Part shown: positions 1-29,192 of the stretch, one piece after another
Position numbering within the stretch: the stretch's first letter is position 1
Layout: each line of letters opens with the position of its first letter
Virus record (IMG/VR): IMGVR_UViG_2700989521_000016
Reading direction: 5' to 3' (one strand)
From: a virus
Taxonomy: Duplodnaviria; Heunggongvirae; Uroviricota; Caudoviricetes
Length of the DNA: 29,192 nucleotides
Notes under the pieces: generated by a model
Told to the model about the DNA's origin: nothing
Seen by the model: only the letters and a program-made list of their open reading frames with translations
Databases searched by the model: none
Made by a program: the position numbers and the translations under genes

Positions 1-1251
1 GTGCTTACCGATACAAAATTAAAAAACCTCAAGCCGCAGGACAAACTATACAAAGTCTCCGATCGTGACGGGCTGTATGTAGCTGTACTTACGTCAGGTA
101 CGGTCTCGTTTCGCTATGACTACCGTATCAACGGTCGCCGCGAAACACTGGTAATCGGGCAGTATGGGCGTGACGGTATCAGCCTGGCAGAAGCTCGAGA
201 AGAACTGATTGCTGCAAAGAAGCTGCTTAAAGCAGGCCAGTCACCGGCTACGGCTAAACGTGACGGTATCAAAAAGATTCGTGGTGCCGATACGTTTGCG
301 GTACATACCGACAGTTATATGAAACACGTCATCCTGGCTGAAAGTACCCGCGCAATGAAGCAGGCAGTGATAGACCGTGACATACTTCCGGTTCTTGGCA
401 ACAAAATGATGGCTGAAATTACCACATCGATGGTTCGTGATTTGTGTGACCGGATTGTCGAACGCGGTGGCCGGGCAACAGCAGTACAGGCCAGGGAGAT
501 CATCAGCAGCGTATACCGTCACGCCAATGACCGTGGTCATGGTTTGTTTAATCCTGCGGCTGACATTAAACCTTCGTCTATCGCCATATTTAAACCACGA
601 GAGCGAACACTGACACCAGAAGAAATTGGCCTGTTCTTCCGTACGCTGGATGCCATTGGTGCTATGGGCACTATGAAAATGGCTTTAAAGCTGGTGCTTA
701 TCACTATGGTTCGTAAAGGCGAGTTCACCAATGCAACGTGGGATGAAATAGATTTTAAAAAATGGACATGGACAATTCCTTCAGACCGCATGAAGGGAAG
801 CCGGGCGCACGTTATTTACCTGCCTAAACAGGCACAGGATATATTGGTAGGGTTGCAGATGTGCGCTGGTGGAAGTGAATATCTGGTTCCTGGTCGTTAC
901 AACTTCCGGAAGCCATTATCTAATGCCGCGCTGAACTCTCTGATCGACAGAACGGTGAAAATAATAAATGAAGATGGTGAGCATATTCAGGACTTCACTG
1001 TACATGATATGCGCCGTACAGCCAGTACGTTGTTGCATGAGGCTGGTTATCCTTCAGACTGGATTGAAAAGGCTCTGGCACATGAGCAGAAAGGTGTGCG
1101 CGCCGTATATAACAAAGCGGAATATGCCAGACAGCGCGCCTACATGTTGCAGCAGTGGGCCGATATGATTGATTCCTGGATTAACGGGGAGCATACGGAT
1201 CTGATTCCGTTCTCCCCGTCGAAGTTTGAGAAGTGGATGGCGGGGGAATAA
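1..1251 (+). CDS. int: Tyrosine site-specific integrase, P4-type; begins at window edge with GTG, so the 5' end may be truncated by a codon or two
   Basis: 416-aa ORF; N-terminus (LTDTKLKNLKP...DGLYVAV...FRYDYRINGRRETLVIGQYG...SLAEAR) matches the characteristic P4-family integrase N-terminal domain from memory; C-terminal region has the R...H..R...Y-type catalytic-domain pattern (HDMRRTAST...VYNKAEY). Confidence 0.9.
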   Translation: MLTDTKLKNLKPQDKLYKVSDRDGLYVAVLTSGTVSFRYDYRINGRRETLVIGQYGRDGISLAEAREELIAAKKLLKAGQSPATAKRDGIKKIRGADTFAVHTDSYMKHVILAESTRAMKQAVIDRDILPVLGNKMMAEITTSMVRDLCDRIVERGGRATAVQAREIISSVYRHANDRGHGLFNPAADIKPSSIAIFKPRERTLTPEEIGLFFRTLDAIGAMGTMKMALKLVLITMVRKGEFTNATWDEIDFKKWTWTIPSDRMKGSRAHVIYLPKQAQDILVGLQMCAGGSEYLVPGRYNFRKPLSNAALNSLIDRTVKIINEDGEHIQDFTVHDMRRTASTLLHEAGYPSDWIEKALAHEQKGVRAVYNKAEYARQRAYMLQQWADMIDSWINGEHTDLIPFSPSKFEKWMAGE

Positions 1252-1254
1252 CGT

Positions 1255-1449
1255 TTAATTATTCTGCTGATTTTCTTCCATCTCGGCTTCTGCTGCCAGT
1301 GATTCAATTTTATCTGCGAATATTGCTGACAGTGTTGCAAATTCAGCATCAGTGACAGCGGGAATTGGAACAAACCTGATCCCGCTGTGTGCAAGCATGT
1401 TTGCAGTTTCAAGGCATTTCCTTAAATCTGCTGGTGATGCCCGGTTCAT
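1255..1449 (-). CDS. Small hypothetical protein (64 aa), acidic C-terminus; translationally coupled to upstream methyltransferase
   Basis: ATG at 1447-1449 overlaps the TGA stop (1446-1448) of the methyltransferase gene (ATGA overlap on minus strand); ends 3 bp from the convergent integrase stop. Confidence 0.4.
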   Translation of the reverse strand: MNRASPADLRKCLETANMLAHSGIRFVPIPAVTDAEFATLSAIFADKIESLAAEAEMEENQQNN

Positions 1450-2096
1450 GCTGCACGCTCCCGCCCCTGGTTGTCTGTTGGTGACAGCGGAGCATTGCTG
1501 AATGCATTTGTTAATCTGGCAATATCCAACGCGTATCCAGGGTGTAGTTGCACTGCCGGGTCTTCGCACTGATTACCCCAAACATCGAAGCCATGAGACG
1601 ACTGGCGGGCGAACAGTTCAATGCGAGAAACATCGCCTAACAATTGCACAAGTTTTTCACGAACGACATCTGGTTTTCTTGAATGCTCAAGCCGCGGTGC
1701 GGTAAATGACTGAACGATCCCTGCATTAATGCGCGGAGGTAGTTTTCCCTTTACTGCAAACAGGCAATCTTCACTATTGGCGCGAGTCATGTGACCCATA
1801 CCCATAACCAGTTTATCTGGTTGTCGACTACCACATTTTATCCACGTGAATCCCTTCATGGTCATCAGACGGAATCCCCAGGCTTCAACAACTTTTAGTG
1901 CTTCGAGTGGTTGTGTTGGCACCCACCACATGGCCAACAGACAGTTTTCATCGGCCAAATCCCACACAGGAAGGCGGCAGATATCCAGCACACTCATAAC
2001 CGGATATTTAAAACCGGCACCGCGATTACCATCTGCGGCTTTGTCCCGGTATACCCAGGGTGGATCTGCATAGATTAGTGTGTATTTCTTAGTCAT
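1446..2096 (-). CDS. MT-A70-family N6-adenine DNA methyltransferase (orphan, no adjacent restriction gene seen)
   Basis: 216 aa from ATG at 2094-2096 (MTKKYTLIYADPPWVY...); DPPW catalytic motif near N-terminus typical of MT-A70/phage Dam-like methyltransferases; the ORF track gives a GTG start at 2108, the ATG was preferred. Confidence 0.85.
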   Translation of the reverse strand: MTKKYTLIYADPPWVYRDKAADGNRGAGFKYPVMSVLDICRLPVWDLADENCLLAMWWVPTQPLEALKVVEAWGFRLMTMKGFTWIKCGSRQPDKLVMGMGHMTRANSEDCLFAVKGKLPPRINAGIVQSFTAPRLEHSRKPDVVREKLVQLLGDVSRIELFARQSSHGFDVWGNQCEDPAVQLHPGYALDIARLTNAFSNAPLSPTDNQGRERAA

Positions 2097-2388
2097 AAAC
2101 CACCCCACAACATCCTATGCCGCTATAGTCGCCACGGCGAAGGCCGTTACCTTTTGTGATACATTGGTCCCTGCGAACCGCGATCCTTGCACGCTCAACA
2201 TCACCAGAAGCAACATCCATACACTGAAGCCAAAGGTGAGCGGCAATGCGGAACTGTCCTTTTTTCTCTCTTTCAATTGCGCGTTTTTCGAACTCTATCG
2301 CCGCAGGAGTAACTGCGACAATCTTTGACGGACTGCGCATTGAAACCTTGTTCATGTGATATTTTTCAAGTCGGCTTAACTTTCTCAC
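2089..2388 (-). CDS. Hypothetical protein; start uncertain (GTG 2388, ATG 2355 or ATG 2340)
   Basis: ORF in the same leftward operon, stop overlaps the methyltransferase start by 8 bp; no recognisable family; weak RBS. Confidence 0.3.
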   Translation of the reverse strand: MRKLSRLEKYHMNKVSMRSPSKIVAVTPAAIEFEKRAIEREKKGQFRIAAHLWLQCMDVASGDVERARIAVRRDQCITKGNGLRRGDYSGIGCCGVVYD

Positions 2389-2497
2389 TTAATCCAACCC
2401 TCTCTGAAAATTAATGCCAGCAGATAAAGCCATGCTGAAACAGAAGCCAGGAATAAGTACCATCCTGACCATTTGCTCCAGTGCCTTAGCAGCGCAC

Positions 2498-2746
2498 TCA
2501 TGCCGCGTTGCTCACGGGACGATATACACGTTGCTGAACAGGAGGTTTTTTACCCTGGAACTCTGCCGGGCTTGCTGCCTGACGTTCATCAAGCCAACGC
2601 TCAACTTCATCACGGTTCCAGGCGCAGCGTTTATCGGTGATATACCAGCGTTTAGGAAATTCCCCTGCGCGCTCCATACGGTCGATAGTGCTCCATGACA
2701 GTGGCACCACCGCCAGGAGTTCCTTCTTACCTAATGCACCTTTCAT
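2498..2746 (-). CDS. AlpA-family phage DNA-binding protein / excisionase-like regulator
   Basis: 82 aa; motif LLAVVPLSWSTIDRMERAGEFPKRWYITDKRCAWNRDEVERWLDERQ resembles the AlpA/Xis winged-helix family; good SD (AGAGAGGT) upstream of ATG at 2746. Confidence 0.8.
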   Translation of the reverse strand: MKGALGKKELLAVVPLSWSTIDRMERAGEFPKRWYITDKRCAWNRDEVERWLDERQAASPAEFQGKKPPVQQRVYRPVSNAA

Positions 2747-2795
2747 AAATACCTCTCTTGGTTGCAGTGCGGCGCGTATGGCGCCGCGGTGGTGG

Positions 2796-3737
2796 TTACA
2801 TAGATGTTTCGTTTAATTCTTCCCGACGAACGCTGTAAACGTCGGTGGCTTTTGCCAGCAGTTCGTCATCATCTGAAAGTTTTTGTGCAATGTATTTGTA
2901 AGCCTTATCCAGTTCGGAGACAGTGCTGTAATTCATCGCTGCGCTGGTAAAGGCCATTAGCATTTCTTCTGGAGCACGGCTATCCGCTTTACGCGTTTGC
3001 TCATCAGGCTTTTTCACTTGTTTAGCGTTGATCAGACTGTTCATTCCCGCAGCAGTGATCGTTTGCGGAGTAATGTCTCGCTCAACGCGCGGTGCCGTTT
3101 CCTGTAATTCGTCTGGTGTGTAGACGCCCATGATTACGTCAGGACAGTGCAAGCGAGACCAGCGTTTTGTCGCAAGGTATGCGAGTTGTTGTTTCGGATC
3201 ACTGGCCCAAAGTGTGGAGTTTCTTACCTGTGCTTGAGACAGCATTAACTCAAGCACTCGAGGTTGATCCTCGCCCTTCATGGTTGCCCATACGCGAACA
3301 CCGCAACCTTCTTCGTCTTTTAGAGTCCAGCCTGGTGCGATATACGGATTGCCGTTTTTGGATGTTTTCTCAACAAACTTACCGATCACGCGTTCCCACG
3401 GCCCGAACCACTCGTAGTTGATGCGATCTTTTGTTGGCGACATTGTTGAGATAACTGCGTTTACTAATTGGGCTTCATAACCTAGCGTGCCGTTCACAAC
3501 ATGGGTTTTCTGAGCCACGGCAAACGGGTTCATTCCCCACTGCGCAGCCTGCATTGCCACGGCCATGCAATCAGCTGGTTTCCCGGCGAGGTGCGCCGGT
3601 ACCGTTACGCGGCTTTGCGCCATTACCTCGGCGAATTTCATCAGTTGGTTCAAGCCGTCTGGGCTGAAAATAGTTGCAGCAGTTCCAGCGATTGCTGTGT
3701 CTACTGGTGCGTTGATGTTTGCGATGTCGTTGCTCAT
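2796..3737 (-). CDS. bet: Bet/RecT-family single-strand annealing recombinase
   Basis: 313 aa from ATG at 3735-3737, which overlaps the exonuclease stop (ATGA); shares the ERDITP motif and surrounding pattern with lambda Bet from memory; the ORF track's alternative start at 3764 would overlap the upstream gene by 30 bp. Confidence 0.85.
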   Translation of the reverse strand: MSNDIANINAPVDTAIAGTAATIFSPDGLNQLMKFAEVMAQSRVTVPAHLAGKPADCMAVAMQAAQWGMNPFAVAQKTHVVNGTLGYEAQLVNAVISTMSPTKDRINYEWFGPWERVIGKFVEKTSKNGNPYIAPGWTLKDEEGCGVRVWATMKGEDQPRVLELMLSQAQVRNSTLWASDPKQQLAYLATKRWSRLHCPDVIMGVYTPDELQETAPRVERDITPQTITAAGMNSLINAKQVKKPDEQTRKADSRAPEEMLMAFTSAAMNYSTVSELDKAYKYIAQKLSDDDELLAKATDVYSVRREELNETSM

Positions 3738-4555
3738 ATGTACATATCCTGTTTGCGTGCCCACTCAGGGCGTTTAATGATTTCCACACCGCCCCATTCA
3801 TCATTGATGCGGCATTCGTGATAGGTATTCAGATCCCGGCGGAACAGAGTGTGCCCGGCATCGACATCCTGCGCATCCAGCTCGAACACGCGTACCGGAT
3901 ACCGACCACAATCAATGCTTTCGCTCACGGCAAGAAAGAAAAAACCATGCGGCTGACCAGTAACCCTCATTGCGCCTTCGCGGTACATTGCGTCCTGCAC
4001 GTGGTAGCGGAATTCCTCGATGTGGCGTGCAAAACGGTCCATATCCGCAACCTTTTTCACGTCGACGATCACGTTGTGCTCGTTCAGCCATTTGTCTGGA
4101 CGAATTCGGCACAACTCACCCGTTTCTTCATCGTTCCAGTACATTGATGCTTCGCAGTAACCAGGTGCTTCCAACATCCAGCGTGCCGCCGGATGAGCCA
4201 TTGCGCTATCACGCATCAGCTCCAGTTTTCGCCACTGCTCGACATCAAGTACCGCAATACCCATATCCGTCACATCACGAAGAAATGCTTCTTCGTCAGC
4301 TTTACCTTGTTTTGTCCGACGATCGAATTTCGGTGAAACGATGAAGCGTTTGTCGAATTCTCCAGGTTCCAGAAGCAGGCAGTGCAATGCGGTTCCCATA
4401 TCCAGTGCAGACTTTTTCTCTTCGTCTTCTGGTGCTGCCTGAACCCATTTAAGAAGCGCCGGATTCTTGGCAACCATGTCCAGTTGCGACTTACTCACGC
4501 CGTCACCGGCGTGGTAGTCTTCGTTGCTGATGTCGAAATAAATTCCCGGTTTCAT
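3734..4555 (-). CDS. PD-(D/E)XK-family exonuclease, recombination partner of Bet (RecE-like/DUF3799-type, not lambda Exo-like)
   Basis: 273 aa; position immediately upstream of bet; D...D-x-K-type motifs (RIRPDKW...IVDVKK); no resemblance to lambda Exo/YqaJ as recalled. Confidence 0.75.
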   Translation of the reverse strand: MKPGIYFDISNEDYHAGDGVSKSQLDMVAKNPALLKWVQAAPEDEEKKSALDMGTALHCLLLEPGEFDKRFIVSPKFDRRTKQGKADEEAFLRDVTDMGIAVLDVEQWRKLELMRDSAMAHPAARWMLEAPGYCEASMYWNDEETGELCRIRPDKWLNEHNVIVDVKKVADMDRFARHIEEFRYHVQDAMYREGAMRVTGQPHGFFFLAVSESIDCGRYPVRVFELDAQDVDAGHTLFRRDLNTYHECRINDEWGGVEIIKRPEWARKQDMYI

Positions 4556-4851
4556 GCCGCGTCCCTCTGCCCATCAAGCTGATCTGCCAGATCCCAGCTG
4601 GCGATAATTGCCATTGCCTCTCGCCGGTAGGCATCCATTAGTTCTTCGAACTCAGGGCTGTCTTTAGCGGCCTCCAGTACTTCCTGGCGAACGCCTTTGC
4701 CTGTTACAACGTCGAAAGTTGAGGCCAGTTGATGAAGTCGGATGCTCTCAATCAGTTCAACTTGTCGGTCATATAGCTGTTCTGACAGGCGGTAGTCCTT
4801 GTCGAACGCCAGCATGATTTTTTGAAGATTTTTCTGCTGATTAACGTTCAT
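4552..4851 (-). CDS. Hypothetical early protein (99 aa)
   Basis: ATG at 4849-4851 (MNVNQQKNLQK...); stop overlaps exonuclease start (ATGA); no family recognised. Confidence 0.55.
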   Translation of the reverse strand: MNVNQQKNLQKIMLAFDKDYRLSEQLYDRQVELIESIRLHQLASTFDVVTGKGVRQEVLEAAKDSPEFEELMDAYRREAMAIIASWDLADQLDGQRDAA

Positions 4852-4853
4852 TA

Positions 4854-5006
4854 TCAGCCCTCCCATATCTCGTTATCGTTGGCCACATCGCGAGCTTCTT
4901 TGCTGACGAAAGCCCACTTAATGCCTTCCTGTAAGGTGCGGAACTTCCAGCTCATGAATCCGCATGCAGTAACACAGCACCAACCGTTGATAATTTTCCA
5001 CTGCAT
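4854..5006 (-). CDS. Small hypothetical protein (50 aa), first gene of the leftward early operon; Cys/Trp-rich with hydrophobic segment
   Basis: Not in ORF track (below length cutoff); ATG at 5004-5006 preceded by GAGGTG SD 8 nt upstream on minus strand; TGA stop at 4854-4856, 3 bp from next start. Confidence 0.4.
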   Translation of the reverse strand: MQWKIINGWCCVTACGFMSWKFRTLQEGIKWAFVSKEARDVANDNEIWEG

Positions 5007-5025
5007 AACTTGTCACCTCGGCTTG

Positions 5026-5102
5026 TTACCGTTGAGGTAATAATTATGCGTATTTGGTTTGATGTCAATAGATATGAGTTGAAAAAATTACCTGCAAGGT
5101 AA
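5026..5102. promoter_or_regulatory. PL-like leftward early promoter region with two perfect TTACC-N5-GGTAA operator palindromes (5026-5040, 5088-5102)
   Basis: Perfect palindromes TTACCGTTGAGGTAA and TTACCTGCAAGGTAA read directly; minus-strand TTGACA (5063-5068) and CATAAT/TAATTA-like -10 candidates lie between and adjacent to them; exact -35/-10 spacing not resolved. Confidence 0.6.
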
Positions 5103-5113
5103 TTAGATGGACA

Positions 5114-5137
5114 ATAAAAAAGCCGCCAAATGGCGGC
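5114..5137 (-). terminator. Rho-independent terminator downstream of the repressor gene
   Basis: Stem GCCGCC/GGCGGC (5122-5137) with 4-nt loop, followed on the minus strand by a 6-nt U tract (complement of AAAAAA 5116-5121). Confidence 0.65.
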
Positions 5138-5159
5138 TTACTTACTGAAAAATATGATT

Positions 5160-5744
5160 TTATTGTTTGTTTTTTTCGTTCTGGTTGATGACAAATTCAA
5201 TGTAACTTTCGATCTTTGCTTTCTCGGTTTCAGGTAACAATGCGTAGCGCGAGCGGTCATAGTTGATAGTTGCAGGGTCGTGCGGGTGAATCAGTAGTTC
5301 ATATCCGTGACGCCCGAATGCAGATGCAACATTCTCCAGAGTGGAAATGGAAACGCTGACCTCATTGTTTAACAGGCGGCTGATTGTCACCTGGGCGACG
5401 CCGGATGCGCGGTGAAGTTTTCCCTGAGTTGAAAGGTCGCGGCTTTCACTCATCCAGCGTTCCAGGTTGTGAGCCGCCAGCTGACCAATGTCGCTTGGTC
5501 CAACAGGCTGAAAACCCTCCTGAGAAAGCGAGCGATCGATATCAAGCCAGTTACGTGGTTTATTGGCGGCAGCTTCAATTTTTCGCGCAACCTGGTCGCC
5601 GATAACCTTCTTGCCAAGAGCCCAGCGGTTTACCAGATTTGCCTGAGTTCCAAGTTTTTCTGCCATCCGCGTCTGAACACCATTGAATTCACGGTCGATC
5701 AAGTCGTTGAGATTTTGCCTGCGGACGTCCTGGATACTTTTCAT
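5160..5744 (-). CDS. Prophage repressor candidate with two tandem XRE-type helix-turn-helix domains and no recognisable S24 peptidase domain
   Basis: 194 aa; two HTH-like segments (MAEKLGTQANLVNRWALGKK...; ASGVAQVTISRLLNNEVSVSISTLENVASAFG); divergent from Cro-like gene with operator palindromes between them. Confidence 0.75.
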   Translation of the reverse strand: MKSIQDVRRQNLNDLIDREFNGVQTRMAEKLGTQANLVNRWALGKKVIGDQVARKIEAAANKPRNWLDIDRSLSQEGFQPVGPSDIGQLAAHNLERWMSESRDLSTQGKLHRASGVAQVTISRLLNNEVSVSISTLENVASAFGRHGYELLIHPHDPATINYDRSRYALLPETEKAKIESYIEFVINQNEKNKQ

Positions 5745-5799
5745 TTTCTGGAAAATCGCCTCATATATGAATCAGTAGATGATTCAATTTAAAGCAATA

Positions 5800-5862
5800 T
5801 TACCCAACAGGTAAATGCACCCCATAGGTAACTATCCTTGATTTTTGTTACCTTATGGGTGA
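5800..5862. promoter_or_regulatory. Tripartite operator region between repressor and Cro-like genes (sites 5800-5814 perfect, 5817-5831 imperfect, 5848-5862 9/10)
   Basis: TTACCCAACAGGTAA, GCACCCCATAGGTAA, TTACCTTATGGGTGA read directly; TTGATT -35-like hexamer at 5837-5842 upstream of the Cro-like gene. Confidence 0.65.
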
Positions 5863-5898
5863 ATATTTATTATCTGAAATAAATATCAGGCAATAGCT

Positions 5899-6129
5899 AT
5901 GAGCGATAACGGACATTTCGATTTCAAAAAGCACTGGCTTGCACTTACTCCGGATGAGCGTGAAGCCTTCGCACAGGAAGCCGGAACGACGAGTCACTAT
6001 ATCCAGACTCACTTAACAGGTAAGCGCAAAATGACAGGTAAAGTATTGATGAATGGGCTTTTTAAAGCCTGTAAAACAAGACAATGGCTGCGCTCAAAAG
6101 CAGAACTGGCATACTTCTTCTACTCATGA
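5899..6129 (+). CDS. Cro-like / YdaS-like small DNA-binding regulator
   Basis: 76 aa; position divergent from repressor; pattern resembles Cro/CI-type HTH (EAFAQEAGTTSHYIQTHLTGKRKM); weak SD. Confidence 0.65.
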   Translation: MSDNGHFDFKKHWLALTPDEREAFAQEAGTTSHYIQTHLTGKRKMTGKVLMNGLFKACKTRQWLRSKAELAYFFYS

Positions 6130-6150
6130 TATCCAGCCACAAACCTCTGT

Positions 6151-6173
6151 AGACCGCCATCCGGCGGTCTTTT
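6151..6173 (+). terminator. Rho-independent terminator after the Cro-like gene (tR1-like position)
   Basis: Stem GACCGCC/GGCGGTC (6151-6168, loop ATC) followed by TTTT (6169-6172). Confidence 0.65.
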
Positions 6174-6279
6174 CATATCTATTCGCACCTTAAAGGTAAT
6201 AAAAAACCAAATCTGGTTGATCTTTTTTTTGTGTCAGCACAAAATAACCGTAATCCCAATACTAATAACAGGGCTTACC

Positions 6280-6480
6280 ATGGAAATCATTACACGTATT
6301 GATGCCGCAAAGCGCGGACTTAAACGCTACTACACCGGAAAACCATGTAAGCACGGACATGACAGTGAACGCTGGGTTTACAACGGACACTGTGTTGAGT
6401 GCACCATGGAATCAAACCGTCGCATCAGGGCAGAGATTAAGCAGATCATGATTAATTCCTCCCCACAACATTCAAGCTGA
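6280..6480 (+). CDS. Small zinc-ribbon-like protein (66 aa) in the cII-equivalent position
   Basis: ATG at 6280; C-x-H-G-H ... C-x2-C motif (KPCKHGHDSERWVYNGHCVEC); the ORF track's longer version begins with TTG at 6217 and was not preferred; weak RBS. Confidence 0.45.
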   Translation: MEIITRIDAAKRGLKRYYTGKPCKHGHDSERWVYNGHCVECTMESNRRIRAEIKQIMINSSPQHSS

Positions 6481-6495
6481 TAGCGGAGATTAATC

Positions 6496-7311
6496 ATGAG
6501 CAGACATGCAACAGATTGGGCCTGGGAGACAGATCCAGGTAGCTCATCATTAAAGCTCATACTGCTCTCGATGGCTGACAGAGCCGATGAATATAACCTC
6601 TGCTACCCCAGCATAGAACGCCTCGTTAAAGACACTTGCCTGAATAAAAAAACCGTGCAGGCCGGGCTTATATCGCTCATGAAAATGGGGCTTATTTCAG
6701 ATACCGGAGAGAGAAAGGGAGCGACGAAAAGAGTGCGGGTTTTCTCTCTTAATATAACCAAAAACGGGAACATTAAAGGCAACCGGGAAGGGGGGAATGA
6801 ACCCGAAAACGGTAATGTTCCCGAAAACGGTAATATAACCAAAAACGGGATGTTGAATGATCCCAAAAACGGGATGTTGAATGATCCCAAAAACGGGATC
6901 CAGAACCAGTCATATAACCAGTCATTTAACCAAGAGAGGGAGAGCAGGACAAAAAACGGGAATTCTGTGCCTCATGACCCCGGCGCAAACAACGCCGTGA
7001 TGAATAACTTTGTTCCTCCTGGTGGGCCAGGGCAATTAGGCAAATTTGTCATGCATGAACAATGGCAGCCATCAGATGACTTTCTTCGGAAAAGCTCATT
7101 GCAGGGGATCTACCTGGACAGTCTGCCAACGGCACAGGAACTTGCAGAGTTCAGAATTTACTGGATGGCTGAGGGTAAGGCATACCATCAGGCACAGTGG
7201 GAGCAGAAGCTGGCAAGGCGGCTGCAGATTAGCAGACAGAAGCAATCAACATTACCTGATAACAACGTTCCGCACTGGAACAGCCCTGAAGCATGGGAGG
7301 ATTTCTTGTGA
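6496..7311 (+). CDS. Replication initiator protein (lambda O-like organisation: N-terminal HTH domain, iteron-encoded linker, C-terminal DnaT-like domain)
   Basis: 271 aa; sits directly upstream of and overlaps the P-like gene; internal iteron array encodes an NG-rich linker; GGAG SD upstream. Confidence 0.75.
   Translation: MSRHATDWAWETDPGSSSLKLILLSMADRADEYNLCYPSIERLVKDTCLNKKTVQAGLISLMKMGLISDTGERKGATKRVRVFSLNITKNGNIKGNREGGNEPENGNVPENGNITKNGMLNDPKNGMLNDPKNGIQNQSYNQSFNQERESRTKNGNSVPHDPGANNAVMNNFVPPGGPGQLGKFVMHEQWQPSDDFLRKSSLQGIYLDSLPTAQELAEFRIYWMAEGKAYHQAQWEQKLARRLQISRQKQSTLPDNNVPHWNSPEAWEDFL
6757..6900. repeat. Iteron array (candidate origin of replication) embedded in the replication initiator gene
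   Basis: Direct repeats read from sequence: CCCGAAAACGGTAAT at 6802-6816 and 6820-6834 (18-bp period); CCAAAAACGGGATGTTGAATGAT at 6839-6862 and 6863-6886 plus a partial third copy; related CCAAAAACGGGAA at 6757-6769. Confidence 0.7.
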
Positions 7312-8093
7312 ACAACGTTTTTACCGCAATACAAAACCGTGACGGAGAGGCCCTTTCTCGCATGTCAGGTTATGAGCATCAGTACACCAACAATGACAAC
7401 GTAGTGAACATGTCAGCAGAGAGGCTTGTTGATGCCCTTTTCAAACAGTTGAAACAACTGTTTCCGGCGGCAGTGGTAACCAACCTGAAGACGCCAGAGC
7501 AGGAAGTTGCTGCAAAACAGCAGTGGATTGCTGCGTTTGCCGAAGGGGGGATCCGAACCCGTAAACAGGTTTCTGCTGGTATGCGCCACGCCCGCGCCAG
7601 TGATTCTCCGTTCTGGCCGTCGCCAGGGCAATTCATCAAGTGGTGCAAAGACAGCAAGATGGTTCTTGGCGTCACCATTGACGATGTGATGACGGAGTTT
7701 CACCGGTACAGCAAGGAAAAAAGTTTATATCCTGGTGGTCCCGAAAGATTCCCGTGGCGGCATCCGGTTATGTACTGGGTCGTATGTGATACCCGCCGTG
7801 CAATGTATCAGCGCCAGCTTAGCGAGATTGAGGTTGAGAAACACGCGCGCAGGCTGCTCGATGATTGGGCGAAAAAGGTGGCTTCCGGACAGCAGATACC
7901 CGATCCGGTGATCAGCATACAGGCAAAGCCAGAACCCATGAGTACGCCTCCGGAAACAGGGAGAGACGTTTACCATCCACCAGGGCGAAGTTTCGGGTGC
8001 ATGCCTAACGCCGCCACCCTGGGGGGAATAACACCGGCGCAGTGGCTGATGGAGGAATACAGGCGGGGAAAGGCGGCAGGATTTATCAAGTAA
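7308..8093 (+). CDS. Replication protein P-like (DnaB helicase loader family)
   Basis: Motif SAGMRHARASDSPFWPSPGQFIKWCKD parallels lambda P (NAGMRVARRQNRPFLPSPGQFVAWCRE) from memory; GTG at 7308 overlaps the O-like stop (GTGA) with GGGAGG SD 7 nt upstream; alternative ATG start at 7293. Confidence 0.85.
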   Translation: MNNVFTAIQNRDGEALSRMSGYEHQYTNNDNVVNMSAERLVDALFKQLKQLFPAAVVTNLKTPEQEVAAKQQWIAAFAEGGIRTRKQVSAGMRHARASDSPFWPSPGQFIKWCKDSKMVLGVTIDDVMTEFHRYSKEKSLYPGGPERFPWRHPVMYWVVCDTRRAMYQRQLSEIEVEKHARRLLDDWAKKVASGQQIPDPVISIQAKPEPMSTPPETGRDVYHPPGRSFGCMPNAATLGGITPAQWLMEEYRRGKAAGFIK

Positions 8094-8098
8094 TACCA

Positions 8099-8118
8099 GC
8101 GCGATAGCGCATTTTTTT
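8099..8118 (+). terminator. Probable rho-independent terminator after the P-like gene
   Basis: Short GC stem (GCGC GATA GCGC, 8099-8110) followed by ATTTTTTT (8111-8118); stem is only 4 bp so strength uncertain. Confidence 0.45.
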
Positions 8119-8130
8119 ACGCCTCAATAA

Positions 8131-8207
8131 TTACCTTCTGGGTAATGAGATATTCTAAAATCTATTGATTTCGTGTCTTATGTGGTTTTTAATTACCTCA
8201 GGGGTAA
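8131..8207. promoter_or_regulatory. Promoter region of the nin-like operon with two perfect TTACC-N5-GGTAA palindromes (8131-8145, 8193-8207)
   Basis: TTACCTTCTGGGTAA and TTACCTCAGGGGTAA read directly; TTGATT (8165-8170) then 17 bp then TTTAAT (8188-8193) looks like a sigma70 promoter; second palindrome overlaps the -10/RBS of the gene starting at 8211. Confidence 0.6.
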
Positions 8208-8210
8208 ATC

Positions 8211-8555
8211 ATGAGAAAGCAGATACAGGCTCTTGGTCGACTCAAAACAGGCCAGATGAACAAAACAGAATCTGCGTATTGCCAGCACCTTGAGCAGCGT
8301 AAACGTGCAGGGGAAATCGCCTGGTATCGGTTCGAGGGTATCAAGCTGCGGCTGGCTGACAACACGTTCTATACGCCAGATTTCGCTGTGATGCTCGCCA
8401 CTGGTGAGATGGAACTGCATGAAGTGAAAGGTTTCTGGACCGACGACGCTAGGGTGAAAACCAAAGTCGCCGCAGATCAGTATCCGTTCCGAATCATCGG
8501 GGTAACGGTTAAGCCAAAGAAAGCAGGTGGCGGCTGGAATATCGAAGAGTTCTGA
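8211..8555 (+). CDS. Hypothetical protein, possible PD-(D/E)XK-fold nuclease-like
   Basis: 114 aa; pattern TPDFAV...ELHEVKG suggestive of a D...E-x-K motif; inference only. Confidence 0.6.
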   Translation: MRKQIQALGRLKTGQMNKTESAYCQHLEQRKRAGEIAWYRFEGIKLRLADNTFYTPDFAVMLATGEMELHEVKGFWTDDARVKTKVAADQYPFRIIGVTVKPKKAGGGWNIEEF

Positions 8556-8616
8556 ATCGACGATCTTTTTAGTTATCAATGTAATCAATAAGTTATGTGG
8601 ATAAGCGAGGGTAAAG

Positions 8617-9120
8617 ATGGAAAGTAATATCAAAGGGTTAGTTTCCGCCGGGCATGAGATGGCTTCGGAACTGAAAGCAGAATGTGGGGCCGTTGATATG
8701 CGTAGTGTGGCAAAGCTGATCAGCAATTTGGCAACGCAATTGGAAGTGCAACTGGTGCGTGCTAATGCGCTGGCCGAAGACCACCAGAGAGCGATTGAGT
8801 CAATTAAGCAGGCTGATGCAGCTGTTAAGTTGGCACACGAGAAGTTTTCGGCGCTGGCAGCGGAGAATGCAAAGCTGAAGAAGTTCTGCAAAGACGCTGC
8901 ATTCGATGCCGATTACGAAGCAGAGCTAGGTATGGAGAGAGGTGGATTCAGTGATGCACTTAACGAAATAAAAACCCCAGCCACCGACGCCTTCCTGGCT
9001 GAAGTGCGGGCTCAGGGTGTGGAGATGCTCTACGCAAGCAGAGCGGCTCAGTGGGCTGATGAATTGTTAGCTGAGCTTAATGAATTCGCCACTCAGCTTC
9101 GCGAAGGAGGTGCAGCATGA
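8617..9120 (+). CDS. Hypothetical protein (167 aa), Ala/Glu-rich, probably coiled-coil
   Basis: ORF with GAGGGT SD; no family recognised. Confidence 0.6.
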   Translation: MESNIKGLVSAGHEMASELKAECGAVDMRSVAKLISNLATQLEVQLVRANALAEDHQRAIESIKQADAAVKLAHEKFSALAAENAKLKKFCKDAAFDADYEAELGMERGGFSDALNEIKTPATDAFLAEVRAQGVEMLYASRAAQWADELLAELNEFATQLREGGAA

Positions 9121-9350
9121 GCAATCAGATTAAGCCTGCCAGAAGAATTGATGCAGATGGTAATGCCAGAGACGTCGACAACGCTTACGAGGAGGGAATC
9201 TACGCCGCCGTAATAGGCCTCGAGGTAACTGACAATCCGTATTCAACAGATGATCCACTCAACCGTAAGCTTTGGCTAAAGGCTTTCGCTGGGGTCAAGA
9301 GTGGAAAGATCAGAAGCGCCGCCCAGTTACGCAAAGGAGGCAACCAGTGA
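9117..9350 (+). CDS. Hypothetical protein (77 aa)
   Basis: ATG overlaps previous stop (ATGA); GGAGG SD upstream. Confidence 0.55.
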   Translation: MSNQIKPARRIDADGNARDVDNAYEEGIYAAVIGLEVTDNPYSTDDPLNRKLWLKAFAGVKSGKIRSAAQLRKGGNQ

Positions 9351-10120
9351 GCAAGATTGATTATCAGGCACTGCGTGAAGCGGCAGAAAAAGCAACGTGT
9401 GGTGAGTGGTCGCTCGAATATGGAGAGGGCCGATTTGATGGTGATGATGCGCTAATTAATCGCGAGGCTGCTGGATATATTCCCATTTGCAGAATTGAAG
9501 GAGCGCATCCTGAAAGCGGTTTCGATGAAGATTTCCAAATGGAACAGCAGGCCAATGCTGAATTCATCGCTGCAGCCAATCCGGCTACCGTGCTGGCACT
9601 GCTGGATGAACGGGAAAGAAACCAGCAATACATCAAACGCCGCGACCAGGAGAACGAGGATATTGCGCTAACGGTAGGGAAGCTGAGAGTTGAGCTGGAA
9701 GCCGCAGAGAATAACCTCATTGATAGTGAATGCCATGTTGCTGAACTGGAAGAAGCGCTACGCAATAAGCAGGCGTTACTTGAAGCATCAGAGAAGCGCA
9801 ACGCAAAATTACAAAGCGAGAATGCATACATCCGCAACCGGTACAAAGAACTGGACCTATTAATCGGGAAAAACATTCTGGTCATGCAGGCTGCCATTAT
9901 CGAATGGCAATCGACTGGCGACGCTAAAAGCGGACTAGCATGGATTTATAACACACTGTTTGGCCCAGGCGAATTGCCGGACGAATCTGAGAAAAATGCT
10001 CAGGCCTACTTTAATCGCAAATATGCACCGATTGACGAAAAGCTTATGGCGCTTCACAAGTGGTTTTGGGAACAAAGTGAAGCCGAGCGCGCCGCTGGCA
10101 TTCGCATCAAAGGAGAGTGA
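9347..10120 (+). CDS. Ead/Ea22-like protein (tentative), coiled-coil central region
   Basis: GTG at 9347 overlaps the previous stop (GTGA) with AAGGAGG SD 6 nt upstream; N-terminal IDYQALREAAEKATCGEW motif recalls the ead/Ea22-like family from memory; the ORF track's upstream extension from 9272 overlaps the preceding gene and was not used. Confidence 0.6.
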   Translation: MSKIDYQALREAAEKATCGEWSLEYGEGRFDGDDALINREAAGYIPICRIEGAHPESGFDEDFQMEQQANAEFIAAANPATVLALLDERERNQQYIKRRDQENEDIALTVGKLRVELEAAENNLIDSECHVAELEEALRNKQALLEASEKRNAKLQSENAYIRNRYKELDLLIGKNILVMQAAIIEWQSTGDAKSGLAWIYNTLFGPGELPDESEKNAQAYFNRKYAPIDEKLMALHKWFWEQSEAERAAGIRIKGE

Positions 10121-10121
10121 T

Positions 10122-10331
10122 ATGGCTATCGCTGCAAGTTACACCATGCATCTCTATTGTGATTGCCTCCAGTGTACAGATGGCAAATATAAGTCGCCAG
10201 ACTTCGGTGAGTATATAGGTACGTCATGGGCTGGCTGTGCAAAAGAGGCGCGCAAGGATGGCTGGCGAATAAGCAAAGACAAAACGCGTGCTTTTGCGCC
10301 CGGGCATAAAGTTTTGAGGATTAACAAATGA
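10122..10331 (+). CDS. Small Cys-containing hypothetical protein (69 aa)
   Basis: ATG at 10122 with AGGAGA SD; C-x-C-x2-C cluster (HLYCDCLQCTDG); the track's longer ORF from 9960 overlaps the upstream gene. Confidence 0.5.
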   Translation: MAIAASYTMHLYCDCLQCTDGKYKSPDFGEYIGTSWAGCAKEARKDGWRISKDKTRAFAPGHKVLRINK

Positions 10332-11017
10332 CCACTATAACCAAAGAGCGACTGATGACAATCAAGGAGTGGCGCGAAACATACGGACCTGGTAGCAACG
10401 TTGTGCTGCCAGCAGAAGAAGCGGAAGAACTGGCACGAATTGCACTGGCATCACTGGGAGCAGAACCAGTTGCTTATATTTTCAAACATCCGGCCGGGAA
10501 ATTATTCTGGGCTTTAACGGATGAAAGCAATAAAGAGCAAGCGGACGTTATTCCTGTTTATGCTGCCGCGCCTGCGTCGGTTGTGCCGGATAATGCATCA
10601 GAGCCTCTTGCTTATGCTTACAAAGAGCTTACGCCTGAGATTATGCGCAACCATTTAGCTGTATTCGAGCGATATGGAATAGCCCCAAACGATAGCTCTA
10701 CCACAATTCAGGCACTGCGAATCGCGCTGGATGGCATAGAGCGGAGCGACGCCATGCTTCATGGTGCCGAACCTGTAAGCCAAACTTACAAGTTGAACCA
10801 GCTATCGGGCAACTCTCCGGTAACTCCGGATGATTGGATAAGCTGTAGTGAGCAAATGCCGGACGACGCGCAGTGGTGCGTAGTGAACACAGAATACGGG
10901 TATTACGTGCAATGCTGGTCTGAAGGTCAAGGGTGGCTTGGTGATGATATCAGCATCCCTGAATGCGATGTAATCAATTGGATGCCGCTACCAGAACCGC
11001 CGCAGGAGGTGAAGTAA
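10328..11017 (+). CDS. DUF551-domain protein (tentative)
   Basis: 229 aa; C-terminal pattern DDWISCSEQMP...W...NWMPLPEPP resembles DUF551 from memory; ATG overlaps previous stop (ATGA). Confidence 0.6.
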   Translation: MTTITKERLMTIKEWRETYGPGSNVVLPAEEAEELARIALASLGAEPVAYIFKHPAGKLFWALTDESNKEQADVIPVYAAAPASVVPDNASEPLAYAYKELTPEIMRNHLAVFERYGIAPNDSSTTIQALRIALDGIERSDAMLHGAEPVSQTYKLNQLSGNSPVTPDDWISCSEQMPDDAQWCVVNTEYGYYVQCWSEGQGWLGDDISIPECDVINWMPLPEPPQEVK

Positions 11018-11385
11018 TGGACTATTCACAGTTAAGTGATTTTGAAATTAACAGAATGGTAGGAGACATAATTTTTAAAGGCCTTTGGGCATGTAAACCG
11101 GAAACATCAGGGAATAACACCAACAAATGGTATTACGGAAATGCTGATACAACTTTTGAGCCATTAAACCCTTTACCTGACTACTGCAATGATCCGAGCG
11201 CCTCATGGCCTGTAATCGCAAAACATCAGATCAGCATATGTGCATACGAAAGAAATAATCCTGGAATGAAGAATGAATATTGGTGGGAGGCGGATAGATT
11301 TTGTGAATTTATTACCATAGACAACAACCCACTCCGCGCCGCCATGATTGTATTTCTCATGATGCAGGAAAATCAGAATGGCTAA
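11017..11385 (+). CDS. Hypothetical protein (122 aa), possibly NinX/DUF2591-like
   Basis: ATG at 11017 overlaps previous stop (TAATG); GGAGG SD; N-terminus MDYSQLSDFEINRMVG; family assignment from memory only. Confidence 0.55.
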   Translation: MDYSQLSDFEINRMVGDIIFKGLWACKPETSGNNTNKWYYGNADTTFEPLNPLPDYCNDPSASWPVIAKHQISICAYERNNPGMKNEYWWEADRFCEFITIDNNPLRAAMIVFLMMQENQNG

Positions 11386-11716
11386 ATCATCAGCAGAGCG
11401 CAAAGCCGCTCAGAGAGCCAGACAAGCTGCATCTGGTGTGCGTAAGCTGGAAATTGTGCTTGATGCTCAGGAAATTGAAATGCTGGAGCGTAACTGTGCC
11501 ACGCGTCGCCCCGGGCGTGCGCCTTACGAATTTGGTGAGTATATAGCGTTACTGATCCGCCAGGATGATGCACGCGTGCGCGGGCGTATAAAATCGATCA
11601 GCAGAAAACGTTGCGGTAAGTGCGGCGAGAGAGTTCCAGTTAATTCATGCCCGTGTAATGGTGACTCGCAATGCTGGGTGACTAAAGGCTGGCATGAAAC
11701 GAAATTAATAGTGTGA
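11378..11716 (+). CDS. Hypothetical protein (112 aa) with C-terminal Cys cluster, last gene before terminator and packaging genes
   Basis: Basic N-terminus, RCGKCGERVPVNSCPCNGDSQCW zinc-binding-like cluster; could be a regulator, but no family recognised. Confidence 0.55.
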   Translation: MAKSSAERKAAQRARQAASGVRKLEIVLDAQEIEMLERNCATRRPGRAPYEFGEYIALLIRQDDARVRGRIKSISRKRCGKCGERVPVNSCPCNGDSQCWVTKGWHETKLIV

Positions 11717-11724
11717 CATGTCAC
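11713..11724. repeat. Perfect 12-bp palindrome GTGACATGTCAC, copy 1
   Basis: Read directly; overlaps the stop codon of the gene ending at 11716; identical copy at 13978-13989. Confidence 0.8.
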
Positions 11725-11765
11725 GAGTAGATTATGCATGATGAATTTGATGGGTTTTGAATACT

Positions 11766-11791
11766 GCCGCCAACTATGGCGGCTTTATTTT
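11766..11791 (+). terminator. Rho-independent terminator separating early/middle genes from the packaging genes
   Basis: Stem GCCGCCA/TGGCGGC (11766-11783, loop ACTA) followed by TTTATTTT (11784-11791). Confidence 0.75.
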
Positions 11792-11802
11792 GCATGATAC
11801 TA

Positions 11803-11835
11803 TTACCACAACGGTAACTATTACCACGGTGGTTA
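11803..11835. promoter_or_regulatory. Two TTACC-N5-GGTAA-type palindromes directly upstream of the small terminase start (11803-11817 perfect, 11821-11835 9/10)
   Basis: TTACCACAACGGTAA and TTACCACGGTGGTTA read directly; second site abuts the terS ATG at 11835. Confidence 0.6.
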
Positions 11836-12431
11836 TGATGCCTGCTGAACCTAAAACCTATAAACGCAAATCAACGCAATTTAAGCCACTAACAGCAATG
11901 CAGGAGGCTTATTGCCAGTCATACATCAAAACGCCTGAAAACCAGACTCAGGCAGCGATTAACGCAGGATTCTCCCCAAATACAGCGGCAGTTAAAGCCA
12001 GTGTCATGATGCGCGATGAACGCATTCAAAAACGGATTGCCGAGTTGATGGAGGAGCGCAACAAACGAATGCGCATCAGTGCTGATTACGTTCTCATGCG
12101 CCTGGTGGAGATCGACCAGATGGACGTGATCGACATCCTCAACGACGATGGGAGCCTTAAACCAATCTGTGAGTGGCCGAAAATTTGGCGCACTACGCTT
12201 AGTGGCTTTGATCTGTCATCGACCATCATGAACATGAACGAGGATTCGATAGAGACAATCCTCAAAAAAATTAAATGGCCTGACAAGGTGAAGAACCTTG
12301 AGCTGATTGGTAAGCATGTTGATGTCAACGCGTTCAAAGAACGTCTGGATGTTAATGTGAATGTGACAATTGCTGATCGCATAGCAGCAGCCAGGAAGCG
12401 ACTCAAAGAACGTCAGGATGGTAATCACTGA
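11835..12431 (+). CDS. terS: Terminase small subunit
   Basis: ATG at 11835 (MMPAEPKTYKRKSTQFKPLTAMQEAYCQ...), downstream of terminator; position immediately upstream of the large terminase; the track's 11757 start lies inside the terminator and was not used. Confidence 0.7.
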   Translation: MMPAEPKTYKRKSTQFKPLTAMQEAYCQSYIKTPENQTQAAINAGFSPNTAAVKASVMMRDERIQKRIAELMEERNKRMRISADYVLMRLVEIDQMDVIDILNDDGSLKPICEWPKIWRTTLSGFDLSSTIMNMNEDSIETILKKIKWPDKVKNLELIGKHVDVNAFKERLDVNVNVTIADRIAAARKRLKERQDGNH

Positions 12432-12460
12432 CAGATACAGCGTTATCTCCTGAAGAGCAG

Positions 12461-13903
12461 TTGATCGAGGATATTGCAGGGTTCACTCACGATCCGCTTG
12501 GCTATGCCCTCTATGCGTTCCCGTGGGGGGAAGAGGGGACTGAATTAGCACATGCCACCGGTCCACGTCAGTGGCAGGCTGATGCGTTCCGAGAGATACG
12601 TGATCACCTGCAGAATCCAGAGACGCGCTATCAGCCGCTTATGCTGGCACGTGCTTCGGGTCACGGTATTGGTAAATCCGCATTCATCTCAATGCTGATC
12701 AACTGGGGCATGTCCACTTGCGAGGATTGTAAGGTCGTGGTGACCGCCAACACCGACAACCAGCTACGAACGAAGACTTGGCCGGAAATTATCAAGTGGT
12801 CGAACCTTGCTATCACGAAAGACTGGTTTACCTGTACCGCTACCGCGATGTACAGCAATGACCCTGGGCACGACAAGCGGTGGCGAGCTGACGCAATCCC
12901 CTGGTCTGAGCACAACACTGAGGCATTCGCCGGACTACACAACGAGCGCAAACGCATCATCGTGGTATTCGATGAAGCGTCGAACATTGCGGATCTGGTG
13001 TGGGAAGTTGCCGAGGGTGCGCTAACGGACGAAGACACTGAGATTATCTGGGTGGCGTTCGGAAACCCGACGCGTAACACCGGGCGTTTCCGTGAATGTT
13101 TCCGCAAGTACAAACACCGCTGGAAGTGTGCGCAGATTGACAGCCGGACGGTGGAAGGCACTAACAAACAGCAGTTGCAGAAATGGGTTGATGACTACGG
13201 GGAAGACAGCGACTTCGTTAAAATCCGTGTGCGCGGCATATTCCCGGATGCATCTGAATTGCAGTTTATCCCTACTGGCCTTACTGACGAGGCAATGAAA
13301 CGGGTGGTAACCGCTGCGCAGGTTGCACATGCTCCGGTGATAATCGGCGTTGACCCGGCATACTCCGGCGTTGATGACGCTGTGATATACCTGCGGCAGG
13401 GGCTGCACAGTAAGGTGCTGTGGACTGGCAACAAGACCACTGACGATCTGATTATGGCGAAGCGTATCGCTGACTTTGAAGACCAGTACCAGGCTGACGC
13501 AGTGTTCATCGACTTCGGTTACGGAACTGGTCTGAAGTCAATCGGTGACGGCTGGGGTCGTACATGGCAACTTGTTCCGTTCGGTGGCGCGTCTACTGAC
13601 CCGCAGATGCTCAACAAGCGTGGGGAGATGTTCATCTCATGCAAGACATGGCTGAGGCTGGGTGGCATGCTTGATGACCAGGAAACAGCGGACGACCTGT
13701 CGGCGGCTGAGTACAAAGTTCGAGTGGACGGTAAAATCGTTATCGAACCGAAGGAAGATATCAAGGAGCGGCTTGGGCGTTCGCCGGGTAAAGGCGATGC
13801 GCTACTGCTGACGTTTGCGTTCCCTGTGTCGAAGCGTCTGCGAATTCCCGGGCAGCAGAACCAGCAAGGCAAGGCCATCACAGATTACGATCCCTATGCT
13901 TAA
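12461..13903 (+). CDS. terL: Terminase large subunit (ATPase plus nuclease domains)
   Basis: 480 aa; Walker A-like ASGHGIGKS; VVFDEASN Walker B-like; TTG start at 12461 as in ORF track (in-frame stop at 12422-12424 limits upstream extension). Confidence 0.85.
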   Translation: MIEDIAGFTHDPLGYALYAFPWGEEGTELAHATGPRQWQADAFREIRDHLQNPETRYQPLMLARASGHGIGKSAFISMLINWGMSTCEDCKVVVTANTDNQLRTKTWPEIIKWSNLAITKDWFTCTATAMYSNDPGHDKRWRADAIPWSEHNTEAFAGLHNERKRIIVVFDEASNIADLVWEVAEGALTDEDTEIIWVAFGNPTRNTGRFRECFRKYKHRWKCAQIDSRTVEGTNKQQLQKWVDDYGEDSDFVKIRVRGIFPDASELQFIPTGLTDEAMKRVVTAAQVAHAPVIIGVDPAYSGVDDAVIYLRQGLHSKVLWTGNKTTDDLIMAKRIADFEDQYQADAVFIDFGYGTGLKSIGDGWGRTWQLVPFGGASTDPQMLNKRGEMFISCKTWLRLGGMLDDQETADDLSAAEYKVRVDGKIVIEPKEDIKERLGRSPGKGDALLLTFAFPVSKRLRIPGQQNQQGKAITDYDPYA

Positions 13904-13953
13904 TCCGTTGGAGGGGATAATGCTGCTGATATCCTCTGGCGAGGATAAAACAA

Positions 13954-13973
13954 AGCCAGCTCATCGGCTGGCT
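13954..13973. terminator. Bidirectional terminator-like hairpin between terL and the convergent moron gene
   Basis: Stem AGCCAGC/GCTGGCT with loop TCATCG; A-rich upstream (U tract on minus strand) and GTTTGTG downstream on plus strand. Confidence 0.55.
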
Positions 13974-13977
13974 GTTT

Positions 13978-13989
13978 GTGACATGTCAC
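13978..13989. repeat. Perfect 12-bp palindrome GTGACATGTCAC, copy 2
   Basis: Read directly; identical to 11713-11724, shared flanks extend the match to tGTGACATGTCACg. Confidence 0.8.
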
Positions 13990-13993
13990 GGTG

Positions 13994-14350
13994 TTATTGC
14001 TCGCTTAGCTTCTGCTTCAGCAAGTAACCTTCGAGCATCCAGATTTTGTTTACAGCATTCTGCCGGGCAATCTTCCGACCAATTTCTGCATCAAAGTTTT
14101 CCTGGCTTGCACAGGCACTCTCTCCGGTGACGGTGAAGCCATTCTTCAGCACCAGTACGCAGAAAGTCAGGAGGTCTGTAGAGTTATGCGCTGTCCATGA
14201 ATCGCCAACGCCCATATTGGCGGCACGAATGCCGTCATAAGCAGTAAAGAAATGCTCTTCAAGAATGATGCTTTCGATATATTGAGGCGTAACTCGCGGT
14301 GCCGTTTTGCCTTTCTCAACGATTTCTTTTTCGATTTGCTGGTCGTTCAT
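13994..14350 (-). CDS. Moron-like hypothetical protein (118 aa) on the opposite strand to the late genes; possibly Gp49/Sf6 gp66-like family (tentative)
   Basis: ATG at 14348-14350 with AAGGTGAG SD; flanked by terminator hairpins on both sides; motif NGFTVTGESACASQENFDAEIGRKIA recalls a conserved phage family from memory. Confidence 0.7.
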   Translation of the reverse strand: MNDQQIEKEIVEKGKTAPRVTPQYIESIILEEHFFTAYDGIRAANMGVGDSWTAHNSTDLLTFCVLVLKNGFTVTGESACASQENFDAEIGRKIARQNAVNKIWMLEGYLLKQKLSEQ

Positions 14351-14361
14351 AATCTCACCTT

Positions 14362-14385
14362 AAAAAAATGCCCGGCGAACCGGGC
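14362..14385 (-). terminator. Strong rho-independent terminator between the tRNA and the moron gene
   Basis: Minus strand reads GCCCGG-UUCG-CCGGGC followed by A + UUUUUUU; U tract ends 12 nt before the moron start codon. Confidence 0.75.
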
Positions 14386-14547
14386 GAACTGGAAGCAATG
14401 AGTTCTTCCTTCCGTGGATGTACGGGTTTACAGCATGAAGTCATCGCAATGGCGTCCTGCTGTAAAAAGTGCGGTGATAGTCCTTCAAGGGAAACCATCA
14501 CCGCCAAGCACTGGAACTTCTGGCATCACGGTCCTTAGGCGTGATTC

Positions 14548-14624
14548 TGGCGTGGCATGCAGGATTCGAACCTGCGACCAACCGCTTAGAAGGCGGTTGC
14601 TCTGTCCGACTGAGCTAATGCCAC
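14548..14624 (-). tRNA. tRNA-Arg (anticodon UCU), phage-borne
   Basis: Manually folded 77-nt cloverleaf on minus strand: acceptor GTGGCAT/ATGCCAC, D-arm GCTC/GAGC, anticodon stem ACCGC/GCGGT with loop CTTCTAA (anticodon TCT), T-arm GCAGG-TTCGAAT-CCTGC identical to E. coli argU as recalled, discriminator G and encoded CCA. Confidence 0.8.
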
Positions 14625-14946
14625 AACGCTGAGAGCACTTAGCCTGTTAAGGCACCACACTTTGTCGCGGCTCCATAAATGCTCTCATCGTTGTACCCTC
14701 GTCTCTTCCGAGGCGTCACACCGAATCGCCGGGATGGTGAATCCCCGTGCGCGGAATAAAACCGCTCGACTTGCACATTCCGGCTACCTGGTTCGTTTGC
14801 CCGAGCAAGGGAGGGTGCCCCTTAAACGTATCCAGGCCGCTATCGGCGCATGTGCCATACGCCGTACTGCTCAAAATAAAAGCTCACTCCACCTGTTCAA
14901 TTTAACGACAAGCCAGTCAGGTTAGTAACCGGAATGAACTTTTTGG

Positions 14947-14961
14947 TTACCTGAAAGGTAA
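14947..14961. promoter_or_regulatory. Perfect TTACC-N5-GGTAA palindrome at the head of the virion-gene operon
   Basis: TTACCTGAAAGGTAA read directly, right half-site runs into GGTAATAAT (possible -10); a second GGTAATAAT at 15017-15025. Confidence 0.6.
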
Positions 14962-15051
14962 TAATTCGTGCGTTAAATGTCAACCGACTACGATAAATAA
15001 ATCATATGTGGTTAAATTGGTAATAATTTAATTGCGTACGGAGTCATTGAT

Positions 15052-15258
15052 ATGTGCATGGGTAGCTCACCATCAGTGCCTGCAACACCAGAAGTTCAGG
15101 CAGCACCACAGGAGCAGGATGCCGCCGTTGTTGATGCCCGCGACGAAGAAACTCGTCGCCGTCGCGCTGCTGCTGGTCGTAGTTCTACGCTGCTTACCGG
15201 TTCTCAGGGCGACACATCAACCGCTAATACCAGCGGTAAAACGCTACTTGGTCAGTAA
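15052..15258 (+). CDS. Small hypothetical protein (68 aa) preceding the portal gene
   Basis: ATG at 15052 with CGGAG SD; Ala/Pro/Arg-rich; no family recognised. Confidence 0.5.
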   Translation: MCMGSSPSVPATPEVQAAPQEQDAAVVDARDEETRRRRAAAGRSSTLLTGSQGDTSTANTSGKTLLGQ

Positions 15259-15272
15259 CCGGAGTCATTGAA

Positions 15273-16952
15273 ATGGCGGAAACAACTAAAGAGCGATTGA
15301 ACAAACAGTTCGCACAACTTGAAAGCGAGCGTCAGTCGTTCGAGCCGCACTGGCGCGAGTTGAGTGATTACATCAACCCGCGTGGTTCCCGCTTTCTGAC
15401 TTCTGAGGTCAACCGTAACGATCGACGCAATACACGCATTATTGATTCGACCGGGACTATGGCGGCGCGCACTCTCGCCAGCGGCATGATGTCAGGCATC
15501 ACAAGCCCCGCGCGTCCGTGGTTTCGCCTGGCTACGCCAGATCCTGAAATGATGGATTATGGCCCTGTTAAGTTGTGGCTTGAGGCGGTGCAGAACCGCA
15601 TGAACGATATGTTTAATGAGTCGAATCTCTATCAGTCTCTGCCGCAGTTATACGGAAGCCTCGGCACATACAGCACTGGTGCAATGGCAGTGCTGGAGGA
15701 TGACGAGGACATCATTCGCACAATGCCATTCCCGATAGGCAGTTACTACCTGGCTAACTCACCTCGTGGCAGTGTGGACACCTGTTTTCGCAAGTTCTCT
15801 ATGACTGTTCGTCAGCTTGTTCAGGAGTTCGGGCTAAATAACGTCAGCGAATCCGTAAAAAGCATGTGGGAAAGCGGCACCTACGAGAAGTGGATTGAAG
15901 TGATGCATTCGGTTTACCCGAACATTGACCGCGATACATCGAAGCTGGATAGCAAGAACAAGCCATTCAAATCGGTTTATTACGAGGTTGGTGGCGATAA
16001 CGACAAGTTGTTGCGTGAGTCCGGATTCGATGAGTTTCCAATTATGGCTCCGCGCTGGGAAGTTAACGGCGAAGATGTTTATGGATCATCATGCCCGGGT
16101 ATGCTGGCGCTTGGACCTGTTAAGGCATTGCAGCTTCTCCAGAAGCGCAAGTCGCAGTTGATTGATAAAGCCACCAATCCGCCGATGGTTGCTCCGACTT
16201 CCCTCAAGAATCAGCGCGCCTCCCTTCTTCCTGGCGACATCACGTATATCGATCAGATTACTGGTCAGGATGGTTTCAGGCCTGCTTATCTGGTTAACCC
16301 CAGTACAGCAGATCTGGTAGCAGACATTCAGGACACTCGCCAAATCATTAACAGCGCCTACTTTGTCGATCTGTTCATGATGTTGCAGAACATCAATACC
16401 CGCTCGATGCCTGTTGAAGCGGTGATCGAAATGAAAGAAGAAAAACTTCTGATGTTGGGGCCGGTTCTGGAGCGTCTGAACGACGAATGTCTTAATCCTC
16501 TCATTGACCGCGCTTTCTCGATGATGGTGCGTAAAAACATGCTGCCGCCACCGCCTGACGCGATGGAAGGTATGCCCCTGAAGGTCGAATACATTTCCGT
16601 CATGGCTCAGGCGCAGAAGTCTATCGGCCTGTCCAGTCTGGCGTCTACGGTCAACTTCATTGGTCAACTTGCGCAAGCGAAACCAGAAGCTCTCGACAAA
16701 CTCAACGTTGATCAGGCGATCGATGCATTCGCTGATATGTCCGGAGTGTCTCCAACCGTCATTGTTCCGCAGGAACAGGTTGAGCAGGCTCGCCAGCAAC
16801 GGGCACAGCAACAACAGCAGCAACAAATGATGGCGATGGGGATGGCGGCGGCACAGGGTGCCAAGACGCTAAGCGAAGCTAAAACTTCGGATCCGAGTGT
16901 TTTGTCAGCTATGGCGAATGCAGTTAGTGGTCAGGGTGGGCAATCACAATGA
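15273..16952 (+). CDS. Portal (head-to-tail connector) protein, podovirus type
   Basis: 559 aa; position after terminase; size and C-terminal Gln/Ala/Met-rich tail (QQRAQQQQQQQMMAMGMAAAQG) recall podovirus connector proteins; family assignment from memory. Confidence 0.8.
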   Translation: MAETTKERLNKQFAQLESERQSFEPHWRELSDYINPRGSRFLTSEVNRNDRRNTRIIDSTGTMAARTLASGMMSGITSPARPWFRLATPDPEMMDYGPVKLWLEAVQNRMNDMFNESNLYQSLPQLYGSLGTYSTGAMAVLEDDEDIIRTMPFPIGSYYLANSPRGSVDTCFRKFSMTVRQLVQEFGLNNVSESVKSMWESGTYEKWIEVMHSVYPNIDRDTSKLDSKNKPFKSVYYEVGGDNDKLLRESGFDEFPIMAPRWEVNGEDVYGSSCPGMLALGPVKALQLLQKRKSQLIDKATNPPMVAPTSLKNQRASLLPGDITYIDQITGQDGFRPAYLVNPSTADLVADIQDTRQIINSAYFVDLFMMLQNINTRSMPVEAVIEMKEEKLLMLGPVLERLNDECLNPLIDRAFSMMVRKNMLPPPPDAMEGMPLKVEYISVMAQAQKSIGLSSLASTVNFIGQLAQAKPEALDKLNVDQAIDAFADMSGVSPTVIVPQEQVEQARQQRAQQQQQQQMMAMGMAAAQGAKTLSEAKTSDPSVLSAMANAVSGQGGQSQ

Positions 16953-17245
16953 CAGATTACGAAGACGATCAACTGAAAGAAGAAAACGCCCGTAAGCAAC
17001 GTGACATGGCGCAGCGTGAAATTGATGACATTCGCTTTGTCATGAGCAGTGAACAGGGGCGTCGCGTTGTATGGTCGGTGCTGGAGAAAGGCCGTGTGTT
17101 TTCCGCTATCTCACCGATGGACGCTATGGCAATGGCATTTAATGAGGGGCAACGCAATCTGGCGCTGGAACTGTTTCAGCGCGTTATGGCGCATTGCCCT
17201 GAACAGTATTTGAAGATGGCCAAAGAGGCCAGTGAACAGGAGTGA
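16949..17245 (+). CDS. Hypothetical acidic protein (98 aa) between portal and scaffold
   Basis: ATG overlaps portal stop (ATGA). Confidence 0.55.
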   Translation: MTDYEDDQLKEENARKQRDMAQREIDDIRFVMSSEQGRRVVWSVLEKGRVFSAISPMDAMAMAFNEGQRNLALELFQRVMAHCPEQYLKMAKEASEQE

Positions 17246-17247
17246 TC

Positions 17248-17943
17248 ATGAATTTATTTGAGCGTTTGCTGTATCGCCGTCTTTGCAATGAGCAACCAGT
17301 CGATGGTGGAGCAGCTCCGGCTGCGTCAGAACCGTCAGCGCCTGCAGGTGATAACCCTGCTCCAGTTGGTGATCCATCACAACAGGAAGGTGATAAGACA
17401 CAACCTGTTGCTGATGGCGATAAACCTGCTGATGACAAAAAGCCTGAAAGCGATAAGCAGGGTGAAAAAAAGGACGGCGATAAACCGGAGGGTGCGCCTG
17501 AGAAGTACGAGTTTCAGGCTGCTGAAGGCGTAGAGCTGGATACAGAAGCGTTGAAGGAATTCGAGCCGGTGGCGCGAGAACTTAACCTGACCAACGAGCA
17601 AGCGCAAAAGCTGGTTGATGCTTATCCGAAGATTCTGGCAGGTGTTCAGCAGCGCCAGGCAGAAGCCTGGCAGAAAACAACCGAGCAGTGGGCTGCGGAT
17701 GTAAAAGCTGACAAAGAAATCGGTGGCGACAAGTTGATTTCTAACCTTAGCGCCGCACAGCGTGCGCTTGACCAGTTCGGGACACCTGAACTCAAAGAGT
17801 ATCTGAACGCCACCGGGCTGGGTAATCACCCTGATCTGGTCAAAACGTTCGTGAAAATCGGAAAGGCGATGTCTGAAGATGGCATGGTCACCGGTGGTAA
17901 TGAAGGCCAGCGTAGTGCGGCCGAAGTGCTCTATGGCAAATAA
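17248..17943 (+). CDS. Scaffolding protein candidate
   Basis: 232 aa; highly acidic, Pro/Asp/Lys-rich low-complexity N-terminal region and helical C-terminus; position between portal and major capsid; ATG at 17248 with ACAGGAG SD (track gives GTG at 17242). Confidence 0.65.
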   Translation: MNLFERLLYRRLCNEQPVDGGAAPAASEPSAPAGDNPAPVGDPSQQEGDKTQPVADGDKPADDKKPESDKQGEKKDGDKPEGAPEKYEFQAAEGVELDTEALKEFEPVARELNLTNEQAQKLVDAYPKILAGVQQRQAEAWQKTTEQWAADVKADKEIGGDKLISNLSAAQRALDQFGTPELKEYLNATGLGNHPDLVKTFVKIGKAMSEDGMVTGGNEGQRSAAEVLYGK

Positions 17944-17951
17944 GAGAGGAA

Positions 17952-18944
17952 ATGACAATGGCTGTTAAAGGCTTAACTGCGCTAACGCTGGCTGACTGGG
18001 GTAAGCGCGTCGATCCAAACGGGAAAGTCGATAAGATTATCGAGCTTCTCGGTCAAACTAACCCGATCCTTCAGGATATGCCTTTTGTCGAAGGGAACCT
18101 TCCTACCGGACACCGAACCACCATTCGTTCTGGTTTACCTTCAGCTACCTGGCGTTTGCTGAACTATGGCGTACAGCCAAGCAAATCAACCACAGTGCAG
18201 GTCACCGATTCCGTTGGCATGCTGGAAACCTATGCTGAGGTCGATAAGTCACTGGCTGATCTGAACGGCAATACCGCCGAATTCCGCCTGTCTGAAGACC
18301 GAGCATTTATTGAAGCGATGAATCAGCAGATGGCGCAGACGCTGTTTTATGGTGATTCCAGCGTTAACCCTCAGCAGTTTATGGGACTGTCCTCCCGCTA
18401 TTCCAGCCTGTCTGCGGGTAATGCTCAGAACATCATTGATGCTGGTGGCACGGGTACAGATAACACCTCAATCTGGTTAGTGGTGTGGGGCGAAAACACC
18501 GTGCATGGCATCTTCCCGAAAGGGCAGAAGGCTGGCATTCAGATGGAAGATAAAGGCCAAGTGACACTGGAAGATGCTAATGGCGGCAAGTACGAAGGCT
18601 ACCGTACCCATTACAAATGGGATAACGGACTTGCTCTGCGTGACTGGCGTTATGTCGTTCGCATTGCAAACATCGATGTCAGCAATCTTTCAGAACCTTC
18701 CTCTGCCGCAAATATTGCGAAGTTGATGGTTAAAGCACTGCATCGCATTCCAAACCGTGGCATGGGGCGCCCAGTGTTCTACATGAACCGCACTGTAGGG
18801 CAGGCTCTTGATCTGCAATCTCTGGAGAAAACATCTCTGGCGATCAGCGTAAAAGAGACAGAAGGCGAGTGGTGGACTTCATTCCGTGGTGTACCAATCC
18901 GTGAAACTGATGCGCTTCTGGAAACAGAAGCCCGCGTGGTGTAA
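17952..18944 (+). CDS. Major capsid protein candidate
   Basis: 330 aa; position after scaffold; followed by a stable hairpin and then a terminator, typical of highly expressed capsid genes; alternative ATG at 17958 has better SD spacing. Confidence 0.7.
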   Translation: MTMAVKGLTALTLADWGKRVDPNGKVDKIIELLGQTNPILQDMPFVEGNLPTGHRTTIRSGLPSATWRLLNYGVQPSKSTTVQVTDSVGMLETYAEVDKSLADLNGNTAEFRLSEDRAFIEAMNQQMAQTLFYGDSSVNPQQFMGLSSRYSSLSAGNAQNIIDAGGTGTDNTSIWLVVWGENTVHGIFPKGQKAGIQMEDKGQVTLEDANGGKYEGYRTHYKWDNGLALRDWRYVVRIANIDVSNLSEPSSAANIAKLMVKALHRIPNRGMGRPVFYMNRTVGQALDLQSLEKTSLAISVKETEGEWWTSFRGVPIRETDALLETEARVV

Positions 18945-18960
18945 CGCCTGTTATTAACCT

Positions 18961-18980
18961 GTGGGTCGTAACAGACCCAC
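18961..18980 (+). other. Perfect 7-bp stem-loop (GTGGGTC-GTAACA-GACCCAC) in the intercistronic region after the capsid gene
   Basis: Read directly; no U tract, so more likely an mRNA processing or stability element than a terminator. Confidence 0.5.
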
Positions 18981-18995
18981 TAATGGAGAAAGAAG

Positions 18996-19433
18996 ATGAT
19001 CACCGACAAACTGTTGATGTTCTCCGAAGCTCAGGCGGTTACGAATACCGCGGCTTCTACTGACGTAATCGATCTCGGTCCAATTGACGGAAAACATCGT
19101 GATATCGGCGTGGGTTACCCGCTTGAGTTTTGGGCGCTGGTTAACACAGCCGCCGCGGCAAGCGGTGATGCAACTGTAAACATCCAGTTGCAGACGAGTG
19201 AGAATAACAGCTCATGGACCACTATTTATGATAGTGGCGCACTGGCAAAGACCGCCCTGACAGCAGGTAAACGAATTGTTTCTGCAAAGGTGCCTGCCGG
19301 TGTTAAGCGATATCTGCGTGTTAACTACTCCGTCGCAACTGGCCCACTAACGGCTGGCGAATTCACTGCTGGTATCAGTCTTGATGTTGATGCCAATACG
19401 CCGTATCCGATCCGCTCAAAAGTAATTGGTTAA
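18996..19433 (+). CDS. Hypothetical virion protein (145 aa), possible capsid decoration or accessory protein
   Basis: ORF with GGAGAAAG SD; position after capsid gene. Confidence 0.6.
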   Translation: MITDKLLMFSEAQAVTNTAASTDVIDLGPIDGKHRDIGVGYPLEFWALVNTAAAASGDATVNIQLQTSENNSSWTTIYDSGALAKTALTAGKRIVSAKVPAGVKRYLRVNYSVATGPLTAGEFTAGISLDVDANTPYPIRSKVIG

Positions 19434-19443
19434 GGTGATATCG

Positions 19444-19779
19444 ATGTCAGGTGAGAAACCAAGATACCGCGTTCTGCGCCTCTCTCATATCCATAACACA
19501 CTGTGGCCGGAGGGGGCAGAAATCGAATACGAAGGTGAGCCTGGTAGCGCACTGGAACCTGTTAACGATGCAGCCAGACAGGCAAAAGCAAAGGTAGCAG
19601 GAAAGGTGTCTATGGCAGCAACCAGCACCAAAATCATCAACGATGTGTCAGATGATGGTGAACTGGATAAGCTCCGTGAAGAGTACGAATTGCTCTTTAA
19701 CGAGAAGCCACACCATAACGCCAAAGCCGAAACGCTCCGCGAGAAGATCGCAGATAAGCGTAAAGAACTGGGCGTGTAA
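19444..19779 (+). CDS. Hypothetical protein (111 aa)
   Basis: ATG at 19444 with AAGGTGA SD (track begins at TTG 19426). Confidence 0.55.
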   Translation: MSGEKPRYRVLRLSHIHNTLWPEGAEIEYEGEPGSALEPVNDAARQAKAKVAGKVSMAATSTKIINDVSDDGELDKLREEYELLFNEKPHHNAKAETLREKIADKRKELGV

Positions 19780-19794
19780 GCCTCGCGAATCAGA

Positions 19795-19816
19795 CAAGGG
19801 GCTTCGGCCCCTTTAT
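19795..19816 (+). terminator. Rho-independent terminator after the capsid gene cluster
   Basis: Stem AAGGGGC/GCCCCTT with TTCG tetraloop followed by TATT. Confidence 0.65.
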
Positions 19817-19829
19817 TGCAGGAGTGTAT

Positions 19830-20153
19830 ATGGAACTCGTAAACCTCAAAACCGGCACTGACAGCTACCAGGATGAGAGCGGAGAAACCAGAACTCGCGA
19901 TGAATACCCGTGGGGGCTGTGCATCACTCTTAATAACGACACATTGAATAAGCTGAAGGCGCAACCTCAGGGCGTCGGAACAGAAGTGATGATAACTGCA
20001 AAGGCTGTTATTCGAGGCCTGTCTGCCAGAGAAACTGACGATGGTGTTAATCGCAGCGCCGATCTGCAGATCACTGATATGGCGATCGCTCCTGTTTCCG
20101 GGGATGTAGAAAAATCAGCGGCTGAAACCCTGTACGGCAATGGGGGTGAGTAA
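19830..20153 (+). CDS. Hypothetical virion-module protein (107 aa)
   Basis: ATG at 19830 with GGAG SD (track gives GTG 19824). Confidence 0.55.
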   Translation: MELVNLKTGTDSYQDESGETRTRDEYPWGLCITLNNDTLNKLKAQPQGVGTEVMITAKAVIRGLSARETDDGVNRSADLQITDMAIAPVSGDVEKSAAETLYGNGGE

Positions 20154-20758
20154 TGGCCTCTGTAGTAGAGATCTGCAATCGTGCGCTGTCCAATATTGGC
20201 AATAGCCGCAGCATTAACAGCCTGACGGAAGCCAGCAAGGAAGCGGGGGAATGTTCGCTGCACTTTGAGGCCTGCCGTGATGCTGTGCTTTCTGATTTTG
20301 ACTGGAACTTTGCTACCAAACGCGTGTCGCTTGCAGATACGAGCAATCCACCGCCTGACTGGGAATATGCGTATCAGTACCCGTCCGATTGTCTGCGCAT
20401 TACTGAAATTATGCTTCCTGGTGTACGCAATCCAACAGCAGCAATGCGCGTTCAGTACGAAGTTGGTGCAGACACCAACGGAACAGGAAAGTTGATCTAC
20501 ACAGACCAGCCTCAGGCATGGCTCAAGTATGTCTCTCGCGTTACAGATGTGAACATGTTTGATGCCATTTTTATGGAGGCGTTGGCCTGGCGTCTTGCGG
20601 CAGCTATTAACATGGCGCTGACTGGGAATGCAGACCTCGGTACGTTTGCCCTCAATATGTACAATCGCGTGATTCTTAGTGCTGGCTCGCATAGCCAGAA
20701 TGAATCACAGGAACCACAGCCACCGGTTGATGAGTTTACCATTGCGAGGTTGTCCTGA
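20153..20758 (+). CDS. Tail tubular protein A / gatekeeper-like (podovirus gp11-like, tentative)
   Basis: 201 aa; immediately upstream of the large tail tubular B-like gene; size and position match podovirus gp11; ATG overlaps previous stop (TAATG). Confidence 0.6.
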   Translation: MASVVEICNRALSNIGNSRSINSLTEASKEAGECSLHFEACRDAVLSDFDWNFATKRVSLADTSNPPPDWEYAYQYPSDCLRITEIMLPGVRNPTAAMRVQYEVGADTNGTGKLIYTDQPQAWLKYVSRVTDVNMFDAIFMEALAWRLAAAINMALTGNADLGTFALNMYNRVILSAGSHSQNESQEPQPPVDEFTIARLS

Positions 20759-23229
20759 TGGCTATCAGTTGGATCCAGCCCAGCTTTGCCGGTGGTGAGA
20801 TTGGACCGTTGTTGTACGGGCGTATTGACATGGCGAAGTACCAGGTGGCATTGCGCAAGTGCGATAACTTTATCGTGCGGCAGTATGGCGGCGTTGAGAA
20901 TCGACCTGGTACGCGTTTTGTCGGTGCCGCCAAATACCCAAATCGGAAATGCCGCCTGATCCCGTTCCAGTTCTCGACGGTTCAGACCTATGCTCTGGAG
21001 TTCGGACACCAGTACATGCGCGTTATCAAAGATGGTGCGTTGGTGCTGAACAGCAGCAATGTTATTTATGAAATTGCCACGCCATATACTGAAGCCGATC
21101 TGTTCCGAATTAAATTCACGCAAAGCGCCGACGTGCTTACGCTGGTTCACCCGGCATACCCGCCGAAAGAGTTGCGCCGATATGCTCATGACAACTGGCA
21201 ACTGGTTGATGTGGTAACGAAGAACGGGCCATTTGAAGATATCAATATTGACGAGTCAGTGACGGTTTATGCCAGCGCCAGCACCGGGACAATTACGTTA
21301 ACGGCAAGCGCCTCTATTTTTGGCGCGGAGCAGGTAGGAAAATTGTTCTATCTGGAACAGCCTGCAGTGGATTCAGTGCCGGTATGGGAAACCAGTAAGA
21401 GTACGTCGATTGGCGATATTCGCCGTGCAGACAGTAACTACTATCGCGCCGTTACAGCAGGCAAAACAGGTACTTTGCGCCCTTCGCATACAGAAGGCAC
21501 ATCATGGGATGGCTGGGGCGGATCCGGTGATGATGATACTGGCATTGAGTGGGAATATCTGCACAGTGGTTTTGGCATTGCCCGTATCACTGCTGCAAAT
21601 GGAACTACTGCAACTGCCGAGGTGATTTCCTATATCCCTTCGCAGGTAGTTGGCGAGGATAATGCCAGCTATAAATGGGCTAAATATACCTGGAACAGTG
21701 TTAATGGTTATCCTGGCACTGTTGTTTATTATCAACAACGTCTTTACTTCGCCGCATCGACTGCGTTCCCTCAGACTATCTGGGCCAGCCGTACCGGGGA
21801 TTATAAGGATTTTGGCAAAAGCAATCCTACGCAGGATGACGACAGAATTATCTACACCTATGCCGGGCGTCAGGTTAATGAGATCCGCCACCTGATTGAT
21901 GTCGGTTCGCTGGTGGCACTGACTTCCGGAGGTGAGTACGTCATCACCGGCGACCAGAACAAAGTGTTAACCCCATCATCATTTGCATTCAGCTCTCAGG
22001 GATCAAATGGCTCGAGCAATGTCCCACCAATTGCCGTGGCGAATATTGCTCTGTTCGTCCAGGAGAAAGGCAGTGTTGTCCGTGATTTGGCCTACTCATT
22101 CGATGTTGACGGCTATCAGGGGAACGACCTGACCATCCTTGCCAATCATCTTTTTCAGAAGCACAGCATTGTTGACTGGTGCTTCTCTATTGTCCCTTAC
22201 TCCAGCGCCTTCTGCATTCGTGATGACGGTAAATTACTGGTGATGACCTATTTGCGTGATCAGCAGGTTTTTGCATGGGCACCACAATCCAGTACCGGAA
22301 AATATGAAAGCACATGCAGTATCAGCGAAGGCAATGAAGATGCGGTGTATTTCGTCGTTAACCGAACCGTTAACGGGCAAACAGTGAGATACATCGAGCG
22401 GCTGTCCAGCCGTTTATTTACCAGCGATGAAGATGCTTTCTTTGTTGATTCTGGCCTTAGCTATGATGGAAGAAATACGTCTGACAGAACGATGACCATC
22501 ACTGGTGGTTCTGGCGAATGGGATTACCGCGTGGAATATACAATCAGTATTTCTGGTGGTGCGTACTTCACCAGTAGTGATGTCGGTGCGCAACTACAGT
22601 TCCCTTATACCGGAACTGATCCTGATACTGGCGATGAAGTGTCAAAAGAATTACGTTGCGACATTATTTCTGTAACCAGCAACACCGCTGTAGTGGTTCG
22701 TGCTAACAGGAACGTCCCGCCATCCCTCAGGAATGTGGCCACCACGAACTGGCAGATGGCGTGCCGGGCATTTGGCGGCTTGTCTCATCTTGAAGGTCAG
22801 ACCGTAAACATCCTCTCTGATGCGAACGTGGAACCACAGAAAGTAGTTTCCGGAGGTGCCGTCACGCTTGAATCACCAGGGGCTGTAGTGCACATCGGCC
22901 TGCCAATAACTGCTGAATTCGAAACACTGGATATCAACATTAACGGACAGGAAACGCTGCTGGACAAAAAACAGGTGATCCCGTCCGTTACTCTGGTTGT
23001 GAATGCCAGTCGCGGCATCTGGGCGACTACTCCCGGCGGTAAATGGTACGAATATCCACAGCGTGAATTCGAGTTCTACGATGATCCTGTTGATGACGCT
23101 ACCGGAAAAGTAGAAGTGAAACTGGACAGTAACTGGGGCAAAAACGGACGTGTAAAAATCCGTCAGCTTGATCCGTTGCCGCTGTCTGTTCTTGCCGTTA
23201 TTCCTCGCCTTACTGTTGGGGGATTCTGA
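20758..23229 (+). CDS. Tail tubular protein B / nozzle-like (podovirus gp12-like, tentative)
   Basis: 823 aa; segment QQRLYFA...SRTGDYKDF...DDDRIIYTY...SLVALTSGGEYVITG parallels T7 gp12 as recalled; start overlaps previous stop (TGATG). Confidence 0.7.
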   Translation: MAISWIQPSFAGGEIGPLLYGRIDMAKYQVALRKCDNFIVRQYGGVENRPGTRFVGAAKYPNRKCRLIPFQFSTVQTYALEFGHQYMRVIKDGALVLNSSNVIYEIATPYTEADLFRIKFTQSADVLTLVHPAYPPKELRRYAHDNWQLVDVVTKNGPFEDINIDESVTVYASASTGTITLTASASIFGAEQVGKLFYLEQPAVDSVPVWETSKSTSIGDIRRADSNYYRAVTAGKTGTLRPSHTEGTSWDGWGGSGDDDTGIEWEYLHSGFGIARITAANGTTATAEVISYIPSQVVGEDNASYKWAKYTWNSVNGYPGTVVYYQQRLYFAASTAFPQTIWASRTGDYKDFGKSNPTQDDDRIIYTYAGRQVNEIRHLIDVGSLVALTSGGEYVITGDQNKVLTPSSFAFSSQGSNGSSNVPPIAVANIALFVQEKGSVVRDLAYSFDVDGYQGNDLTILANHLFQKHSIVDWCFSIVPYSSAFCIRDDGKLLVMTYLRDQQVFAWAPQSSTGKYESTCSISEGNEDAVYFVVNRTVNGQTVRYIERLSSRLFTSDEDAFFVDSGLSYDGRNTSDRTMTITGGSGEWDYRVEYTISISGGAYFTSSDVGAQLQFPYTGTDPDTGDEVSKELRCDIISVTSNTAVVVRANRNVPPSLRNVATTNWQMACRAFGGLSHLEGQTVNILSDANVEPQKVVSGGAVTLESPGAVVHIGLPITAEFETLDININGQETLLDKKQVIPSVTLVVNASRGIWATTPGGKWYEYPQREFEFYDDPVDDATGKVEVKLDSNWGKNGRVKIRQLDPLPLSVLAVIPRLTVGGF

Positions 23230-23693
23230 TGATCGATGTTCAAATTATTCCCGCAACCGAAGAGCATCTTCAGATGATTTTGCCGGATGTTCGTCAGGCT
23301 GATATTGACGAACTGTATGCTGTATCGCTGATGACTACCGAAGATGCGCTGCGTGTTGGTCTGCGCACTGCGACCATGGCCTGGTCAGGATTTGCAAACG
23401 GAGAACTGGTAACCATGTTTGGTGTATCTCCGGCGTCAATGATTGGTGGCAATGGTACGCCCTGGCTGGTCGGAACCAGCCGTATTGAAAAATATCAGAA
23501 GACATTTCTTCGCCACTGCCGCCCTGTATTGCAGCAGATGCTGGCAGTTTATCCGCGCCTGGAAAACTACGTCGACGAGCGAAACCATGTTGCCAAAGCA
23601 TGGCTGCACTGGCTTGGATTCAGGCTTGAAGAAGCCGCGCCTTATGGTGCTCTTGGTCTTAATTTCCACAGATTTCACATGGAGAGAAAATAA
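23229..23693 (+). CDS. Hypothetical virion protein (154 aa), positional equivalent of podovirus internal virion protein A
   Basis: Start overlaps previous stop (TGATG); no family recognised with confidence. Confidence 0.55.
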   Translation: MIDVQIIPATEEHLQMILPDVRQADIDELYAVSLMTTEDALRVGLRTATMAWSGFANGELVTMFGVSPASMIGGNGTPWLVGTSRIEKYQKTFLRHCRPVLQQMLAVYPRLENYVDERNHVAKAWLHWLGFRLEEAAPYGALGLNFHRFHMERK

Positions 23694-24232
23694 TGTGTAA
23701 CCCAGCCATCGCTTTGGTTGCCGTCACAGTGGCATCCACAGCCGCGTCAATGTACAGCCAGAGCAAGCAGGCAAAATACCAGTCAGCCATAGCTGATCGG
23801 AATACTGAAATTGCTGAAGCTCAGGCACAGGATTCAATCAATCGTGGGAATATTGAAGCGGATCAGCGTCGTCGTGAAATGCGTCAACGCTCAGGCACTG
23901 CGGCGGCCACTATGGGGGCTACCGGTGCGGAATTAAGTAGCGGAACAGCTCTTGACGTTTTTGCGGATAATGCTCAGTTCGGCACTCTTGATGCGTTAAC
24001 GACAGTGAATAATGCTCAGCGTGAGGCATATGGGTATCAGGTTCAGGGAATGAATGCTCAGGCACAGGGGGCTGCTGCTCAGTCGGCTGCTAAATCATCG
24101 ATGACCAGCACTTTGTTAACGGCACCACTAAAAGCATACGGTGCATACCAGATGGGCGGAGGAACGTGGAGCCCATTCTCTCAGAAGGCTGCGCCGATTT
24201 CTGCTGCTGTTGGCACTCCAACCGGTCGATAA
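23693..24232 (+). CDS. Internal virion protein B-like (podovirus gp14-like, tentative)
   Basis: 179 aa; begins MC, hydrophobic N-terminus, Ala/Gln-rich, ends ...TGR, as recalled for T7 gp14-type proteins. Confidence 0.6.
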   Translation: MCNPAIALVAVTVASTAASMYSQSKQAKYQSAIADRNTEIAEAQAQDSINRGNIEADQRRREMRQRSGTAAATMGATGAELSSGTALDVFADNAQFGTLDALTTVNNAQREAYGYQVQGMNAQAQGAAAQSAAKSSMTSTLLTAPLKAYGAYQMGGGTWSPFSQKAAPISAAVGTPTGR

Positions 24233-24244
24233 GGGGATAATAAG

Positions 24245-26677
24245 ATGCCAGTTGTACCAACAACATCGGGCCGTCAGGTTCAGAGCAGAGGGATTTCGAC
24301 GCAGGGATTCTCATCGTTTCAGACACCAAATGTCGGTGATGTACTTGGCGATGTTGCAGAGCAATATGCAGGTATTATTGCGCAGGCAAAACAGCGTGCG
24401 AATGTTGCTATGGCTCAGGATGCTTCTCTTAGCTTAAGCCAGATAAGCAGCGATCTGCTGAATAACCCTGAAACAGGTTTGCTTAACCTGAAAGGGAAAA
24501 ATGCTATTGGAAAAGGTCAGGAGTATACGCAGCAGCAGCGCATTCAGTTCACTACGCAGGCCGGGCGGCACGAGATAGGGCAAATTAATGCCTACGAAGA
24601 AGGTCAGTTTCAGGCGACGCTGCTGAATAATGGTAAAAATGCCGCAGCATTGTATGGCGACAATGCCGCATATGTATTGGCTAATAAGCAAACTTTCCAG
24701 CAAATTGAGGATTACGGCATTGCGCATGGCTGGAGCGACGAGCAAATCCAGGCCAAGAAAATCGAGTTTAAAGAGAAGGTTGCTGATGCCGCATTGTCCC
24801 AGTGGTCGGCAAACAATGCGACCGCATTCATCCAAAGTAATGGCGAGTTAAGTGATACTGCTGCTGGAGCTCGCCGTGCTGTAGCAGATAGTGACTCTTC
24901 CGAGCGTGCCCGTGGCATACGCAACAATAACCCAGGAAATCTCGAATACAGCAAAACTAATCCGTGGGTAGGCCAGACCGGTGATGATGGTCGATTTGCT
25001 AAATTCGAAACACCTGAACACGGGATTCGTGCATTAGGGCGAAACCTGATGTCGTATCAGAGGCAGGGTATTGATACCGTCAGCGAGATAATTAATCGCT
25101 GGGCACCGCCTACTGATAAAAATGATACTATGTCGTATATCAAAGCAGTGTGCGAACAACTTGGCGTTTCTGCTGATGATCCTCTCGATGCATCTAATCC
25201 TGATACCCTGAAGGCGCTTTGTGCAGCCATTATCCATCATGAGAACGGTAGCCAGCCATACAGTGATCAGCAGTTAACTGCTGGTGTCAGTGCAGCACTT
25301 GGTTTATCAACAATTCCAACCAACACCAAACGCTATACCGGTAATGCAGCATTCGATGCGGCATCTCCTGAGGCTCAGGCAAGTTTTATGCGACAGGCGG
25401 ATCAACTGCGTCGGCAGCAGCAGGCTGAATATAAAACGATAATTGACAGCAAGGTTCGCGATGCGACGGCTGCGTATATGCGTGGCGTTGAATTTCCTAA
25501 CCCACCTGGTGAGGATGATTTTATTGCAGCTTATGGCGTCAGAGAAGGAAACCTGCGATATACCGAGTTCAGAAATACGCAGATCGCCGGACAGTATATA
25601 GGCTCTTTCCGCAACATGCCGACAAGCAGCATTACCGCATATGTTGAGCAATTACGCCCGGATACTGGTGAGACAGGAGAGGGTTATGCGTCTCGCGCAG
25701 CTCTTTATGACAACGTTGTTTCGGCTGCAAATCAGGTGATAAAGCAGCGGCAGTCGGATCCTGTGCAGTTCTCTCTTGCCTCCGGACAGGCAAAGCCTAT
25801 CGACATGAGCAATAAGGATAACTTTGGACAGAGCGTTGCCTTGCGTGCCGCTCAGATCAGTGACCTTGCTAAGTCATATGGCACTCCACTGACGTTCTTT
25901 TCCAAAGACGAGGCCAATCAGATCGGTGTTTTCTTTCGTGATGCTCCAGTTTCCCAACAGGCAGCATATCTCGATACCATCAGGCAGAGCACTGGTGGTG
26001 GGCAGGTGTATATGTCAGCACTACAGCAGATCAGTGCCAACGCTCCATCTGCTGCCGTTGCCGGGATACTGATGGACAAGCCTGGTGGTATTTTGGCAGA
26101 AACAAACTGGTTTAATCCGGATGTTTCCGTGTCTCCTGAAACCGCTGCGCAGACAATTCTTGCTGGCGCGGCGGCTCGTAAAGGTACTGATGATGCGAAA
26201 GGTATTCCGATGCCTAAAGATGCTGATCTTCGCCTTGAGTTTTCTGACATGGTGAAGGATGCATTTGCTGGTGATGCTCAGGGGGCATCAATGGCATACG
26301 AGATCGCAAAGGACTATTACGCTGGTGTGATGGCGAAAAAAGGCGTGATATCAGGCGAAATTGACACTGATATCTGGAAACAGGCTGTTAACGTAGCTAC
26401 AGGTGGCGTGCATGACTATAACGGAATGGGGAATGTCCTTTTGCCGTGGGGAATGTCTGCAGAGCAATTCGATAAGCAGGTTAATCAGGCTTGGAATGAA
26501 CAAGTTGTCGGCACCGGGATAAAAACACCGCCTGGTCAGTATGGTTTGCAAAGTTACGGCGATAGTCAGTACCTGGTGAAACTTGGTACTGGTTATCTGC
26601 TGAAAGATGATGGTTCTCCCGTTGTTCTTAATCTGACACAGAAGCGTCAGAGATTCTCCGGAGATATTCCGCAATGA
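24245..26677 (+). CDS. Large internal virion/ejection protein (810 aa) with an embedded globular domain of possible enzymatic function
   Basis: Position and size match podovirus internal core proteins; conserved-looking segment RGIRNNNPGNLEYS...FAKFETPEHGIRALGRNL...IIHHENG at about nt 24905-25260. Confidence 0.7.
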   Translation: MPVVPTTSGRQVQSRGISTQGFSSFQTPNVGDVLGDVAEQYAGIIAQAKQRANVAMAQDASLSLSQISSDLLNNPETGLLNLKGKNAIGKGQEYTQQQRIQFTTQAGRHEIGQINAYEEGQFQATLLNNGKNAAALYGDNAAYVLANKQTFQQIEDYGIAHGWSDEQIQAKKIEFKEKVADAALSQWSANNATAFIQSNGELSDTAAGARRAVADSDSSERARGIRNNNPGNLEYSKTNPWVGQTGDDGRFAKFETPEHGIRALGRNLMSYQRQGIDTVSEIINRWAPPTDKNDTMSYIKAVCEQLGVSADDPLDASNPDTLKALCAAIIHHENGSQPYSDQQLTAGVSAALGLSTIPTNTKRYTGNAAFDAASPEAQASFMRQADQLRRQQQAEYKTIIDSKVRDATAAYMRGVEFPNPPGEDDFIAAYGVREGNLRYTEFRNTQIAGQYIGSFRNMPTSSITAYVEQLRPDTGETGEGYASRAALYDNVVSAANQVIKQRQSDPVQFSLASGQAKPIDMSNKDNFGQSVALRAAQISDLAKSYGTPLTFFSKDEANQIGVFFRDAPVSQQAAYLDTIRQSTGGGQVYMSALQQISANAPSAAVAGILMDKPGGILAETNWFNPDVSVSPETAAQTILAGAAARKGTDDAKGIPMPKDADLRLEFSDMVKDAFAGDAQGASMAYEIAKDYYAGVMAKKGVISGEIDTDIWKQAVNVATGGVHDYNGMGNVLLPWGMSAEQFDKQVNQAWNEQVVGTGIKTPPGQYGLQSYGDSQYLVKLGTGYLLKDDGSPVVLNLTQKRQRFSGDIPQ

Positions 26678-28476
26678 GTTACTTTGGCCTTAATCCAGTA
26701 AACCAGAATCAGCAGCTTGACGAAGCAGCATCAAATCCAGCTGGCTTTAACAGCGATGTTGGTTTTTTCGACAACGCTGTAGGAGCGGCATTGTCTGGTT
26801 TGTACTCCGGGCTGGTGGCAAAGCCAGATCAGTTGCTATGGGCAGGGATGGATAAAATCGTATCCCCGATTGCTCAGTTTGTTAACGAAAACACCTCGCT
26901 CAATGACACTTCAGTTTCATACATTGCTGAGCAGAGAAAACTAGCAGAGCAGCAGGTTAAGCGGCTGACGCCTGATGCCGCGACAACCGGAACCGCCGGG
27001 CAGGTTCTTTATGGGTTGTTCGATATGGGCGGGCAGGCTGTTGTCGGTACAACGCTCGGTGGTCCGGTCGGAGGTGCTGCGGCGGTAACTTCTCTACAGG
27101 GTTTTTCTGAGTTTGAACGGCTGACAGCACAGGGTGTTGATTTCAGGACGGCGCAGGAAGCGGGATTAGTGCAGGGTATTACTGCTGGTGCCGGAACACT
27201 GATCCCTATGAGCCTCGGGTTACGTGCTGGTGGTGCGCTGGCGGAAGGTGTGGCGGCTCAGCTTGCGCGGACGGGTGAAAGTTCAGTGCGACGCGCCGCA
27301 GCAACAGCAGTACGTGCAACGCCAGATATTGCCTATGCCGCAGGTACAAATATTGCGTTCGGTATGGCACAGCGTGGGCTTACTGCAAAAACGCTTCGTG
27401 ATGGTGGCTATAGCGAAATGGCTAACCAGTATGATGTGTTGGATCGACAGGCAATTGCTATTGATGCTGTTCTTGGGGTGGTGTTTGGTGGTGTCGGCAG
27501 ATTTATTAACTCTCGCGGCGAGCCTACAAGCGCACCAAATTTTTCACCAGTTGATATCGATGCTGCACTGGCGGCGAATGCCGCTCATCATGCTGAAATT
27601 GATATTGCTCCCGGCGTTCCGATCAACGTGCTTTCGCGTAATTCGCACATTCAGGCTCTGCGAAAAGCCATGTCTGATGTTAGCCAGGGGAGACCTGTAG
27701 ACGTTGCCAGCATTGTTGAGTCTGCATCTTTCAGTGAAATTCCTGGGCGCAAGAGTCTGCTGTCTCAGGCAGTTAATGAGGCTCTGTCATCTGTAGATGA
27801 TGGAGTAACGGCGCGCGCTATAGAAAATCGGTTGCTTGAAGAACAGGCCGCGCAGCTTTTGCCGCGTGGCGATAGACAGGTTTACCAGTCTGAAATCGCT
27901 AATAGCCAACGAATTATTGAAAATCTCACTGAACAGCGCGCACAAATTCTTGCAGAAGAGCCAACCGGTAGCGGTAAGGCTTTATCTCGTGCTCGATCAG
28001 ATAAACAGGCCAGACTTCGCGATATTGACCAACGAATCCGGCAGGCACAAGAACGCCTGGAATTTTCCCGTAACGCGTTGGCACCGCATGAGCCTGGCGG
28101 TCAGTTTTTTGAAGCTCGAGCAGAACTGGCACGGCGACAGCAGGCAGAAAGTGAACTTAATGCTCAGGCTGTTTCATTCTATAAAACAGCAGAGGTCAGG
28201 ACGCCAGACGAAGTAGCTCCTTTTGAGCCCGGTAAGATATTGCAACAGACAGAACAAAAAATGATGGCAGATCCGGCAGGAGATATTGATCTGCGTATAG
28301 CTGAAGACTCGCTGCTTGAATCTCCGGACATGATAATCACCGTGCTGGATGATGATGGTAATCCACAATCGCGCAGCGCGCGTGAAGTACTGGATGAAGC
28401 GAACAGGGAAAGTGAGCAGGCAATACAGGATTCCAGCCTGTTTGATGTCGCTGTGGCGTGTTTCTTGAGAGGTTAA
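26674..28476 (+). CDS. Internal virion/ejection protein (600 aa)
   Basis: Start overlaps previous stop (ATGA); Gly/Ala-rich N-terminal half, charged helical C-terminal half. Confidence 0.65.
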   Translation: MSYFGLNPVNQNQQLDEAASNPAGFNSDVGFFDNAVGAALSGLYSGLVAKPDQLLWAGMDKIVSPIAQFVNENTSLNDTSVSYIAEQRKLAEQQVKRLTPDAATTGTAGQVLYGLFDMGGQAVVGTTLGGPVGGAAAVTSLQGFSEFERLTAQGVDFRTAQEAGLVQGITAGAGTLIPMSLGLRAGGALAEGVAAQLARTGESSVRRAAATAVRATPDIAYAAGTNIAFGMAQRGLTAKTLRDGGYSEMANQYDVLDRQAIAIDAVLGVVFGGVGRFINSRGEPTSAPNFSPVDIDAALAANAAHHAEIDIAPGVPINVLSRNSHIQALRKAMSDVSQGRPVDVASIVESASFSEIPGRKSLLSQAVNEALSSVDDGVTARAIENRLLEEQAAQLLPRGDRQVYQSEIANSQRIIENLTEQRAQILAEEPTGSGKALSRARSDKQARLRDIDQRIRQAQERLEFSRNALAPHEPGGQFFEARAELARRQQAESELNAQAVSFYKTAEVRTPDEVAPFEPGKILQQTEQKMMADPAGDIDLRIAEDSLLESPDMIITVLDDDGNPQSRSAREVLDEANRESEQAIQDSSLFDVAVACFLRG

Positions 28477-28481
28477 ATTAA

Positions 28482-29192
28482 ATGAGACAGGAATGTATAC
28501 AAGCGGTCCAGCAGGCGGCGCAGCGCACGTTAACGGCGCGAGAAATACAGAACATTGAAGACCGCATTTATCGAAATATGCGCTCCATTGCTCGTGATGA
28601 CACGATGTCGTGGAGACAACTTTCCGAATCAGAGCGGCTATATCGTGCAGCACAATTGGCATCTGAAGAATTACAGCGAGAAGCGGCATTAAAGAAACGT
28701 CGTGTGGCCCTCACTATAGCCGCACGTCAGAGATTGGATAAATTTATCAATAGCTATCAAGGGGCTGATGGGAAACTTGGCGCTCTTAACCGTACTATTG
28801 CTTTTAATGCAGACGGTAAATCGAATTTCCTCTCTGTTGAATCCAGAACAAAAGCCACCCGTGAGTATGCATTGAGTCAATTGCAGGAGGCATTCGAAGC
28901 AGTTGATCCTCGCTTTTTTGGTCTGTTTGAAGATGAAGCGGGCGTACGTGACCTGGTATATGAAATGCGGGGGCAAAATACTGGCAATGCTAAAGCAAGA
29001 AAAGGTGCTAAGGCGTGGAGAGAAGTGACAGAGCTACTGCGCCGCCGGTTTAATGATGCTGGTGGGGACATTGGCTATCTCGAAAACTGGGGGATCCCTC
29101 AACATCATTCTATGGAAAAGGTTGGGGCGGTATCAAAGGATAAGTGGGTTAGCGATGTTATAGGTAAGCTGGATCGTAGACTGGCCCCCTGA
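28482..29192 (+). CDS. Hypothetical virion-module protein (236 aa); stop codon is the last three bases of the window
   Basis: Complete ORF, TGA at 29190-29192; charged/helical; no family recognised. Confidence 0.6.
   Translation: MRQECIQAVQQAAQRTLTAREIQNIEDRIYRNMRSIARDDTMSWRQLSESERLYRAAQLASEELQREAALKKRRVALTIAARQRLDKFINSYQGADGKLGALNRTIAFNADGKSNFLSVESRTKATREYALSQLQEAFEAVDPRFFGLFEDEAGVRDLVYEMRGQNTGNAKARKGAKAWREVTELLRRRFNDAGGDIGYLENWGIPQHHSMEKVGAVSKDKWVSDVIGKLDRRLAP

What the first reader, a model, noticed from the sequence alone, without database searches (positions are those of the whole stretch)
14947..15025. Virion operon promoter region carries the same operator palindrome fused to GGTAATAAT elements
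The perfect site at 14947-14961 runs into GGTAATAAT, and a second GGTAATAAT lies at 15017-15025 just upstream of the first structural gene. The right half-site plus TAAT also recurs at 5036-5044. The operator half-site may double as part of a -10 element, so regulator binding would occlude RNA polymerase at the structural-gene promoter.
Basis: partly seen in the sequence, partly recalled or inferred. Interest (0 to 1): 0.6.

Follow-up and report, generated by a model that had tools for sequence, protein, structure and literature searches.

The report
Repressor operator in a divergent phage promoter region
The palindrome upstream of the virion genes is a real binding site of the known epsilon15/phiV10-type prophage repressor, already annotated at the same spot in phage epsilon15, but it most likely sits on a promoter that fires leftward towards a tRNA gene rather than on the virion-gene promoter.

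Summary
The window is a phiV10/epsilon15-like temperate podophage (Uetakevirus, about 98% identical to phiV10). TTACC-N5-GGTAA at 14947-14961 is real. It is one of 7 perfect copies (0 expected), all in regulatory gaps. It is the positional homologue of a site that GenBank annotates as "repressor" binding in epsilon15. The cognate repressor (5160-5744, minus strand) is a full-length homologue of the structurally characterised SPC32H Rep.

The second GGTAATAAT lies at 15019-15027, not 15017-15025.

- The TAAT after the perfect site is not conserved and has no -35 partner.
- On the opposite strand an invariant TTGACA lies exactly 17 bp from TACCTT, inside the operator. This is the second-best sigma-70 match in the window.
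- The leftward promoter points at a structured leader, tRNA-Arg and a gp49/66-family gene.
- The second GGTAATAAT lies in a 23-bp block that is invariant across 15 phages. This block probably holds the late-promoter -10. It has no -35 and carries only half an operator, 62 bp from the full one.

This is a known kind of element. The direction of control and the late-promoter mechanism need transcription start mapping.

The parts
14947..14961 (.). Rep operator O(virion): TTACC-TGAAA-GGTAA
   Evidence: Exact palindrome. Half-sites are invariant in 15 diverse phages/prophages and in 105 of 106 close relatives. It is the positional homologue of epsilon15 protein_bind 'repressor' 2931-2947.
14978..14983 (-). 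-35 hexamer TTGACA of the predicted leftward sigma-70 promoter (TGTCAA on the + strand)
   Evidence: GTCAA is invariant in 15 of 15 diverse sequences and TGTCAA in 106 of 106 close relatives. It is always 17 bp from TACC(T/C)T, while the spacer varies. The PWM score of 13.2 is second best in the whole window.
14955..14960 (-). -10 hexamer TACCTT of the leftward promoter, lying inside the operator; predicted start near 14948
   Evidence: T-12, A-11 and T-7 are invariant. Operator spacer positions 3-4 ('AA' on +) are invariant only at this operator. 14956 tolerates A/G, giving TACCCT. This is an inference. No transcription start data exist.
14957..14965 (+). First GGTAATAAT (operator right half plus TAAT)
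   Evidence: Exact. The TAAT is not conserved in epsilon15, SPC32H, PAT1 or Tyrion. There is no -35 on the + strand. Its complement AATTAT|TACC is identical to the PL -10/operator junction but lies only 11 bp from TTGACA.
14988..15003 (.). Conserved A/T-rich stretch CTACG-AT-AAATAAATC between the two back-to-back promoters
   Evidence: CTACG and AAATAA are invariant in 15 sequences. Reading it as an UP-like element is an inference only.
15003..15013 (+). CATATGTGGTT motif shared by late and middle promoters
   Evidence: The exact 11-mer or a variant with one or two mismatches lies upstream of the virion, tailspike, lysis and p45-type operons in phiV10, epsilon15, SPC32H and Tyrion. Its function is unknown.
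15009..15031 (+). Invariant block TGGTTAAATTGGTAATAATTTAA, probably the core of the virion (late) promoter
   Evidence: Identical in all 15 diverse sequences, while the 5' UTR after it diverges. Candidate -10 hexamers are TAAATT (15013-18), AATAAT (15022-27) and TAATTT (15024-29). No -35 is present.
15019..15027 (+). Second GGTAATAAT: a right half-site GGTAA plus -10-like TAATAAT
   Evidence: Coordinates corrected. Its GGTAA lies exactly 62 bp from the GGTAA of the full operator, the same offset as the full operator pairs 5026/5088 and 8131/8193. No indels occur in between in any of the 15 sequences. Rare A<->G variants are seen in prophages.
15040..15054 (+). Shine-Dalgarno GGAG (15040-15043) and ATG (15052) of the first virion-operon gene (15052-15258, epsilon15 gp3 homologue)
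   Evidence: PHROG 831, function unknown.
14625..14870 (-). Conserved structured non-coding leader downstream of the leftward promoter
   Evidence: Consensus fold of 7 sequences: 48 pairs, 98.7% paired, 7 pairs with compensatory changes, 0 of 500 shuffles reach the score. No Rfam match.
14548..14624 (-). tRNA-Arg (anticodon UCU), cargo of the leftward unit
   Evidence: ARAGORN and Rfam RF00005, 73 bits.
14471..14504 (-). Intrinsic terminator after the tRNA
14370..14385 (-). Second intrinsic terminator, immediately upstream of the gp49/66-family gene
   Evidence: The same arrangement is annotated in epsilon15.
13994..14350 (-). gp49/66-family gene (phiV10 p03 homologue), last gene of the leftward unit; minus-strand terminator at 13954-13973
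   Evidence: Pfam PF13876, E 2.7e-34. Terminator.
5160..5744 (-). Rep repressor gene, the cognate binder of the operators
   Evidence: 42% identical over its full length to SPC32H Rep. PDB 5D50 E 4e-42. HTH_3 domain.
5026..5102 (-). PL region: operators 5026-5040 and 5088-5102, and promoter TTGACA-17-AATTAT, whose complement is the third GGTAATAAT (5036-5044)

Best explanation
The 15-bp palindrome is an operator for the phage's own lysogeny repressor, a homologue of the tetrameric Rep of Salmonella phage SPC32H. It lies in a divergent control region between a leftward accessory unit and the rightward virion operon.

The operator physically overlaps the -10 hexamer and start site of a strong, conserved LEFTWARD sigma-70 promoter. 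That promoter is TTGACA at 14983-14978, a 17-bp spacer, and TACCTT at 14960-14955. Bound repressor would therefore directly exclude RNA polymerase from that promoter. In the lysogen this silences a structured leader RNA, tRNA-Arg(UCU) and a gp49/66-family gene.

The rightward virion promoter is a separate element about 60 bp further right, inside the invariant block 15009-15031 that contains the second GGTAATAAT. It lacks a -35 element and carries the CATATGTGGTT motif shared by the other late promoters.

Repressor control of this late promoter would be indirect. The most likely route is that the second DNA-binding pair of a Rep tetramer, anchored on the full operator, reaches the GGTAA half-site 62 bp away, which is the spacing of the full operator pairs elsewhere. 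Alternatively, occupancy of the upstream site blocks an activator.

Shown here: the sites, their conservation, their homology to an annotated site, and the repressor homology. Inferred: binding, the transcription start sites, the direction of control, and the half-site contact.
For: Operator identity:
- 7 exact copies against 0 expected, all in regulatory gaps.
- The same consensus is enriched in phiV10 and epsilon15.
- Epsilon15 record AY150271.2 annotates protein_bind 'repressor' at 2931-2947, 105-106 nt upstream of gp3. This matches 14947 relative to the ATG at 15052.
- The repressor gene matches PDB 5D50 (SPC32H Rep) at E 4e-42 over its full length.
- Rep is a DNA-binding tetramer whose paired DNA-binding domains recognise palindromic sites (PMC9638917; PMC9986798).
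- Over-expressing the identical repressor in phage ZX5 cut endolysin and holin transcripts by more than 99.9% (PMC9782041).

Leftward promoter:
- Its PWM score of 13.2 is second best of 291,610 configurations in the window and beats PL at 12.5.
- In 15 diverse phages and prophages, GTCAA is invariant and always 17 bp from TACC(T/C)T, while the spacer sequence varies.
- In 106 close relatives, common polymorphisms fall in the spacer (14967-69), just upstream of the -35 (14984-87) and in the left flank. There is zero variation in TGTCAA, in GGTAA and at 14955, which is T-7.
- Operator spacer positions 3-4 are invariant here but free in the other operators.
- No other promoter conserved across the tRNA-bearing relatives was found for the minus-strand tRNA-Arg.
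- Minus-strand terminators lie at 14504-14471, 14385-14370 and 13973-13954.
- The leader folds with strand-specific G-U pairs on the minus strand.
- Relatives carry other minus-strand cargo in the same slot.

Rightward element:
- The 23-bp block is identical in all 15 sequences, and conservation drops right after it.
- The GGTAA-to-GGTAA offset of 62 bp equals that of the operator pairs at PL and p45, with no indels.
- Tailspike promoters carry the analogous GGTAATAGAAT 50 bp from their operator.
Against: - TACCTT matches only 3 of 6 consensus -10 positions. The tool's simple consensus scan did not call any promoter in 14300-15400.
- No transcription start or binding data exist for this region in any relative I could read. 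The epsilon15 genome paper and both SPC32H papers were not held.
- The leader before the tRNA would be about 320 nt.
- Invariance of GTCAA and of the spacer 'AA' could reflect some other constraint.
- For the rightward part, only half an operator is present and no -35 is present. Three -10 candidates cannot be told apart.
- Operator-pair spacings in this family are not unique: 18, 48, 62 and 76 bp all occur.
- The low diversity to the right of 14988 among close relatives may simply reflect linkage to the portal gene used to pick them.
Confidence: 0.55

Rival explanations
1. The first GGTAATAAT (14957-14965) is the -10 of a rightward virion-operon promoter. Repressor bound on the perfect palindrome then directly occludes RNA polymerase at that promoter.
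For: AATAAT at 14960-14965 matches 5 of 6 -10 positions. Operator/-10 fusions exist in the family, at PL on the other strand and at epsilon15 PR.
Against: There is no -35 at 15-19 bp upstream on the + strand, and this candidate is not among the top + strand scores. The TAAT is not conserved: GGTAATATC in epsilon15, SPC32H and PAT1, GGTAATTAT in Tyrion. The upstream flank is the most polymorphic and indel-rich part of the region. A start there would give a 5' UTR of about 80 nt running through the far better conserved block.
Confidence: 0.08
2. The upstream operator is an activator or competition site for the late promoters. It is centred about -70 at the tailspike and lysis promoters and about -80 at the virion promoter. 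An early lytic protein (for example the Cro-like 76-aa protein, or the p55 regulator) binds there or at the CATATGTGGTT motif to recruit RNA polymerase to promoters that lack a -35. Rep keeps late genes off by occupying the site.
For: - The operator-to--10 distance is exactly 50 nt at both the tailspike (TAGAAT) and lysis (TATRAT) promoters in four phages, despite sequence divergence in between. It is 60-62 nt at the virion promoter, one helical turn more.
- All three late promoters lack a -35 and share CATATRTGGTT.
- The last early gene, 11378-11716, matches PHROG 536 'transcriptional regulator' at E 6e-54.
- The Cro-like protein matches PHROG 35 'transcriptional repressor'.
Against: - The -10 assignments, and hence the phasing, are guesses.
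- The motif-to--10 distance differs between promoters (0, 7 and 10 nt).
- The palindromic version AACC-N6-GGTT is not clearly enriched.
- The p55 structure model was too poor to classify, with pLDDT 59, and there were no Pfam, NCBIfam or PDB hits.
- There is no evidence that any lytic protein binds TTACC-N5-GGTAA.
Confidence: 0.17
3. There is no virion promoter here. The virion genes are transcribed by read-through from the promoter(s) upstream of terS. The operator serves only the leftward promoter, or acts as a roadblock. The invariant block is then an RNA or translation signal, or a site for another protein.
For: - No canonical + strand terminator follows terL. The hairpin at 13954-13973 scores only as a minus-strand terminator.
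- No convincing rightward sigma-70 promoter is found.
- The block can form a 15-bp hairpin as RNA.
Against: - The hairpin is not significant (z = -1.3; 19 of 200 shuffles fold as well).
- Read-through would have to cross 1.1 kb antisense to an active leftward unit.
- Tailspike and lysis operons, which sit behind minus-strand genes, have the same operator-motif--10 layout. This argues for autonomous late promoters.
- Conservation stops about where a transcript from a -10 in the block would begin.
Confidence: 0.15
4. The palindrome and the GGTAATAAT copies are chance or relic sequences with no regulatory role.
For: None beyond the absence of direct binding data.
Against: Enrichment is far above the shuffles. 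The sequences are invariant across Escherichia, Salmonella, Klebsiella, Enterobacter, Citrobacter and other hosts while the flanks diverge.
Confidence: 0.02

Closest known systems
Predicted repressor-binding sites of Salmonella phage epsilon15 (GenBank AY150271.2 protein_bind 'repressor / lysogeny')
   Same: The core TTACC-N5-GGTAA is the same. The set of locations is the same: before terS, before gp3 and the virion genes, before the tailspike, at PL, and after the replication genes. The virion-operon site is a positional homologue, 105-106 nt upstream of the gp3 start.
   Different: The epsilon15 features are in-silico annotations with no promoter or direction assigned. In epsilon15 the first site reads GGTAATATC, not GGTAATAAT. 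Epsilon15 lacks the tRNA-Arg cargo.
Rep/Ant switch of Salmonella phage SPC32H (PDB 5D50, 5D4Z)
   Same: The repressor here is a full-length homologue: 42% identity overall and about 54% in the N-terminal DNA-binding part. SPC32H has the same operator, the same leftward TTGACA, the same block and a tRNA-Arg in the same slot. Rep is a tetramer that recognises palindromic sites (PMC9638917).
   Different: I could not read which operators were tested experimentally in SPC32H. Binding at the virion-region site, and any two-site bridging, are not shown for either phage.
Lambda CI at OL/OR (cooperative, looping repressor that overlaps promoters)
   Same: A palindromic operator overlaps the -10 and start of early promoters. 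Sites come in pairs. An oligomeric repressor is able to bridge sites.
   Different: Lambda late genes are controlled through Q antitermination, not by CI operators at late operons. Here every lytic transcription unit, late ones included, carries an operator. Pair spacing is 62 bp (also 48 and 18 bp), not adjacent sites at 23-24 bp. The repressor has no S24 peptidase domain and is inactivated by an antirepressor (my own knowledge of the SPC32H work).
Mycobacteriophage L5 gp71 'stoperators'
   Same: Many copies of the repressor site are dispersed along the genome, including in late regions, so one repressor silences the whole lytic programme.
   Different: L5 sites are asymmetric and orientation-dependent, and they act on elongation within transcribed regions (my own knowledge). 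The sites here are symmetric palindromes confined to promoter-containing gaps.

Membership tests
epsilon15/SPC32H-type Rep operator | Palindrome (A)TTACC-N5-GGTAA(T) | tested here: met
   14947-14961 is an exact match.
epsilon15/SPC32H-type Rep operator | Cognate Rep-family repressor encoded in the same genome | tested here: met
   5160-5744 (minus strand) matches PDB 5D50 at E 4e-42 and is 42% identical over its full length.
epsilon15/SPC32H-type Rep operator | Multiple copies confined to regulatory intergenic regions | tested here: met
   Nine sites in five gaps and none in the structural genes. The same holds in phiV10 and epsilon15.
epsilon15/SPC32H-type Rep operator | Positional homology to an annotated repressor site | tested here: met
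   It aligns with the epsilon15 feature 2931-2947.
epsilon15/SPC32H-type Rep operator | Physical binding by Rep and repression in vivo | not testable with these tools
   This needs EMSA or footprinting and reporter fusions. The primary papers were not readable.
Sigma-70 promoter, leftward (TTGACA-17-TACCTT) | -35 and -10 hexamers at 16-18 bp spacing | tested here: met
   The -35 matches 6 of 6, the spacer is 17 bp, and the -10 matches 3 of 6 including T-12, A-11 and T-7. Its PWM rank is 2 in the window. The stricter consensus scan did not call it.
Sigma-70 promoter, leftward (TTGACA-17-TACCTT) | Hexamers and spacing conserved while the spacer sequence drifts | tested here: met
   15 diverse and 106 close sequences.
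Sigma-70 promoter, leftward (TTGACA-17-TACCTT) | Mapped transcription start | not testable with these tools
   No transcriptome data were available.
   The TAAT is replaced by TATC, TTAT or TACT.
Late promoter using the second GGTAATAAT region | A conserved -10-like hexamer close to the gene | tested here: met
   Invariant block 15009-15031.
Late promoter using the second GGTAATAAT region | A -35 element or an identified activator | tested here: inconclusive
   No -35 is found. A shared CATATGTGGTT motif and a candidate regulator exist, but they are not linked.
Full Rep operator at the second GGTAATAAT | Both half-sites present | tested here: not met
   15009-15023 reads TGGTT-AAATT-GGTAA, so only the right half matches.
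L5-type stoperator | Asymmetric, orientation-dependent site within transcribed regions | tested here: not met
   The sites are symmetric and lie in promoter gaps.

The most novel reading that the evidence does not exclude
In Uetakeviruses one tetrameric repressor directly gates every lytic transcription unit. The late promoters lack a -35 and share a CATATGTGGTT element. Each has a repressor operator phased one or two helical turns upstream (about -70 or -80). The same operator might therefore serve as an occluding site for early or divergent promoters and as a docking or competition site for late-promoter activation. Late control would then need no Q-type antiterminator. In addition, the operator-controlled leftward promoter may launch an undescribed structured RNA of about 250 nt, shared with lambdoid phages, that could act as a put-like antiterminator across the two terminators ahead of the gp49/66 gene.
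Probability: 0.15. Interest if true: 0.65.

Novelty: new member of a known kind. Interest (0 to 1): 0.35.

Why it matters
The operator itself is routine. It is another copy of a repressor site already annotated in epsilon15, in a very common family of E. coli and Salmonella prophages.

What is worth knowing is the layout. The site sits on a leftward promoter for a tRNA-Arg, not on the virion promoter. The virion, tailspike and lysis promoters all look like -35-less promoters with a shared motif and an upstream repressor site. If confirmed, this group would run its late genes under direct repressor control rather than through a lambda-type antitermination cascade.

This matters for predicting prophage inducibility. 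It also matters for engineering phiV10/SPC32H-type reporter phages, which are used for pathogen detection.

Tried and rejected
- **Primary papers.** I tried to read the epsilon15 genome paper (PMC2698709) and the SPC32H papers (PMC3807360, PMC4983836). None is held. Text searches for the operator sequence found nothing useful.
- **Rightward sigma-70 promoter at either GGTAATAAT.** No -35 is present. Sigma-54 spacing, CRP and IHF consensus were checked by eye and do not fit the block.
- **Second motif as a true palindrome (AACC-N6-GGTT).** With one mismatch allowed there are 29 matches against 12.6 expected in phiV10, but 15 against 12.2 in epsilon15. Only a few copies are perfect, so it is better treated as an oriented motif.
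- **Excess of rare variants in the second GGTAATAAT among prophages.** It looked striking in the six loci that failed the architecture pattern. In the unbiased set of 106 sequences, similar singletons occur all along 14988-15034, so I do not claim enrichment.
- **ORF 14662-14925 as a gene.** Only 26 aa align with the mEp460 ORF and the frame is not kept, so it is rejected in favour of a non-coding RNA.
- **Extra tRNAs in the leader.** None were found.
- **Rfam.** Only the tRNA matched.
- **p55 as late activator.** There are no Pfam, NCBIfam or PDB hits, and the AlphaFold model has pLDDT 59. No fold search was run.
- **Invariant block as an RNA hairpin.** z = -1.3, not significant.
- **Covariation test of operator sequence with immunity type.** It was not possible, because every relative found uses the same half-site.
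Full report
**What the window is**

The region around the finding is about 98% identical to Escherichia phage phiV10 and its relatives (ZX5, TL-2011b, O157 typing phages). It is about 80% identical to Salmonella phages epsilon15, SPN1S and SPC32H. All are temperate podophages of the genus Uetakevirus.

The gene order follows phiV10:
- integrase (1-1251)
- a leftward early operon
- the repressor gene (5160-5744, minus strand)
- a Cro-like gene (5899-6129)
- replication and accessory genes
- terS and terL (to 13903)
- a 1.1-kb gap holding minus-strand features
- a 68-aa gene (15052-15258, epsilon15 gp3 homologue), the portal gene (15273-16952) and the rest of the virion operon

**Checking the observation**

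14947-14961 reads TTACCTGAAAGGTAA and runs into GGTAATAAT at 14957-14965. The copy at 5036-5044 is correct.

Both patterns are far above chance.
- TTACC-N5-GGTAA has 7 exact copies against 0 in shuffles. With one mismatch allowed it has 9 against 0.34.
- GGTAATAAT has 3 exact copies against 0.10.
- The nine operator-like sites occupy only five regulatory gaps. None lies in the structural genes.

**What the palindrome is**

The GenBank record of epsilon15 (AY150271.2) carries protein_bind features labelled 'repressor / lysogeny'. One of them, at 2931-2947, lies in front of gp3. That site reads ATTACCTAAAAGGTAAT. It aligns base for base with 14947-14961, at the same 105-106 nt from the start codon. 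The other epsilon15 features lie before terS, before the tailspike, three at PL and one after the replication genes. The window's sites lie in the same kinds of place, and I added PR-region sites by pattern search.

The repressor gene of the window is a full-length homologue of SPC32H Rep.
- PDB 5D50 matches at E 4e-42, with 42% identity overall.
- The N-terminal DNA-binding part is the better conserved, at about 54%. This fits the shared half-site TTACC.
- Papers that I could read describe SPC32H Rep as a tetramer that binds palindromic sites through pairs of N-terminal domains, with a looping-type tetramerisation domain (PMC9638917; PMC9986798).
- For phage ZX5, whose repressor is identical to that of phiV10, over-expressing the repressor cut endolysin and holin transcripts by more than 99.9% (PMC9782041).

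So the operator upstream of the virion operon is a member of a known family. Its presence at this position had already been predicted in epsilon15.

**Which promoter does it sit on?**

I aligned the region from 11 phage records. I then aligned 15 sequences, including prophages from eight further enterobacterial species found with a DNA pattern scan.

On the + strand, the TAAT that follows the perfect site is not conserved.
- Epsilon15, SPC32H and PAT1 have GGTAATATC.
- Tyrion has GGTAATTAT.
- Scandinavium has GGTAATACT.
- The sequence to the left of the operator, where a -35 would have to lie, is the most variable and indel-rich part of the alignment.

A simple consensus scan finds no promoter in 14300-15400. 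A position-weight scan gives at most 6.3 for any rightward candidate in 14600-15060, a score reached by about 0.09% of all configurations in the window.

On the minus strand the picture is different.
- TTGACA (14983-14978) lies exactly 17 bp from TACCTT (14960-14955), which is inside the operator.
- This scores 13.2, the second-best sigma-70 match of the whole window on either strand. It beats PL at 12.5.
- In all 15 diverse sequences GTCAA is invariant, the 17-bp distance is invariant and the spacer sequence differs.
- Operator spacer positions 3 and 4 are 'AA' in 15 of 15 sequences here but are free in the other operators of the same genomes. On the minus strand these positions provide the T at -7.

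I also aligned 106 close relatives from IMG/VR, chosen by portal or gp3 sequence.
- Common polymorphisms cluster in the left flank, in operator spacer positions 1-2, in the promoter spacer (14967-69) and just beyond the -35 (14984-87).
- TGTCAA, the first GGTAA and position 14955 never vary.
- 14956 tolerates A/G, which gives TACCCT as in Tyrion.

This is the footprint expected of a real promoter. The operator covers its -10 and start site, which is the classical geometry for occlusion.

**What the leftward promoter would drive**

- Downstream on the minus strand lies a tRNA-Arg(UCU) at 14624-14548. No other promoter conserved across the tRNA-bearing relatives was found for it.
- Next come two intrinsic terminators (14504-14471 and 14385-14370).
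- Next comes a gp49/66-family gene (14350-13994; Pfam PF13876).
- The unit closes with a minus-strand terminator at 13973-13954.
- Relatives carry different cargo in the same slot: small ORFs in Tyrion and a Klebsiella phage, a tRNA-Arg in SPC32H and another Klebsiella phage, and nothing extra in epsilon15. All keep the promoter, the operator and the gp49/66 gene.
- AGA codons are frequent in the early-right genes, at 14.4 per 1000 and 24% of Arg codons. A tRNA released on derepression makes sense.

**The third GGTAATAAT at 5036-5044**

On the minus strand it reads AATTAT|TACC. This is the -10 of PL (TTGACA-17-AATTAT, fourth-best score in the window) fused to the downstream PL operator. The promoter before the p45 homologue has the same junction on the + strand (TTGATT-17-TTTAAT|TACC, operator 8193). 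The terS site shows TACTAT|TACC. In epsilon15 PR the operator lies in the spacer and its right half runs into the -10 (TTGATT-16-AATAAT).

**The second GGTAATAAT and the virion promoter**

It lies in a 23-bp block, TGGTTAAATTGGTAATAATTTAA (15009-15031). The block is identical in all 15 diverse sequences, and the 5' UTR that follows diverges. The whole architecture (operator, 17 bp, GTCAA, 25 bp, block) is present in 93 of the 122 loci then held. These are all 11 Uetakevirus locus records, all 8 enterobacterial genome hits and 74 of 80 IMG/VR loci.

The block offers three -10-like hexamers: TAAATT, AATAAT and TAATTT. It has no -35.

Just upstream is CATATGTGGTT (15003-15013). The same 11-mer, or a variant with one or two mismatches, lies upstream of the tailspike and lysis operons and of the p45-type promoter in phiV10, epsilon15, SPC32H and Tyrion.

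The tailspike and lysis promoters each have an operator exactly 50 nt before a good -10 (TAGAAT and TATRAT) in all four phages. The tailspike promoter also carries GGTAATAGAAT.

At the virion promoter the block's GGTAA lies exactly 62 bp from the operator's GGTAA. This is the same offset as the full operator pairs at PL (5026/5088) and p45 (8131/8193). However, the left half of the would-be second operator (TGGTT) does not match.

I therefore regard the block as the probable core of an activator-dependent or weak late promoter. Rep control of it is plausible but unproven. It could work by tetramer bridging to the half-site or by competition at the upstream site.

A candidate regulator is the last early gene (11378-11716), labelled 'transcriptional regulator' in PHROG 536. 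It has no Pfam, NCBIfam or PDB match, and its structure model was too poor to use.

**Rivals**

- Read-through from terL cannot be excluded, because no + strand terminator follows terL. It does not explain the promoter-like layout shared with the tailspike and lysis operons, which sit behind minus-strand genes.
- As RNA, the block forms a hairpin no better than 19 of 200 shuffles.

**Comparison with known systems**

This is a Rep operator of the epsilon15/SPC32H type.
- Four defining features were tested and met: the palindrome, the cognate repressor, the restricted multi-copy distribution and the positional homology.
- Binding itself is not testable here.
- It works like lambda operators in overlapping promoter cores. 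It differs in that late operons carry operators too, and in the 62-bp pair spacing.
- It resembles the L5 stoperator system only in being dispersed. The sites are symmetric and promoter-bound, so it is not a member of that kind.

**Seen in passing**

The 250 nt between the leftward promoter and the tRNA are conserved in Uetakeviruses. They are also conserved, at about 82%, in lambdoid phages (mEp460, 1720a-02, cdtI, Stx2c phages). There they lie just downstream of the cI-like gene on the same strand.
- The block is not coding.
- It has no Rfam match.
- It folds on the minus strand into eight helices with seven compensatory pairs and many strand-specific G-U pairs. No shuffle out of 500 reaches its covariation score.
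- Its position, after an early-type promoter and before terminators, suggests a put-like antiterminator or processed leader. This is speculation.

**Verdict**

The element is a known kind of repressor operator, already annotated at the homologous place in epsilon15. The proposed mechanism is partly supported in principle, but it is most likely assigned to the wrong strand for the perfect site and is unproven for the second element.

The finding as stated is of modest interest. The divergent-promoter reading, the -35-less late promoters and the structured leader are the parts worth an experiment.

Noticed in passing
window 14625-14870, minus strand: A conserved non-coding block of about 250 nt with a covariation-supported fold: 8 helices, 7 compensatory pairs, strand-specific G-U pairs. 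It has no Rfam match. It is shared with lambdoid phages (mEp460, 1720a-02, cdtI, Stx2c phages), where it lies just downstream of the cI-like gene. It may be a put-like antiterminator or a processed tRNA leader.
   Followed up: partly
window 15003-15013 and 8177-8187; phiV10 (L002) 20921, 24739, 35116; epsilon15 (L003) 2988, 24751, 35953: The motif CATATGTGGTT (a palindromic AACCATATATGGTT at the phiV10 lysis promoter) recurs upstream of the virion, tailspike, lysis and p45-type operons. It lies between the repressor operator and a -10-like hexamer. These promoters lack a -35. It may be the site of a late activator.
   Followed up: partly
window 11757-11841: The operator pair at 11803 and 11821 lies inside the ORF that phiV10 annotates as terS (TTG start at 11757). 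In epsilon15, terS starts right after the second operator. The true start here is probably the ATG at about 11838-11841, with the operator overlapping the ribosome-binding region. A terminator-like hairpin (11767-11790) precedes the operators.
   Followed up: partly
window 14362-14385, minus strand: A strong intrinsic terminator (GCCCGGTTCGCCGGGC plus a T-run) sits immediately upstream of the ribosome-binding site of the gp49/66-family gene on the same strand. The same arrangement is annotated in epsilon15. The gene can then only be expressed by terminator read-through.
   Followed up: no
window 15019-15031; IMG/VR loci L026, L032, L035, L078, L089, L140, L057, L063: Rare independent A<->G substitutions hit the second GGTAATAAT (15020, 15022 twice, 15023, 15025 twice) and 15030 (twice) in some prophages. 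They could be promoter-down changes in decaying prophages. Similar singletons occur elsewhere in 14988-15034, so enrichment is not established.
   Followed up: partly
window 11378-11716: The last gene of the early-right operon, just before terS, matches PHROG 536 'transcriptional regulator' at E 6e-54. It has a basic N-terminal segment that looks ribbon-helix-helix-like to my eye and a Cys-rich C-terminus. It has no Pfam, NCBIfam or PDB match. The AlphaFold model has pLDDT 59. It is a candidate late regulator.
   Followed up: partly
window 5026/5088, 8131/8193, 14947/15009; L002 and L003 equivalents: Full operator pairs recur at exactly 62 bp centre to centre, at PL and at the p45-type promoter in the window, phiV10 and epsilon15. 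The downstream site starts at the last base of the -10. Other spacings (18, 48, 76 bp) also occur. This probably reflects the geometry of the Rep tetramer.
   Followed up: partly
phiV10 locus L002 20830-20850 (outside the window): A LexA-box-like CTGTATAAATACACAG lies between the ant-like gene and the tailspike operator. This is consistent with SOS control of the antirepressor, as reported for SPC32H from my own knowledge.
   Followed up: no
window 5899-11716 compared with other genes: AGA codons make up 24% of Arg codons (14.4 per 1000) in the early-right genes, 8% in the virion genes and none in terS, terL or the repressor. This fits a phage tRNA-Arg(UCU) that is switched on at derepression.
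   Followed up: partly
window 14933-14945: AATGAACTTTTTG matches the IHF consensus WATCAANNNNTTR at all but one position, directly left of the operator. Epsilon15 annotates an IHF site overlapping its operator. The sequence is polymorphic and is not conserved in distant relatives.
   Followed up: no

Follow-up and report, generated by a model that had tools for sequence, protein, structure and literature searches.

A phiV10-like Uetakevirus prophage of Escherichia coli and the tail and ejection-protein half of its late operon

Introduction

The DNA studied here carries a series of large genes downstream of its capsid genes, and an integrase, a repressor and replication genes at its other end. 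What kind of virion does such a locus encode, and to which phage lineage does it belong? The first-pass annotation had read it as a podovirus-type virion module joined to lambdoid early and replication modules. We analysed the whole stretch of 29,192 nucleotides, referred to as the window, and found in it a podovirus prophage of E. coli, a phiV10-like Uetakevirus. The segment from 20153 to 29192 is almost certainly that half of the late operon which encodes the tail and the ejection proteins. Every open reading frame (ORF) that had been named in this segment was found again on the plus strand, with the same limits and length (Table 1). The phage group concerned (phiV10/epsilon15, genus Uetakevirus) is common, short-tailed, temperate and already described, and the finding is an ordinary one.

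Results and discussion

Relatives at the DNA level

Over 1-8774 and 11378-29176 the window is 95-98% identical in nucleotides to phage phiV10, whose genes come in the same order, and the phiV10 relatives phiv142-3, vB_EcoP_ZX5, PAS61 and TL-2011b match at this level as well, over about 90% of the window. From the integrase to gp20 the genes of this group follow the order found in the window; the virion proteins share 90-99.7% identity, and tRNA-Arg(TCT) is another common feature. A prophage located beside guaA in E. coli WP3-S18-ESBL-09 is 99.85% identical over the shared DNA, and matching DNA is present in 552 of 5,426 complete E. coli genomes. Seventeen genes were scored from the portal gene to the window end, and in 16 of them amino-acid identity lies at 90-99.7% for phiV10 and at 24-88% for epsilon15; the odd one is the gene for the 179-aa protein, a mosaic patch with only 63% identity to phiV10 between neighbours at 99%. 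Leaving aside this gene, the last ORF, the accessory region (8617-11385, of which 8775-11377 is replaced relative to phiV10) and a stretch at 13994-14632, the remaining ORFs scored have their full length and share 90-100% identity with ORFs of viable phages. Phages closely related to this one have been isolated; electron microscopy showed them to be short-tailed, and they are temperate and integrate at guaA, as the 98%-identical vB_EcoP_ZX5 does (PMC9782041).

This identity, together with the full synteny with phiV10, bears out the earlier reading of a temperate podovirus of epsilon15-like or T7-like structural lineage. The first of these terms stands, as phiV10 belongs to the genus of epsilon15; the second holds only as remote homology across the portal-adaptor-nozzle-gp13-gp14 block.

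Table 1. Features of the window, with the matches that identify them
Feature	Coordinates	Strand	Evidence or remarks
P4-type tyrosine integrase, 416 aa	1-1251	+	Pfam Arm-DNA-bind_3, Phage_int_M, Phage_integrase
RecT-family annealing protein	2796-3764	-	Pfam RecT (PF03837) 151.9 bits; PHROG RecT-like
RecE-like PD-(D/E)XK exonuclease	3734-4555	-	Pfam DUF3799 79.6 bits; PHROG exonuclease VIII
HTH repressor of divergent immunity pair	5160-5744	-	Pfam HTH domains; PHROG transcriptional regulator/repressor families
76-aa protein in Cro position, divergent from repressor	5899-6129	+	
Replication initiator	6496-7311	+	HTH_36 and DnaT domains
Iteron-like repeats within initiator gene	6750-6962		At least six copies of CC(A/C)AAAAACGGGA, some spaced 24 nt
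Lambda-P-family helicase loader	7293-8093	+	Pfam/PHROG searches
Portal protein, 559 aa, T7 gp8 family	15273-16952	+	Pfam PF12236 at 623 bits
Capsid shell genes, whole block	17952-20153	+	
Major capsid protein	17952-18944	+	Pfam GP7 497 bits
Bbp16-type cement protein	18996-19433	+	Pfam Bbp16 160 bits
Staple protein, epsilon15 gp10-type	19824-20153	+	Pfam Gp10-like 173.5 bits
Tail adaptor, 201 aa, T7 gp11 fold	20153-20758	+	Homologue of epsilon15 gp11/phiV10 gp14
Tail nozzle, 823 aa, T7 gp12 type	20758-23229	+	Homologue of epsilon15 gp12/phiV10 gp15
Internal virion protein, 154 aa, T7 gp13 homologue	23229-23693	+	phrog_308 at 9.2e-63
Core/ejection protein, 179 aa, T7 gp14 family	23693-24232	+	Pfam PF24072 T7_gp14, 33 bits (cut-off 27)
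Large internal virion protein, 810 aa	24245-26677	+	phrog_992 over full length
Virion-module protein, 600 aa	26674-28476	+	Homologue of epsilon15 gp16/phiV10 gp19; phrog_1145 (function unknown)
'236-aa' ORF	28482-29192	+	Not a complete protein
First 231 codons of 824-aa virion structural protein, truncated	28482-29176	+	Homologue of phiV10 gp20/epsilon15 gp17
IS2 left terminal 16 nt	29177-29192	+	TAGACTGGCCCCCTGA, identical to first 16 nt of IS2A, E. coli MG1655

The IS2 junction and the state of this copy

The prophage is seen up to an IS2 junction, at which the window ends. Similarity to every relative stops at 29176, and the stop codon of the '236-aa' ORF comes from IS2 bases. Four members of the proposed series of ejection-type proteins (154, 179, 810, 600 and 236 aa) are ORFs as described, but the last is a fragment: its intact homologue in relatives has 824 aa, it corresponds to positions 1-235 of 840 in phrog_684, and it is 98.3% identical to residues 1-233 of phiV10 gp20. 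In addition, alignment with phiV10, WP3-S18-ESBL-09 and epsilon15 reveals an in-frame deletion of 27 codons after residue 95 in the 810-aa gene (the gp18 homologue).

Because IS2 cuts the 824-aa gene and 27 codons are gone from the 810-aa gene, this copy of the prophage is probably defective. It is unlikely that the copy is instead intact and inducible and that the terminal bases are an artefact of assembly or windowing, even though IS2 is visible over just 16 bases and the remaining ORFs scored, the named exceptions aside, are those of viable phages. The 16 bases are an exact IS2 terminus and likeness to all relatives ends exactly there, the 27 codons are independently missing from a gene that keeps them in the three relatives aligned, and a draft contig that stops at a repeated insertion sequence is what a real insertion usually looks like.

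Tail adaptor and nozzle

The pair of genes described earlier as gp11-like and gp12-like proved to encode an adaptor with the fold of T7 gp11 and a nozzle with a remote match to T7 gp12. The AlphaFold2 model of the adaptor (pLDDT 86.9) matched the Carin-1 connector (2.5e-17), the LME-1 adaptor (6e-9) and T7 gp11 (7box_M; 1.1e-6, TM about 0.6) in Foldseek searches. By sequence the adaptor matches Carin-1 8ck1_E at 2.9e-26 and LME-1 at 1.3e-5, and it is 99.5% identical to its phiV10 counterpart. The nozzle matches the Carin-1 'Tail Nozzle' (8ck1_A) at 4.6e-216 and LME-1 orf18 at 1.4e-15, and its profile reaches a further nozzle, 23sh_T, at 7e-5. Alignment of the nozzle to T7 gp12 with hhalign gave an E-value of 1.2e-4 and a probability of 55%. 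The nozzle model is poor (mean pLDDT 60.5, pTM 0.38). Its ten best Foldseek matches are podovirus nozzles without exception, with T7 gp12 among them (about 2e-9), but TM-scores to T7 gp12 are only about 0.17, so that the link to gp12 lies in the local 3Di/sequence E-values, the ranking and the hhalign result. The adaptor gave no match to Pfam PF17212 at E <= 0.01, nor the nozzle to PF25675.1 at E <= 10, though T7 gp11 and gp12 match these models.

Internal virion proteins

The T7 counterpart of the 154-aa protein, gp13, belongs to the same PHROG, phrog_308 (1.1e-42), and a gene identical to that of the 179-aa protein is labelled 'virion core protein, T7 gp14 family' by PGAP. Roughly residues 222-371 of the 810-aa protein form a peptidoglycan-hydrolase domain of the lysozyme-like kind, and the PDB matches of this protein are Gp29 (9vvp_L) over residues 3-146 at 6.2e-38 and the endolysin 7q47 at 2.1e-17. 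The 600-aa protein, 97.5% identical to phiV10 gp19, has a single hydrophobic segment (residues 260-278), and no match in Pfam, NCBIfam or PDB and no recognisable fold was found for it. Because homologues of the 600-aa and 824-aa proteins were not detected in T7, Pfam or PDB, we infer their putative role in ejection from gene position and the epsilon15 literature. The seven ORFs from 20153 to 29192 abut or overlap by 1-4 nt, and promoter-like and terminator-like sites are no more frequent in this region than in shuffled sequence, which fits a single operon.

Absence of long-tail and RNA polymerase genes

For no ORF in the window is the best match a family of tape measure, tube or sheath proteins, and the complete relatives have no such gene and no RNA polymerase gene, as the first-pass annotation had noticed for the window. 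The lone 'tape measure' PHROG match falls on the hydrolase domain of the 810-aa protein, which has a much stronger, full-length match to phrog_992. Outside the virion module the longest ORF is that of the large terminase (480 aa), which leaves no room for an RNA polymerase of the T7 type (883 aa).

Since the window stops inside the virion module, and its distal genes are not seen directly, the genes of a long tail could in principle lie past its end; we consider this very improbable. In the WP3-S18-ESBL-09 prophage the operon runs on through the 824-aa gene to a gene in the tailspike position, acyltransferases, holin, a GH19 endolysin, a gene in the spanin position (DUF2514) and then the host gene yfgI. 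The layout downstream is shared by phiV10 and epsilon15, and the complete relatives carry there a tailspike gene, O-antigen acyltransferase genes and lysis genes. Phage homologues of the nozzle go by the names tail protein, tail tube B, head-closure or phage stabilization protein; annotation as a tape measure, tube or sheath was not seen among them. The groups listed with these homologues are short-tailed. A grouping of the virion proteins with siphovirus or myovirus tail components, the outcome that would have spoken against a podovirus, was not obtained.

A phage of the T7 group proper (Autographiviridae) turned temperate is equally improbable. Collinearity with T7 genes 11 to 14 and the common portal, gp13 and gp14 families speak for it. 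However, phage RNA polymerase and DNA polymerase genes are absent from the window and from the complete relatives, the capsid protein belongs to Pfam GP7 and not to the Gp10A-like family of T7, and a tblastn search with all window ORFs as queries found nothing in T7 genes 6-18.5 at E <= 1e-3. The phiV10 record is classified as Uetakevirus, outside Autographiviridae, and the phage is not a member of that family.

The module of a P22-like (Lederbergvirus) podovirus, with tail proteins gp4, gp10 and the gp26 needle and ejection proteins gp7, gp20 and gp16, would also come from a temperate enterobacterial phage with a lambdoid early region and tailspikes, and a review places the ejection proteins of 'Epsilon15' with P22 (with protein sizes that differ from those in the epsilon15 record), but we give this reading next to no credence: it is contradicted by the Foldseek search with the adaptor model (E = 0.53 and TM 0.32 for P22 gp4, against 1e-6 or better for T7-type adaptors), by the portal, which is in the T7 gp8 family, and by DNA searches in which Uetakevirus genomes match along the full length and no P22-group phage is among the structural-region matches listed.

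Head genes and the early region

The phiV10-like Uetakevirus assignment extends to the rest of the window. The portal shares PF12236 with T7 gp8 and matches the Carin-1 portal (8ck0_A) at 2.2e-178; the capsid shell block also encodes a 117-aa protein with no function assigned. The window opens at the start codon of the integrase, and attL therefore lies outside it; the attP core ATTGAGTGGGAATGATT was not found anywhere in the window. The earlier assignment of a P4-type integrase holds; the protein has three integrase-related Pfam domains (Table 1) and is 98.8% identical to the phiV10 integrase, which is annotated as cd00801 INT_P4.

The podovirus virion module and the lambdoid early and replication modules are both seen in the window, with some changes of name. 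The recombinase called Bet is of the RecT family and is paired with a RecE-like nuclease in place of a Bet/Exo system. A CI/Cro-like arrangement is present as a divergent repressor and a small gene in the Cro position; the pair carries HTH_3 and HTH_26 domains, and the repressor, 100% identical to phiV10 gp40, has HTH domains only, no peptidase S24 domain being found in the Pfam search. As for the O/P-like genes, the P-family loader holds, and the initiator has an HTH_36 and DnaT DNA-binding architecture, not that of Pfam lambda O; weaker 'O-like' PHROG matches are seen at its N-terminus. The P4-type integrase, an excisionase, the repressor/Cro-position pair, RecE/RecT, the iteron-bearing initiator and the P-type loader together provide a lambda-style lifestyle, with transcription by the host polymerase. 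That the regulation of this group is less studied is a matter of degree, as there are experiments on the repressor, antirepressor and integrase of a phage with 98% identity (PMC9782041).

Comparison with known systems

Beyond the differences already given, the window has RecE-like and RecT proteins encoded separately where phiV10 is annotated with one fused CDS. The virion operon of epsilon15 (Salmonella; the type species of Uetakevirus) is syntenic with the window, and identities are 85% for the adaptor, 88% for the nozzle, 81% for the portal, 95% for the large terminase and 87% for the integrase, which is of the same type. Epsilon15 differs in its capsid shell proteins (35-43%), distal internal proteins (24-56%) and repressor (42%), lacks the tRNA, and gave no tblastn counterpart of RecT or P.

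The gene order of T7 (adaptor, nozzle, gp13, gp14, then large internal proteins) is like that of the window, and the two share the portal Pfam family, the gp13 PHROG, the gp14 Pfam family, the adaptor fold and, remotely, the nozzle. There is no similarity at the BLAST level. The hydrolase domain, not of Pfam SLT type, is in the middle of the protein in the gp15 position, whereas in T7 it forms the N-terminus of gp16, and the window's phage, unlike T7, has a third large distal protein (the set is 810, 600 and 824 aa, where T7 has two), is temperate and lacks an RNA polymerase. Podoviruses of the Bordetella BPP-1/BMP-1 and Burkholderia BcepC6B type have the Bbp16 cement-protein and Bbp19 Pfam families in common with the window, and the BMP-1 nozzle is 42% identical; homology is at the protein level only, and hosts and tail fibres or receptor-binding proteins are different.

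Cobetia marina phage Carin-1 and Legionella phage LME-1, for which portal-tail complexes have been solved (8CK0/8CK1 and 9EFK), were compared for the portal, adaptor and nozzle. They have other hosts and showed no nucleotide similarity to the window, and LME-1 has a different head decoration protein of its own. According to the cryo-EM paper on LME-1, its adaptor is dodecameric, its nozzle is hexameric, and the two bear a close likeness to the T7 tail; both proteins of that structure match those of the window by sequence.

Proposed virion and its working

By analogy with solved relatives, a dodecameric portal would bear a dodecameric adaptor followed by a hexameric nozzle, a stack forming a short non-contractile tail. 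Six O-antigen-specific tailspikes, encoded just past the window end, would be attached to this tail. The capsid would hold the gp13-like, gp14-like, 810-aa hydrolase-domain, 600-aa and 824-aa proteins. At infection, as T7 and published epsilon15 tomography suggest, these may leave through the nozzle, cut the cell wall and build a channel for DNA across the envelope. The solved structures of Carin-1 and LME-1 show what the proteins of the window build.

Identity and relatives of the prophage

The window shares 95-98% nucleotide identity with Escherichia phage phiV10 over about 90% of its 29.2 kb, and 74-81% with epsilon15 across the alignable parts. The ICTV guideline for a genus is about 70% nucleotide identity, and record taxonomy places both phiV10 and epsilon15 in the genus Uetakevirus. 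Judged by its high genome-wide nucleotide identity, the window is a member of the same genus. We also compared it with the Uetakevirus gene order (int, early genes, terS, terL, portal, protease, capsid protein, staple, adaptor, nozzle, internal proteins), and found it to be collinear with phiV10: every ORF outside the accessory region 8617-11385 maps in order. In blastn alignments, window 1-8774 corresponds to phiV10 26927-35713, window 11378-24535 to phiV10 38766-39104 and then 1-12833, and window 24528-29176 to phiV10 12907-17555. These alignments show the phiV10 genome in its permuted prophage order, with int first and gene 20 last. Other marks of the genus, namely an O-antigen tailspike, serotype-converting genes and insertion at the end of guaA, concern DNA beyond the window, and the attP core was not found within it.

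A megablast search of the virion region (20153-29192) against 50,697 phage records gave the same relatives. The top matches, covering 92-93% of the query at 96.6-98% identity, were the Escherichia phages phiV10, phiv142-3, vB_EcoP_ZX5, PAS61 and HEMP4 and the O157 typing phages 9 and 10, followed by Enterobacter phage Tyrion at 81% and Salmonella phage epsilon15 at 75%. The first 20 kb of the window matched the same phages. Individual virion proteins share 90-99.7% identity with their phiV10 counterparts and 24-88% with those of epsilon15, with the exception of a 179-aa gene that is only 63% identical to its phiV10 counterpart.

The region was also matched in 552 of 5,426 complete E. coli genomes, the best being that of strain WP3-S18-ESBL-09, at 99.9%. 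The prophage in this strain (hereafter WP3) lies directly after guaA and carries a gene in the tailspike position as well as acyltransferase genes; over window positions 1-9023 and 10746-29176, the two sequences share 99.85% identity. In the accessory region, 8775-11377 differs from phiV10 and 9024-10745 differs from WP3. The stretch 8775-11377 is a 'nin-like' region with genes of the Ead/Ea22, DUF551 and NinX families, a usual mosaic hot spot.

A published study of phage vB_EcoP_ZX5, which is 98% identical, describes a short-tailed Uetakevirus that inserts at the 3' end of guaA, and put the repressor, antirepressor and integrase to experimental test (PMC9782041). The phage type is already known and is common in E. 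coli, with sequenced and imaged representatives and with lysogeny genes that have been studied experimentally. The first-pass annotation, made from sequence alone, had proposed a temperate podovirus of an epsilon15-like or T7-like structural lineage; identity and synteny at the level of phiV10, together with short-tailed relatives, bear out the epsilon15-like reading.

Layout of the virion block and tail type

The plus-strand ORFs that had been listed for the virion block are all present where they were placed.

Genes of the virion block, with positions in the window
Feature	Position	Strand
Adaptor, 201 aa	20153-20758	+
Nozzle, 823 aa	20758-23229	+
gp13-like protein, 154 aa	23229-23693	+
gp14-family protein, 179 aa	23693-24232	+
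Internal virion protein, 810 aa	24245-26677	+
600-aa protein	26674-28476	+
236-aa ORF	28482-29192	+

These ORFs abut or overlap by a few bases. Promoter-like and terminator-like sites in the virion region showed no excess over shuffled sequence, as expected for a single late operon. On the 5' side of the block are terS, terL, the portal gene, a gene in the protease position, the capsid protein gene and three small shell-associated genes, while the integrase gene opens the early region at base 1. Beyond the end of the window, the complete relatives carry the remainder of an 824-aa gene, a very small membrane protein, the gene in the tailspike position, acyltransferases acting on the O-antigen and a lysis cassette, and then host DNA.

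The absence of tape measure, tube and sheath genes, which had been the earlier argument for a podovirus, extends to the complete relatives: neither the window nor phiV10, epsilon15 or WP3 has a tape measure, tube, sheath or baseplate gene anywhere. The capsid is of the epsilon15 type, with a major capsid protein matching Pfam GP7 at 497 bits and a Gp10-like staple at 173.5 bits. The portal matches Pfam PF12236 at 623 bits, a model that T7 gp8 matches at 379 bits, and it aligns to the solved portal of phage Carin-1 with an E-value of 2.2e-178. We considered P22-like, Autographiviridae and long-tailed readings of the phage, and rejected them.

A tRNA-Arg(TCT) lies between terL and the portal gene, at 14548-14624 on the minus strand (ARAGORN; Rfam 73 bits). 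It is annotated in the WP3 prophage and absent in epsilon15. The same tRNA is found in phiV10 at 2853-2929 on the minus strand of its record (L001), which lists there only an overlapping plus-strand hypothetical CDS, PhiV10p04. The 72-aa plus-strand ORF at 14414-14632 of the window is therefore probably not a gene.

Adaptor and nozzle

Both of the first two proteins of the block have homologues in solved portal-tail complexes. By sequence, the adaptor matches the 'connector' of Carin-1 (8CK1_E, 2.9e-26) and the adaptor of phage LME-1 (1.3e-5), and for the nozzle the matches are the 'Tail Nozzle' of Carin-1 (4.6e-216) and orf18 of LME-1 (1.4e-15). PDB searches with family-alignment profiles of the two proteins returned only Carin-1, LME-1 and one further nozzle, and did not reach T7 gp11 or gp12. 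An hhalign comparison of the adaptor family profile with T7 gp11 found no sequence-level match (probability 0.05%), the adaptor did not match Pfam PF17212, and BLASTP showed no significant similarity between the nozzle and T7 gp12 (best E 3.1). Sequence alone does not establish the link of these proteins to T7, so a comparison of folds was needed.

The AlphaFold2 model of the adaptor, built on 27 homologues, has a pLDDT of 86.9. Searched with Foldseek, it matched the adaptors of Carin-1 (2.5e-17) and LME-1 (6e-9) and T7 gp11 (7BOX_M, 1.1e-6; probability 1.00, TM 0.59-0.61), as well as those of KP32, Kp7, Kp9, PhiM1, HRP29, E1004 and cyanophages. All 25 matches at E <= 0.001 were chains of phage tail or neck structures, and P22 gp4 appeared only at an E-value of 0.53. 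On this model, the adaptor has the gp11 fold. In LME-1, the matching proteins are a dodecameric adaptor and a hexameric nozzle, in a complex that 'closely resembles' the T7 tail without sequence similarity to T7 (PMC12407071).

For the nozzle, an hhalign comparison of a 35-sequence family profile with T7 gp12 gave an E-value of 1.2e-4 at 55% probability over 106 columns, aligning residues 322-438 of the window protein with residues 351-465 of gp12. The same stretch matches another solved nozzle, 23sh_T, at 7e-5. The structural model is weak, with a pLDDT of 60.5 despite a 31-sequence alignment spanning 47-90% identity, and its global TM-scores are unusable. Nonetheless, the best ten Foldseek matches of this model were podovirus nozzles, among them three chains of T7 gp12 at 2e-9 to 6e-9, outranked only by Carin-1 and LME-1; beta-propellers of unrelated proteins came next, at E >= 2.6e-4. 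Precomputed assignments to PF25675.2 (Phage_nozzle), the family of T7 gp12, exist for relatives that share 45-51% identity with the window nozzle, and the older PF25675.1 model does not match the window nozzle. These results support homology of the nozzle to gp12, the direct link to the T7 protein being weaker but consistent. The nozzle family is very large, with 18,247 cluster representatives at E <= 0.001, and homologues occur in 218 phage records, including phages of Pelagibacter, Vibrio, Xanthomonas, Pseudomonas and Liberibacter and the Bordetella phage BMP-1.

Internal virion proteins

The 154-aa protein belongs to phrog_308 (9.2e-63), as does T7 gp13 (1.1e-42). The 179-aa protein scores 33 bits with Pfam T7_gp14, whose cut-off is 27, and in PGAP the identical gene is called 'virion core protein, T7 gp14 family'; a PDB search with it gave nothing meaningful. 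Its gene is a mosaic patch, with 63% identity to phiV10 gp17 and 67% to epsilon15 gp14 between flanks that are about 99% identical to phiV10, and the same allele recurs in other E. coli prophages at 99.9% identity.

Pfam and NCBIfam were blank for the adaptor, the nozzle and the 154-, 810-, 600- and 236-aa ORFs. The 810-aa protein has a full-length match in phrog_992, and its residues 222-371 form a lysozyme-like domain with matches to the N-terminal part of the 1,295-aa Gp29 (9VVP, 6.2e-38) and to the endolysin 7Q47 (2.1e-17). A literature search for phage E1004, the source of this Gp29, returned nothing relevant. The 810-aa protein has no match to Pfam SLT, to which the N-terminal domain of T7 gp16 belongs. 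For the 600-aa protein and the full 824-aa gp20 of phiV10, we found no relatives in Pfam, NCBIfam or the PDB. Neither tblastn nor PDB searches found homologues of T7 gp15 or gp16 for the 810-, 600- and 824-aa proteins, and the PHROG families matched by the window ORFs are different ones.

The block is thus collinear with T7 genes 11-14 and then diverges. Three large distal proteins are present here where T7 has two, and the wall-cutting domain is in the first of the three. This hydrolase domain is internal and is not of the Pfam SLT family, whereas T7 gp16 has an N-terminal SLT transglycosylase. From their position, the T7 paradigm and the way the epsilon15 work of Jiang (2006), Chang (2010) and Guichard (2013) is cited by other authors, the 810-, 600- and 824-aa proteins would be ejected and channel-forming. 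Because these proteins have no detectable relatives among the solved ejection proteins of T7 and other podoviruses, in a PDB copy whose only ejectosome is that of T7, they may build an envelope-spanning channel unlike the T7 ejectosome, a reading that we offer tentatively and with less than even confidence. If true, this would be a property of the whole known epsilon15/phiV10 family and not special to the window; how the epsilon15-type ejection channel forms is a question already known to the field, and the window does not advance it.

A published compilation of ejection proteins calls for caution. Table 1 of a review (PMC8954989) gives 'Epsilon 15' gp11, gp12 and gp13 as 229, 499 and 708 aa, as against 201, 825 and 154 aa in the epsilon15 record. 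In this table the name epsilon15 seems to stand for a P22-like phage, and with this mismatch in size the table is unfit for the epsilon15 group.

Early region

The early region had been described as lambdoid (Bet, CI/Cro-like, O/P-like), with a P4-type integrase and no phage RNA polymerase. The functions stand, but the family names were loose. In place of Bet, we found a RecT family protein and a RecE-like PD-(D/E)XK nuclease, a pair functionally analogous to the Bet/Exo of lambda Red but from different families. The two genes (2796-4555, minus strand) are ORFs in different frames, and are separate in WP3 too. The phiV10 record (L001, 29722-31482) has a single fused 586-aa CDS for them, which is either a real fusion or a one-base record error.

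The 194-aa repressor is 100% identical to phiV10 gp40 and contains only HTH domains by Pfam, with no S24 cleavage domain. Relatives use an antirepressor (PMC9782041). A divergent 76-aa gene matches a PHROG of transcriptional repressors. In Pfam, the initiator matches the HTH_36 and DnaT DNA-binding domains and not the lambda O family; its best PHROG match is 'replication initiation protein', with weaker 'O-like' matches to its N-terminal half. At least six iteron-like direct repeats, CC(A/C)AAAAACGGGA, several of them at 24-nt spacing, lie within the initiator gene at 6750-6962 and probably mark a replication origin, in the same location as in the O gene of lambda. A 24-nt inverted repeat is also found within this gene. 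The adjacent helicase loader does belong to the lambda P family (PF06992, 189 bits).

The integrase is indeed of the P4 type: it has the three-domain set of PF13356 (arm-binding, DUF4102-type), PF22022 and PF00589, and is 98.8% identical to the phiV10 integrase, annotated INT_P4. Likewise, no ORF of a size or family suitable for a phage single-subunit RNA polymerase is present in the window, and the complete relatives have no such gene.

An insertion and a deletion in this copy

Beyond 29176, the window is similar to none of its relatives. The 16 bases that remain (29177-29192, TAGACTGGCCCCCTGA) are exactly the first 16 bases, or left terminus, of IS2A from E. coli MG1655, and they break the counterpart of phiV10 gene 20 after codon 231. 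The 236-aa protein, earlier listed among the internal/ejection-type proteins, is therefore 231 codons of an 824-aa gene followed by five IS2-encoded codons and a stop. None of the 5,426 complete E. coli genomes has the same insertion; the end of the window is probably where a draft contig broke off within the IS.

The 810-aa gene has an in-frame deletion of 81 nt (27 codons) after residue 95, near 24528-24535. The missing codons are present in phiV10 gp18, in the WP3 prophage and in epsilon15 gp15. The alignment segments flanking the deletion overlap by 8 nt, which suggests that it arose between short direct repeats. From the IS2 cut and the in-frame deletion, this copy appears to be decaying and probably makes no infectious particles; it is the IS2 insertion in particular that suggests a defective prophage.

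Significance for annotation

The importance of these results lies almost entirely in correct annotation: the genes of the region can be named with confidence as those of Uetakevirus adaptor, nozzle and internal virion proteins. Most of these genes are still 'hypothetical protein' in RefSeq. In the PGAP annotation of the WP3 strain (NZ_AP022036.1, 1321036-1331920), the adaptor, the nozzle, the gp13-like protein and the 837-, 600- and 824-aa proteins all carry that name. The solved homologues 8CK1 and 9EFK now permit specific names for the adaptor and nozzle. Because such prophages are found in about one tenth of complete E. coli genomes and carry O-antigen-modifying genes, recognizing them aids both prophage and serotype annotation.
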